From Chiloscyllium plagiosum (lineage: Eukaryota): a DNA stretch of 64,000 bases. This document shows, one piece after another, positions 1 through 64,000 of this stretch. The notes under the pieces were generated by a model. That model did not search any database and had not been told where the DNA came from. It worked only from the letters and a program-made list of their open reading frames with translations. The translations under genes were made by a program, and so were the position numbers. Position 1 is the first letter of the stretch. Each line of letters begins with the position of its first letter. The stretch covers positions 42,807,925-42,871,924 of the forward strand of contig NC_057719.1 of the NCBI RefSeq assembly GCF_004010195.1, given 5' to 3'.

Positions 1-95
1 TTCCTGCTGAAGAGCTTTTGCCTGAAATGTCTATTTTCCTGCTCCTCAGATGCTGCCTGACCTGCTGTGCTTTTCCAGTGCCACACATTTCGACC
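1..95 (+). mobile_element. Penelope-like element terminal repeat, family A (degenerate)
   Basis: Matches the 3' end of the PLE at 22096-22184 (ctgatgaagggcttttgcc..gaaa..gatgctgcctgacctgctgtgcttttccagc). Confidence 0.75.
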
Positions 96-99
96 CCCA

Positions 100-935
100 T
101 ATCAGAAATTCCAGCAGGACCTTGATCAGCCCTTGGGCCAAGAAATGGCAAATAGATTTTAATATAGGTAAGTGTGAGGTCTTGCATTTTGGAAAGTCAG
201 ATCAAATTAGGGGTTTCATGGTGAATGGTAGGGCCTTAAGGAGTGTAGTGGAACAGAGGAACCTTGGAGTTCAGGTGCATGGTTCTCTGAAAGGGGAGTC
301 ACAGGTAGACAGGGCAGTGACAAAGGCTTTTGGCACATTGGCCTTCATCAGTCAGGGAACTGAGTATAGAAATTGGGAAGTTATGTTGCAGTTGTACACG
401 ACGTTGGTGAGGCCGCACTTGGAATATTGTGTTCAGTTTTGGTCACCTTGCTATAGAACAGATGTAATTGAACTGGAAAGAGTACAGAAGAAATTTACAA
501 GAATGTTGCCTGGACTCAGTAGTCTGAGTTATAGGGAGAGGTTGAACAATTTAAGTCTTTTTTTCTAAAGAGCATAGGAGTCTGAGGGAAGACATGATAG
601 AGGTGTATAAGATCATGAGAGGTATGGATAGGGTGAACACACTCAGTCTTTTTCCCAGGATTGGGGAATCGAGGACGAGAGGGCATCAGTTTAATTTTGG
701 AGGGAAAAGAATAAAGGGGAACCTGAGAGGCAACTTTTTTACACAGAAGGTGGTTAGCATATGGAATGAGTTGCTAACGGAAGTGATTGAGGCAGGTACA
801 TTAACAACATTTAAACGGCATTTGGACAAATACATGGATAGAAAAGGATTAGAAGGATATGGGCCAAGTGCAGGGAAATGGGGTAAGCATGGATGGATAG
901 TTTGGTCGGTATGGACCAATTTGGGTCAAAGGGCT
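100..935 (+). mobile_element. CR1-clade LINE 3' fragment
   Basis: ORF2 C-terminus KWQIDFNIGKCEVLHFG...[15 protein letters not shown]...FFTQKVVSIWNEL, with a frameshift near 565. Confidence 0.9.
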
Positions 936-949
936 TACCTCCTTGATGT

Positions 950-1475
950 AGGACTGGCTATTGAGGGAGTGCAGCGTAGGTTCACTAGGTCAATTCCTGG
1001 AATGGCAGTATTACCTTACACTGAAAGACTGAAGCGAGTGGGCTTGTATACCCTTGAGTTTCGAAGATTGAGAGGGCATCTGATTGAGACGTATAAGATT
1101 ATGAAAGGATTGGACACTCTGGCAGTAGGAAACATATTTCCACTGATGGGTGAGTGCCGAGGCAGAGGACACAGCTTAAAAATACGGGGTAGCCCATTTA
1201 GGACAGAGCTCAGGAGAAACCTCTTCACCCAGAGAGTAGTGGCTGTGTGGAATGCTCTACCCCAGAGGGCAGTGGAGGCCCACTCTCTGGATTCATTTAA
1301 GAAGGAGTTGGATAGAGCTCTCAAAGATAGTGAAATCAAGGGTTATGGAGATAAGGCAGGAACAGGATACTGATTAGGAATGATCAGCCATGATTATATT
1401 GAATGGCGGTGCAGGCTCGAAGGGCTGAATGGCCTACTCCTGCACCTATTGTCTATTGTCTATTGTCTATTGTCT
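950..1475 (+). mobile_element. CR1-clade LINE 3' end with (ATTGTCT)n tail, young family
   Basis: AIEGVQRRFTR...KGYGDKAGTGY* followed by a microsatellite tail. Near-identical to the reverse complement of 46283-46487. Confidence 0.9.
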
Positions 1476-2105
1476 AGTGGGGAGACGAAATGCAGACTTG
1501 GTGATCAGTTTGTGAATCACCTAACATTTGGTCCATAAAAAGGACACTGAGCGTCAGTTGCCTGCGATTTCAACACTCCACTGGGATCCCAGGTTAATGT
1601 TGCTGTCTCAGGCCTGCTGCAGAACTCTCGTGTGGCTCATTACAAGCTGGGGGAACTATACCTCTGCTGTGATACCTTACAGCCAGCACTCAACATCAAA
1701 TTTAATGATTTCAGAATGTGAACACCCAGATCAATGTTTGTTATCATGCCCCCACATCACTAAATCCTGTCTTGTATGTGTTGCTCCCAGCACAGTCAAT
1801 CCATTTTTAACCATTTACACTTCTCATTCGCACTCTATCTAGCATTTATCTCTTTCTTGGATCATCATTAGCAATCTATCTGTTTGCCTTTCTCTTTTTA
1901 GGCTCTCTTTCTCTCTGGGCTCCATCTCCAAGTACTCTATTCATTTTCTCTACCTCATCTTCAACATAAATACCATTCTTTCACCAGTTATTTTCAAATC
2001 TGATGAACAATCACTGGACTTGAAATATTAACTCTGTTTTGCTCTCCACACATGCTGCCAAGTCTTCTGAGTTTCTCTGGGACTTTCTGATTTTGTTTTT
2101 CTTCA
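1476..2105 (+). mobile_element. Decayed Penelope-like element 3' part (family B terminus)
   Basis: GETKCRLGDQFVNHL (GIY-YIG continuation), pyrimidine-rich UTR and a ctgatgaa..tcactggacttgaaatattaactctg terminus. Confidence 0.65.
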
Positions 2106-2729
2106 GTTCTCTGCCCAAAGGTAGGTCCAACCCAGTGCCACAACTGCCAGGATAGTTGGACTAGAAGGCAGGTGTGTTGGCACTGAACATTTTTAATGTT
2201 ACACCATCAAAGTATGGAACAATATTCTCTCCTTGTGCAGTGTCCTTGATGACTGAGGATTAATAATCGTGATTTATCCTATATTATCATTGATCCATCA
2301 CTGTGATCTGTAATTGTGTTGACAGCTTTTACCTCCAACAGGGTCACCTAACATAAAAAGTAGCCATGGGGAACATAGCACTGAAAGATTCGATAGATGT
2401 TTAATATACCTCCTGATATTTGTATATATAAATTACAATCACAGGCAGGTAAGTATCTGCCTAATACTAAGCTATTGAGTTATAAATAATAGCACACTGT
2501 GATCAGCATGTAGCCCCAGTTAAGATGCAGTCCAAGACATTTATATGTTCAAGGCATGTTTAACATGTCTCTGAAAGCTTTACAGTATACTGGCTGTCAT
2601 TATAACACAACAATCACCTTGAATCAAAGGTAATGAGAAAGGGTCCAAGAACTACATCAGCTGGTATGGGGATTGAACCCAAGCTGTTGGTGTTATTATG
2701 TAAAAGACTCTAAGCATATTCTCTGTACA

Positions 2730-3290
2730 CTCAAACACACTTTACCAAAACGCACACACACATACAACTCCATGGAGTGAATTTGCATTTGCAGATTTGT
2801 ATTTGCAGATACATTCTATTTTGTTCAAAAAGCACATAATCTGTAGGCAGTCAGTTCATCTGACATTTTATTAATTCCTACTTTGAAATAGAACCAGTCT
2901 GACTCAAAGTTGACAGACTCTAACCTCATGCCTTTAATGCATTTTCTGAGCAGAGATGTCACTTTTTTTATAAAAACTAAAGTTATTTCGGGACTGTGAC
3001 TTGAAAGAAGTTCTGGGATTTACATATTAATTAACCGAAACTTGAATCCCTATTCTGAGTGATTAAAGACTTAATAGCAATCTAGGTTTGTTTAATATAT
3101 CGCATCAGTTGTATGACATTTGACCTTTACTATAAATTCTGTGTCCTATGTCCTGTCCCAATCATTACCTGATAAAGGAGCAGTGCTCTGAAAGCTTGTA
3201 CTTTGCAATAAACCTGTTGGACTTTCAGCTGGTTTTGAGTGATTTTTAACTTTGTCCATCCTGGTCTAACACCAGCAACTCCACATCTCG
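2730..3290 (+). mobile_element. Penelope-like element 3' region (family C terminus)
   Basis: Ends cctgataaaggagcagtgctctgaaagcttg...aataaacctgttggact, the same terminus as 8098-8310 and 38869-38960. Confidence 0.65.
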
Positions 3291-3559
3291 GCATCTAAAT
3301 TAGCAAGCCCCCGGGAAGCTATATTGCTGAAGAATTACCAAAGACTTATTTCAGGGATTTCATTAAGCTGTCATAAAATCTAGTAGTTCACTTTCTCTTG
3401 CCTTCATATTTTTAATTTAGCATTTATCCTAATCTTCTCTGTTCGGTAGTTCTGTATTTCTAAAGCATAAATATTATACTTTGTTTGACTTATTTTTACG
3501 TACTGTTCTATGTTCTACTGTGCTCTTAATATTTTTTTTAATATCTTTTACTACCACAG

Positions 3560-3683
3560 GGTGAAATCTTGCTTCGTGAATTAGAGAAATTGCCATCAAA
3601 AAATGTTAGTGTGCGCATTGCATCAAGTACGCTTTCCTTTCCACATCAATTTTCCACTGATCTCAAAATTCTAAAAGAGAAAG
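3560..3683 (+). CDS. PLD4: PLD4 (5'-3' exonuclease, phospholipase D family) internal coding exon, first in window
   Basis: ctaccacAG acceptor and GTgag donor. Translates GEILLRELEKLPSKNVSVRIASSTLSFPHQFSTDLKILKEK+G, matching PLD4 GEALLQKL...NISLAVA...STDLQVL. Phase 0/1. Confidence 0.9.
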
Positions 3684-3949
3684 GTGAGAATTATAATACT
3701 TATTAACTAATTTAATTTTCTTTGGTAAGTTTCAGTGTATGTGGGACAAGGAGAACATTGCTGCATTAGGCATCTTGGACTCTAAAGAATGCAATTGAAG
3801 TGGAATGATGAGATGGATCTGGGTTGGGAAGGGGATCGGAACACAGCAGACACTTACTTTTTGATGTTATATGTTGTTGAATGTTTCTATTTCTGATGAA
3901 GCAAGGAACAGAAGATTTAATCCATTGTTCCAGGTGCAATAGTCTTCCT

Positions 3950-4089
3950 GTATTCACGGAGTTGAAGCTAACAGAGCCTGCACAAAATAAGAGTTGAGGC
4001 CTGGGGTAGTTAAGCCATGATCTTATGGAATGGTAGGGCAGTCATGAGGAACTGAATGGCCAATTCCTGCTTCTATTTTTTAGGTTCTA
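3950..4089 (+). mobile_element. 140-bp CR1 3'-end insertion with 22-bp flanking direct repeat
   Basis: ttccaggtgcaatagtcttcct at 3928-3949 and 4090-4111. The insert is a close copy of 5747-5886. Confidence 0.85.
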
Positions 4090-5169
4090 TTCCAGGTGCA
4101 ATAGTCTTCCTCGTAACACATACTATGATAAGTTTATGTTGCTAAAATGTAAGTTTTTATGTTTACTTTACAGCCTGCTGACCTGTTATGTATTTCCAGA
4201 CATTTGTTTAATTTAAGATTTTAGCATTTTCACCTTTTCTTGCTTTTATATGCAGGTAATGTAAGGGAGTTAACCAAATCATTTTAGATATGTTGGGCTG
4301 AATCTTACCTTTCTAGGCAAAGTACAAGTTGTTTCATGATTTATGGAGGGATTTTCATCATGAGGGATAGCATGATTTCTTACCAAAAGCATCTCAGTAA
4401 CTACCTACCCTGCTCCTGTGGTGATTCTTATGTCTAATTTCAACAGCATCTTACCACACATTCTTCCTGGGATAACTTAGTACTCAGTGGACACCTGCTG
4501 AAAGATAGCTTGCATTATTGATGATAGGCCACTGTGCAACCAGACAAGCTTTAGTAATGTGGCATTGCCCCTCACCGGCAGTATAATGGGCACAGTAATC
4601 ACCAAACCATGATGTCCATAACATATAGTCAACATTAATGACACATTACTGCGTGTATAATCCCACCAGTTTCTCACACTAGTCACTCTTTAACCACCAG
4701 GCCATACACTTTACCTGTGCTTACCATCTCAACACCTTCTGCAAATGCACAGCAGCCATTCACACTTTGTCACAGTCCAGTGCGGGAACATCAGACACCC
4801 ACAAGCAATCAGACTAGTCCTAGCATGAACTTGTATTGACAGCCAACAAAAGTTAACACAAAGGAAATGGATACAGGCTACAGTTTGCAATCACAATGCA
4901 ATCCAAATGACAGATGAATCTTGACAAGTCAAGATGGTGTCCTTCACCCAGCTTGCAGCTACTGGAACTCGAATGTCAAACACACCATCTCTTGTAGAGC
5001 CCAATACAACTGAGCACTGCTATCCACAAAGAGAATTTTCTCAAGCTCATCCTTTTCCTCGGATGACTGCTCCTGTTTCCCAGCTCCTTAGCATCTATCA
5101 CATCATTTCATTTCTTGCTCCAAATGTGCAGAGCACAACATTCCAGAACTCTCTGTCCAGACTACACTT

Positions 5170-5886
5170 GAGGGCAGGCTATTAATTAAATGGAAAAAGA
5201 CTCCAAAAAAGTGCAGTGCACAGTCATTTCATTCTTGTGTATGAAACACAGGAAGTTAGCATGCTTGTGCAGCAAGTAGTTAAGAAGGCAAATTGAATTT
5301 TGGTCTTTTTTGCTCAGATGTTTAAAAAATTTAAAAACAGGGAAAGATGTTGATGAGGCCACACCTAAAATACTGTGTACAGTTTTGGTCACCATATTTA
5401 AGAAAGGATTTGCTTGCATTGGAGGCAGTTCAAAAGAGATTCACCAAACTCATTCCTGGGATGAAGAGATTACAGGTTAGGCATGTATTCATTACAATTT
5501 AGAAGAATCAAGGGTAATCTAATTGAAACATACAAGATTTTGAATGGGCTTCAGAGGGTAGATATTTTCACTATTGGGTGAATCTGAACTGGGTGATATA
5601 GTTATTGAAGAAGAAAACATCATTTAAGACTGAGATGTGAAGGAACGTCTCTCAGAAGATAGTTCATGTATGGAATTTTCTATCTCAGAGAGAGGTGTAA
5701 GTTAGATCACTGAAGTATCTAAAGAGTAGGTAGATGGATTTTTGAAGTATTCACGGAGTTGAAGCTAACAGAGCCAGCACAAAATAAGAGTTGAGGCCTA
5801 GGGTATCTAAACCATGATCTTATGGAATGGTAGGGCAGTCATGAGGAACTGAATGGCCAATTCCTGCTTCTATTCTTATGTTCTTA
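5170..5886 (+). mobile_element. Old CR1 3' fragment
   Basis: Decayed RPHLKYCVQFWSP, LEAVQKRFTKLIPG and gaatggcc..ttcctgcttctatt tail. Confidence 0.8.
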
Positions 5887-5889
5887 TTA

Positions 5890-6020
5890 CAACATTGCAC
5901 TTTGTGGAAGTTTGCTGCTTGGAGATTGGCTGTCATATGTCAACATGACAAAAGTGACTACGCATTCACAGTAATTCATTGGTTGTGAAAGGCAATATAT
6001 AATTCTAACTTCTTTCATTC
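5890..6020 (+). mobile_element. DeuSINE-like (SacSINE/AmnSINE-type) central and 3' fragment; a similar relic lies at ~30885-31035
   Basis: attggctg...acaaaagtgactac..ttca..gtaattcattggttgtgaaaggc..tatataa resembles the Deu domain and L2-derived tail as recalled. Confidence 0.45.
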
Positions 6021-6177
6021 TTTTAAATTGAGTCCCAAGCTTGTGGAGGTCAAAGTATTTCTGCATGAATCAGTATAAGTGAAATTTCACATTCACATTT
6101 ATCTCTGATGCTCTGTTGCTGCAGATATCCACTCATCAGAGAAATTTTAATATGAAATGTCTTCCGTTCTACATGAG

Positions 6178-6520
6178 GCCAGCATGGTGACTCAGTGGTT
6201 AGCACTGCTGCCTCACAGCACCAGGGACCCGGCTCCATCCTAAGGAGTTTGCACACTCTACCTGTGTCTGTGTGGGTTTCCTCCAAGTACTTTGGTTTCC
6301 TCCCAAAGTCCAAAGATGGGCAGGTTATGTGGATCGGTTGAGCTAAATTACCTATAGTGCCCAGGGATGTACAAGCTAAAAAAGCTAGGTGAATTAGCCA
6401 TAGGAAATGTGGGGTTATAGAGTGGGGGGGGGGGGGGGGGGGGGTAGGATGCTCTTCAGAAGACCAGTGTGGACTCAATGGGTCGAATGGCCTACTACCA
6501 CACTAGAGGGATTGTATGAG
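6178..6520 (+). mobile_element. tRNA-derived HE1-like SINE
   Basis: A-box ggtgactcagtggttagcactgctgcctcacag, body gtgggtttcctcc..tccaaagatg and CR1-like tail gggattgtatg. Internal poly-G. Confidence 0.85.
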
Positions 6521-6835
6521 CCTGGATGGGGGAGAACTTTGATAAACTATCTGAAATATTTGCTGCAGTTTTATTGATAGAATTATAATGGCAACATTTG
6601 TTGAGGAAGAAGTTTGAATTTGGGAGAAAATCTTTCCTAATATAATGAATTTTTAACAATAAATAATGTTCTGGACATAAAAGACAAAAAAACAAGTAAA
6701 GAAAGTTAGATAAATATTACTTATAAATGTTCTTTTTTCCAAAAACCTATATTAATTTGATATTACTTGGAGAGCAAACAATGTAGAATTTGGAACTGAT
6801 GCTCCATATTTTGACCAAATTGTCTTAAATTACAG

Positions 6836-6963
6836 GCATCCATGTAAGGAAAGTAAACTTTCAAAAGTTATTGAGTGGTGTACTTCACACAAAACTCTGG
6901 ATTGTTGATAAGAAACATATTTATATTGGCAGTGCTAATATGGATTGGAGAGCACTAACTCAG
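6836..6963 (+). CDS. PLD4: PLD4 exon with first HKD motif
   Basis: ttacAG acceptor. Translates (G)[42 protein letters not shown], with HxKxxxxD at 6886-6909. Donor is GCaagt. Confidence 0.95.
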
Positions 6964-7394
6964 GCAAGTATAGCACCTAGTCCACGGTTAAGCAGCCCTA
7001 TTAATTATTGTGTTTCTGACATCCTACATCTCAGTTAATAATGTGTTAATTTTTGTAACAAGTTGTTACATCTATTTATCCTCAATCTCTGATTCTGACG
7101 GAAGGAGGGCAGGAGTCTTATCCAAGTCTTGTCTTTAGTTATCAAATGTTTGTGCAATACATTATGCTGATCGTATTGGGAGGGTTTACATTAAGTTTGG
7201 TATGGGGAATGGGGTTCAGACAAGATACAGCTGGAGTAAAATTGTAAGTGAAAATTCAAAACAAAGAATTAATGGAATGCAGAAGAAACAAAGATTAGAA
7301 TTTAAAAAAAACAGAGTTGGCAGTGATCAAGGGTATCTATAACAATGCAAGGAGTATGGAAAATAACATAGATAAATTGATAGAGCAAAAGTAC

Positions 7395-8900
7395 ATAGGA
7401 ACAGGACTGTTCCATTCTGCATATTGAGCCCACTCTGCCATTCACTATCATCACTAATCAAACATTTCAATGCCTTTTACCCACATTATCCAATAATTCT
7501 TTAAACCATTAGTAATCAAGAATCTATCAATCTTGACTTTAAATATACTCACTCAGCTTCCTCAGCCTCTGGGATAGAGAATTTGAAAGATTCACCATCC
7601 TTTGAGTTAAAGAATGTTTCCTTATCCAAATTCTAAATGGAATCCCCTTATTTTTAAATTGTGCTCCTGGTTCTAGATTCTCCAACCAGAGGAAACATCT
7701 TACTTGTATCTATTCAGTCTATCTCTTTAAGTACTTTGCAGCTTTCAACTATATCACCTCTCTGTCTTTAAAAATCTAGAGAATACAGGCTCAGTCTATC
7801 CAATCTCTCTTCATAAGACAGTCTCCACATTGCAGAAACAAGTCTGGTGAATTTTCATTTAACTCTCTCTCTGGTAATAGTACCTTTTCCTCAAGTTCGA
7901 TGTTTTTCTTAACTCCTTTCGTTAACTGTAGATGGTGGGTCCTCCCTTCAAGATGGTTCTTGGTAGCAGGAATATATTTATTCTGGATACTCAAATATTC
8001 CCTAAAATGTTTGCTACTACATCTCGATTAATCTGTTCCCCGAGTCTTTTATATCACTTCACTTCAGCTCGATCAATTTTCATGCCCTTATAGGTGCCAA
8101 GTTAAAAATCACACAACACCAGATTATGGTCCAACAAGTTCAATTGGAAGCACTAACTTTAGGAGCACTGCTCTCTCATCAGGTGGTTTGAGGAGCAGCA
8201 CTCTGAAAGCTAGTGCTTCCAATTAAACCTGTTGGACTATAACCTGGTGTTTGTGTGATATTTTTAACTTTGTATACCCCAGTCCAACACCGGCATCTCC
8301 AAATCATGACTTATAATTGATGTTAGAGTCATAAAGGCCTTCAACATAGAAGAGGCTTCTTAAGCCATCGCATCTACACTGGTCAAAAACAACTACCTAA
8401 CTATTCTAATCCCATTTTACAACACTTGACCATAGCCTTTGCAAGTACACATATAAATACTTCTTAAATGGTATAAGGGTTTCTGCCTCTACCACTCTTA
8501 CAGGCATCAGTTCCAGATTTCACCACCCACTGAGTGAAAAAAAATCCTTATATCCCCTTTAAACCCTCTACCCTTGACCTTAAGTCTATGCCCCATTCAT
8601 CAAGCCCTCCACCAAGGGGGAAAAGTTCCTTCCTCTCTACCTTATCTATGTCCCTCATAATTTGTACATATCAAGCTCAGCTCCAAGGAAAGCAACCCTA
8701 GTCTATCCAATTTCTCTTCATAACTAAAACTCTCCAGTTCAGGCGACATTCTGACAAATCGCCTTTGCACCCTCTCCAGTGCAATCACATCTCTCCCATA
8801 ATGTGGATTCCAGAACTGTACATAGTAATCCAGCTGTGGCCTTACTGACATTCTATACAGTCCCAGCATAACCTCCATGCTCTTAAATTCTCTGCCTTTT
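7395..8900 (-). mobile_element. Cluster of decayed CR1 fragments (two 3' ends, ~7395-7880 and ~8320-8900)
   Basis: ORF 8642-8878 VRPQLDYYVQFWNP..ALERVQRRF and CR1-type 3' UTRs. Confidence 0.75.
8098..8310. mobile_element. Palindromic PLE family C mini-element
   Basis: aagttaaaaatcacacaacaccag..gtccaacaag is inverted to ..cctgttggactataacctggtg..tttttaactt. Centre carries ctgatgaga..gagcagtgctcc on -. Confidence 0.75.
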
Positions 8901-10381
8901 ATTTAGGTATAAAATATTAGTTAGACCCAATCTTCCTTTTAAACTGACATAAAGTTCAATCATATTGTGTTAACTGCTACCTAGTAGCTTATAACATTAG
9001 CAGGCTGAAAACAGACAAGGGTCTTAGGAGGAAAAAGGTAAAAATAGGAAGAGAACCAATTTCAATAATTTGATACGGAATTTGGAACAGCTGGATTGGA
9101 AATGAAGGTAAGCCAAAAAAAGAGTAAATGTGCAGAAAGTTTACTGAATTATTTACTGAATGACCCCCAAATAAAGAAATGGCTAACAACAAGATATCAC
9201 TTTTTTGCAAATGTTATTTTAGTATGAATCAAAGCTAATGCAAATAGCACATTAACAACAGGCAAGATGCTTCAAAGAAAAAGATAAATTTCACTTTAAT
9301 ACATTGATACAACAACAGTTTATCTTAGAAGACTTTGCACCATTTCCTACCCAGGCCCTGCCTCACAAATGTTGACAATATGTAACGACAAACCTACACC
9401 TTCTGATGTTCTTTATTCTCATAGGTAAGCTCAAGAGAGTTCTATCTGGCAACAGCTTTCATCTTTCAGCTTCATGGATGTGATTATCATCAGTTAAGCT
9501 CATTTCTATTACCTCTCTTGGGCCATGTAGTCCTGATGGTGTAATTAGAAAAGCAAAGGGAGGGCATGAAAGAATACTGTCAAGCAAAATCAATGTGAAT
9601 CCTAAGATGTTTTGTCAACACATGAAGGGTAAGAGAATAACTAAGAAAGAGTAGGACCCATAGAACACTAAGCAGGCAACTTAGATACAGAGGCAGAAAA
9701 CTTTAGTGTGGTTCTTACTTAATACTTTCCATCAGTCTTCACAAAAGAGAGTAGTGCAAATATTGTAGTAAAGGAGGAAGTATGTAACATATTGGACATG
9801 ATAATCACAGGGAATGGAGAAGTATGAATGGGATTAGCATCCCTGAAAGTGGATCAATCAACAGAATTAGTTGGAATGTACTCCAGACTCTTGAAAAGAA
9901 CCAGGGAAGAAATAGGAAGAAATCTGACCAATCCTCGTCAGATATGGATGTGATTGTGGAGGATTAAAGGATTGCAGATATTGTACCCTCATTTAAAAAG
10001 AGAGCAAGGAATAGGCCAAATATTTATTGGCAGGTAAGTCTATTCTCAGCAGTGGGAAAATGATCAAAATCAATTCTGAGACAGAAGATATACTATCACT
10101 TAGAACAGCACGGATTAATCAAGAATAGTCAGCATGGATTTGCTATAGGGAGTTTATGGCTGACCAATGTGAATTTTTTGTGGAAATAATATTGATAAGA
10201 GTAGCGCAGCTGAAGGAGGTCCACTTGAATTTAGTGAGGCTTTTAACAAAGTCCTGTCAGTGACTGGTTAAAGGAATAAAAGCACATGGGATTCAGGGAA
10301 TGTAGCAAGCTGGACTCAAATTTGGCTCAGTGGAATTGTCAGTGATTGTTTTTGCGTCTGGAAGGCTGTTTCTAGTGGATA

Positions 10382-10590
10382 AAGTGAGGTCTGCAGATGC
10401 TGGAGATCAGAGCTGAAAATGTGTTGCTGGAACAGTGCAGCAGGTCAGGCAGCATCCAGGGAACAGGAGAATCGACGTTTCGGGCATAAGCCATTCCTGA
10501 AGAAGGGCTTATGCCCGAAACGTTGATTCTCCTGTTCCCTGGATGCTGCCTGACCTACTGCGCTGTTCCAGCAACACATTTTCAGCTCTG
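10382..10590. mobile_element. Palindromic PLE family A mini-element with 16-bp TSD and hammerhead core
   Basis: 85-bp inverted arms at 10408-10492 and 10506-10590. TSD ctgtttctagtggata at 10366-10381 and 10588-10603. Confidence 0.9.
10497..10524 (+). ncRNA. Putative minimal hammerhead ribozyme core
   Basis: CTGAAGA-A-GGGC(TTAT)GCCC-GAAA-CG-TT: CUGANGA box, stem II, GAAA box, palindromic ACGT stem III and UH site. Confidence 0.65.
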
Positions 10591-11804
10591 TTTCTAGTGG
10601 ATAGCTTGTTATGATGGGATGAGGAAGGATAATCGGCTCAGTCTTTGTAACTTTCTCTCTGGGTTGTGACAAATATTTTCATCTCTTCTTATCACACAGT
10701 TGTCACACTTCATTACTAGCTTGCTGTAAAATGGAAGAATCAATTTATAAAGTTTTGTTGAGTGAAAGCAAGAGGCATTTTATCATCTACTAACCCTAAG
10801 AAGAGATAATAAAATGAAATATCACACACACAGGCAAGCACACAGGTAATAGGTCTTTTTTTAGAAAAGTTCATTGTATAGTATAAGCGGGGAGAATCAA
10901 AGTTAAACATTTTATAGAAGGGCTTAGAGTTCTTGAGTTATTAGATTAATCTGAGACCATGGTTGTTTAATGGCTGACTTGTATCCTCAGCAGTAGCAGA
11001 ATCTTTTGATATTTTTGATTCTTTGATGAATTGTTGTGTTTTCATCGTGTGCTGTTTTAAGCTGATGAGAGAAATGGCAGGTAGAGAGAGGGTCTATTAG
11101 TTCTTGCTCACAAATCCAGTTTTCCTTGTCTCTACTCTGCTGCTCAAAAACATAATTTGAAATATAGTTCAGTGTGTTTTCCAAAATCTAGCTCATTCTC
11201 CAAGCTGGTTATCTGGCAGGTAACCTTTCATCTCCCATTGTGTCAAATTCTCATACAAGTGTGATTTAAAACAGGAGATGCTTTTTTTCAAAAAATCACT
11301 GACCTAATTGCCTGATTGTGGTGTCTTTAGATATAAATTGTCATTCCAGTGCATAAAACTTCATTTATTCCATATAGATCTCACAAAGTATGTTGTAAGC
11401 AGTGGTCATGTGACAATTACAACCATTTGATGTTCATATTTTTTCCATCTTTAAAAACCATTTATTCCTCGAATGGTCTCAGGTTTAACAATTAGATCAT
11501 TGAAGTTATAATTCGTTATTTATTCCTATAGTAAGAAACTGTGGACAGCAGGAAGGTATCATTGGACTGATCAGGTGGGCAGAAAGTGGCAAATGGAAAT
11601 CAGGCCAGAAAGTGTGAGGTAAATGCATTTGGAGAGATTAACAAGGCAAAGGGACATAGAACTAATAGGAAAATATTAAGAGGCATAGATGAAGTGAGGG
11701 ACCCTGGAGTGAATATTGATAGGTAATATTGAAGGTAACATGTTTGGTTGATAAGGTGGTTAAGAAGACATAAGGAATAATTTCCTTTATTAGTATAGAC
11801 ACAG

Positions 11805-12420
11805 AAACATTGAAATATAGAAAATAAGAAGAGAAGTAGGCGACTCGGCCAATTGTGTCTGCTCTGGTTCCTGCCTTCTCCACATATCCTTTGGTCCCTT
11901 CAGCCCTAACAACTGCAGAGGAACCTCGATCATCCGAAGGACACAGGCAGGGAATATTTCATTTGGTTAATGGAATTTCGGATAATTGAATACCAGATAA
12001 CATAATTCAGGACCTTGCGATCTTGCCGGATAATCCAATATTCAGATAATCGAATGCCGGATAATCGAGGTTTCTCTGTAAATCAAACTCCTTCTTTTGG
12101 CCTCAAACACTTTGTGCAGCAAATAATTCCACAGGCTTACTACTCACTGGGTGAAGAAATCTCTCCTCAACTCAATCCTAAATGGTCGATACTGTACCAT
12201 TAAACAGTGACCTCTGGTTTTGGACTCACCAGGCATTGTGTTTACTCTGTAGGATTCTCAATGAGAATCTCCCTCTTTCTTCTAAACTCTTGTGAATATA
12301 GTCCCAACCAAAGCAGTCTCTCTTCAGATGTCAGCCCTGCCATTCCCAGGAATCATTCTGGTAAACCTTCACTGCATTTCCTTCCTCAGATATGGAGACC
12401 AAAATTGCACACAATACTTT
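11805..12420 (-). mobile_element. CR1 3' fragment nested in the older CR1
   Basis: Reverse strand shows gtattgtgtgcaattttggtctccatatctgaggaagg (YCVQFWSPYLRK) and a CR1 3' UTR. Confidence 0.7.
11916..12078. mobile_element. Tigger/pogo-like MITE
   Basis: TIRs cagaggaacctcgatcatccg / cggataatcgaggtttctctg, flanked by TG/TA (decayed TA TSD). Internal ggataat repeats. Confidence 0.8.
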
Positions 12421-12839
12421 ACATGGCTTTTTTGAAATTGTACAAGTCATTATTTAGACCACAACTTGAGCACTGATAACAGTCCTGTCATTTCATTACA
12501 GAAAAGTTGTAATTGTAACCAAAGAGGCTACAGAATGTTGCCAGGCCTGGAAAAAACACAGTCATGGGGAATGATCAGATAGTAAGGGACATTGGAGTGA
12601 ATATTGATAGGGAATATTGAAGGTAACATGTTTGTAGCAGATAGGCTGTGGTTGTACCCCTGCCCGAAAGGGCATTAGAGGCATAAGCCCTCGATTCATT
12701 TAAAAGGTGTCTGTATCCACACCTTAAGTGGCATAACTTTACAGTGCTACAGAGTAAAAGCTGGAAAGTGGGATTCGGCTGGGTGGCTCATTTTACAGCT
12801 GGTGCAAACACTATGGCTACTGGTCTCGCTCTGTGCTCT

Positions 12840-13220
12840 TTCAGGCAGTGAATTCCTGATCTCAGATCATCCTCTGGGAGAAAGAAAAACTCCTCATCTC
12901 CCCTCTAACCATTCCACTAATCACTTTAAACCTACATATTTAGCCACTGACCATTCTGTTTAGGTAAATTGGCCCTTCCATCCATTCTATTTAGACCCTT
13001 CTCAATTTTGTACATCTCAATTAAATGTCTCCTCAGCTCAGCCTCCTCTGTTTTAAGGCAAATAGCTCCAGCCTGTCCAATCTTTCCTCACTGCTTCATT
13101 TTTACAGTTTTGACAACATCCTCAAATCTTCTCTGTAGCCTCTCCAGTACAATTAGATCCTTTCTGTCATGAAGTGACCAGAACTGCACACTGCACTCAA
13201 ATTCTGGCCTAACTAATGAT
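12840..13220 (-). mobile_element. CR1 3' fragment
   Basis: Reverse strand reads RPEFECSVQFWSL, VLERLQRRF and EMYKIEKGLN. Confidence 0.7.
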
Positions 13221-14853
13221 TGCTATACTGTAAATCCTTTCTGATAATATCAGAGATTATTCTACCTTTATCATAATTTCCACTAACTGTCATTCTGGAT
13301 AACATTGTTAGGACTATTTCCTTGGGCAGTGACAAAGTTGTATCAGTTTAGCAGCAATTTGCTGATCTATCAATCAGTCAATTCAATTGCCTCACTCTAT
13401 TTGGTCAGGTTTAAATGTTATATCAAAAGTGTAACATTATGAAGAAAATAAGATTATAATTCTTATTTTAGTACCCATATTTTAGAAAGGAGCCGACTGT
13501 AAGGTTATTTTGATACTGTGGTCTCTGGTATAAACAGATTGACATTTTTACAGGAGCTCAAATTCAAGTGTCTTGCAATGATTTTATTGATTTCTTAACA
13601 ATCAAATCCTGAACTCAGTTTGCAAAAAGAAAACTCGTGAGTGATTCAGTTGCAGACACGGAGGTGGATGTGCTTTGCAAATAGCTCCTGACAGTGGGTC
13701 AATGCCCTGATGTCACTCGGGATCATTACTATTTTCACTGGGTGGAAGATGGGAATTCAATTACTTGCAATTAACTGTCCTTAAGCTCCTTGAACAGCTC
13801 ATTTCTGGGCAGAGCGAGAAGGTAATGTTCAAAGCACAGATTGGTGAACGTGAACTGGCATATTTGTAAGGTGCAATTAAATTTTCTTCCCAGCGAGCAT
13901 TATTATGTCAGAGAGAGTGCCGTAGCTTTCTGTGAGCTGTTTGGCCACTTGGCTGCACCATCAGGCTGCCAACCCTCTAAACCCTCATGCCTCCTCTATT
14001 CTGCAAACCAATCTCATGACCAGTCAGAACCATCGACAGCTTTTGAGGTTCGTACTTAAGAGTTGGTTCTTCCACCATTAAATGGGTGTTGAGCTTGCCT
14101 CCAATCCATTGGATAATCTGCATTTGAAGAAAGCATCACATCAGCAAAACAGAAACAGCACAATATTTGGGACCTGGCTCTAAACCCCATGTGCATGTGC
14201 ATGCAAACTGTATTTATGTCCTTGAAAATGACCACCTTTAACACTGTTGGACCCTCACACTGCCTGAGAATTAAATGTAACTATGGAAAAAAATATTGAG
14301 TTGAATGGGATCATGAATGGTGGTGCTGTCAAAATGCAATAAATACAGGTTAAATCATTTAGTCATACCAATTTTAAACAGACAGAAATAATTAATTATG
14401 TTACAGCATAAAATCATATTTCCTGAGATCAGTAATTGGTTTATTTAGTCACCTTTCATTGTGGCAGTTACTAAGAAAGATTATTTTTGTTAACTAATAC
14501 ATTAGCATTGCCTAACAATATAAGAGATCCAATTCTGCATCAACTATGCCAGCAGCAATTCAACATGATGGTTAAAACTTTAAAGAAAATTTTAAATTGT
14601 TTAAATCTGATCGTGCATCAGTTGATATGAATCAGGCAGATGTAAAAAGGTCTTACGCTAATTCTGTATGCTCGAGTAAAGACAGATCATAAGTATCATA
14701 CTGCGAAAAGTAAACATGAGAATAGATTTGAATCAGTTATGAATGTGGTCTGGTAATGTAACTGCAATATTAGTCAATCTAATTATATGGGTTATTTGTC
14801 TCTTATTATATTATCAGACATAGTCACAGATCATTTACTGTAATTTCTTACAG

Positions 14854-15054
14854 GTGAAAGAACTGGGTGCTGTGGTTTACAATTGCAGTTGCCTTGCCAA
14901 TGATTTCTCCAAAATCTTTGAAGCTTACTGGAGTCTCGCACTGCCAAATGCCACCATCCCATCACCATGGCCAGCTTTTTATTCAACAAATTTTAACAAA
15001 GACACACCTCTTGACGTGAAACTGAATGGAACTGCTGCAAAAATGTACTTTTCA
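14854..15054 (+). CDS. PLD4: PLD4 coding exon
   Basis: ttacAG / GTaagt, 201 nt. Translates VKELGAVVYNCSCLANDFSKIFEAYWSLALPNATIPSPWPAFYSTNFNKDTPLDVKLNGTAAKMYFS. Confidence 0.95.
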
Positions 15055-16689
15055 GTAAGTTGATGCAAATATTAAGTTTTCAAATAAATAAATAAATACT
15101 GTTTACACACAATACAAACTGGAACATCCATGAAAATGATCTTTATCTATATACTGCACTCCAAAACATTCAAAGATATACTTACCAACTGCTGAGGCAT
15201 GCTGGGGACTGGTCATCAAATTTCACTTGGCAACCTTTATAATTACTGCATGAAATGTATGCTTCTTCCTTTTAAACAGAGTAGTTTGTAGTTTGCGTAG
15301 CTCAAGTTTGTTTGTCAGCTGATCAGCAGATTTCATATGGACCATGTAAATTCTGTAGTGGAGATACCTGTACAAGAGTTTGTTACAAGATTAATCATTG
15401 CTTCTCTGCTGTTACATTAGCCTGCTCCACCTCTTCCAGAGATGAAAGTTGAATACTTAGGGAAAAGAATCTATATTTAACAGATATTACTGTGAAACAC
15501 CATTAGAAGAAAAGCTAAAATAATAAATTTGCATAGTATTTTGTTGCACGGTATTCACATTAGTGAGAGTGTGAAAAAGAGAAGGAAAAGAAATAATTGC
15601 CACAAGCTCTGATATTTCCCAGCCTGCTAGACTTCATGTTGGCTTATGGCCACATTCTCAGCATAACAGGCTGTTTCTTATAAGGGATTTGATCTGAATG
15701 AGTCCTCTTCTGTTTACATTCGCTGGTGTTAAAAGGAGCTTTTTTTCTGCAAATGGATGAGTCAAATCGATATGTTCTTCTCCTTCAAGTAGTACTCGCA
15801 ATTATTCAAGGAGTGAAGCATCATAATTTATCCCTAACTTTACCTCAGTTGGAACAAGGATTGAACTCTGCACTCTCACCATTATTCTGAACCAAGTGCT
15901 AGCCATTTAGCCAACTGAGTTCACCATATGCTCCTTCCCCCTATTCCTGTTAGCATGTTATGAGTTAGGACAGACTCAGGCTGTTGAGAAACAAGTGGCC
16001 ATTCTGTGTCATTACAAATGTGTAATAAATGAAGCTTGTTTTGTGGAATCTCCTTTCTAAATTGGCAAGGCAAAACTGGTTCAGCTTTACATTATGTTAA
16101 TAAAGAATATCTTGCCATGATGCAGACATGCTTCTGAAGCGAGAGCAGAGCAAAGGTTGCTTTCAGAGGGCTGTGCATACAGTTTCAGTCAAATTGTCTG
16201 AAAAAAATAATTTGGGGGCTTGATGCTTTTATTCTGGATTCAGGGCAGTGCTGTCTAGCCTTATCTTGGCTCTGTATGTCTGAGTGTTGAAAGCCATTAG
16301 TTCTGTCAGCTGCTACCTGTCAAGGAAACTGGATATTTTCTCTCACATGACACTTGCCTTGGAACCAAAGGAAAAACCCTCAGATAAAGAAATAGAGTAA
16401 GATTGGGAAATTATATTGGGAGGAGGCCATTGTGGAGTATAAACATTGGTAGAAGCCAATAAGATGGGTTGAATGGTGTGTTTTATATCACGTAATTTAC
16501 ATGACTTCATGTGTATTACAGACATCTCCTGAAAAGGTAATGCTGCACTCAACTCTCCCCAGTCTGAACCCTCCCAACCTTAATCAGTCACAAACTCATG
16601 TTGAAGAAATACACTTAAGCTCTGACTGCAAATGATTCTGGTCTGCCCCATTATTTGGGGAGTTTCTTTGCTTTATCTCTCCGTCCTTA

Positions 16690-17010
16690 CCGTTTTTTAT
16701 CATCCAATTCCTCCATCTGTGCCATCCTCTTTCCTTCTCCACAAACCTTCCTATTCCTGACTCCACATTGTCAAACATTCCCTTTATACCCCTCCCACCT
16801 TTGTTCCCATTGGTCCCATTCCTTCTCCTTTACACCTGTCTTTTCTCCCTCTTCCCTTTCTCCCTCTTCCCTTTCTCATTCCCCAACCCTTCACCCCCAC
16901 TTCCTGCTCCCTTTTCCCACTCTTTATTCTCTTGTCCTCTTTCACTTTCTTTCTCATCCTTCCGTGCTCCCTTCCTCCTTCATGTCTCCTCCCTGCTCTC
17001 TTCCCAATAA
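16690..17010 (+). repeat. Low-complexity polypyrimidine tract
   Basis: About 300 bp almost entirely C/T. Confidence 0.8.
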
Positions 17011-17276
17011 GTTTGGAGCAGTATGGAGGAGCCTTACTAGGTATGTGAGTAATTCTGTATTATGAGTGATCCAACACTTTTTAATGTCTCTCAGTTACAT
17101 CAGTTCCTTGAAAAACCTGCATTTAAAACCGAATCAGGGATAATATAGGGAGTGTAGTATATATGGATACTCTCTAAACAAAAACCTACTGAGACCATGA
17201 TATTAAGCCATTTAATAGTCATTCACTGTATTGGAATTGGATGGAGAAATGCAACTGAAATTGTTATTCTTTCTAG

Positions 17277-17416
17277 AGTTCACCTCCCAAGTTATGCCCA
17301 AAAGGTCGGACTACTGATCTTGATGCTATTCTCAGTGGTATCAATGCTGCGAAGAAGTTTCTATATATTTCTGTCATGGAATATTTTCCAACATCGCGTT
17401 TCCTACAACATGTACT
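17277..17416 (+). CDS. PLD4: PLD4 coding exon
   Basis: ttctAG / GTaagt. Translates SSPPKLCPKGRTTDLDAILSGINAAKKFLYISVMEYFPTSRFLQHV+CT; SVMEYFPT is PLD4-type. Confidence 0.95.
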
Positions 17417-17502
17417 GTAAGTAAAGTAGTTTACCAGTGCTCAATATTTATTTGTAAACCTAAAAAAATGTACATGACATTAAATCTCACTTTGTGATCT
17501 AG

Positions 17503-17665
17503 ATATTGGCCACATATTGATGACTCGTTGAGAAAAGCAGCTATTGAACGTCATGTTCGTGTTCAACTGTTGGTTGGTTACTGGAAACATACAGATAAAT
17601 CCATGCTGGCTTATCTTCAATCACTGCAAGCTCTAAGAAACATCAGGAAGGTCCATTTTGATGTG
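17503..17665 (+). CDS. PLD4: PLD4 coding exon
   Basis: Follows an 86-nt GT-AG intron. Translates YWPHIDDSLRKAAIERHVRVQLLVGYWKHTDKSMLAYLQSLQALRNIRKVHFDV. Donor GTgaat. Confidence 0.93.
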
Positions 17666-18076
17666 GTGAATAATGCTTTATTTTTTACTAACAGGGTTAA
17701 TAATTACTGAAAGCTTAATCATTTTCAGCTAATGTTTTAATAAAGGCCAAATTATCTGTGGGGATGAACACGAATTTAAACTATTAACTCATTCCCTGAA
17801 GTAAATTAAGATGGAAACTGACACGGATGAAAATATTGAGAAAATTCTAATAAAGAATTTACTTACTTTAACTTTGTTCAAAAATATATTTCATTCCAAC
17901 TCTTAGGTTTTCCAAAATTTCTTACAAATACATATTTATTTTTCAGGGGTTTCTTTTAATTGTGCAAAGCTTTGTTTTATTTACTTATTTGTGAGTTTAT
18001 TTATTTTGTGCAGGAAGTGCATTTTCAAAATAAATAATGAATTGATTTCTTACATAATTCACAAATTATTTTTCAG

Positions 18077-18173
18077 AAACTATTCATTGTTCCTGTGGGA
18101 AAATTTAGCAATATTCCTTATGCAAGAGTGTGTCACACCAAATACTTTGTGACGGAAAATATTGCCTATATAG
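18077..18173 (+). CDS. PLD4: PLD4 exon with second (HKE) catalytic motif
   Basis: tttcAG / GTaagg. Translates KLFIVPVGKFSNIPYARVCHTKYFVTENIAYI+G, with HxKxxxxE at 18134-18157. Confidence 0.95.
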
Positions 18174-18249
18174 GTAAGGGCATTATCTTTCATTCAATGC
18201 TTCTATGTCCTAAAAAATTAAAGAAATGAAGAAGAAACAAGCAAGGTAG

Positions 18250-18580
18250 AAAGATAGGAACCTTAGTTGAGTGCTTGGATTTCCAAAACGCACTTCATGA
18301 GATACCGCACCAAAGTTTACTGTATAAGAGTTCATGGTATATGAGACAACATTGATTGGCAAAGAAGAAACAGAGAGTAGGATTAAATAGGTCTTCCTTT
18401 CACGGTGGCATATTGTAACCAGAGGAACACCACAGGGATCAATGCTGGGCCCTCAACTATTTACAAACTATATTAATGATTTTGATGATAGGAATGAAAT
18501 TACTGTAGCTATATTTGCTGATAAGCAGCAAGCTGGGTAGGGAATTAAGTTGTCAAGATGAGGCAGAAAATTTTCAAAGA
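18250..18580 (+). mobile_element. CR1 RT-domain fragment
   Basis: LDFQNALHEIPHQ, GTPQGSMLGPQLFTNYINDFD and IFAD motifs. Confidence 0.75.
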
Positions 18581-19870
18581 ATAGAATAGCCTTTATTGCC
18601 ACATGCACTTGAATGAGTGCAGTGAAAGGTTTGTAATATCACCTCTTGGTGCTATCTTAAGCATAGGGTACCTATGTACAGATACTTTAAGTGTTATTAC
18701 AGAATTGAAATAGTAAAAAAATGATTAGCATGGGAATACAAGTTTAAAAATTTCAGAATGATAATCAAAAGCGTCTTTAAGGTACTTAAGTTACAGTTCA
18801 TTTCCACTGAGTGTGTGCCCACCGGACTTCAGAACATGAGGCCTCGCTGCCTCCATGCACTGGCCTCTGTCCTGGACTCACCTCCAGGGACTTGTACCCC
18901 TGGCCTGTACTCTGCTCCCGGCTCCAGGCCCTGGGCTCCTGGTTCTGGGCTCTGGCTGCGACTCAATTCCAGAACTCAGCCCACGCTCGGTCTGCTCCTG
19001 CTCCAAGCTCTGGCCATAATTCACTTCTGGGACTCAGCCCATGTTATATATGGTTAAGGGACATAATTTTAATTGAGTTTAGCAATGTTTTGCCAGAAGG
19101 TATATAACGTGTGTAAATATGATCTTTCCCCTCCGGCCATACTATTAAAAACACCATTTATAAATGTCACAAATGACAGTGACAGTGGCAAACTATCTTT
19201 CCTTATCCATTTCAAATGGACTGCACTTGACCAGTTCCAAACTTACCAATCTAATAGATGCCAAAGACTTATCTCACACTGCCTTCTCTTCCCAAACCGT
19301 GTTGTTATATCCGGTGTCCCCTGAGAATCTACACAAAATGCCCCCACCTCCAATTTCTGTTTTTGTTTGCAGACTCCTCCAACCTGATAATGCTGTGGGA
19401 TAGCTACATCCTCCATTATGGCCTCTTGAAAATCCCTGATTTTAATTTTGCCCGAGCCTTTAATAGCCTGGACATCAGGCCTTGAAATTCCTTCTTCAAA
19501 CCTTTCTCCCTTGATAAGTTAGACTTTAAGATCCCTTAAACCCAATCTCTTTGACCAAGATTTTTTCATTTACCTGAGTATCCCTTTAGTTGAGTCAATG
19601 TACAATTTTGTTTGATAGTTCTCCTGCAAAGCACATTAGAACATTTTATTGACTTAATGGCGCTATATAAATATTAGCTGTTGGTAGCATTTACCCATTT
19701 TTCTGTGACATTCTTTGGAATAGTCTGAAGAATGTGAGTTGGCCAAATCAATCTGATGTCATTTTGATTATTTTTCTTTTTTTCTTCTTTTCTAATACTT
19801 GCAACTTGTTTTATCTTGGCAAGATATTTCAGATCATTGGGTTGAATATCACCTGAATTGGCTGTGTCAA

Positions 19871-22184
19871 AGACTCCCGCCCACCTTCCGAGATTCCATC
19901 AAGACTCCCGCCCACCTTCCGAGGACCCCTTCACCTGCCTCCAACACACCCTATCCAACTGGACACCCCATACCAGTCTGTTAACCGTCCTCGACCTCTT
20001 TATTGCCAACTACTGCTGGGATATTGACCACCTCAACCTGTCCCCCCCCCCCCCACTCCAACCTCTCACCTTCACAACGCACAGTCCTCCACTCCCTCCG
20101 CTCCAATTGCAACTTCACCATCAAACAAGCGGGTAAGGAGTGTGCAGTGGTAGTTTGGCGCGCTGACGTCTACACCGCAGAAGCCAGGCACTAACTTGAA
20201 GACACCTCCTCTTACTGCTCCCTTGACCACAACCTCACTTCCCATTACCACACCATCATCTCTCAAACCGTACACAACCTCATCATCTCGGGGGATCTCC
20301 CACCCACAGCTTCCAACCTCATAGTTCGGGAACACCGCACCGCCCGGTTCTATCTCCTTCCGAAGATCCACAAGCCTGACTATCCCGGCCGACCTATCGT
20401 CTCAGCCTACTCCTACCCCACCGAGTTCACCTCCACATACCTCAATACAATACTATCCTATCCTTCCCCCCCACCACCACACCCCATGCCGGTCCAGGAA
20501 CTCCCCACATACATTCGGGACACCACCAATGCACTCTACCTCATCCAAGACCTCCGTTTCCCTGGCCCCCAATGCCTCATCTTCACCATGGACATCCAGT
20601 CCCTATACACCTACATCTGCCATGACCAGGGCCTCCAAGCCCTCCATTTCTTCCTCTCCCGATGTCCCCACCAGTACCCTTCCACTGACATCCTTACTTG
20701 TTTGGCTGAACTGGTCCTCACCCTCAATAATTTCTCCTTTGAATCTTCCCACTTCCTCCCGATGAAAGGAGTAGCCATGGGCCCCAGCTATGCCTGTCTC
20801 TTTGCTGGCTATGTAGAACAGTCCATCTTTCACAGTTACACCCACACCATGTCCCCCTTTTCCTCCGCTACATTGGTAACTGCATCGGCGTAACCTTGTG
20901 CTCCCACGAGGAGGGTGAACAGTTCATCAACTTCATCAACACATTCCACCCCGATCTTAAATTCACCTGGACCATCTCAGTTACCTCCCTCCCCTTTCTG
21001 GATCTCTCCACCTCCATCAATAGTGACCAACACAACACTGGCATCTTCTACAAACCCACTGATTCCACACCTACCTGGATTACACCTCCCCCTACCTTGC
21101 CTCCTGTAAAAATGCTATCCCGTATTCCCAATTCCTCTGCCACATCTGTTCCCAGGAGGACCAGTTCCACCACAGAACACACCAGATGGCCCCTTCTTTA
21201 AAGACCACAATTTCCCCTCGCACGTGGTTGATGATCCCCTCCAGCGCATCTCATCTTCTTCCCACACCTCTATCCTCCAACCACAACAAGGACAGAACAC
21301 TCCTGGTCCTCACCTTCCACCCCACCAACCTCCGTGTACATCGTATCATCCTCCGCCATGTCCACCACCTACAAACGGACCCCACCACCAGAGATATATT
21401 TCCCACCCCACTCCTATCCACTTTCCATAAAGACCGTTCCCTCCACAACTGCCTCGTCAGGTCCGCGTCCCTTAACAACCCACCCTCCCTTCCCGGAACC
21501 TTCCTCTGTCACCACAGGAATTGCAAAACCTGCGCCCACACCTCCCCCCTCACCTCTGTCCAAGGCCCCAAAGGAGCCTTCCACATCCATCAGAGATTTA
21601 CCTGTACTTCCACACATATTATTTACTGTATCCGTTGTCTCCTCTACATTGGGGATACAGGACGCCTTCTCGCAGAGCGCTTCTGAGAATGTCTCTGGGT
21701 CACCTGCACCAACCAACCCCACTGCCCCATGGCCGAACACTTCAACCAAGGACTTGTAGGTCCAAGGCCGCCTCCATCACCACTCCCTAACCACCCGACG
21801 CCTGGAGGAAGAACACCTCATCTTCTGCCTCGGGACCCTCCAACCCCATGTGGATTTCACCAGTTTGCTCATTTCCCCTCCCCTCACCTTATCCTAGTTC
21901 CAACCTTCCAACTCAGCACCACCTCATGACCGATCCTACCTGTCAATCTTCCTTCCCACCTATCCGTTCCACCCTCCCCTCCGACCTGTCATCTTTACCC
22001 CCACCTCCATTCATTTATTGCACTCTCAGCTACTTTCTCCCCTTCACCACCCCCTCCCACTTATCTCTCCATTCCCAAAGTTCCCAGCCTCATTCCTGAT
22101 GAAGGGCTTTTGCTTGAAACGTCAATTTTCCTGCTTCTCGGATGCTGCCTGACTTGCTGTGCTTTTCCAGCACCACACTCTCGA
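19871..22184 (+). mobile_element. Penelope-like retroelement (decayed RT + GIY-YIG endonuclease), 5'-truncated, family A terminus
   Basis: RFYLLPKIHKPDYPGRPIVS, FTMDIQSLYT, KGVAMG, LPFLDL and CTSTHIIYCIRC..LYIGDTGR, with many stops and frameshifts. TSD ctgtgtcaa at 19862-19870 and 22185-22193. Confidence 0.92.
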
Positions 22185-22199
22185 CTGTGTCAACTTTAG

Positions 22200-23954
22200 T
22201 ACATTTCAGGGACAGTTTCTCTCCACATGCCAAAGTGAAGTTTCTAGTATTATTGTCCTAAACTGATCTGATTACCTGCGCACCAAGTCTCTATGGTGCC
22301 CCACCTCTAATACCTACCCTTTTTTTCCAGAGGTGGAAGTACTCCCTGCAGCTGGGATTCCTGGTGCTAGCACTTAATTTAAAATGCAGCTGTGCACGGA
22401 TCAAGCTCTGCCAGTCCAGAGTTGCCCTGCCCTGTTTGTTCGTCTGAAGACCTACCTAGAGATAGAGGGCAGAGGCAAGGTGGCACCTGTCCAGACTCTA
22501 ACCTGAGAGGACCTGGACTCTAGTAGTACTCTGAGTGCCAGCCATCTGAGATATTTCTTCCTCCACTCACCACAGAGATATGCAGGGTGGCATAGTGGCT
22601 CAGTCATTAGCACTGCTGCCTGATAGTACCAGGGACCTGGGTTCAATTCCAGCCTCAGGCAACTGTGTGGAGTTTGCACATTCTCGCGTGTCTGTGTGAG
22701 TTTTGCTCTGGTTTCCTCCCACAATCCAAAGATGTGCAGGTTAGGTGAATTGGCCATGCTACATTGCCCATAGTGTTCAGGGATGTGTAGGTTAGGTGCA
22801 TTAGTCAGGGGTAAAATATAGGATAATAGGGTAGGGGAATGGGTCCGGGTGGGTTACTCTTTGGAGGATTGGTGTTGACTTGTTCAGCCAAAGGGCCTGT
22901 CTCCACATCATAGGGATTCTATGATCCAAGGCAGTGATGTCTCACCAGCAAGTGTCCTGACTCTAATCTAACTGAAAAGGGGGAAAGCACAGCAATAGAC
23001 AATGATTCTTACAAAGTGATAGAGGTCTTTGCACCACCTCATGAACAGTCACAGTCCTGTCCCGCTAAGGCAAAGATCATCTTCCTGTAAGAGCTGAGGA
23101 GACAAATGTCATATAACCCACTACTCGTCTTCACTCTTCCTGCTCTGTTCTGGGCTGTTTGCTTCTAGATTTAGACAAATGGAGAGACTGAGAGAGAAGG
23201 CCTGCTGTTCAGCTGTTAGTTTGATACAGGTGGTAGAATAGAGGTGTCCCAAGTGAGTAAGTGGACAACACAGAGGGTTAATGGTGAGGGAATCTTGTGG
23301 ATGCTAGTAAGTGAGGGAAGATGGTGTAGGCAACAGTGAGAGTGGTAGAGCATGAGTGTGTGCGGGAGAAGAGATAGAGTAGGTGTGAGGCAGCAAAGAG
23401 AGGATGGTTACATCTACTCTGGTGGAGAAGAGAAGGTCATTAGCTTTCCTCCAATGTTGCTGGGTATCCTTCAAGACGGCTGAGATGGCACTGACCTGGG
23501 TGGCAACCTCAGACCAGGCTGTTAGGATCTCGTTTTGTGCACTCCTCTGCAGGTCCTGAGGGAAGAGAATGTTCTCTCCTCTGTAAAACCCCATCCATCA
23601 AGACCTCCAAATCTCTGTCTGCAAAGCAGGGTGAAAATGTGCCCAGTCCATGGTAATTGCCATGAACTATGCAGGGCAGCTCTGGTCTGACAGTGCTTCA
23701 CTTTGGTACATGGATTGAAGCTGGGGATCCCTGGATATCCTGTAATATCCTGGCAGTTGAAAGTATCTCCAGCTACAGTGAGTTGGAGAAACAGGCTAGC
23801 ACACTGAATGAGAGGAGCACCATAGGTGAGGTAGGTAGTTACTGAAGCAAGTTTACAGTGATAGCATGAGAAAGCCCGTGGCCCTCATGGAGAGAAACCC
23901 TTCATGAAACCCAATCAAATACATGCTTTGCCAAAATATGGGAAGATTCAACCC
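22200..23954 (-). mobile_element. Probable PIF/Harbinger-like DNA transposon remnant (Myb/SANT-like ORF)
   Basis: ORF 23304-23594 ILFP..AWSEVATQVSAIS...QQHWRKANDL is trihelix/Myb-SANT-like. End GGGTTGAATCTT resembles GGGCTGAATCTT at 4295 and the end at 53983. The left boundary is uncertain. Confidence 0.5.
22585..22925 (+). mobile_element. HE1-like SINE
   Basis: gtggctcagtcattagcactgctgcc..ggttcaattcc (A and B boxes) and tail gggattctatgat. Confidence 0.85.
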
Positions 23955-24687
23955 ACAGTCTTTAATACCTGTGCTTCGTGGAATCGAGAGCAGAATATTA
24001 CGATCCGCATCATTGGGTTTGTGGGTGGAATGGAGCACATGAAATTCTAAGATGAACGTTTCTCTGGTCCATGACGTGTCCTTAATTTATGGGGGGCATG
24101 CAATGCCTATGGTCTCCAGTTGAGGTCATTAATGGCGTACTCAAAGCCATCTAGGGGCCGCTTTTGCCCAACCCTAGTTTTAAGGCTGGTGGGAGGAGGT
24201 CAGGGAAAGGGTGTAGCAAGAAAGGCACACCCAGTATGTCACACTTCAGTCCTCAGGTGGTAAAATGGGGGAGACTCACTCATATCTTTTCCACATCACA
24301 CCCCTCTCCCCACATCTTCCCATCCCCACAGTGTTTCCTATCCTCAGGCATCTCCATCAAGACCCCCAACTAAGGTTGCTTCCCCACCTCCCAGGGCCAC
24401 CAAGCCCGTTGTTGTTGTGAAAGCACCCAGCACCTATCTCTGGCCAGGTTGTGGAACTTGCATTCTTGGGGCCTTGTGTCATACCATCAGTGGTCACCAG
24501 ATTGGTCAACAGCTTTCTGCGGCAGGATTTCATTCTGAGTGAGGGGCAGAAGTATCAGGTCCAGTCAGTCAGAACTCCTCAGAGTGCTAAGTGGCAGTAG
24601 AGGAGCTGCGGTTGGCAGTGTTTTAACCTGACTCTCCTAGTGGCAAGGTGAGAATTTCCAACACCCATTCATATGTGCCCCAATGTT

Positions 24688-25557
24688 TTTTTTTATAGAT
24701 ATTTTTATTAGAAATTTAACATTTTTACAAGTTTACAAAAATAAACAAAACTCTCAAATATAAACATTGATATACAATTAAATCAAATATACAATAGCCA
24801 AAATTTAACAAAAAAAACANNNNNNNNNNNNNNNNNNNNNNNNNNNNNNNNNNNNNNNNNNNNNNNNNNNNNNNNNNNNNNNNNNNNNNNNNNNNNNNNN
24901 NNNNNNNNNNNNNNNNNNNNNNNNNNNNNNNNNNNNNNNNNNNNNNNNNNNNNNNNNNNNNNNNNNNNNNNNNNNNNNNNNNNNNNNNNNNNNNNNNNNN
25001 NNNNNNNNNNNNNNNNNNNNNNNNNNNNNNNNNNNNNNNNNNNNNNNNNNNNNNNNNNNNNNNNNNNNNNNNNNNNNNNNNNNNNNNNNNNNNNNNNNNN
25101 NNNNNNNNNNNNNNNNNNNNNNNNNNNNNNNNNNNNNNNNNNNNNNNNNNNNNNNNNNNNNNNNNNNNNNNNNNNNNNNNNNNNNNNNNNNNNNNNNNNN
25201 NNNNNNNNNNNNNNNNNNNNNNNNNNNNNNNNNNNNNNNNNNNNNNNNNNNNNNNNNNNNNNNNNNNNNNNNNNNNNNNNNNNNNNNNNNNNNNNNNNNN
25301 NNNNNNNNNNNNNNNNNNNCACATTGGAGTTGCTCCTGCCTTAAATTTTGCCAGTCGAACCGGTGCTATATGGGCCCTATGAAGTATCTTCAGCTGGATA
25401 GCCTGGGTTCTGTTACAGATAGTAATTCTTCTAGCGTTTTCCCAAATATCATTCCACGTTTCTATAGAGATTTCTAGTCCCAAATCCTGATCCCATGTTT
25501 TAAGCAGATTATCCATATCTCCTGATACTTCATCATGTAGTAAATGATAAATAGTAC
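24688..25557 (-). mobile_element. L1-clade LINE 3' end, 5'-truncated, spanning an N gap
   Basis: WDQDLG..TWNDIW..IQLKILHR (region preceding the zf-RVT zinc finger), AATAAA plus poly(A) on -. 13-bp TSD gtgccccaatgtt at 24675-24687 and 25558-25570. Confidence 0.85.
24820..25319. other. Assembly gap (500 N)
   Basis: Run of N. Confidence 1.
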
Positions 25558-25653
25558 GTGCCCCAATGTTAAAGTTGCTGTTGTTAGTACAGAACTGCAA
25601 CTTTATTGCTCAAATTTGTCTAATGTCATCTCCATGATCATCTTATTGTTCAT

Positions 25654-28270
25654 ATAGAGTCATAGAGTCATAGAAATGTACAGCATGGAAACAAACCCTT
25701 CGGTCCAACCCGTCCATGCCGACCAAATATCCCAACCCAATCTATGCCCACCTGCCAGCACCCGGCCCATATCCCTCCAAACCCTTCCTATTCACATACC
25801 CATCCAAATGCCTCTTAAATGTTGCAATTGTACCAGCCTCCACCACTTCCTCTGGCAGCTCATTGCATACACGTACCACCCTCTGTGTGAAACCTTTGCC
25901 CCTTAGGTCTCTTTTATATCTTTCCCCTCTATAAGGTCACCCCTCAGCCTCCGGCATTCCAGAGAAAACAGCCTCAGCCTCTCCCTATAGCTCAAATCCT
26001 CCAACCCTGGCAACATGCTTGTAAATCTTTTCTGAACCCTATCAAGTTTCACATCTTTTCAATAGGAAGGAGACCAGAATTGCACGCAATATTACAACAG
26101 TGGCCTAACCAATGTCCTGTACAGCCGCAACTTGACCTCCCAACTCCTGTACTCAATACCCTGAACAATAAAGGAAAGCATACCAAACGCCTTCTTCACT
26201 ATCCTATCTACCTGCGACTTCACTTTCAAGGAGCTATGAACCTGCACTCCAAGGTCTCTTTGTTCAGCAACACTCCCTAGGACCTTACCATTAAGTGTAT
26301 AAGTACTGCTAAGATTTGCTTTCCCAATATACAGCACCTCGCATTTATCTTAATTAAACTCCATCTGCCACTTCTCAGTCCATTGGCCCATCTGGTCAAG
26401 ATCCTGTTGTAATCTGAGGTAACCCTCTTTGCTGTCCACTACACTTCCAATTTTGGTGTCATCTGCAAACTTACTAACTGTACCTCTTATGCTCACATCC
26501 AAATCATTTATGTAAATGACAAAAAGTAGAGGACCCAGCACCGATCCTTGTGGCACTCCACTGGTCACAGACTTCCAGTCTGAAAAACAACCCTCTACCA
26601 CCACCCTCTGTCTTCTACCTTTGACCCAGTTCTGTATCCAAATGGCTAGTTCTGCCTGTATTCTGTGAGATCTAACCTTGCTAATCAGTCTCCCATTGGG
26701 AACCTTGTCGAACGCCTTACTGAAGTCCATATAGATCACATCTACCGCTCTGCCCTCATCAATCCTCTTTGTTACTTCTTCAAAAAACTCAATCAAGTTT
26801 GTGAAACATGATTTCCCACTCACAAAGCCACATTGACTATCTCTAATCAGTCCTTGTCTTTCCAAATACATGTACATCCTGTCTCTCAGAATTCTCTCCA
26901 ACAACTTGCCCATCAACAATGTCAGGCTCACTGGTCTATAATTCCCTGGCTTGTCCTTATCATCCTTTTTAAACAATGGCACCACGTTAGCCAACCTCCA
27001 GTCTTCCAGCACCTCACCTGTGACTATCGATGATACAAATATCTCAGCAAGAGGCCCAGCAATCACTCCCCTAGATTCTCACAGAGTTCTAGGGTACACC
27101 TCATCAGGTCCTGGAGATTTATCCACTTTTATGCATTTCAAGACATCCAGCACTTCTTCCTCTGTAATATGGACATTTTGCAAGGTGTCACCATCTGTTT
27201 CCCTACAGTCTATATCTACCATATCCTTTTCCACAGTAAATACTGATGCATAATACTCGTTTAGTATCTCCCCATTTTCTGCAGCTCCACACAAAGGCAG
27301 CCTTGTTTCGCTTTTGTCCTTAATGTATTTGTATAAACCCTTTGGATTCTCCTCAATTGTATTTGCCAAAGCTATCTCATGTCCACTTTTTGCCCTCCTG
27401 ATTTCCCTCTTAAGTATACTCCTACTTCCTTTATACTCTTCTAAGGATTCACTCAATCTATCCTGTCTATACCTTACATATGTTTCCTTCCTTTTCTTAA
27501 CCAAACCCTCAATTTCTTTAGTCATCCAGCATTCCCTATATCTACCAGCCTTTCCTTTCACCCTGACAGGAATATACTTTCTCTGGATTCTCGTTATCTC
27601 ACTTCTGAAGGCTTCCCATTTCCCAGCTGTCCCTTTACCTGCAATCATCTGCGCCCAATCAACTTTCGAAAGGTCTTGCCTAATACCATCAAAATTGGCC
27701 TTTCTCCAATTTAGAACTTCAACTTTTAGATCTGGTCTATCCTTTTCCATCACTATTTTAAAACTAATAGAATTGTGGTCGCTGGCCCCAAAGTGCTTCC
27801 CCACTCTCACCTCAATCACCTGCCCTGCCTTATTTCCCAAGAGTAGATCAAGTTTTGCACCTTCCCTAGTAGGTACATCCACATGGTGAATCAGAAAATT
27901 GTCTTGTACACACTTAACAAATTCCTCTCCTTCTAAACCCTTAAAACTATGGCAGTCCCAGTCGATGTTTGGAAAGTTAAAATCCCCTAACATAACCATC
28001 CTATTACTCTTAAAGATAGCTGAGACCTCCTTACAAGTTTGTTTCTCAATTTCCCTCTGGCTATTAGGAGGTCTATAATACAATCCCAATAAGGTGGTCA
28101 TCCCTTTCTTATTTCTCTGTTCTGCCCAAATAACTTCCCTGGATGTATTTCCAGGAATATCCTCCCTCAGCACAGCTGTAATACTATCCCTTCTCAAAAA
28201 CGCCACTCCCCCTCCTCTCTTGCCTCCCTTTCTATCCTTCCTGTAGCATTTGTATCCTTGAACATTTAAT
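25654..28270 (-). mobile_element. CR1 (HER1-like) LINE, most of ORF2 (endonuclease + RT), inactivated
   Basis: YYRPP, GDFNFP, SDHN, NYRPVSLT, GVPQGSVLGP and FADD motifs. (TCTATGAC)n tail. In-frame stops and internal deletions. Confidence 0.95.
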
Positions 28271-28511
28271 CTATATTCAAACATTATCATCCCCACAGCC
28301 AGCCCTGTCACTCCTAATTTTTTTTTCTTTTTGTATCCACAACTGAATGTTTTTTTCCCATCACCAAATCACCCATCCTTTTTTTCACCTTCTCACCATC
28401 ACCAATTGGGTAACTTACATGTAAAACCCATTCAAGGCAATGCAGGCCAGCAAAGATGAGGGAGAGTTAGGGAAAGGGGGAGGGGGATGGCAGGGGGACC
28501 CCAATTCTTTT

Positions 28512-29070
28512 TGATTTTCTAATCTACCTGTTCAATGATGTGATTACACACCTCTGCAACAGTTGGGACTTGAACCTGGACCTCCTGACTCAGAGAGTAG
28601 GACACTACCACAGCACCACAAGAGCACCTTTCCAGCCAATGTTTCTAATTGACCTATCCAAAAGTGCTGTTGCCCGCCTCTGGAACAGGGTGGGATTTGA
28701 ACCTGGATCTTCTGAACCAGAGGCAGGGACACAACCACTGGACAACTTCCCACCCACTTTTATTAAAATCACATAGATTTTGTACCAGGTCCTCCGGTGC
28801 TGTTTTATGGCGAATGTAGACATTTTTTAATCAATGTGTTCTGACACATCCCTGGAGAAGGTGGGACTTGAACCCAGGCTTCCCAGTTCAAATTTAGGGA
28901 CACTACCACAGTGCCACAAGTGCCCTCTCCCATCCACTTTTTTTGCACAACTGAGTGACTTTCCCACCACCAAAACCACCGTGTTTTGTTTTGCATTTTT
29001 TTACCATCACCAGTAAAAATCCCACCCACTCTTTTGTAAACTATTTTCTAATCAACCTGTACAGTGATGC
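28512..29070 (-). repeat. Tandem array of three full and one partial short tRNA-like (SINE head) units
   Basis: Repeated gtggt..gtggtagtgtccct...ggttcaa(g/a)tccca..ctg..ccagagg...acaggt(t/a)gattagaaaa on -. Confidence 0.65.
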
Positions 29071-29378
29071 AATGCATTTTGCCTGACGATTTGATTGAAA
29101 ATGATTGAAAATGAAACATGAGCACAGATGAGCTTAATTGTCAGTCAAGGTGGAAGTTTGAAATTGGATTCTTTTTTTTGAAATGGTGAAATTTTCAGTC
29201 GTCCATTTCACTGCCATCACATGGTAGAAAACATGGAAATTTTCAGCTCACAAAACAGATTCTACTACTCATTGCTTTCATATTTGTACGTGTGCATTTA
29301 CCGATTATGGACAGTTCTGGGTTTCTTCAAAATGTAAATACCATTTTAAATGATTAAATAATCCTTCTTGGCTTCCAG

Positions 29379-29584
29379 GTACTTCGAATTGGTCTTATGA
29401 TTACTTCAATTCTACAACAGGAGTTGGTCTGCTTATTAATCAGACTTCAGGAGAAGCTGGTGATACAGCTCATCATCAGCTAAAGAATCTGTTTCAAAGA
29501 GATTGGAATTCCAACTATTCTGTCACCTTGGATGATTTGAAAGATTATTCTGACTTTTCATTTAAAATGAATGGGCTAAAATGA
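29379..29584 (+). CDS. PLD4: PLD4 terminal coding exon
   Basis: ttccAG acceptor, phase 1. Translates (G)TSNWSYDYFNSTTGVGLLINQTSGEAGDTAHHQLKNLFQRDWNSNYSVTLDDLKDYSDFSFKMNGLK, then TGA at 29582-29584. Confidence 0.95.
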
Positions 29585-29897
29585 TGCCTTTAGGGAATCT
29601 TAATCTCACATTCACACTTATAATTGCATCTGGAAGGATTTTGTCAAAAGTTAAATAAGGAAAGCAGATTAAAGTAAGCCACTATATTATTGAAAATGAG
29701 CTATCACTGGCAGGTATATTTTGAAATAACTTCTAGCACTATGATTAAAGACAAACTGTGCTGTTAATGTAATTTTGAATTTCAGTTGGTACAAACATTG
29801 TGAATTAAGATTAATTACCTGAATTATTGCATTTCTTTATGTTCTCACTGATGGGATGTTGTGAGTGAAACAATGAGTCAGACAACCTAAGGTTATT

Positions 29898-30045
29898 GAA
29901 ACAAAAACAGAAAGTGTGCAGAGATTCAGCACATCTGGCAGCATCTGAAAATCAGTTAACATTTCTCTGTTTATCGATGCTGCCAGACCTGCTGAGTTTC
30001 TCAAGAATTTCTGTTTTTGTTTCAGATCTCCAATGACTACAGTTC
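29898..30045. mobile_element. Palindromic PLE family B mini-element
   Basis: aaacaaaaacagaaa..cagcacatctggcagcatc is inverted to gatgctgccagacctgctga..tttctgtttttgttt. Confidence 0.75.
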
Positions 30046-31086
30046 TTTATATTATTCACGCACCAGCTATAATGTTGCAGCAAATCAATCCCCATTTCAT
30101 TGTGAAGCTTGAAAATGTTGTATAAACAGAAACTAACAATCCTAGCCTTAGATCAACAACCCAGACCTTCAATCCCCAGCAACTATATTTGAAACCTTGA
30201 CTGAATGTCATCCTCAGCAGTTCAAGTTCAGGAAAAAACATGGGGAGAACTTGAAACATTATCATGTCATAAAATAGTGATCTGATCATCTGGCTAAGCT
30301 CCTTTCGCTGCTGTTGAAAGGATAATCATGAATACTGCGTTTGGCCCAATTAAGTGTCAAGTAATTTTCCTTCACTATTGACCATCACTTTACACATTCC
30401 ATATCTCTGGTGAATGCATTCTGCGCTTTGTAATGGCAGAACGTGAGTTTACTAAATTTGTTGTTTCTAGCAGTTCCACTGTAAAATGCACCAAATTTGG
30501 GTTAGATCCATCAGTATGGATCAACTCTCCAAATTCTATGAAGTCAAGACTGATTCACTCTCAGTTTATCCAGTGCAGTGTGAATGAAAAGAATGTGTCC
30601 AGTATAATCTTGTCCAATGCAATGATCCACCCAGTAAGCTCATATTCAATTATCTTGTTTTTTTTTAGGAAAAGCAAAATTATTTCTAGTTTGAAGTGAA
30701 ACCAATCTTCATAAGGTTGGTGGTACAGAACAGCAGCCTAATCACTAGTAAAGCCCTCTATTTAATGAATCGTGTAAGCTATGTGATTTGTAATTTTTTA
30801 AAAGGTTGATCATAAGCACAATCATATCAACTAATGACATCAGTAGTCCGACCCTCACTATCCCCGATAGAAAAACTGGTCAATCATTTCATTTACTGTT
30901 TATGTGGGGCCTCTGTGTGCAAAGTTAGCTAACCTATTTACTTACATAATAATAATGGTAATTCTAACATAATTGCTGTGACATTTAAGATGTCCTAAGA
31001 AAAGGATAAGGCTCTGTATAAATGCAAGTTATTCCCTTCTCTAAGATATGTAAGTTTTGTAGGTTTGGGGACATTCAATATATTGC

Positions 31087-31092
31087 AATAAA
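31087..31092 (+). promoter_or_regulatory. Candidate PLD4 polyadenylation signal (AATAAA)
   Basis: First clear AATAAA seen downstream of the stop. ATTAAA variants occur nearer (~29668, ~29744). No transcript data. Confidence 0.3.
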
Positions 31093-31257
31093 CAGCATAT
31101 ATTGGCCCCTACATATTTAGCAATATATAGAGTATATATGTAAATTGTATAAAGCCTATTAGCCGGTTCTGTGTTTGGAATCATTTATTTTTAGAATGTG
31201 ACACTATTCTCTATACTGTGCCATTCATGTTATCAGTTTTGGAATCAGCTTCAGCTC

Positions 31258-31460
31258 AATCAGAGAGTGGTAAGGGTGTGGAATGCACTACCTGCTAAGG
31301 TCGTCACCTCAGCCACATTAGGGAGATTTAAACAATCCTTAGATAAGCACATGGGTGATTTTGGGATAGTGTAGGGGGACTAGCTGAGAATAGTTCACAG
31401 GTTGGTGCAACATTGAGGGCCGAAGGGCCTGTGCTGTGCTGTATTGTTCTATGTTCTATG
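31258..31460 (+). mobile_element. Short CR1 3' end
   Basis: QRVVRVWNALP, gggccgaagggcctgt and ttctatgttctatg tail. Confidence 0.8.
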
Positions 31461-31959
31461 TCTCACAATGTATCCTTGTGTTTTCATAGCTTTAACAGTA
31501 GCTTCATATTCAATTGATAATCCACTAAATTGTCTTCAGCAAAATGTGGACATAAAAGAGATTGGAAGTTTGCCCAATATCCTGGTTAGCCTTCATCCAT
31601 TGATCCCCTAATACTGCTAAAAAAATCTATTCAATGCTTTCCAAACTAATTCTAGGTGCGACCCAGACTTCTGGGGGAAGATCTGTGGGGAGGGTGGTTC
31701 AGTTTTTGTCTGGAGGAAAGTAGGGCTTTGAGGGAGTGGGAAGTTGAGCATTTCCTACCTCCCCACTCTTTCACCACCATGTTACCCCCCTCCTTTACCA
31801 CGTATCTCCCTACACCATCAACCCACAATTTCTTTCTAGATCTTTCCCCCTCCAGGCCCCCATCAGAACAATGTGTGGAATCTGGAGGGTCAGGGAGAGC
31901 ATTGTAGTATTGGAGGAAGAGGATACATTGGAGGGTTCAAACGACCTTAGCTAAAGAAC

Positions 31960-34135
31960 AAAAAGGATGCAATCATGTAGCTTGGTGTAGTTACAATTGG
32001 GATTTTTAATAATCAAAATAGACTGGGCTAATAGTAGTGTTAAGGGCAAAAAGGGGCGAATGTTTTTAGATTTTGTTCAGAACTATTGTTGACAGCAGAG
32101 TGTGTCGTGTACAATAAGAAAGGAGGCACTAATAGACCTGGTTCTATCAGTGACTGAGTTTGGCAAAGTAGAGCAAGTGTCACTAGGAGATCATTTAAGG
32201 GACAGTGATCATTGTTTTATGAGGTTTAGAATTATGATGGAAAAGTGAAAAGGACAATCCAAAGTAAGAATAATTACCTGAAGGAGAGCTGACTTCAATG
32301 GGGTAAAAAGGAGTTGGGTCAGACAGACTCAAGCTGAGAGTTGACAGAAAATGCTATGAATTGGCTACCTTCAAAGAAGAAATGGTTTAGATAGAGTCAA
32401 GTTATATTGCCCCAAAAAGGCAAAGGAAGGGCAAACAAATTCTGAGCTCCTTGAATCGAAAGGAGAGAGAAAGGAAGGCATAAGAAGAAAAAATGTACTT
32501 CTGGCAGATGTCAGGCACAAAATAGAATTGAGAATCAAACTGAATACAAAATGTTCAGACAGAAAAATTAAATAAGAAAGGCAAAGAGGGATGATGAAAA
32601 AAGACTAGCAGCAAACACAAAGGAAATGCCAACATTTTCTGTGAGCACTCAAATAGTAAAATGTTTTAAGAGGAGAGCTAGGGTTAATTTGAGACTATAA
32701 AGGAGTATGGCTGAGGTATTAAATTAATATTTTCCATCTGCCTTTATGAAAGAAGTAGATGTTACACAACATATAATGACAAAGGAGGAAAGTCAGAAAC
32801 CACGTAGGTGCAAATTGATAAGGAAGAAACAATAAATAAGCTGTTGGTACTTCAGGTAGACAAAGTACAGGTGCACAATCCTTTATCCTAATTGATCAGA
32901 ACCAGCTGGTTTTCAGAATTCAGAATTTTTTGAATTTCAGAATAAGTGACAGTTTGATGGTGAAATTTTAAAAATCTTACCAAACAGCAGGTGCACTGTG
33001 AGTGAAACAGAATTGAGGCCTGTCAATGCTGGGCCACAACCCCACACATCACATCTGAGTGATATGCATTGAGTGGGTGTCGACTTAGGTTAACTGTTTG
33101 CATGCCAAACAACCTTGTTAATTAGAAAAAAACTTCATGAGAAAGCCTTTGGATTTCGGAGCTTTTCAGAGTTCAGGGTTTCAGATAAAGGAATGTCTAC
33201 CTGTACGTGGACTAAATGTGATGTACATTAAAGAAAATGAGACTTGAAATTTCATAATCTTTCAGTCTTACTTGGACTTGAGATGTTGCTGGAGGATTGG
33301 AGAATTGCAACCATTATGTTATTGCATAAACACGACAAAGATCAGACCAGGAATTACAGAGCAGTCAATTACCCTTCAGAATCATAATTTGAGAGAGAAA
33401 TGATTTTCATGTGGACAAATACGGAATCATTATGGATGGCCAACATAGATTGCTAAAAGGAAAATGTTTAATTCTTAATGTTTATTTAACCTGTTTAGAT
33501 TATTTGAAGAGGTATGCATGGATATATGAAGGGTGTTCAATACAGGACCACACAACAGACGTATGAGCAAAATTATAGCTCGTGGAATAAAAGAGACAGT
33601 AACAATATTGATACAAGATTGGCTGTATGATAAAAAGTAGAGAGTAATGGTTAATGGATTCTTTTTTCAGACTTGAGGAAGGTTTGCAGAGGAGTTCCCC
33701 AGATGTTGATATTTTGACCCTTGCTTCCCTGACTATATTAATGATCTAGATTTTGAGGTGGAGGGGATAATTTCAAAGTTTAGAGATGATAACAACTTGG
33801 GAGCATTGTAATCTGTGAGGAGGACAGTGCCAATTTACAAAAGGATGTTGTCGAATTGGTGGAGTGTGTAGATGCATGGTCGATGAGGGGAAGTGACAGG
33901 TGATATATTTTGGTAGAACGAACATGGGAAGAAAGTATAAAATAAAGGGTGCCACTGTAAATGATGTGCAACGATCTGGGTCAATATGTGCATAAGTCAC
34001 TAAAGATGGCAGGAAAGATGGAGGGAGCTGTTTATAAGGTATTTGAATCCTTGGTCTTATCACTATGGATAAAAAGTACAAGAGCAGGAGGTGATACGGA
34101 ACCTATATCAGACACTAGTTAGCTCAGTTAGAGCT
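31960..34135 (+). mobile_element. Old, highly decayed CR1 ORF2
   Basis: Relict LIDLVL, DSDH, EDWRIATI, NYRAV, RGVPQ and KFRDD motifs in the expected order. Confidence 0.7.
32868..33203. mobile_element. Tigger/pogo-like MITE with TA TSD
   Basis: TA-caggtgcacaatcctttatc ... gataaaggaatgtctacctg-TA. Confidence 0.8.
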
Positions 34136-34164
34136 TGTGTATAGTTCAGAGAGCTATAATTCCA

Positions 34165-36630
34165 AAGGATCTGAACAGACACTTCATTGGGAGTTTTCTA
34201 TAGACCCCTCAGTAGCAACAGAGACACGGAGGAGCAGGTTGGAAGGCAGATTTTGGAAAGGTGCAAAAGTAAAAGGGTTGTTGTCATGGGTGACTTCAAC
34301 TTCCCTAATATTGATTGGAACCTCCTTCATGCAAATAGTTTGGATGGAGAAGATTTTGTCAGGTGTGTCCAGGAAGGATTCCTGACTCAATATGTAGATA
34401 GGCCGACTACAGCTGATTGGTTTTAGTGCTTCACAACAGGTGTCAGATCTCTCCCTGAAAGAGCATTTTGGTGATAATGATCAAAATTCCCTGACCTTTA
34501 CTCTAGTCATGGAGAGAGATAGGAGCAGACAGTATGGCAAAGTACTTAATTTGGGGAGGGGGAATTACACTGCTATTAGGAGGGAACTGTGGAGCATAAA
34601 TTGGGAACAGATATTCTCAGGGAAATGCACAAAAATGTGGAGCATTTGCTGCGAGTGCTGGATAGGTTTGTCCCACTGTGGTAATGAAGGCATGGTAGAG
34701 CGAAGGGACCTTGAGTGGCAAGGGATGTGGAATACCTAGTCAAGAGGAAGAAAGAAGCTTACTTAACATTGAGGAAGCAAAGATCAGACAGGGCTCTAGA
34801 AGTTACAAGGTGGCCAGGAAGGAACTGAAGGATGGACTTAGGAGAGCTAGAAGGGTGCATGAAAAGGTCTTGACGAATAGGATTAAGGAAAATCCCAAAG
34901 TGTTCTACACTTATTTGAGGAACAAGAGGATGGGCAGAGTGAGGGTAGGGCTTAACAGGGATAGTGGAGGAAACTTGTGCCGAGAGTTGGAGGAGGCAGG
35001 AGAGTCCTTAATGAATACTTTGCTTCAGTATTCACTTGTGAGAGGAACCTTCCCATTTGTGAGGACAGCGCAAAACAGACTGATATGCTCAAACTTGACG
35101 TTAAGAAGGAGGATGTGCTGGAAATTTTGGAAAACATGAGGATAGATAAGTCCCCTGGGCCAGATGTGATATACACTAGGTTTCTACAGAATGTTAGGGA
35201 AGAGATTGCTGCGCATGTGGCGATGATCTTTGCATCCTCACTGTCCACTGGAGTAGTACCAGATGATTGGAGGATTGAAAATGTTATTCCCTTGTTCAAG
35301 ATAATTCTGGAAATTACAGACCCATCAGTCTTTCGTCAGTAGTGGGCAAATTATTGGAGAGGATTCTGAGAGACTGGATTTATGATAATTTGGAAAAACA
35401 TAGTTTGATTAGAAATAGTCGGCATGGCTTTGTGAGGGGTAGGTCATGCTTTACAAGGCTTAGTGAATTCTTTGAGGATGTGAAAATAGAGCAGTGGATG
35501 TGGTGCAAATGAATTTTAGCAAGTTTGATAAGGTACCCCATGGTAGGCTCATTCAGAAATTAAGGAGGCAAGGGATACAGGGAAATTTGACTGTCTGGAT
35601 ACAGAATTGGCTAGCCCATAGAAGATAAAGTATTCAGCCTGGAGCTCAGAGACCAGTGGTGTTTCGCACAGATCTGTTCTGGGACCTTTGCTCTTTGCGA
35701 TTTTTATAAATGACTTGGATGACAAAGTGGAAAGTTGGGTTAATAAGTTTGCCAATGACATGAAGTTCTGTGGAGTTGTGGGTAGTGCTGTTGTAGGATG
35801 CAACAGGATATTAACAGAGTGCAGAGCTGGGCTGATAAGTGACAGATAGAGTTCAACCTGGAAAGGTGTGGAGTGAATTATTTTGGGAGGTCAAATTTAA
35901 ATGCAGATTACAGGGTTAAAGGCAGCATTCTTGGCCGTGTGGAGGAACAGAGGGATCTTGGGATCCACATCCATAGATTCCTGAAAGTTGCCACCCAAGT
36001 TGATAGGATTTTTAAGAAGACATACGGTCTGTTGGCTTTCATTAGTGTGGCATTGAGCTTAAGAGCTGTGAGGTTATTCTGCAGCTCTATAGAGCCCTGG
36101 TTAGACCACACTTGGAATATTGTGTTCAGTTCTGGTCGTCTCATTATAGAAAGGATGTGGAAGTGTAGAGGAGATTTACCAGAATGCTGCCTGGACTGGA
36201 GGGCATGTCTTATGAAGAAAGGTTGAGGGAGCAAGGATTTTTCTCATTGGAGCAAAGAAGATGAGAGGTGACTTGACAGAGGAGTACAAAATGATGGGAG
36301 ACATAGATAGAATGGATAGCTAGAGATTTTTCCTAAGTTGGAAATGGCTATCATAAGGGTACATAATTTTAAGGTGATTGGAGGAAGGTTTAGGGGAGAT
36401 GTCAGAGGTAGGTCCTTTACACAGAGAGTGGTTGGTACGTGGAATGCACTGCCAGCCGTGATTGGAGAATCATATACATTAGGGACATTTAAGTGACTCT
36501 TGGATAGGCACATGAGTAATAGTAATATTTAGAGTATATAGGTTAGTTTGATCTGAGAGTACCATGCAAGATTGGTACAACATCGAGTGCCAAAGGGCCT
36601 CTACTGTGATGTACTGTTGTATGTTCTATG
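34165..36630 (+). mobile_element. CR1 LINE ORF2 (EN + RT), decayed
   Basis: [50 protein letters not shown] and a gttctatg tail. Confidence 0.92.
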
Positions 36631-37020
36631 TAATTTGGAGAGAATGCAGGAGCGGTTTACAAAAATGGATGACCTGGTAGAAGTGTATAAAATAATGAGA
36701 AGTATAGATACAGTTAATGGTAGTTATCTTTTCGCTGGGATGGGGAATTTCCAGACTAGGGGATACAATTTTAAGGTGAGAAGAGAGAGATTTAAAAAAG
36801 ACATGAGAGGCAATTTTTTTACACAGAGCGCGGTTCGCATGTGGAATGAACTTCCTGTGGAAGGGGTGAATATGTGTACATTACTATGTTTAAAAGACAT
36901 TTGGTTGGGTAGATGAATAGGAAAGGTTTGGAGGCATATGGGCCAGTAGCAGGCAGGTAGAACTAGTTCAATTTGGGATTATGTTCGGCATAAATATGTT
37001 GATGGGTTGATTTCTTTCCT
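36631..37020 (+). mobile_element. CR1 3' fragment
   Basis: DLVEVYKIMRSID..RGNFFTQSAVRMWNELP. Confidence 0.85.
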
Positions 37021-37894
37021 TGTACTTTAATTTCAGTGCAGTTAATGTTGTGGTAGAGCCACCACACATCAATCATCTTAATTGTGCAAAAGTCTTCAGT
37101 GACCTCATAGTGTTTTGCAATTCACTTTATAAGATGCAAATTCACCTTATAAGATGCAAATTTTTTTGGTTGCGCAGAAGTGCCATTATCATTGCCATTG
37201 TTAAGTAACATTGTTAATACCAGTCATATATCACAGTTTGGATAAGCAACATTCCATGTTTTGATCTAAAACAACAATACCATGGATATTCAAAACTGTT
37301 TGAAGAACAGTAATCAAATGTGAACAATATCTCTTCAGACACTGAGGATGCATGTGACCTTTGTAATCATGGAGATCAGATGAGTCAGCTTCTTGTTTCA
37401 TTCCCATTACTAATATCCATTAGTTGTCTTGGAAACCAGCTTCTCTGTTCTGAATTAAAGCACTTATGGGAATGAAATCGTGCATGTCTATCTAAAATTA
37501 ATGGAAGGAGACGGAGGTTACATAAAATAAATTTTGGAAGTGCTTTTTTACAAGGACTGGCTAATTGAAATAAGTATCAACCTGTATTGTGATGTTAACT
37601 GCATTAGTGTCTCCAGTTAACCATGGATATGTTAAAATAAGTCCTGCATTAGGATACCACAGTACGTTCGTCTCAGACTAAAGAATTTGTGATTGCTTCA
37701 GGCAACATGCATAGTATAGCTATTGAGCTTTCATCTATCACTGCAACCCCCTACAGCCCAGTCACTTTCAAGTAGGGGGACTTGAGAGCATTTTTTTATT
37801 TATTTATTTACTCAGTACCTTGAAGCACAAGTCTAATTAGAAATTATTGTTTTGTTGTATGGTTATACATTGTCAAAATAATAGAAGTGTCTAT

Positions 37895-38960
37895 GAGCCA
37901 TCGCTGATGATGAAAATCTCGCCAAGATCATCCCAAGCCCCCACTTCTCACCTTCAAACAACTGCCAGAACTTAAAAAGACCCTCATTCACAACAAACTA
38001 CCCAGCCTTCAGATTAACATCGATCACAATACTACACAACTCTGACATGGCAACCTCTCCAAGACATGCCAGATCATCAACATGGATATCACACGTGGGA
38101 ACACCACCCACCACGTACATGGCAGATACTCATGTGACTCGGTCAGTGTTGTCTACCTCATACGCTGCAGGCAAGGATGCCCTAAGACATGGTATAATGG
38201 TGAGACCTTGCAGACGCTATGACATAGATGAATGGATACCACGGAGCAATCGCCTGACAGGGAAACACTTCAGCAGTCAAGGACATTAAGCCTATAATCT
38301 TTAGGTAAACATCCTCCAAAGCACCTTCAAGATCCACAGCAACGCAGAATCACCGAGCAGAAACTGATAGCCAAGTTTCATATCATTGTTGATGGCCTCA
38401 ACCATAATCTTGGGATCATGTCATGCTACAGGTACCTCCCCCCCCCCCACCAAACTGGTCTGTATCAATAAAATCTTCTGTACTGTCCTGCTTTAACACC
38501 ATCACCTTGATAACTTGTTATGCTGTCTCTACATTAATTAGTTTGTAGAGTTTTGGATTACTTGTTACTTTGGTTAGACCCTCAGCAGGTGACTCTTATA
38601 CCTATCATGTCATTCTAGCCATTTGGTTTGCTTCCAGCACAAACTTGTTTTTAATTTTTTGTAATTGTCTCTCTGCCTCAATTAGTTGGATTATAGGTCA
38701 TCCCTTCACTTACTTTTCATCTGTTGATATTTTACTCACACTGTTTGACACTTTTGATCACCTGCAAAGACTTATTATTCAATTTGTCCACACTCTACTC
38801 ACACCATTTGTATGATATTTTGATCTCTCTGCCTGTAAATTCTCTGCCTGTGTGCGTTTCTTCACTTCACCTGATGAAGGGGCAGTTTTTTGAAAGCTTG
38901 TGATTTCAAATAAACTTTTTGGACTACAACCTGGTGTCATGTGACTTCTGACTTTGTTTA
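37895..38960 (+). mobile_element. Penelope-like element 3' part (GIY-YIG relic + family C terminus)
   Basis: SCDSVSVVYLIRCRQGCPKTWYNGETLQTL* at ~38130-38222 and terminus cctgatgaaggggcag..gaaagcttg at 38870. Confidence 0.8.
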
Positions 38961-39586
38961 CCAGCTAAAAGCAATACCATGACAATAAGACAACAGGCAG
39001 AGCCGATGGAGGAATAAATCAGGGGAGAATTCAAGGTCTGAAGTTGTCAAAATGGCCATTACAGAAAATGAGGTGCTGTTCGATAAACCTACACTGGGTT
39101 TCACTGGAACACTAGTCATCTGCCATTTCAAAAATTTAAAAGCACGCCCCGACCATCCATTTGCTTGCTGTTTCATTAGCTTTTTTGACTGGTTGAGGAC
39201 TGTAAAAATGATCCTGACCTCCCAGTCACTTGCCATTTCAATTAGACTGGGTGACCACTTTGTGGAACATGGTTGCTCTCTGCACAAGCATGACTGATGT
39301 TGTTTGCCATTTCAGAACACCATCCTGTTTTCATGCACATATTTTGGTCCTAAGCACACTGTAGTTTCTCCAGCATTTCCTCTGCAGGTACTGACAAAGA
39401 GTTTGGGGACAGCAGCAGCCTGACACAGATATAGCATAACAAGCAAGGCAGATCCCTGGAGTTGGTGAACTGGTTTGACCGCATTGTTCTCCTCATAGAG
39501 CACTTACAGTGTGGAAAGAGATCTTCAGCGCATCAAGTCCATACCCAACCTCCAAAGAGTATCCCACTTGGACCCACCTCCCTAAA

Positions 39587-40339
39587 GTTATGAAGTTGAA
39601 GGCGTGTACTGTACCTTTAAGAGAGAGTGAATGCTGTTTTGCACTGACATCTCACAAGCATCTGTCACATGATTAGCTAGCAATTTCAGAGTGTACTGAA
39701 AAATTGAAAATTTGTAACATTTGGCTGTGAAATAAATACCTTAGTTGATTGTTGTTTTGACAACAATTCGAATTGAACCAATCAGTTTAAATTATGCCCC
39801 AGGATACTAAAGCCCAAGCGAGTTTGAATGTATTGTTTTGCCAACATCGAACCAATGAGACAATCTGATGTTGGGGGGATAAAAGTGGCAGGCAGTTTGA
39901 AAGTGAGACAGACAGTAAACTGCCATCAAGAGAGACTGCCATTCAGAACACTATCAAAGGTACCTTTTCATAAGAAACAGTTTTGCAGTAAAAGACAGAA
40001 GACGATCCAGGGAGATCTTCAGTTGAAAGGAGGAGGACACTGGAGATGACAGCAACTGTGTGGTTTTGAAATTAAGTTAATGTAATTTTAATATGGGTTT
40101 TTATTGGAACAGAATATTGTTACAGAGTTGGAGCAGATAGCAAGCACTTAAGAGAAATGAGGCTTAGAATGGTAAATAGCTGTTGTTTAATGTTCACTTT
40201 TAGAGAATAAATTGATACTTTTTCTTTAAGTAGTGGAATTTGGGAGTTCTCTGTCATTCATTGTTTAACAGATTATGAGGTGAGGTGGGCTTTTCTGAGT
40301 GTCTTGTTTAATTAGCAAAAAGGGTCCATCACCGTGACA
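39587..40339. mobile_element. Probable solo LTR inserted in a SINE
   Basis: Ends (t)gttatg...cgtgaca, 4-bp TSD taaa (39583-39586 and 40340-40343) and internal AATAAA. It splits a minus-strand SINE (39505-39586 + 40344-40615). Confidence 0.55.
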
Positions 40340-40343
40340 TAAA

Positions 40344-41205
40344 ACTTCCCTATCCTTGTAACCCTACATTTCCCATGACTAATCCAGCTAGCCTATATAG
40401 TTAGTGTCCCTAAACACTATGGGGCATTTAGCATGACCAATTCACCTAACCTGTACATCTTTAGACTGTGGGAGGAAACTAGAACACCCACAGCAAACCC
40501 ACACAGACACAGGGAGAATGTGCAATCTCCATGCTGACAATCACCTGAGACTGGAATTGAACCCAGGTCTCTGGGTCTGTGAGGCAGCAGTGCTAACCAT
40601 TGAGTCGCCGTACTACATCTGAATCCCTCCTTCCAATCATCAAGGCAGGATACTGAATTACAGATTCATAAAATCCCTATAGGTTATTTAGCCTATCAAG
40701 TCCACTATGACCCTCTTAAGAGCATCCCACCCAGACACACACCCCTACCTTATCCATGTAACCCTGCATTTCTCACAGCTAATCCACCTAGCCTACACAT
40801 CTCTGAACACTATGGCCTATTAAGCATGGCCAATCCACCTAATCTGCACATCTTTGAACTGAAAGACTGTCAGCAGAATAGCCCCAGAACAGGATGGCAT
40901 GGTGACTCAGTGGCTCGCACTGCTGACTCACAATTCCACAGACCCGGGTTTAATTCCAGCCTTGGACAACTGTCTGTGTGGGTTTCAATCAGGTGCTCTG
41001 GTTTCCTCCTACAATCCAAAGATGTGCAGATTGGGCAGATTGGCCAAGTTTAATTGCCCATGGTGTCCAGGGATGTGCAGGCTATGTGGATTAGCTACGG
41101 GAAATGTAGGGTTATAGGGAGTGGGTCTGGGTAGGTGTTCTTTGGCGGGTAGGTGCAGGTCAATGGGCTGAATGGCCTGCTTCTATACTGTAGGGATTCT
41201 ATGAC
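40344..41205. mobile_element. Cluster of three HE1-like SINEs (two on -, one on + at ~40893-41205)
   Basis: A/B boxes and shared body caaagatgtgcagg(t)taggtg(a/g)attggcca. Confidence 0.85.
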
Positions 41206-41529
41206 AAACATGAATTATTGTTCTTTGAAGTGCAGGATCACACTGCCTGGATCATGGGAATGTTTGGAATCCTATAACCAGGAAAGCGAATGCCATGAAG
41301 GAAGTAGCTGCCAGAGTATATAGCTGAAGACTGCTGCACAGCAAGTGCCAACCCAGTCCTTGCCGTCCTATATCCAGCCAATCCCACCCAAGGGATTTTC
41401 CAAAGTGGTGTTGGAATTGTAACAGGAATGGGCACTTTAAATAAGATTTCACTCATGGACCAAGGGCACTATTGCCATCAGGGACCAAGACTCCATCTAG
41501 AGCACTGGTCTTCCTTTCTCAATGGCTTC

Positions 41530-43110
41530 TTTTTATTTCAAAATTATACTTAGCTCATAAAAGAATCTCTTTTTATACATACATTGTCGCAAAAGCGGCT
41601 TAGTTCTGCATAGTTGTATATCAAGTAAATAATCAAAACATTGACTTGCCCTGTACCCAAAAATATAAAGCCCTCTCTTGCACATACAGTACTAACATTT
41701 ATATGTATTTGCGGTATCGGCAGTGTCCAAAAACTGAACGGACCCCCATTTACCTTCAGCAGGAAGACTTCAGATAGAGGTCTTTCTCCATGGTGCCGTG
41801 GCAGTAACTGGCCCAAGCTTTAGTGCCTTCATCAGCATTTAATCCTGGACCTTGGAATGTGCCTGTCTGCAACACTCAGTCAGGGTCAACTTCCTGTTCT
41901 GGAAGTCAAGTTTCAGGCAGGCCAAAGAGCATCTTTCACCGAGTTGATGGTCCTCCAGTCTCCAATGATTTTTGTCTCAGTGTGTGTCTTGAGGAACCGA
42001 CAGCAGAGCACAGAGTCCCACATCACGGAGCTGCTCAGGAGGAACTTCAACACAAACTACTGCATCTTTCTCCAGACTTCCTTTGCAAAGGTACATTCCA
42101 GAAGGAGGTTTGTGACAGTCTCTACCCACCCACCAGCAACCACTTCAGGGCATCGTGTGGTGGCACAAGCTGACTGGGCACACATGAAGGATCGCACAGG
42201 TCGTACCCTTCTCACCACCAGCCAAGCAATGTCTTAGTGTTTGTTAGAAAGTTCTGGTGATGGGGCGTTCTGCCAATGACTTTGACAGTCTGCTCAGGGA
42301 ACCACGTGATAGGATTCACCCTCTCCTTTTCCTACAGGATCTCAAGGATGCAGTCCACTTCCTGATGGACTGCTGGTCAAAGGTGTTTTCCTTCACAAAT
42401 TTCTCCACAAAGGACAGATGATACGGCAACTACTTAGAGCATTCTATGGCAGTGAGGCCAGGCCCATCCTTCACCACACAAGGTCAGGAAAAACCTCAAT
42501 ACGTAGTAACACTTAGTATTTGTGTACCGAGGGTATATACACAGCTTGATGCAGCCACACACAAAGATGGCCATCAGGATGAGGGTGGCATTGCTTATGT
42601 TCCCCTGACACCCCCCACCCCAGCTTATCCAGAGTTTTTAAATGGACTTCCTACAGACCCAGTCTATCAGTGTGTAAGTTAGCTCGCTGAGCTTGAAGGT
42701 TTGTTTTCAGACCTTTCGTCACCATACTAGGTAAAATCATCGGTGAGAGTCTCTCGTGAAGTGCTGGTGGTATGTCTCGCTTCTCTGTTTATAGAGCTTG
42801 GTTTCTTAAGATGGGTAATGTCATTTCGATTCTTTTTTTCAAGAGAAGGTAGATAGGATCTAAATCGATGTGTTTATTGATGGAGTTCTGATTAGAATGC
42901 CATGCCTCTAAGAATTCTCGTGTGTGTAGAGCCATAAAGGAAGTAACTGCCAGAGTGAATGGAGATGTAGCTGAAGCCAAGAGGCCAACAGAGCCCTTTC
43001 AGTATACAACTAAGGGCTACTACCGTCTCTGCTGTCATTCTTCCCATAGCAGTCAGTGGAGACACTGTAAGGTAAGACCAGACACCCTCTCATTGGGCTC
43101 CTAGAATAGC
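41530..43110 (-). mobile_element. Tx1/L1-like LINE 3' portion, decayed and interrupted by a PLE fragment
   Basis: Reverse strand reads FQNRKLTLTECCRQAHSKVQD*..ALKLG..W and ends in AATAAA at ~41535. Confidence 0.55.
42671..42925 (-). mobile_element. Penelope-like element 3' end, family D
   Basis: REFLEAWHSNQNSINKHIDLDPIY (PLE GIY-YIG C-terminus) followed by ccgatga-ttttacc(tagtat)ggtgac-gaaa-ggtc. Confidence 0.75.
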
Positions 43111-43914
43111 TGTAGTCTCGCTTCATAATAGCTACTCCATGGCCCACAGAGAGGTACATCCCTGGCAATGACAATGCCTAACACTGTGGCTATACTGTTT
43201 GAAAGTGCGTCTCCACCCTAAAATGACCAGGGTCTGCTACTTTAACTTACCTGGAGCCGGAGCTATTTTAACTTACCAGGCCTTTGAAGATGTGTCCATT
43301 AAGTTAGGTGCAGCTCTTGTTTTTAACCTCTGGTGGCAGGACATGATCAGTGAAGGAAAAAACAATCAGCCCCAAGTCGAACGAGCAACTCAGCAATGTA
43401 TAGCCTACTGACTGTGGAGTCAGAAGTGATGTGCCAGCTCTGGACATTGTTGTTTAAGGTTTTGAAGTCACTAACAGCGTGAAGAATCCAAAGAGAAGCA
43501 GAAAAAAAATGTGGAATACTGAGTATAACCTTTCTGAAATACTAAGAATAAATTAATGTCTCAATTTAAGAGTATTTTAAGAAAGGAGCAGCAGGCAGCA
43601 TTCCTCACAAAAGAAAAGCTCTGTTTAAACTGGATGCTTGAGGAAAAAAAATGTGCAGAGCTGAATTGAAGCTGGAAGAAATCTGCTCTAAAATCTATAA
43701 AAAACAGTGAAAGAAGGGAAACAGTTCTGAAGCCTGAGACAGTCAATTAAAAATCATGATTTTTTTTAAAAGATCAGAAATTCTGGCTGTTGCCATTTTG
43801 GAAATGGAAAAAAGCATGAATCCAACATTTTATCACAAGTCAGAAAGTAATCAAAAAAGAGTTCTTCTGCTTAAAAATGTTGGAGAATCTGTTGGAAAGT
43901 CTAAATAAAAACCA

Positions 43915-44445
43915 AATGAACTGCAGATGCTGTGAATCAGAGACAAAAATACAAATTACTGGAAAAGCTCAGCAGGTCTGGCAGCATCTGCAGAGAGAAA
44001 TCAGAGTTAATGTTTCGGGTCCAGTGACTTTCCTCTGTTCTAAGGAAGGATGACTGTACCCAAAACACAATGGTGGCTCAGTGGTTAGCACTGCTGCCTC
44101 ACAGACCCAGGTTCGATTCCAGCCTTGGACGACTGTCTGTGTGGAGTTTGCACATTCTTCCCTATGTCTGTGAGTTTCCTCCGGGTGCTCCAGTTTCCTC
44201 CCACAGTCCAAAAATGTGCAGGTCAGGTGAATTGACCATGCTAAATTGCCCATAGTGTTAGGTGCATTAGTCAGAGGGAAATGGGTCTGGGTGGGTTACT
44301 CTTTGGAGGGGCGGTGTGGACTGGTTGGGCCGAAGGGCCTGTTTCCACTCTATAGGGAATCAATCTGTCTATCTATTAACTCTGATTTCTCTCCACAGAT
44401 GCTGCCAGACCTGCTGAGCTTTTGCAGCAATTTCTATTTTTGTTG
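43915..44445. mobile_element. Palindromic PLE family B element with an HE1-like SINE (~44069-44372, +) inserted in it
   Basis: Arms agctcagcaggtctggcagcatctg..agagaaatcagagttaat and attaactctgatttctct..cagatgctgccagacctgctgagct flank a complete SINE. Confidence 0.85.
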
Positions 44446-45029
44446 GAGAGTTTTAAAGAGATGCAGAGGAATCCAACATTTTTATTTAAGAAGATTCAGA
44501 AGCACTAAAAAGTTTTGAAAAGAATTTAAAACAAATTCCAGAACGTTATTGCAATAGTATTACTATATTTCGAAAGTTCAAAGCACCAAGTAATTTAAAA
44601 ACATAGCAGTTGTCAAAGAAGAAACATTTTTAAAGGCACCAGCAGAAGAAATCAATGCGTTGTGCTTGAATGATAGCCAGCACTGAAAGACCACGGAACG
44701 CCCTAGATACATTGAGACACAGCAGAGTTCCAAATATATTGCAAAAATTCAAATAATTTTTCTTCAGAAAACTGGTGACTATTTGTTATTGTTAAGGTCA
44801 ACATCGCAGCAAAAGTCAATATTATATCTGTGAATTCTTAAAATAAAATGTAACTGCAGATTTGGGAAGCCAAGTTAAAATGCATAAATGAAAAACTTCA
44901 GCGTACAATTGTTCACTAAATTCATGTGCATGATTGATAGTGCTGGAGTACAAATACAATCAGTTCATTTGGACATTGCAGATGTTCACAACGTTGATGC
45001 TGCCAGACCAGCGATTGCACATATACCAA

Positions 45030-45595
45030 TATAGACCATAAGACCATTAGATATAGGAACAGAATTAGGCCATTTAGCCCATCAAAGTTCTGCCATTTAA
45101 TCATGACTCAATCCCCTTCTCCTACCTTCTCCCCGTAACTTTTGATCCCCTTACTAATCAAGCACCTATCTAGCTATGGGTCAAGATTAGAGTGGTGCTG
45201 GAAAAACACAGCAGGTCAGGCAGCATCCGAGGAACAGGAAAATCAACATTCCGAGCAAAAGCCCTTCATCAGGGCCAAAAGGTCGATTTTCCTGCTCCTC
45301 GGATGTTGCCTGACCTGCCGTGCTTTTCCAGCACCACTCTAATCTTGACTCCAACCTCCTGCATCTGCAGTACCCACTTCTACCTATCTAGTTATGTCTT
45401 AAATACACTCAATAACTTGGCCTCCACAGTCGGCTGTGGCAACGGGTTCCACAGGTTCACCATTCTCTGGCTGCAGACATTCCTCCACATCTCGATTCTA
45501 CAGGGTTGTGCCTTCACTCTGAGGCTGTGCATTCGGGTCCTAGTTTCTCCCACTAGAGGTAATAGCTTTTGGGTGTCCACTCCATCCAGGCTGCT
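45030..45595 (-). mobile_element. CR1 3' fragment hosting a family A hairpin
   Basis: ETRTRMHSLRVK..SQRMVNLWNPLP and (TGGTCTTA)-like tail. Confidence 0.8.
45179..45381. mobile_element. Palindromic PLE family A mini-element with 15-bp TSD
   Basis: Arms tcaagattagagtggtgctggaaaa.. / ..ttttccagcaccactctaatcttga. TSD acctatctag(c/t)tatg at 45164-45178 and 45382-45396. Confidence 0.85.
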
Positions 45596-46282
45596 GTATG
45601 ATGTGACCTTACATTAACCAGTCAGACATCAGAACCAGAAAACAAACAACAGTGGACACTTGCAAAATGCAAGAAAACACGGAGTGCCTCACTTTCCTCC
45701 GAATTAGCAGAACTAAAATCTCAGCTCTCTACTGCTGAGAGAAAACCAAACTCCAAGAGTAAAAGGCTGAACAACTGGCTCAGAATAAATCCAAACTTGG
45801 AGAACATTGTCTCAGAGATGATGAAGTATTTAAGTGATGCCTCTGCTCAGCTCCCAAAGATGAACAAAAAGCTGAAAAAGCAAGAAGTAAGAAAAGCTAT
45901 AGGTTCCGTATCATTAATCAAAGAAAAAGATTGCCAGTCCACAGGAAGATATGATCAATTTGAATATAATACAGACCAGACTGAACAGGAACAGCTGCAG
46001 AAAGATTAGCTTGAGCCCAGAACAATGCTGAAGGAAGTGGCCAACAGGCAAAACAAAACGGGTGGAGGTGCCCAGTACTGTACAGGCATCAATAATCTGC
46101 AAGCCACCTATGGAACAGTTGTTTAGAAAAAATGCCAGCAAAGGCCAGCAAAAGTCAGAGAACTCACGCAGCACATGAAGGGAATACAACAACTGCTGAA
46201 GTAGCAAGTGGAAAAGGCCCAGGTTTTCGAGAAAACAAAACAAAACGGCAAGACAATCAGAAAGAAAAGATTGTATCACATT

Positions 46283-48940
46283 GACAATAGACAATAGACA
46301 ATAGACAATAGGTGCAGGAGTAGGCCATTCTGTCCTTCGAGCCTGCACCACCATTCAATATGATCATGGCTGATTATCCTTAATCAGTATCCTGTTCCTG
46401 CCTTATCTCCATAACCCTTGATTCCACAATCCTTGAGAGCTCTATCCAACTCTTTCTTAAATGAATCCAGAGACTGGGCCTCCACTGCAATGTCTTTCCT
46501 CAAATTTGGAGACCAGAACTGCACACAGTACTCCAGGTGTGGTCTCACAAGGGACCTGGACAGCTGCAGAAGAACCTCTTTGCTTCTATACTCAATCCCT
46601 TTTGTTATAAAGGCCAGCATGCTATTAGCCTTCTTCACTACCTGCTGCACCTGCATGCTTATCTTCATTGACTGGTGTACAAGAACACCCAGATCTCTCT
46701 GTACTGCCCTTTTACCTAAATTGGTTCCATTTAGGTAGTAAACTGCCTTCCTGCTCTTGCCACCAAAGTGGATAACCATACATTTATCCACATTAAACTG
46801 CATCTGCCATGCATCTGACCACTCACCTAACTTGTCCAGGTCACCCTGTAATCTCCTAACATCCTCCTCACATTTCACCCTGCCACTCAGCTTAGTATAT
46901 CAGCAAATTTGCTAACGTTATTACTAATACCATCTTCTATATCATTAACATATATTGTAAAAAGCTGTGGTCCTAGTACTGATCCCTGCAGTACCCCACT
47001 GGTCACTGCCTGCCATTCCGAAATTGAGCCGTTTAACACTACTCTTTGTTTCCTATCAGCCAACCAACTTTCAATCCAAGTTAGTACTTTTCCCCCAATA
47101 CCATGTGCTCTAATTTTGCTCACTAACCTCCTATGTGGGGCTTTATCAAAAGCTTTCTGAAAGTCTAGGTACACTACATCAAATGGATCTCCCTCGTCCA
47201 TCTTCAGAGTTACATCCTCAAAGAATTCCAGAAGATTAGTCAAGCATGATTTCCCCTTCATAAATCCATGCTGACTCTGACCTATCCTGTTACGACTATC
47301 CAGATGAGTCGTAATTTCATCCTTTATAATAGACTCCAGCATCTTTCCCACCACTGAGTTTAGACTAACTGGTCTATAATTTCCTGCTTTCTCTCTCCCA
47401 CCTTTCTTGAAAAGTGTTATAACATGAGCCACTCTCTAATCTGCAGGAACTGATCCCAAATCAATCAAACTCTCAAAAATAATCGCCAACGCATCCACGA
47501 TTTCTCGCGCCACCTCCTTCAGTACCCTGGGATGTAGACCATCAGGCCCCGGAGACTTATCAACCTTCAGACCTAACAGCCTCTCCAACACCAAATCCTG
47601 GCAAATATAAATTCCCTTAAGTTNNNNNNNNNNNNNNNNNNNNNNNNNNNNNNNNNNNNNNNNNNNNNNNNNNNNNNNNNNNNNNNNNNNNNNNNNNNNN
47701 NNNNNNNNNNNNNNNNNNNNNNNNNNNNNNNNNNNNNNNNNNNNNNNNNNNNNNNNNNNNNNNNNNNNNNNNNNNNNNNNNNNNNNNNNNNNNNNNNNNN
47801 NNNNNNNNNNNNNNNNNNNNNNNNNNNNNNNNNNNNNNNNNNNNNNNNNNNNNNNNNNNNNNNNNNNNNNNNNNNNNNNNNNNNNNNNNNNNNNNNNNNN
47901 NNNNNNNNNNNNNNNNNNNNNNNNNNNNNNNNNNNNNNNNNNNNNNNNNNNNNNNNNNNNNNNNNNNNNNNNNNNNNNNNNNGTCACTTCCGACTGTACC
48001 CTCTCCCTCTCAAATTGTAGATTGAAGCTTATTGTATTATGGTCACTACTTCCCAATGGCTCCTTCACTTCGAGGTCCCTGACCAATTCTGGTTCGTTGC
48101 ACAATACCAGATCCAGAATTGCCTTCTCCCTGGTCGGCTCCAGCACCAGCTATTCTAAGAATCCATCTCTAAGGCACTCCACAAAGTCTCTTTCTTGAGG
48201 TCCAATACCATCCTGATTCTCCCAGTCTACCTGCATGTTGAAATCCCACATAACAACTGCAGTAGCATCTTTGCGACAGGCCAATTTCAGCTCCTGATTT
48301 AACTTACATCCGACATCCAGACTACTGTTTGGGAGCCTGTAGATAACTCCCAAGAGGGTCTTTTTACCCTTAGTATTTCTCAGCTCTATCCACACTGACT
48401 CGACATCCCCTGATTCTAGGTCTACCCGCGCAAGGGACTGAATATCATCCCTTACCAACATGGCCACCCCACCCCCTCTGCCTGTCAGTCTGTCCTTACG
48501 ATAGCACGTGTAGCCTTGAATATTCATTTCCCAGGTCCTGTCCACTTGATGCCACGTCTCAGTTATCCCCACAATATCATATCTTCCAATTTCCAAAAGA
48601 GCCTCAAGCTCATCCATCTTATTTCTAATGCTTCGTGTATTCATGTATAGTATTTTTAATTTTGTTACTGCCCTCACCCTTCCCATCAACTCCTATTTCA
48701 CTCAACCTTACAGCATGATCCCTTTCCGAGTTTTCTGCCTCATTGATACAATTGTCTTTCTTAACTTCCCTTGTTCTAACTTTCCCTCCAATTTCCTTCT
48801 TAAACATCCAGTTTGTTTAAACGTAGCTGTGTTGCAGTAGCAAACCTGCCTGCCAGAATGCTGGTCCCTAACCTATTAAGGTGCAAACCATCTCTCTTGT
48901 AGAATTTATGCTTACCATAAAACATACCCCAGTGATCCAA
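46283..48940 (-). mobile_element. CR1 LINE: ORF1 end (SGNH esterase) and ORF2 (EN + RT), with internal deletion and N gap
   Basis: YKRDGLHLNRLGT (ORF1), YMNTRSIRNK, GITETW, SSDHN, NYRPVSL, QGSVLGP and KFAD motifs. (ATTGTCT)n tail. Confidence 0.95.
47624..47981. other. Assembly gap (358 N)
   Basis: Run of N. Confidence 1.
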
Positions 48941-51149
48941 TGAGAGTCAATTGCATCTCCAGACAAAATCATCATCATGAGATCCAGATGTATCAAGAAA
49001 CCCCTGACACATTATCGAGACAAACAAGCTCTTTGTTCTTTAAACCAGTTGATTTTGGTTCGGAAAAAAGATGGATGTCGTATGTGTACTTATCTTTAAA
49101 AGACTTCACCAATAAGCACTGACTCTAAATGCTGCGTATATACAATGTTGCAACCCCCACCCACCACCCTGTCTGGCTGGCGTGAGTAGGCAGGACACAC
49201 AGGAACAATGTCTGCATTATAACTGACCAGGTGTTTTGCTGTCTTAAAGAAATCAGGCCATAGACTTATTTCATCCCAAATGAGTGCTTGATTATTAGAG
49301 CATATTTGTTAGTGTGACAAAAACCTTCTGGATTTGACAGAAATATTTAGCTCACACCCACCCCATGGAAAGCCGCAGGAGTGGATATCATCAGGAGAAG
49401 ACAAGAGGCAGTCCCTTTCTACAGCAGTAACTGTAATATTCTATCAGTGTGGATGAGGAGGTGGCTAGGTCGGTGCTTGAATCAGTGGGTGAGATAGGTA
49501 GCTGGGTGGGTCACTGGGTAGCTGGGAGAAGTAGGTAGGTAAGGAAGGTGATTAAATGTGGCAGTAGGAAGATGCCTGAGGTGGGCGAGTGGATAATTCG
49601 GTGGTTGAGAGGTAGGTCAAGCTGGAGGGTAGTTGGAGAGTGGGGATGGTTAAGGGTCAGTGGTATAGTTGCAGTTACTCAGATGTTAGACCAAGTTTTA
49701 AACTGGTTAACATTTCCTGGACAATTATGAAGATAAATAGTGTCTCAAATTTCTGACTTGGAAATATTGTCAATCTGAAATGTTCTGGGCAATTCCTATA
49801 TTTGTCCAAACATTAGAACCTCCATGGAGCCCTGACGTGAGTTTTCAGTCATAAACTCTGTCTCCAACAATCCAGAGACTTAAAGATTTGGGCTGATTCT
49901 GATTTTGTATGATCTTGAGGGAGGTCATCCGAATTACAACGAGTAAGTGTTAGTAGAAGTGTCACATACCTAATTTGGTCATGAGTGAAACAAATGATTT
50001 ATAAAATGTTTATATTCTCCAGTTTAATATCTTTTTACGATTCAGCACACACAGCCTCATTCTACACTCTGCAAATGTACAGGGTTAACTGAGTAGTTGG
50101 TGCATGTGTGAAGGAATCAACATCAAGAAAAATCATTCTTAAAGGCTTTCTTATTTACTGTGCAATGTTGTTACAATAGCTATTTAAAAAAGTAAATATA
50201 TTAGTTGAGAATATCTTGCTAAACACTTATTACTAAAAATGGACTTCCCCATTTATAAAAGAAGCAATATCTCTTCAGAATGTATTTTTGAATTTCCTTA
50301 TTTAGCAGTTTTGTGCAAGAACACATGCAAGTTAGAAGTTTCAGAGCTGGTTGCAGTTTTGCACTGTTTCCAACTTGGTAATAGTGACAAGAATTCTGAA
50401 AAAGATCAACAGCAGAACTGTACAGTTTGGTGTAGAGATGCAGAGGAGTCCAACATTTTCACATGATTTGTGCTGCCTAAGTCTGCCAAGTTTACTCATG
50501 AAAAGCAGTCGACTGGACTTCAATCCATATTAGGTATTAATACAGATTGATGCACTTCAAAGGATTACAGTAAGTATGCCAAACAAAACAAGGCATCTGA
50601 TTGGTCAGGGCTGCTATGATTTAATGTTTTTCTGAACTGACTCAAGATCTGAGCCTTTTCCTAGGTTATATTAATGAAATCATGTTACAGAATTTATGAA
50701 ATCATGTTAGCCACTCTGGTAATGGTAAAAATTTTGATTTGTTTACTGAATTCCTCTGGAATGCAAAGTCTTTCACTTGTTCTTCTTTTTTCTATTTTTT
50801 AGTTTTGATCAGTGTTCTTTCAGGTAAATAGAAATTTGGGAATCTTCAGGGAATGAGTTGCAGTGCCGACTGTCGAATCAGTTTAGACCTTTCCTTATGT
50901 TACTTACTGTCGGTAACAATTCACACAAGTGAACCTTTGTAAATGGTAGGATTTTGACATCAACAAAAATGTGGGCATTAAGTCAGGGAACTGACAGCAG
51001 GAGACCCAAACTAATTTGATTAATCGGGTTTTGGAAGGAAATGATGCTTTACTATATGTGTTTACAGTGTTTGGATGAGGGTGAGATGCTCTTTAGAAGG
51101 TCTATGTGGACTTGATAGGCTGGATGGCCTGTTGTCACACTGTAGGTAT

Positions 51150-53983
51150 CCTGGAAGGCAGGTCAGGGAGACAATCTGGAAGGGGAAATAGCTGGAACTG
51201 ATCACAAAGTGTTGTATCCACTGCCTTCCTCAAAATTCTGCATAGCACATTTGTTGAATGTCCACCGGTAGCTGGGTGCCTCACAGTCTAGTACAAATCA
51301 AGCATGCTGTGCACACTCTGCCCACCTGAAAATGATACAGTTCTACAATTGATGTGCATATGTAAGGAGCTTATTACCAAAAACCGGTGGAAGTACATCT
51401 TACTCAAGTTGTCACCTTTCCCATATTGCTTGTGAACCTCCCAGAATGGGCAGTGGACCACCTGGATGCTGCCTCTAATAAGGAAATCTGTGCCCTATTA
51501 TGCTTTGTGCTGGTTGTACAAGTATCTATCACTTCCCTGGCATTGAGCTGATGTCTGTTCTGTGATAGCTAGAAACAGAGGTGGCTTTTGTAATGAGACA
51601 GTGAGGAACTGGAGTTCACTGATTGCTCGGTCTAACTCTGTCTTCATTGCAATGTCCCTGTATGCTCCATAAACATGATTCTCCTAAACCCTTCACTCAT
51701 GCAATTAGGCAACAGCAGACAGCCAGCCTCATCACATCACCATGACTGCTCTAGGTCCAATTTCCATACCACTTCACGCCCTTCAGGGCTTTACTTTGGA
51801 GCTCAGAGCTACCTAGAACTTACACTCTTCTGCCAATTTGCTTTGTGTGCAGCGATAAAATATGCATCTAAATAGGATGGATGTAGCATATGGCTTTTAA
51901 CTTTCAATCTTAACACTCACTCACTTTGTACTTAGTTGGAAGTTGCCAGACTCTCAGACTTGCATTGCTCTTTGGTGCAGAGGGAGAGGCAGGCAACTTG
52001 TCATGGAGGTTAGCCATGAACAGTCAAGAGGTGAACATGTTGCTGTTCAGCACCAAGCTGTGTCAATTTCACACCTATGACATGTACTGGTAGCTTATGT
52101 GGCAAACATACTGCATGTACTTCAGCCAAATGGCCATGTCTGTAAGTTAAAGTGGAGCAGTGTTTATTAGGGTGCTCCTGATTGTAGCACCCAGTCTTCC
52201 TGAGAGAAAGACGCACATAGATTGAGATTGAGATCCTTTGTCTCCCTTTTGTTTTCCCATTGATGCTGAACACCTATGGCTAGAGTGATGGAGTGCAGGT
52301 CCATGTGTATATCTAACAGAGACTGAGTTTGCAGGACCTGACCCTCCAGATTGGCAATAACCTGTCCACAGAAACAGGCAGACACACATATGCTAGAGAT
52401 AGCAGGACAGTGATACATTGGGGGCCTCCTCCATCCTTCATTCCAATTTACCAAGTGCCTCTGACAAATCCTAAGCCTATCTTTGCATTTTTGACCAAGA
52501 AATAATGGCCAAGGCCATGGGATCGTCTTCTGCCCCGGTGCTGAGCATTTGTCTAGTCTTTGGCAAAAGTCTGAGTGTCAGTAACTGGGGTCATTTCATC
52601 GTCAACCAACCATGGAGGCACGTCAGCGATGTACTCACCATATTGTGCTCCTGAGTCTAACCCAGATAGAATACCCTACCGAGGTTAAAATCCTTCAAGC
52701 TGCTGGAGGGTGCAGGTGAAAGCCTTTCTGTACATCCTCCAGGTTCAGTGCTTCCTCCTCAGATGTGGAGAGCTGGAGTCAAAACTCAGATCTCCAGTCC
52801 GAGCTTATTTTTGTCTGATGTTCCCTTGGATCCATTAGTGCCTGCATAAGAGAACAGAGGGAATGAATTGTTCTAAGAGAGAAAAATTTATGCAGGTTAA
52901 AATTGAGTTGATACTGGTGGTACTGGCAATGCAACATTGGTTGCACATTGAGGTCTGTCTGTCTCCACATGAGCGGAGATGGTATTTGTCAGCTAACTTT
53001 ATGAATTTTTCTCTTCAAATGGAGTGATGATGTCCACCATGCCACCATCAGTTTTGGCCCTCTCAACCCAGATGTGGGCCAGCTTTTCCTGCAGTGTGAG
53101 ACAAAGGGAGGAATTGAGTATGCTGTCAGTGGATGGAAGTGGTGACTCAGGAGGTTAAGAGGTGTGTGATGGACCTAGTGAGTGGGGAAAGAAGTGCAGA
53201 GAATGAGAATAGTTAATAGTTTGGGAGGATGCTCTGGGTAAGAGCCATTGAGTGAACATTTTGCATACAATAGTGACAGTTGTAATTCCTGAACCTAGGT
53301 GAGAGGCATGTATGGTGGCAGAGTTAGGCCCTGTGAGTGAATGGGAGCAGTGAGAAAATGGTGGTACTTACCCTTGCAAAATGTGGAAGTTCATTGACCT
53401 TTTTTCTTGCACTATGGAGAGTTTCTTTTGCCAATGGCACAGCACTGACCTGGATCACTATCTTAGTTCAGAATGGATGTGTCTGATGACATGGTCAGTG
53501 GGATACCATCTTCTCAATCACTCCATCCACCATCACCTCTCATCCCTGAAGGTACAGCTAGGTGGGTGATGGCATCCTTTTCTGGGCCATGTGCTCAGCT
53601 GTAAATGTTAAGTAATGCAATACAAGGCCCAATCCCTGGTTTGCAGCATCTGAAGTAGTGTACAGCTGGGCTTTCAGTATGGTGCCAGAAGATCCTGGCA
53701 CTGGTGAGCAATCTGCCTCTCCTGCTATGTGATTCCACAACAAGGTAAACAAAAAGGCCAGTTGCATATTTAATCAGATAAACAGTGGAAGATGCATGAC
53801 AAATGTTACTGTAAGCTATGATGGACTGGGTGCTATGTATCTTAAAATCTTGCTCATGCCCGAAACGTCAATTCTCCTGCTCCTTGGATGCTGCCTGATC
53901 TGCTGCGCTTTTCCAGCAACACATTTTCTGCTATGTATCTTACTCAACATATCACTTTAACTTAAAATTCAAACATTCAGCCC
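51150..53983 (-). mobile_element. Second probable Harbinger-like remnant
   Basis: Reverse strand ~53365-53480 reads IVIQVSAV..CKKKVNELPHFAR followed by GTAAGT, homologous to 23410-23520. End GGGCTGAAT at 53983. The left boundary is uncertain. Confidence 0.45.
53845..53928 (+). mobile_element. 84-bp 5'-truncated PLE family A insertion with perfect 14-bp TSD
   Basis: tgctatgtatctta at 53831-53844 and 53929-53942. Insert reads atgcccgaaacgtcaattctcc..ggatgctgcctga. Confidence 0.85.
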
Positions 53984-54149
53984 CAATTATGTTTGTTGAA
54001 AAGGTTTGAGATCAAGTAATATATGTTGTACTTTTTAAAATTTTTCTTAATTTGTGATAAACATACATATCTCAATGAAGAGTAGGAGAACATGCCAGGA
54101 GCAGTACCAGACCTACCTAAAAGATTTGGCATTAACCTGATGAAGCTAC

Positions 54150-55990
54150 AGGGCTGCTTGCATGCCAAACAGCATAAGCAGTAAGTGATAGACAGACCTA
54201 AGCGATCCCACACCAACAGATCAGATCTAAACTCTGCCATCCTGCCACATCTTGTCATGAATGGGTTCAGACAGTTAAACAGTTCACTGGTGAAGAAAGC
54301 TCCAGAAATATCCCCATTCTCAATGATAGGGCCAAAATATCAGGGCAAAAGATCCGGCTGAATCACTTACAAAAACCTTAACCAAAAGTGTCAAGTGACC
54401 TCACCCAGAGGTTCTCCATTTCATTGATGTCAATCTTCAGCCAATTCAATTCATTCCATGTAATATTAAGTGGCTGGAGACATTGATTAGTGCAAAGGCT
54501 TTGGGCCTTGATAACATTCAAACATTAGTACTGAAGACTTGCACTTTAGAACTTTCCACTTCCCTAGCCATGTAGCTACAGCACTAGCACATTGGTTAGG
54601 TATGTCCAGTACAAAAGAAGTGAGACAAAACTAATCCAGCCAATTACTGCCCCATCAGTCAATTTTCGAACATGATGGAAAGTGTCATCAACAGTGCTAT
54701 CAAAGAGCACTTGCTTAGCAATAATTTGCTCACTGATATTCAGTTCGGATTCTGCCATGACCACTCAGCTCCTCATCTAATTACATCCTTGGTTCAAACA
54801 TGAACAAAAGAGATGAGGTAAGTGTGACTGCCCTTGACACCAAGGCTGCATTTGACCAAGCATGACATTAAAGAGTCCCAGCAAAACTGGAGAGAAAGTG
54901 AATCGAGAGAAAACTTTTCATTGATTGGAGTCATACCCAGCATGAAGGAAGTCAGGTTTGGTTATTGGAGGTCAATCATTTCAACAAGAGCACATCTCGA
55001 CAGGAATTCCTGAGGGTTATGTTCTAGGCCAAAGCATCTTCAGCTGCTTCATCAATGACTTTCCCTCTGTCATAAGGTCAGAAATTCTGTTGTTTAAGGG
55101 TGATTGCACAATGTTCAACACCACTCATAACGGCTCAGAAACTGGAGCAGTCCATGTCCTGGGCAATATCTAGATTCAGACTGACAAGTGGCAAGTAACA
55201 TTCATGCCACACAAATGTCAGGCAATGACCATTTCCAAGAAGAGAGAATCTGATCATTTCTCCTTGACAGTCAATGGCATTACCATCTCTGAATTTCTCA
55301 CTATGTACATCCTAGGGGTCACCATTGACCATAAATTGAATTGGAAGTGTGATGCTGGAAAAGCACAGCAGGTCAGGCAGCATCCGAGGAACAGGAGAAT
55401 CGATGTTTCAGGCAAAAGCCCTCCTTGATGAAGGGCTTTTTCCCAAAACATCGATTCTCCTGCTCCTTGGATGCTGTCTGACCTGCTGTGCTTTTCCAGC
55501 ACCACACTCCCAAATCTAATCTCCAGCATCTGCAGTCCTCACTTTCACCATAAACTGAACTGGACTAGTCACATTAATACAGTGGCTATGGGAACAGTTC
55601 ACTCACCTCCTGTTTCCTCAAAGCCAATCCACCATCTACAAAGAGAGTATGGAATACTCTCCATTTGCCTGAGTAAGTGTAGCTTCAACAGCACCCCAGA
55701 AACCCACAAAAATTACCATTTCAAAGGACAATGGCAGCAGATGCAATAGAAACACTAGCACCTCCAATTTCCCCACTAAACTACTCACCAGCCTGATTTT
55801 GAAATGTTAATAATCTTTCTCTGTGGCTGGATCAAAATCCTGGAATTTCCTCCTGAATGGCACCATGGATCTACGGCACATGGCCTGCAATGGTTAAAGA
55901 AGGTAGTTCACCACCACCTTCTCAAGGGCATCTAAAGATAGGCAATAATTGCTGGCTCAGGAGCAACATTTACATACAGTGAATGACCAA
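54150..55990 (+). mobile_element. L2/CR1-clade LINE RT relic
   Basis: NPANYCPIS, QFGF, LDTKAAFDQ, GIPEGYVLGQSIFSCFINDFPS and ILGVTIDHKLNW motifs. Confidence 0.8.
55346..55546. mobile_element. Palindromic PLE family A mini-element with 18-bp TSD
   Basis: Inverted arms around cttgatgaagggc. TSD accataaa(t/c)tgaa(t/c)tgga at 55328-55345 and 55547-55564 duplicates HKLNW of the host LINE. Confidence 0.88.
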
Positions 55991-57536
55991 GAAACTCACA
56001 TGGCCTAATGGGAGTATTTGTTATTCTTATTGGAACCTAATGGAAAGGGAGGAGCACATGGCAGTTCTGAGAACTCTAGTAAATACATCATGATAAACTG
56101 AGTGTATACTGTTACTCTTTGGCTTGCAGTGCAAAGTTGTGCTTGCTGTTTAACAGAAGGTATATGAGTATAAACTTAAAATAATTTAAGCTACAAAATA
56201 GCTTAGATGGCTCTTCCTTCAGATCTCTCTCCCTGTCAAGAAGGGCCTGTGTCTATTTGGTTTCTCTCTCTCCTGTGGTATGGCTAAATTGAGCAATTTA
56301 TCATGGGGATGAACGTTTCCCATCACTACTGCATCTCAATTACATTGCACTACTATTGTAACCATTGAAAAGCCTTCAATCAATATTTCAATGAATCAGT
56401 AATATTTCAAACTGCTATACATCACTGACTTGGAGTACAGTCATACATGTTCACGTGCTCTGTCAGAAATCTGAGCAGGTGGAAAAATGCTACTCATGAT
56501 ACCTATTTGCTTACCACAAATGTGAAGTGACTTGGGGGAATGAACAAAAGCTTTTCAAACTTCAAAAGGCCCTGAACGACCAGCATTCCTTCTACAAGAG
56601 GTGTTACTGATTACATTGTACAGAATCATTGAACAATTGTGGAATAATGAAAATGCTGAATTGTTTCAGTCTATTGTCGCGAACATGCATTTTTAAAAAT
56701 ATTTGATTAACAAAAAATGATTTATCAAATTAATGTAGTATAACACCTTTCATCTTTCCAAGAGTTTGAAATTAGATAATATACAGGAATCTGCTGGCAG
56801 AAACATTTTTTCTATTTTAGAAATTTATCTTTCCCTTACCTGCCATGTAATTCACAAGTTACTCTACAATCTAAAGTAACAGAGACAAGTTAATCTTGCT
56901 AACACGCTTTATAAAATGACCCGCTGAGGTGACCACAGGATCACATTCGCAGCTTGTTGCAGGACGATATTGAGCAGTAAACTGAAAGTGGGAAACTGTT
57001 CACATTCCCTGTCCTCCTGAGGCTCCCTGTGATTCTTCTTGCTTTAAATGTGAGAGATCACTCTTCAGCTGTTTATGGCCTTTACTCCTGAATCTGGGGA
57101 TCCATAATTCTATGCAAAACCTCACAACTGACAGCAGGATCTTCAAAAGCAGTCCATGAAATAGAGGACAAGCTTCTAATGTTGTACTTCTATTCTGGTG
57201 ATTGATGAAGCTTCTGGAGTAAAATTACAATGGAACTTTTCTGATCCTCATCGTATCCTCTTGAAACAGAAGGAACATTTTTTCTTAGGTATGGGTCATC
57301 AATATGCTTGGACTCAGGGGCCGTATGCTAAACCAGGCAGTGATATTTATGAGTTAAATAGCAAAGGTCACTCCACCGACAAACAGATTGCTAACAAGCT
57401 GTTGGCACCCCAGCACCCCTACAACCCAAAACCACAATCTTGCATTCTCAAACCATCGGATTTGTTAACATTCTGTGCAGAGTTATCTCTTCAACCATAC
57501 AAAGCAATCTTCCAAATTTTATGTCTAAACGGATAT

Positions 57537-57542
57537 TTTATT
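57537..57542 (-). promoter_or_regulatory. Candidate AHNAK2 polyadenylation signal
   Basis: AATAAA on - followed by GT-rich sequence. It ends an AT-rich, repeat-poor ~1.5-kb putative 3' UTR. Other AATAAA sites lie at ~58484 and ~58786. Confidence 0.4.
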
Positions 57543-59009
57543 GATGATACATACACAAAGTTAGCAATTGTAAGAAAACTTAGCAAAGCAAAATCAATAT
57601 TCCATATGTGTAATACTCCACAGTAATTGTGGCATGAATCAACAGCAGCTTCCAGATTGCAAATTTCAGTTAATCATATTTACAGCAAAATTATTCACAC
57701 ATATTTGGACACATTTTTTTACCATTTCCAGGAGAAGAAACACATTAGAATTCCATATACTGAGCTTGATTGCCATTTTGAATTTAACTACTTGAGTGAT
57801 GAATCCTTATTTGTGGCATTTTTACTGTGTGTTTTTCACGTGCGTGCTTTAAATGTGTTTTATGACATCATGTATAACAAGAACTACATCAATGGCATAA
57901 AGCCCATGATAATTGTTGGAGAAATATTATGTTGTACAAATTGAGCAGTGCAGTGGATTAAGCCCCCTCTGAGACCTGGATTCAAGACAGACGTGATGAA
58001 AGTGTCTTCTACCTTCTGGTTATAAGAATTCTATATGAAATGAATTCTAGTGGTCTTGGGGCAAAAGCAGGAAATTACTCCTAAATTGACAACAATTGAC
58101 AATGTCACTTAGATAGGCCCAATGATAAATAATGACAAAAATCAAAATATATTACCGGTGCACTGTGATATATGTTTCTAAATGCTGAGGTTAATTGAGT
58201 GGAAAAAGTATCTCCGCAGCTGAAAATGTTTGATGCTGGCAATGGATGCTTTCTTTAGGCTGAAGGTATTCCCTTCCTGACCATTATTGTAACTTAGCTT
58301 GATAAGGTCAAGAATAGTTTATTATGGTATGTCTTATACTATACCACGCAGTGTGGCATATTTCTTAAATGTTACTTGTTTCGAACTTGCTGATAATTGA
58401 AGTTAAAAGTGCTTTTCATTGGAGATGGATTGTCGACGTTTAAGGTTCTTTTCTGATAAAATCTTAATTCTTTCATATTTACTCTTTATTCATATTTCAG
58501 TTATCTCTGCCTAAAAACTTGAATGTACAAATCATATTGAGATTGTAATCCTTATTAACACTTAAGTTTAATGATACTAACTATGCAAATGATTATTCAG
58601 AAAGGATTAAGTTATGTGAAGACATAAAGTTACCATTCTCATCTGACTGAAAACCATAGGTAAGGTGTGCGCCACCAAATAGTGACTTAAAGACATGAAT
58701 GTTGTCCCCATTATATTTGTATCAAGCATAACTTTCAGCAACCTATAGACAAAAATATGCAAAATGATGTATAATTTACTGAATTTTATTTTTAATTCTG
58801 AATTTGTTGCTATTGAAGCAAATGTCATCATAGTTTGAAATTGTGATCTTTAACACTCAGTGCAAAATGAAATATCCTTATTGCTCTGTAAAATACCTCT
58901 CTTGCATGGAATAATCAAGTAGTTATTTAGTTAAATACAGGAAACAGCACAGGTAATCTTTGTGTAAAAGCATCATATCACCATTATGAACAAAGCTGTC
59001 CATGCATGT

Positions 59010-60061
59010 TTATTCCTTAGTTGTTGTGTTTTTAATTTCTTTTGTCTCAGACTTGCTTATAGAGATGGAAGCAGATGTAGGTTGAGATATTTCAAAGAAC
59101 TGTTTTTGTTCACTTTGAATCATTTCTCCCATTCTTGCAAAAACAGCCGATGTATCATCAGTAGCCATTGCTCCAGGAGCGATATCTCTTTGTATTACGG
59201 AACGCTCAGTTAAGACAACTACAGTTCCTCCTGTTTTGGTATATTTCTTAGTAAGGGTGGCAGATACAGTGTCATCTGATTTGGGAAAGTGGAATTCAGA
59301 CAATTCAGCTGTCCCACTGGTAGCTTGTTCTTTAATGAGCGATTCTTTGGTGACAACTGTGGAATGTTCTGTTGGATGTGTGTGTGTTGGGCCTTCAGGT
59401 GGTGGGGATATTGGTAGGTTAAAACTTTGAAGGATTCCTGGTTTTGGGGTGCTTTGTTTATCATTTGATTTTGTAATTTTGGTTCCAGTCAGAATAACTT
59501 GATGAGGCTCAGATGAAGTTTCACAGATTGGAACATGGCCTTGATGAGAAGGTTCTGGTTTACTTGTTTTGGTTGACTGGACATTTATCCTGAAATCACC
59601 TGATTCCAGCAAGGCAAGCTCAGTTCTGGCGGTTGATGTCACAACTTGACTGGGTGTTACCACGTATGCGCCTCCGGCTATGGTATCAAGGTCTTTAGAT
59701 TTCATTGTTACTATTTGAGTTGTGCCATCATCAGTATCCTCAACCACTACTTCTTTTGATGTAGGCATAGTTGCTGGTGATACTTCATCTGTAGGTAAAA
59801 AATCCTGGCCATCAGATTTCACATCAGTCACTGGTTCTGTGCTAGAAGTTGGAATTTCATGTGCAGTTTGTTTTTCATCATCAGCGGCTTTTCCTTTCTT
59901 CCATGGTGAGGTAAAGTTAATTTTTGGAAATTTAAACCAACTTTTCCTCCCCTTTGATGGAGAACTTTCATCTGTTGTTGTCAGTTCAGCACCCCCTTGA
60001 CCTTTCAGTTCAGGAGCTGTTTTATTTGAATGCTCACAAGACTTTCCTTGAACTGATTGAC
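59010..60061 (-). CDS. AHNAK2: AHNAK2 terminal coding exon (C-terminal domain)
   Basis: Polypyrimidine tract plus tttcAG acceptor, phase 1 matching the donor. Contains SWFKFPKINFTSP and VVTSTARTEL, resembling human AHNAK2 C-terminal SWFRFPKLGFSSSP and VTSAARTEL as recalled. TAA at 59012-59010. Confidence 0.85.
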
Positions 60062-61187
60062 CTGAAATGTCAAATATAAGAAACAAAGAACATCAAGGAA
60101 TTTAAGTTTAACTTCACAATTTTTCTGATCAATATTCAATTCTACCCCACATAGTTTTAATACTGCTTTCTGTTCAATGTGAATGGACATTAGAACATCT
60201 AGACTGGTGCTACCAGACCTGCCGAGTTTCACCAACAATTTCTGTTTTTATATCACATCTCCAGCACCCACAGTTTTTTTGTTTTGTTATAAATCTAGGC
60301 TATTACATTGAACGTTATCCTTCTGCATGCTATTTAATTTTCACTGTGTGCACTTTATTGTAGGTAGATTTATGGTTGACCAATGCTTTCCGCCTTCTTT
60401 CTCAAGCAATTCTTTCACTAATGCTTTAGTGTGTGTCTTCTGTTTAGTTACATTGTCAGCAAATTTGTAAATAACTGATTGTGATATTGATTATTTCAGA
60501 ACAGCATTAAATTTTGCCCAGATCATAATAAAACTGATAAACTCGAGAAATGGTTCAAATTCTTTGCTAAGGCTCAATGATCTGGTCCTAGAGGAATGAA
60601 TCCCAGTTTCAGAAACATTCCCATGCATTACTGAAATCACATTTTCTTCTCAGATTCATTTGTGTGGCTTCTAATGACTCCAGTTTGTTTAGCACTATTA
60701 TATAGTTAACAATGATTGTTGAACATAATGTTCTGAATGTTTCATGTACAAATTTCTTTCATCGTATCTACTTCAAAGCATTCTGAGGCCAAACCCATAT
60801 CAACATCTCTGGTGCTAATTCATCTGCCAGCCATGCAGAGCTTAATATTTCTAAATTAATATCAATTTTATGATAATTTAATGTGTTATCTAAAATTTTA
60901 TCCATCATCAAATGTAATCCAGTTTTGGGATGAAATGACTTTCTGAATTACAGGTGGTCGGAGGCAGGGGAACACTGACCGTGAGAGTGCGTGCAATCAG
61001 TTTTACACCACATTCAATTTTATTCTGCTTGGTGTTCAAAGGGAGGTCAGCCTGCCAAGAAAAATTCCACCATCCCAGATATGTTAGCTTAAATATTTCA
61101 AATTGAGCCAGAGTTATTGTATGACCAAATAACCTCCTACAATATTAGAAACTTGAATATCAAATGTCATTACATTAATAACAGTAC

Positions 61188-63116
61188 CTGATTCTTTTGT
61201 TAGAGCCTTGGGAAAATCAGAATCTTCAGTTAGTGATACATCTTTCTCTTTTGTTTCTGATGTAAAGTCGACATCTGGAAATTTAAACTTCGAAAATGAA
61301 ACTGAAAATAGTGCTGGAGCTTTAGTGCCCACTGACATTTCAGGAGCTGAAACATCAAGTTGAGTCTTGGGCATCAATGTATCAGCATCAATTTTCCCTT
61401 TTGTTTCTGGATCACCAGTACTGATTTGTGAACATTGAATCTCAGGCATTTTCAGATGGGCATCAACATGCTTGAAATCAAAAGGTGCGACATTGCGCTG
61501 ACCTTCTACTGTTCCTGCTTTCACATCGATGCTTGGCTCATTCTGAACAAGATCAGTTTTTGAAATTGGGATGTCAACTGGAGCAACACTAATATCAGCA
61601 TTCGTATTAGAAGATTTCATTCCAGATGTTGAAACTCCAAACTTTATTGCTTTAAATTTTGGTATGTAAAATTTTTCTCCTTTCCCTGCAATGGTGACAT
61701 CACCTGCCTCTACACCACCTTCACATTCTGGAGCACCCACATCGACTTTCAGTCTTTCAATATCTATCTCTCGTTTTTCAACTGAAATATTGACACCTGG
61801 CTTGCTCACAGTCATATCAACTTCAGGGCCTGTGCATTTTGGAAGAGATACGCCGAAAGAAGGTATTTTCACAGGTGGAAATTCCAACCTTGCACCATCA
61901 TCTTTCACCTTTGGATCTGCTGAATCTAAATCCACATCAACTATTGGCAAATCAATGCCAGTTGATGGAGTGTTAATGTCCACTGACATTCCTGGAGATG
62001 AAACGGCAAGTTCAGGTTTAGGCATGGACACATCAACAGCCACCTTCCCTTTCATTTTTGGCATTTCAATATTAATTGCAGGTTTCTCATTTTCAGGCAT
62101 TTTTAGACTGACATTAGGACCTTTCAGATCAATGCCCCCAATATTAAGATCACTTCCCAGTTTGGCTGGCTTGATATCTGCATTTGTTAATTTGATATCC
62201 ACATCAGCTTTTGAAAGTGAGACATCAACCTCAGGGAGATTTCCTTCAAAATCCTTCTGGGCAGTATGTTTATCATGAGCAGAAAATCCAAGTTTTGGAA
62301 GTTTGAATTTTGGAAACATTATTTTTCCTCTTTTTCCATCAATCTCAACATCTGGTGCCGGCAAGTCAGTTTCAACTTCTGGAGCTCCAGCATCAATTTT
62401 GGAATGGTGAATATGTACCTCTGGTTTTTCAACTGAAATATCAACATCTGGCTTGCTCACACTCACATCAATGTCAGGTTCTTTGAACTTTGGAAGAGAA
62501 ATACCAAATGATGGCATTTTCATGGATGGCATTTTCAACTTTGCACCCTCACCTTTCCCCTTCAGACCTGCTGAGACTAAATCTACATCAACTGCTGACA
62601 ACTGAACGTCAGCTGATGGAGCTTTAATGTCCACTGACATTCCTGGAGCTGAAACATCAATTTTAGGTTGACGCATGGACACATCGACATCCAACATCCC
62701 TTTCACTTTTGGCATTTCAACATCGAATTTTGGTTTTTCCACTTCAGGCAGTTTTAGACCGACATCAGGCCCTTTGATGTCCATCTTCCCAACACAAAGA
62801 TCACCTTCCATCTTGCCTGCTGTGAAATCGACACTCGGTACTTTGATATCCACCTCAGGTTTCTCTAGTGAGACATCAACTTTGGGGAGATCTACATTCA
62901 GGTCCACTTTTGGAGCTTTTATATCGGGAGTGGAAAATCCAAATTTGGGAGTTTTGAATTTGGGCAGTTTCATTTTTCCCCCTTTAACTTCAATGTCAAC
63001 ATCCGGTGCCTGCAGATCACCTTCAGGTTTTGGAGTTTCTACGTCAATTTTAGGACCTTTAATGTCTATCTCTGGTTTTTGAACTGAAATATCAACATCT
63101 GGCTTGCTCACACTCA
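61188..63116 (-). CDS. AHNAK2: AHNAK2 giant repeat exon, 3' part
   Basis: Continuous ORF of AHNAK/periaxin-type repeats (KMPSMKMPSFGISLPK, DIKGPKID). Ends ...TKES+G at a CAG|GTACTG donor (GT at 61187-61186). Confidence 0.9.
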
Positions 63117-63616
63117 NNNNNNNNNNNNNNNNNNNNNNNNNNNNNNNNNNNNNNNNNNNNNNNNNNNNNNNNNNNNNNNNNNNNNNNNNNNNNNNNNNNN
63201 NNNNNNNNNNNNNNNNNNNNNNNNNNNNNNNNNNNNNNNNNNNNNNNNNNNNNNNNNNNNNNNNNNNNNNNNNNNNNNNNNNNNNNNNNNNNNNNNNNNN
63301 NNNNNNNNNNNNNNNNNNNNNNNNNNNNNNNNNNNNNNNNNNNNNNNNNNNNNNNNNNNNNNNNNNNNNNNNNNNNNNNNNNNNNNNNNNNNNNNNNNNN
63401 NNNNNNNNNNNNNNNNNNNNNNNNNNNNNNNNNNNNNNNNNNNNNNNNNNNNNNNNNNNNNNNNNNNNNNNNNNNNNNNNNNNNNNNNNNNNNNNNNNNN
63501 NNNNNNNNNNNNNNNNNNNNNNNNNNNNNNNNNNNNNNNNNNNNNNNNNNNNNNNNNNNNNNNNNNNNNNNNNNNNNNNNNNNNNNNNNNNNNNNNNNNN
63601 NNNNNNNNNNNNNNNN
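63117..63616. other. Assembly gap (500 N) within the AHNAK2 repeat exon
   Basis: Run of N. Confidence 1.
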
Positions 63617-64000
63617 ATCAACTGCTGGCACATCAATGTCAGCTGTTGGAGGGTTAATGTCCACTGACATTCCTGGGGCTGAAACATCAATTTCAGGTTG
63701 AGGCATGGACACATCGGCATCCAACTTCCCTTTCACCTTTGGCATTTCAACATCGACTTTTGGTTTTTCCACTTCAGGCAGTTTTAGACCGACATCAGGA
63801 CCTTTAATGTTGATCTTCCCAAGACTATGATCACCTTCCATCTTGCCTGCTGTGACATCGACACTCGGTGCTTTGATATCCACGTCAGGTTTCTCTAGTG
63901 AGACATCAACTTTGGGGAGATTGACATTCGGGTCCACATTTGGAGCTTTTATATCGGGAGTGGAAAATCCAAATTTTGGAGTTTTGAATTTGGGCAGTTT
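63617..64000 (-). CDS. AHNAK2: AHNAK2 giant repeat exon, part upstream of the assembly gap (runs off window)
   Basis: Open frame KLPKFKTPKFGFSTPDIKAPNVDPNVNLPKVDVSLEKPDVDIKAP..., a close copy of the repeat at 62587-62970. Confidence 0.9.

What the first reader, a model, noticed from the sequence alone, without database searches (positions are those of the whole stretch)
10366..10603. Recurrent ~200-bp fold-back mini-elements that insert as units, with the ribozyme core at the hairpin apex
Seen: this copy has 85-bp arms with 3 mismatches, a 13-nt loop containing CTGAAGA and a 16-bp TSD. The same architecture recurs at 45179-45381 (15-bp TSD), 55346-55546 (18-bp TSD), 8098-8310, 29898-30045 and 43915-44445, across three families. 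The symmetry axis falls at or next to the hammerhead core, and one arm carries an extra ~30-nt terminal tail. The two arms of a copy share variants absent from some other copies. Established: PLEs often have inverted terminal repeats. Inference: these are either a non-autonomous ribozyme-defined hairpin retroposon class or snap-back products formed at each insertion. Either way they seed long dsRNA hairpins into host transcripts. This is the best candidate here for an under-described system.
Basis: partly seen in the sequence, partly recalled or inferred. Interest (0 to 1): 0.75.

Follow-up and report, generated by a model that had tools for sequence, protein, structure and literature searches.

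The report
Twin-primed Penelope retroelement hairpin scars
This 220-base hairpin is one of many head-to-head pairs of short end-pieces of a Penelope-type jumping gene, a layout already known for that class; the ends of the pieces indicate that each hairpin is likely built anew at insertion, when both cut DNA strands copy the element's RNA up to its likely capped start just before the ribozyme, which makes the class's unsolved integration mechanism testable.

Summary
In detail: 85-bp arms with 3 mismatches, a 13-nt loop and a 16-bp TSD. It is two head-to-head, 5'-truncated ends of a Neptune-type Penelope-like element (PLE); an RT + GIY-YIG ORF carries the same end elsewhere in the genome. In 864 kb of unselected genome, 56 head-to-head and 0 tail-to-tail pairs were found in three families, 50 with exactly one tail. 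The hairpins do not move as units: junctions differ (19 types in 20), the arms share subfamily variants (43 of 45 against 22.5 expected), and each outer end shows its own microhomology with the TSD. Inner ends do not sit at the ribozyme cut; they pile up 31 nt upstream, at an initiator-like A that is often preceded by an untemplated G, on either arm or on both. Best reading: both strands of a ~15-nt staggered cut prime cDNA at the two known start sites, both cDNAs run off a capped RNA 5' end, and they are joined. The layout is published; I found this mechanism in no paper searched. The scan noted the same thing earlier on other DNA. Host dsRNA effects are only hinted at.

The parts
10366..10381 (+). 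Target-site duplication, left copy (16 bp); its last 5 bases match the element's tail end at 4 of 5 positions
10382..10407 (-). One-sided tail: RNA between the two RT start sites (element positions about +94..+119, counting C of CUGA as 0)
   Evidence: tail as in PMC8557442 Fig. 2 legend and PMC11167929
10408..10496 (-). Tailed arm, body (+93 down to +5/+9); lacks the CUGA core
10492..10496 (.). Junction microhomology between the two cDNA ends (4 of 5 match); this junction type is 7 of the first 100 rows of a genome-wide junction pattern
   Evidence: counted by eye
10493..10493 (+). A at -4: most common 5' boundary of the family, in an initiator-like TCATTCC; likely transcription start
10493..10590 (+). 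Tail-less arm (-4 to +90/+93), with a complete minimal hammerhead
10497..10524 (+). Minimal type I hammerhead motif: CTGAAGA 10497-10503, stem II 10505-10516, GAAA 10517-10520, triplet GTT (GTC in most copies) with the predicted cut after 10524; base-paired away in the hairpin fold
   Evidence: sequence, motif scan, fold; architecture as in PMC4209133
10588..10603 (+). Target-site duplication, right copy; its first 3 bases are shared with the arm end
45164..45396 (.). Older subfamily (B) fold-back with 15-bp TSD, tail on the right
55328..55564 (.). Older subfamily (B) fold-back with about 18-bp TSD, tail on the right
8098..8310 (.). Family D fold-back, tail on the right, no TSD found
29897..30048 (.). 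Decayed family C fold-back, no core at the apex, no TSD found
43906..44445 (.). Family C fold-back, interrupted by an interspersed repeat (about 44066-44370) inside the right arm's hammerhead

Best explanation
The hairpin is two head-to-head copies of the same short end of a Neptune-type Penelope-like element between 16-bp target duplications, and it was likely made in a single insertion in which both strands of a staggered cut primed reverse transcription. Inferred steps: (1) the GIY-YIG endonuclease cuts the two strands about 15 nt apart, leaving 3' overhangs; (2) one overhang pairs by a few bases with the RNA near +120..+126 and the other near +87..+91, and the stretch between these sites is the one-sided tail; (3) each cDNA runs through the uncleaved hammerhead and off the RNA's 5' end at the A at -4, likely a capped Pol II start, often gaining an extra C; (4) the two cDNA 3' ends are trimmed and joined through microhomology or filler, and the gaps are filled. 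When one cDNA is lost, a single arm with or without tail remains. The ribozyme lies at the apex because it begins right at the RNA start, not because it cuts there. The hairpin itself is likely a dead end and not a mobile unit.
For: Shown: PLE partner ORF (RVT_1 E 9e-8; GIY-YIG E 2.5e-4; Cys linker) followed by the same end. Unselected 864 kb: 56 head-to-head and 0 tail-to-tail pairs, 50 of 56 with exactly one tail; 70 single A/B arms split 34 tail-less / 36 tailed. TSD in 37 of 42 young pairs from two searches, mean 15 nt, and in 10 of 10 young pairs of the unselected sample; null 0 of 124. End overlap with the TSD at the tail-less end averages 1.97 nt against 0.73 simulated, 0 of 10,000 null means as high. 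19 distinct junctions in 20 typed. Arms agree at non-CpG subfamily sites (43/45 vs 22.5 expected; 28/34 vs 19.1; 21/24 vs 13.7; 16/19 vs 9.9; 29/30 vs 16.3) but not clearly at CpG sites, with equal allele frequencies in both arm types. The most supported listed 5' loose end is -4 in three runs. Extra G before -4: 5,322 exact genome matches (1,071 of them ambiguous) against 3,500 for A and T together at 40% GC. Of 30 such loci, none continues upstream, and 4 singles have the G outside the TSD. The G sits on 17 tail-less and 13 tailed arms, and on both arms at three picked loci. Literature: two RT start sites define the tail, both strands are cut and extended, a dimer is predicted, and uncleaved RNA is the main substrate (PMC11167929).
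Against: No copy in which the pLTR runs on into the ORF was found among about 70 ORF-bearing loci, so the source RNA (5' leader of full-length mRNA, or a short transcript) is not identified. RNA reads showed no pile-up of molecule starts at -4 (table 6 empty; a polyA single-cell library, 2% read, is a weak test). The extra G could be terminal-transferase activity at any RNA end. Many ends read C at -5, and family D ends spread over -3..-9. PMC11167929 found no target-RNA homology at initiation in vitro, unlike the microhomology here. The high arm agreement fits one RNA used twice as well as two RNAs. TSDs were found in only 1 of 11 C pairs and 5 of 15 D pairs (older copies).
Confidence: 0.72

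Rival explanations
1. Twin priming is right, but the -4 boundary is not a transcription start. It is set by the ribozyme or its bound protein: the RNA is trimmed by a 5'-3' exonuclease up to stem I, or the RT stops at a telomerase-like template boundary.
For: In families A/B and C the boundary coincides with the 5' edge of stem I, and in D it lies within 9 nt. The sequence just upstream of -4 resembles the tail end, so it could be a second protein site (sequence). No RNA start pile-up.
Against: An untemplated G precisely before an A in a YYANWYY context is what cap copying predicts. An RT block at a structure would stop at the structure's 3' edge, near +30 (inference).
Confidence: 0.12
2. One molecule folds back on itself: either snap-back of a single cDNA, or self-priming on an antisense template as proposed for head-to-head PLE palindromes (PMC3846280).
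For: Arms nearly always share subfamily alleles. Junctions use microhomology inside the palindromic stem II and loop (28 of the first 100 rows at +14..+16). Transcripts from both strands exist.
Against: A self-copy cannot add the tail to one arm. Both outer ends sit at the two start sites that single arms also use, each with target microhomology. Three loci have both arms ending at -4 with the extra base and filler between them, one of them with arms of different alleles.
Confidence: 0.08
3. The hairpin is a non-autonomous element that is transcribed and reinserted whole, or a MITE-like unit.
For: Some junctions recur (28 and 7 of the first 100 rows). The whole structure lies within one TSD. 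Fold-back junction reads exist in polyA RNA (12 reads, 10 starts).
Against: 19 of 20 junctions are distinct when the query has no junction. The window's junction occurs in both polarities and on both +68 alleles, with tail-less ends that vary. No arm-specific non-CpG alleles. The termini are unequal and the TSD length varies from 9 to 20.
Confidence: 0.05
4. Hammerhead self-cleavage makes the RNA 5' end that the cDNAs run off.
For: About 12 of the first 100 junction rows have the second arm starting at +26..+32 (by eye). An earlier scan note on another genome reports such a signal.
Against: Only 1-2 of 100 start exactly at +28, and at least one arm usually keeps the whole core. PMC11167929 found cleavage unnecessary in vitro.
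Confidence: 0.03

Closest known systems
Complex insertions of EN+ Penelope-like elements: inverted 5'-truncated copy plus 30-40 bp tail (PMC8557442; PMC3846280; PMC2377424)
   Same: Head-to-head inverted copy at the 5' end, tail on one end only, TSD around the whole unit, hammerhead in the pLTR, palindromic or overlapping junction.
   Different: Here both partners are cut down to about 90 and 125 nt with no ORF, and such pairs are about a quarter of all loci (56 of 206). Their inner ends share one boundary with an extra G. TSDs average 15 nt, against 8-10 bp in the A. vaga examples read.
PAc (Poseidon of Anolis) in vitro system (PMC11167929)
   Same: Two RT start sites whose spacing is the tail; both strands cut and extended; uncleaved hammerhead RNA as template; predicted dimer.
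   Different: Different clade (Neptune-type linker here). That paper did not link the two start sites to opposite strands or to inverted products, and saw no primer-RNA homology; the genomic copies here show 1-7 nt.
Non-LTR (animal) retrozymes (bioRxiv 10.64898/2026.07.22.740005; PMC7229834 seen as listing only)
   Same: Short, non-coding, hammerhead-bearing sequence related to PLE pLTRs.
   Different: Retrozymes are head-to-tail monomers or tandems thought to move through circles. These are head-to-head pairs bounded at -4 and not at the cut site.
L1 twin priming (recalled, not read here)
   Same: Both target strands prime cDNA; the inversion is joined by microhomology within one TSD.
   Different: In L1 the second primer lands upstream on the same RNA, so the two pieces do not overlap. 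Here both cDNAs cover the same RNA stretch and start at two fixed sites about 35 nt apart.
MITE
   Same: Short, non-coding, high copy number, inverted repeats, TSD.
   Different: Unequal ends, variable junction and TSD length, single-arm forms are common, and the sequence is the end of an RT-encoding element.

Membership tests
EN+ Penelope-like element (Neptune clade) | Single ORF with RT and C-terminal GIY-YIG endonuclease, followed by the same terminal sequence | tested here: met
   L161 (754-aa open frame): RVT_1 E 9.1e-8; GIY-YIG E 2.5e-4 (21.7 bits, just under the 22.6 cut-off); family A end follows at 91% identity. Done for family A only.
EN+ Penelope-like element (Neptune clade) | Cys-rich linker (CX2-5CxxC) between RT and EN | tested here: met
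   CNRRRCNTC in the L161 translation; motif as given in PMC8557442
EN+ Penelope-like element (Neptune clade) | RT phylogeny places it in Neptune | not tested
   No tree was built
EN+ Penelope-like element | Minimal hammerhead in the pLTR | tested here: met
   Core, stem II, extra base after A9 and palindromic stem III seen in the sequence, matching PMC4209133; no Rfam hit; cleavage not tested
EN+ Penelope-like element | Inverted 5'-truncated copy and one-sided 30-40 bp tail, with TSD | tested here: met
   50 of 56 pairs have exactly one tail; TSD counts
EN+ Penelope-like element | Partial tandem (pLTR running into the ORF) in full-length copies | tested here: inconclusive
   None found among about 70 ORF-bearing loci, all 5'-truncated or gapped
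MITE | Symmetric terminal inverted repeats, uniform structure, fixed TSD length | tested here: not met
   Unequal ends, 19 of 20 junctions distinct, TSD 9-20 nt
Non-LTR retrozyme | Head-to-tail monomers bounded by the cut site | tested here: not met
   Boundary at -4, head-to-head pairs; a tail end running directly into the core was 1 of 91 occurrences
Non-LTR retrozyme | Circular RNA | not testable with these tools
   Only one informative polyA run was available
Unit-mobile hairpin retroposon | Shared junction, shared ends and arm-specific variants across copies | tested here: not met

The most novel reading that the evidence does not exclude
PLE integration is a double-ended, two-RNA reaction of a dimer: each subunit primes one target strand at its own start site. 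The 130-nt piece from the cap site to the tail keeps the start site, the ribozyme and both RT start sites, so single minis and hairpin arms act as their own Pol II-driven, SINE-like templates. This has filled the genome with about 10^5 hairpins, some of them transcribed and A-to-I edited.
Probability: 0.3. Interest if true: 0.7.

Novelty: new variant of a known kind. Interest (0 to 1): 0.5.

Why it matters
How PLEs, the retroelements closest to telomerase, integrate is unsolved; the papers read call the inverted repeats and the tail unexplained, or propose antisense self-priming. These mini-insertions are a very large natural record (about 66 pairs per Mb in the sample, roughly 235,000 if extrapolated) that ties the tail, the inversion, the TSD and the RNA start to one model. 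That model makes direct predictions for the existing in vitro system. It also argues that the ribozyme cut does not define the template. Any effect on host dsRNA or editing remains open.

Tried and rejected
Rfam at gathering score: 0 hits in the window. At E<=5 over 8000-11000, only sub-threshold hits, mostly miRNA hairpins, rejected as generic hairpin matches. The first genome search contained the junction, so its 22 non-redundant loci are biased; junction counts use the junction-free search. Cap-G test on held loci was inconclusive and was redone genome-wide. Search for the pLTR-ORF junction: one search used host flank by mistake; reached about 1,050 nt upstream of the RT query without meeting a pLTR read-through. 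Sequencing runs: no RNA holder on record was listed; X20 laid 0 reads (no test). No empty-site allele was seen among the joints listed for the window locus (241 more not shown), and there were no RNA reads on its flanks in 2% of X19. Strand-specific A>G in X19 at three positions (41/262 vs 1/146, 21/90 vs 0/96, 27/66 vs 0/47; DNA contigs about 1% or less) fits editing, but the reads come from many paralogues and one non-editing change is also RNA-enriched, so it is not counted as evidence. A possible 3' splice site at about -25 has no cluster of ends. Look-up of look-alike windows by place gave nothing. The three text supplements of PMC11167929 held none of the terms searched; its figures S1-S2 were not seen and may bear on 5' ends. 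bioRxiv supplements are closed. Rows dropped before counts: BLAST hits ending before +30, pairs more than 60 nt apart counted as singles, 2 of 22 pairs that could not be typed, arms with under 35 aligned sites.

Full report
Observation. The focal copy is as described: a 16-bp duplication at 10366-10381 and 10588-10603, arms 10408-10492 / 10506-10590 with 3 mismatches, a 13-nt loop and a tail on the left. It folds at -176.7 kcal/mol, z -24.7; in that fold the hammerhead is paired away. Two further copies have TSDs (15 bp; about 18 bp). For 8098, 29898 and 43915 my test found none, 29898 has no core at the apex, and 43915 is stretched by a later insertion. Positions below count the C of CUGA as 0; the predicted cut follows +27.

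What it is. The arms are the end of a PLE. A locus from the first search held an RT fragment beside the same end. That fragment gave 25,562 first-look candidates in the 3.56-Gb genome, of which 150 were scored. L161 has a 754-aa frame with RVT_1, a Cys linker and a GIY-YIG match just under cut-off, followed by the family A end. The motif CTGANGA-stem-GAAA-palindrome matches the minimal hammerheads of metazoan PLEs (PMC4209133, parts 1-2 of 4 read); Rfam does not detect it. Partner ORFs for families C and D were not sought.

How general. I took 800 kb by coordinates from 13 contigs and added the window (864 kb, 15 kb of N). Families A/B, C and D gave 100, 51 and 55 loci, with 30, 11 and 15 head-to-head pairs and no tail-to-tail pair; 28, 8 and 14 of the pairs have exactly one tail. 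Single A/B arms end either at +77..+97 (34) or at +111..+125 (36). Outside the window there are 52 pairs in 785 kb, about 235,000 if extrapolated. TSDs: 19 of 30 A/B pairs, 10 of 10 young ones, 1 of 11 C, 5 of 15 D, and 0 of 124 mismatched flank pairs.

Units or made anew. With a query that had no junction, 22 of 30 loci (the window's copy included) had an inverted partner; 20 could be typed and gave 19 junctions. The window's junction recurs, but in both polarities and on both +68 alleles. Arms of one copy differ less than arms of different copies (young A, non-CpG: 0.019 against 0.034-0.041). They agree at non-CpG subfamily sites in all families (43/45, 28/34, 21/24, 16/19, 29/30; expected 22.5, 19.1, 13.7, 9.9, 16.3), while CpG sites show little or no excess agreement, which argues against later conversion. 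Allele frequencies are equal in tailed and tail-less arms. So both arms come from the same source at insertion and the hairpin has no lineage of its own.

Both ends are primed. In 37 of 42 young pairs with a TSD (9-20 nt, mean 15), the tail-less arm stops mostly at +86..+91 and the tailed arm at +120..+126. The overlap with the TSD averages 1.97 and 1.14 nt; a simulated blunt insertion gives 0.73 for the first, with 0 of 10,000 means as high (the tail end was not simulated). Nothing common follows +126 in 69 copies. PMC11167929 (parts 1-2 of 4 read) reports two RT start sites whose spacing is the tail, extension of both strands and a predicted dimer, but no target homology in vitro.

Where the inner ends lie. 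They cluster at about -5..+2 in A/B and C and at -9..-2 in D. Reads and contigs laid on a longer copy show -4 as the best-supported listed 5' loose end in three runs (98, 98 and 53) and a several-fold rise in depth there. The base is the A of TCATTCC, an initiator-like sequence (consensus recalled). Genome-wide, exact arms reaching -4 are preceded by G 5,322 times (1,071 of these in one ambiguous junction) and by A or T 3,500 times together, at 40% GC. None of the first 30 G-class loci continues upstream (two of them look like one duplicated locus); in 4 singles the G lies outside the TSD, in 3 inside it. It sits on 17 tail-less and 13 tailed arms. At three loci picked for it, both arms end this way with filler between them, one with discordant alleles. 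Among the first 100 of 1,005 junction matches, counted by eye, 28 join by AT(G) microhomology at +14..+16, 7 are the window's type, about 12 start at +26..+32, and only 1-2 at exactly +28. I infer run-off at a capped start and not at the ribozyme cut.

Host RNA. PolyA reads of one run cover the element on both strands and include a fold-back joint (12 reads, 10 starts). None lie on this locus's flanks, and three strand-specific A>G positions are suggestive only.

What is known. The inverted truncated copy, the tail and the TSD are published (PMC8557442, passages; PMC3846280, parts 2-3 of 5 and passages; PMC2377424 and PMC8969392, passages). PMC3846280 explains head-to-head palindromes by self-priming on an antisense template; PMC8557442 leaves the mechanism open. 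PMC9977147 (passages) notes very short PLE insertions, median 128 bp, in an alga. The retrozyme preprint (passages) links pLTRs to tandem forms. Nine searches showed no paper that describes twin run-off hairpins or a cap-derived G in PLEs; the library lacks most subscription papers and I saw no figures. Earlier notes of this scan report the same reading on other DNA (352 findings hold the words searched, 8 shown); they are not independent evidence.

Verdict. Real, a PLE product of known layout, made at each insertion; the mechanistic signal is worth testing. New variant of a known kind; interest 0.5.

Noticed in passing
window 9900-10381: The left flank translates to a decayed LINE-type RT stretch (CR1-like by recalled motifs); the hairpin is inserted in it.
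   Followed up: no
window 44066-44370; also about 6184, 22592, 40413-40604, 40806-41066: An interspersed repeat with a tRNA-like head (SINE by appearance) has several copies; one splits the family C fold-back inside its hammerhead.
   Followed up: partly
window 40348-41138: Nested inverted pairs of that repeat, arms 47-132 nt at 74-81%; another possible dsRNA source.
   Followed up: no
L021:1480-1491 versus 1608-1621: The sequence just upstream of -4 (CACTTTCCTC) resembles the tail end (CACTTTCTCCTC); weaker likenesses exist in families C and D. Possibly a duplicated protein-binding site; unexplained.
   Followed up: no
L021:1460-1471: A polypyrimidine tract plus AG about 25 nt upstream of the core looks like a 3' splice site; D. 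virilis Penelope has an intron ending at helix I (PMC4209133). No insertion ends cluster there.
   Followed up: partly
L349, L174, L027, L116: Long copies show the same inverted arrangement at larger scale: an inverted tail piece before a 5'-truncated ORF, an inversion inside the RT, and arms reaching -76 or further.
   Followed up: partly
L190: A family D arm directly follows a family A tail end: nested insertion or template switch between families.
   Followed up: no
window 5-86, 21979-22189, 53852-53940, 1999-2096, 60208-60285, 3001-3287, 38868-38962: Single arms of the same three families, with and without tail.
   Followed up: partly

What the first reader, a model, noticed from the sequence alone, without database searches (positions are those of the whole stretch)
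10497..10524. Four unrelated PLE termini share a minimal hammerhead-ribozyme fold with covarying stems
Seen: family A CTGA(A/T)GA-A-GGGC(TTAT)GCCC-GAAA-CGT(T/C) at 10497, 22096, ~45270(-) and ~55425. Family B ..GA-A-(G)GGTCACTGGACCC-GAAA-CATT, reconstructed from ~2000 and 44010-44065. Family C CTGATGA-A-GGAGC(AGT)GCTC(C/T)-GAAA-GCT(A/T) at ~3169, ~8160-8212 and 38871. Family D C(C)GATGA-T-TTTACC(TAGTAT)GGTGAC-GAAA-GGTC at ~42707-42742(-). The CUGANGA and GAAA boxes stay fixed while stem II changes completely yet still pairs, and stem III in families A and C is a 4-nt palindrome (ACGT or AGCT). Established: PLEs carry minimal hammerheads proposed to cleave as dimers. Inference: about a dozen ribozyme relics lie in 64 kb, several in sense orientation inside the PLD4 pre-mRNA. 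All have one extra nucleotide after CUGANGA.
Basis: partly seen in the sequence, partly recalled or inferred. Interest (0 to 1): 0.72.

Follow-up and report, generated by a model that had tools for sequence, protein, structure and literature searches.

The report
Penelope transposon minimal hammerhead relics
The motifs are real, mostly decayed copies of the miniature "hammerhead" self-cutting RNA motif already known from Penelope-like jumping genes; this genome holds over 110,000 intact-looking copies, most were likely copied from uncut RNA, and the ones in this gene's introns are likely inert.

Summary
The motifs are real and of a known kind. All four family consensuses are minimal type I hammerheads: CUGANGA, one extra base, a paired stem II, GAAA, a palindromic ACGU/AGCU stem III and an NUH site. 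They sit in the pseudo-LTRs of Penelope-like elements (A, B, C Neptune-type; D Poseidon-type). Cervera and De la Peña 2014 list the extra base, the palindrome, G10.1-C11.1 and the U3-A8 variant.

Corrections: A and B are homologous, not unrelated. B and D are also palindromic. Of 12 window copies spanning both boxes, 8 have a core mutation. Only 10497 passes every test, and it is predicted to be buried in an 89-bp fold-back inside an intron that a transcript contig shows spliced out.

Added: at least 112,640 exact motifs genome-wide. One B-related subfamily fixed a compensatory U3-A8 pair (1,029 copies versus 1 with C3-G8). In families A to C, copy 5' ends pile up at the ribozyme's 5' edge, about 31 nt past a TATA-like box, with no excess at the cut site. 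The RNA therefore likely starts at the ribozyme and is copied uncut. No cleavage was shown. The scan's earlier notes report the same on other DNA (80 hits).

The parts
10497..10524 (+). Family A minimal hammerhead, the only copy passing every test: core intact, extra A at 10504, stem II 10505-10508/10513-10516, ACGU palindrome, GUU site (family norm GUC), predicted cut after 10524
10408..10590 (.). 89-bp inverted repeat of two family A pLTR stubs; predicted to bury the 10497 hammerhead (stem II pairing probability 0.00 with the partner, 0.99 without)
19894..21921 (+). Broken Neptune-type PLE coding region (RT, CxxC linker, GIY-YIG) upstream of the 22096 hammerhead
   Evidence: a 749-aa relative scores RVT_1 E=1.2e-8 and GIY-YIG E=2.9e-4
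22096..22123 (+). Family A hammerhead in the 3' pLTR; core intact, two G-U pairs in stem II, first stem I pair broken
4..91 (+). Family A arm, A6 mutated, stem II 3 of 4 pairs
45180..45349 (.). Family A inverted pair; hammerhead C3 at 45272(-), A13 mutated
53852..53938 (+). Family A arm lacking the CUGANGA box
55338..55516 (.). Family A inverted pair; hammerhead at 55425(+), C3 and G12 mutated
2000..2098 (+). Family B arm; core intact, stem II 3 of 5 pairs
43916..44075 (.). Family B inverted pair: C3 at 44037(-) with U4 mutated; C3 at 44040(+) with G5 and G12 mutated
29897..30047 (.). Family B inverted pair lacking the core; further coreless B arms at 44375-44450 and 60199-60278
3169..3280 (+). 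Family C arm, G8 mutated; sense, in an intron of the PLD gene
8095..8299 (.). Family C inverted pair: C3 at 8182(-) with G12 mutated; the + arm has lost its core and carries the family's A(A/T)TAAA poly(A) signal at 8222-8227
37950..38962 (+). Family C PLE end: GIY-YIG remnant, TATA-like box and hammerhead at 38871-38899 (core intact, stem II mostly G-U); beyond the last PLD coding exon
42669..42900 (-). Family D Poseidon-type PLE end: endonuclease C-terminus, TATA-like box and hammerhead at 42743-42710 (U4 and G10.1 mutated, palindrome broken)
3560..29500 (+). Host PLD3/4-type gene: exons 3560-3681, 6834-6960, 14851-15054, 17277-17416, 17503-17664, 18076-18176 in one transcript contig; last coding exon near 29378 by motif

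Best explanation
These are decayed end-fragments of four Penelope-like retrotransposon families, each with a minimal hammerhead motif that likely cuts only slowly and only as a pair, and most fragments were likely copied from uncut RNA that begins at the ribozyme. Shown: the motifs lie downstream of PLE reverse transcriptase/GIY-YIG coding sequence, active lineages conserved core and stems, and copy 5' ends cluster at the ribozyme's 5' edge. Inferred, step 1: a TATA-like box in the pseudo-LTR starts transcription about 31 nt downstream, at the first base of stem I in A, B and C. Step 2: stem III has no loop, so catalysis needs a second copy to pair through ACGU or AGCU, probably helped by the element's protein. 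Step 3: reverse transcription starts inside the RNA, about 60-120 nt past C3, so priming at the RNA's 5' copy gives roughly 100-nt stubs, often as inverted pairs. Step 4: the stubs then decay, and those in the PLD introns are passengers.
For: PLE linkage, loci picked by coding sequence: 13 of 19 RT-selected loci have an A hammerhead 0.9-1.4 kb downstream; in 17 of 19 endonuclease-selected loci the first downstream hit is C; 9 of 9 for D (the D query ends beside the motif, so that test is less independent). 6 of 19 B loci have sense RT or endonuclease upstream. Selection on lineages: polymorphic non-CpG sites are 2 of 40 in the core versus 13 of 20 at N7 and loop II (Fisher p=1e-6), and stem II 7 of 35 (p=0.001 versus free sites). 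A B-related subfamily has U3-A8 in 1,029 exact copies, C3-A8 in 61 and C3-G8 in 1. 5' ends: A 40 of 152 at -5..-1 (8.0 per nt versus 0.13 upstream); B 14 of 72; C 20 of 65 at -9..-1. Cut-site windows hold 4, 4 and 0 copies against 3.0, 5.1 and 1.4 expected. TATA-like boxes lie at -35 (A weak, B), about -40 (C) and -50 (D), read. RNA reads from C-family copies carry an uncut core, and others end in poly(A) just downstream. Published: unprocessed RNA is the main insertion substrate, and cleavage needs the protein (PMC11167929).
Against: No transcription start was observed: no pile-up of read starts, and 93% of those reads run on into unrelated sequence, so they are mostly host read-through. The core is not clearly more conserved than the downstream tail (2 of 40 versus 18 of 96, p=0.06) and stem II is not (p=1.0); the tail may be constrained too. 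Sites and copies are not independent, so these p-values are optimistic. Many short arms are halves of inverted pairs (A 70 of 115), where junction microhomology blurs ends by a few bases. U3-G8, the fourth combination, was not counted genome-wide. D is weak: 2 of 17 ends at -22 against a predicted -19. Drosophila virilis Penelope has a TATA-less internal promoter (PMC2377424). Homodimer minimum-energy folds did not return the hammerhead dimer, though such folding cannot model the core.
Confidence: 0.72

Rival explanations
1. Same elements, but the shared 5' edge is where reverse transcriptase stalls or switches template on the folded ribozyme, not where the RNA starts.
For: The edge coincides with stem I in A, B and C. 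Ends tail off through the ribozyme body, and most short A and C arms have an inverted partner (A 70 of 115, C 37 of 49).
Against: The edge moves with the TATA-like box (-35 to -4 in A and B, -40 to -8/-9 in C). In D, where the box is at -50, only 1 of 17 ends lies near stem I and 2 lie at -22. A structural stall would be expected on the 3' side of a hairpin, not after it has been read through (inference).
Confidence: 0.17
2. Self-cleavage routinely processes the precursor and sets the element's ends, possibly through RNA circles, as Cervera and De la Peña proposed.
For: The catalytic geometry is conserved across lineages, including the U3-A8 swap. Two earlier scan notes report a small cut-site footprint in other genomes (unchecked).
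Against: No excess of ends at the cut site in A, B or C. 134 of 152 A, 58 of 72 B, 59 of 65 C and 17 of 17 D copies start upstream of it. The sample cannot exclude a footprint of a few percent.
Confidence: 0.07
3. The intronic copies, 10497 above all, cut the PLD pre-mRNA and tune the host gene.
For: 10497 and 22096 are sense, core-intact and share the ACGU palindrome, so they could in principle pair.
Against: 10497 is predicted to be locked in a -183.7 kcal/mol hairpin, and 22096 has stem II pairing probability at most 0.14. They are 11.6 kb apart. A transcript contig joins exons across the intron that holds 10497. One such A motif every 38 kb is the genome average.
Confidence: 0.03
4. The fold is a chance resemblance in ordinary repeats.
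For: Rfam found no hammerhead.
Against: 43 versus 0 in shuffles; 0 matches for reversed control patterns; compensatory core pair; placement as published for PLEs.
Confidence: 0.01

Closest known systems
Minimal hammerheads (min-HHR) of metazoan PLE pseudo-LTRs, Cervera and De la Peña 2014, PMC4209133 (read parts 1-2 of 4; 2 of 3 supplements searched)
   Same: Type I topology, no stem III loop, palindromic 15.2-16.2, extra base between 9 and 10.1, G10.1-C11.1, short stem I, many families per genome, U3-A8 variant, location in Neptune and Poseidon pLTRs.
   Different: No shark terms in the two supplements searched or in the parts read. The largest count in those parts is about 9,000 (Xenopus tropicalis) against at least 112,640 here, with different descriptors. 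They propose cleavage-defined processing; the copy ends here point to uncut templates.
Poseidon element PAc of Anolis carolinensis, Frangieh et al. 2024, PMC11167929 (read parts 1-2 of 4)
   Same: Hammerhead at the pLTR-ORF junction, two internal RT start sites giving a tail (here two 3'-end clusters in C at +82-85 and +110-112, and in D at +59 and +71), uncut RNA as the main substrate, no reads at the cut site.
   Different: Tested biochemically there, not here. The parts read do not map copy 5' ends to a start site at the ribozyme edge.
Dimer-cleaving PLE hammerheads, Lünse et al., as summarised in review PMC6765202 (passages read; the primary paper is not held)
   Same: Palindromic, very short stem III; dimer cleavage; low rates; promoter in the pLTR.
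   Different: Whether shark families are included could not be checked.
Non-LTR retrozymes, bioRxiv 10.64898/2026.07.22.740005 (part 1 of 5 and passages read)
   Same: PLE-derived type I hammerheads in vertebrates, including one chondrichthyan genome.
   Different: Retrozymes are tandem arrays; the window's copies are dispersed single or inverted stubs.

Membership tests
Metazoan PLE minimal hammerhead | CUGANGA and GAAA boxes with an NUH site | tested here: met
   All four consensuses; H17 is G in 2 of 217 sampled copies; met by only 4 of 12 window copies
Metazoan PLE minimal hammerhead | Paired stem II opening with G10.1-C11.1 | tested here: met
   4 bp (A), 5 bp (B, C), 6 bp (D)
Metazoan PLE minimal hammerhead | One unpaired base between 9 and 10.1 | tested here: met
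   142 motifs with it, 0 without
Metazoan PLE minimal hammerhead | Loopless palindromic stem III | tested here: met
   ACGU in A, B (after allowing CpG decay) and D; AGCU in C
Metazoan PLE minimal hammerhead | Short stem I closing a type I fold | tested here: met
   2-4 adjacent pairs by family; A mostly has a U-U mismatch, one A subfamily has 4 perfect pairs
Metazoan PLE minimal hammerhead | Located in the pLTR of an RT plus GIY-YIG element | tested here: met
Metazoan PLE minimal hammerhead | Self-cleavage as a dimer | not testable with these tools
   No assay; the RNA reads used are unsuited to 5'-OH ends
Neptune clade (A, B, C) | CX2-5CxxC linker between RT and GIY-YIG | tested here: met
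   Motif present in A, B and C loci; definition from PMC8557442 passages; no reference tree built
Penelope/Poseidon clade (D) | C-terminal GIY-YIG without the Neptune linker | tested here: inconclusive
   GIY-YIG E=2e-4; no linker at the expected place in 6 loci; the clade name rests on a recalled C-terminal motif and on no tree
Non-LTR retrozyme | Tandem repeat units, each with a hammerhead | tested here: not met
   Window copies are single or inverted stubs; no tandem-repeat scan was run
Rfam hammerhead families | Covariance-model hit | tested here: not met
   None among 14 matches at E up to 10

The most novel reading that the evidence does not exclude
In these vertebrate Penelope elements the hammerhead is the first thing transcribed. 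The RNA starts at stem I, so a cut would strip a roughly 32-37-nt capped leader and act as an off-switch or fate switch rather than a maturation step. More than 110,000 intact genomic motifs would then be a fossil record of uncut RNA 5' ends, and in family C the ribozyme sits between the start site and a used poly(A) site, like a retroviral R region.
Probability: 0.4. Interest if true: 0.5.

Novelty: new member of a known kind. Interest (0 to 1): 0.22.

Why it matters
What PLE hammerheads do in vivo is still open (PMC8557442 calls their function unclear). This genome offers young, very abundant families with natural variants (U3-A8 core, perfect versus mismatched stem I, GUC/GUU/CUA sites). 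It also gives a testable position for the ribozyme at the RNA's 5' end. The ribozyme class itself is not new, and the window's copies are unlikely to matter to the host gene.

Tried and rejected
Rfam scan: no hammerhead; the top hits were miRNA models matching the inverted repeats. Pfam on the window's own PLE fragments: no RT or GIY-YIG hit because they are broken; a longer relative was used instead. A 3' splice site as the cause of the 5' edge: rejected for A, which has no AG there and whose non-inverted short copies share no upstream exon; B does have AG sites near the edge, so it is not excluded for B. U3-A8 covariation in family C: I first suspected it, but it is 1 of 61 matches and the A8 cases follow C7, as CpG decay would give; rejected. 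Cut-site footprint: not found. Homodimer folding: uninformative. Sequencing runs: no RNA holder listed on record; run X20 laid 0 reads, and no start or end pile-ups were seen. The random sample stopped at 100 stretches (971,147 non-N bases), taken at round coordinates on contigs C1-C30 except C8; contigs from C31 on were not sampled. Exact genome-wide counts were not made for B1 or D. The A/B alignment included a one-base dummy row and was not used. Literature: 7 searches gave no paper on shark PLE hammerheads. Subscription papers, the Lünse paper, one Cervera supplement and the preprint's supplements were not seen and may cover them.

Full report
Setting. The window is G000:C10:42807925-42871924 of a 3.56-Gb vertebrate genome. 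That it is a shark is my inference from recalled repeat types and earlier scan notes; no call names it. A PLD3/4-type gene runs on the + strand. One 3,127-nt transcript contig joins exons 3560-3681, 6834-6960, 14851-15054, 17277-17416, 17503-17664 and 18076-18176 and continues 513 nt further upstream. The last coding exon is near 29378, by motif only. An AHNAK-like frame lies on the - strand at 59010-63732 (name recalled).

Observation. All listed motifs are present. Profiles built from 30 genomic copies per family find 20 arms in the window, and I added one short arm by hand. Twelve span both catalytic boxes. Four keep all 11 core bases (2000, 10497, 22096, 38871). Only 10497 also has a fully Watson-Crick stem II and the palindrome. 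A strict descriptor gave 43 hits in 776,561 non-N sampled bases against 0 in each of 10 shuffles, and 2 in the window against 1 hit in 100 shuffles. Exact genome-wide counts are 93,494 for A, 18,117 for C and 1,029 for one B-related motif, with 0 for reversed controls. Among sampled core-covering arms, 34 of 108 A, 0 of 39 B, 13 of 53 C and 0 of 17 D are intact. Rfam has no matching model.

Anatomy. Each consensus reads: short stem I, CUGANGA, one extra base (A in A-C, U in D), stem II of 4-6 pairs opening G-C, GAAA, two self-complementary bases, U, H, stem I. With no loop, stem III cannot close within one motif; two motifs could pair through ACGU or AGCU. B and D are palindromic too: their variants are the two CpG-decay products. 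Predicted cut triplets are GUC (A), GUU (B), CUA (C) and GUC/GUU (D).

Identity. The 22096 motif ends a broken RT-linker-GIY-YIG frame at 19894-21921; a 749-aa relative hits RVT_1 and, below cut-off, GIY-YIG. Loci chosen by coding sequence carry the matching motif downstream: A 13 of 19, C 17 of 19, D 9 of 9. Six of 19 B loci have sense RT or endonuclease upstream. A, B and C have the CX2-5CxxC linker of Neptune elements (PMC8557442 passages). D lacks it at that place and ends in a Poseidon-like C-terminus (recalled motif). A and B are homologous downstream of the cut site (0 of 500 shuffles reach the score); the other five pairs are not detectably so. So the window shows three dissimilar termini, not four, and all descend from one superfamily known to carry this motif.

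Selection. In the first 80 sampled stretches, sites with a second allele at 15% or more (CpG sites dropped) number 2 of 40 in the core, 7 of 35 in stem II, 13 of 20 at N7 and loop II, and 18 of 96 in the tail. Core versus free sites gives p=1e-6. Against this, core versus tail gives p=0.06 and stem II versus tail p=1.0, and copies are related. The clearest covariation is a B-related subfamily with U3-A8 in 1,029 exact copies, C3-A8 in 61 and C3-G8 in 1; U3-G8 was not counted. This points to selection in the source elements, not on inserted copies.

Copy ends. In 100 sampled stretches I found 175 A, 81 B, 70 C and 19 D arms; 152, 72, 65 and 17 passed the anchor, flank and N filters. Ends concentrate at the ribozyme's 5' edge: A 40 at -5..-1 (8.0 per nt versus 0.13 upstream), B 14, C 20 at -9..-1. 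The cut-site windows show no excess: 4, 4, 0 and 0 observed against 3.0, 5.1, 1.4 and 0 expected. B ends are noisy because its subfamilies are old and diverged. The edge lies about 31 nt past a TATA-like box in A (weak), B and C (read). D's box is at -50, and its few short copies start at -22 (2 of 17). 3' ends cluster at two sites in C and D, as the two internal RT starts of PAc would give (PMC11167929). I read this as uncut RNA beginning at stem I and primed internally. The start site itself was not observed: raw single-cell reads show no pile-up of starts and mostly come from host read-through. In one search, 336 reads end in poly(A) at 8239-8242, 12-15 nt after the C-family hexamer. Other reads laid on the same arm carry an intact core upstream (51, 47 and 186 reads at three loose ends). 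These reads come from many genomic copies, not necessarily this locus. C stubs end beyond that poly(A) site, which fits priming on the RNA's 5' copy.

Host gene. 3169, 10497 and 22096 are sense and intronic; 2000 and 4 may be, untested; 38871 lies outside. 10497 sits in an 89-bp, 96% complementary fold-back predicted to abolish stem II, and the intron that holds it is spliced out in the transcript contig. 3169 lacks G8. 22096 has weakened stems. A host role is unlikely.

Prior art. Cervera and De la Peña 2014 (PMC4209133, parts 1-2 of 4) describe every structural feature, including the extra base and U3-A8, and report low dimer activity. Frangieh 2024 (PMC11167929, parts 1-2 of 4) shows protein-assisted cleavage and uncut templates. 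I read passages of PMC8557442, PMC6765202, PMC6155905 and PMC2377424, and part 1 plus passages of the 2026 retrozyme preprint. Seven searches found no paper on shark PLE hammerheads or on copy ends at the ribozyme edge; that covers only the held library. Earlier scan notes reached the same reading on other DNA; they are not independent support, and two of them claim a cut-site footprint that I did not see here.

Verdict. Real, new members of a known kind, partly misdescribed. The copy number and the start-at-the-ribozyme pattern are modest additions. Interest 0.22.

Noticed in passing
window 8222-8242 (family C): The C pLTR carries a used poly(A) signal about 10 nt after the predicted cut site; 336 raw reads end in poly(A) at 8239-8242. 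C stubs could donate poly(A) sites to host transcripts.
   Followed up: partly
L150, L166, L185; genome-wide pattern: B-related subfamily with a U3-A8 core (1,029 exact copies). In two copies seen, stem I also appears changed from a U-A to a C-G pair.
   Followed up: partly
window 42743-42710 (-) and L063: In family D the endonuclease frame reads through the CUGANGA box and stops at a TAG in loop II, and an ATG lies just after it; a second Poseidon-like family shows the same frame end.
   Followed up: no
family B consensus; window 10518-10524: A GUU site extends the palindrome to six bases (AACGUU), which folding predicts as an intermolecular duplex and which might trap A14 and U17.
   Followed up: no
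family B, just past the cut site (window about 43985-44000, -): A branch-point-like, pyrimidine-rich stretch ending CAG directly precedes an ATG, resembling a 3' splice site before the frame start.
   Followed up: no
window 59010-63732 (-): Long repetitive AHNAK-like open frames, tail to tail with the PLD gene.
   Followed up: no
window 26-1373 (+), 26350-28368 (-), 46384-48692 (-): Broken LINE remnants with endonuclease and RT; Pfam hits for the 26350-28368 copy.
   Followed up: partly
window 40735-41138: 132-nt inverted repeat, 78% complementary, not matching the four hammerhead families.
   Followed up: no
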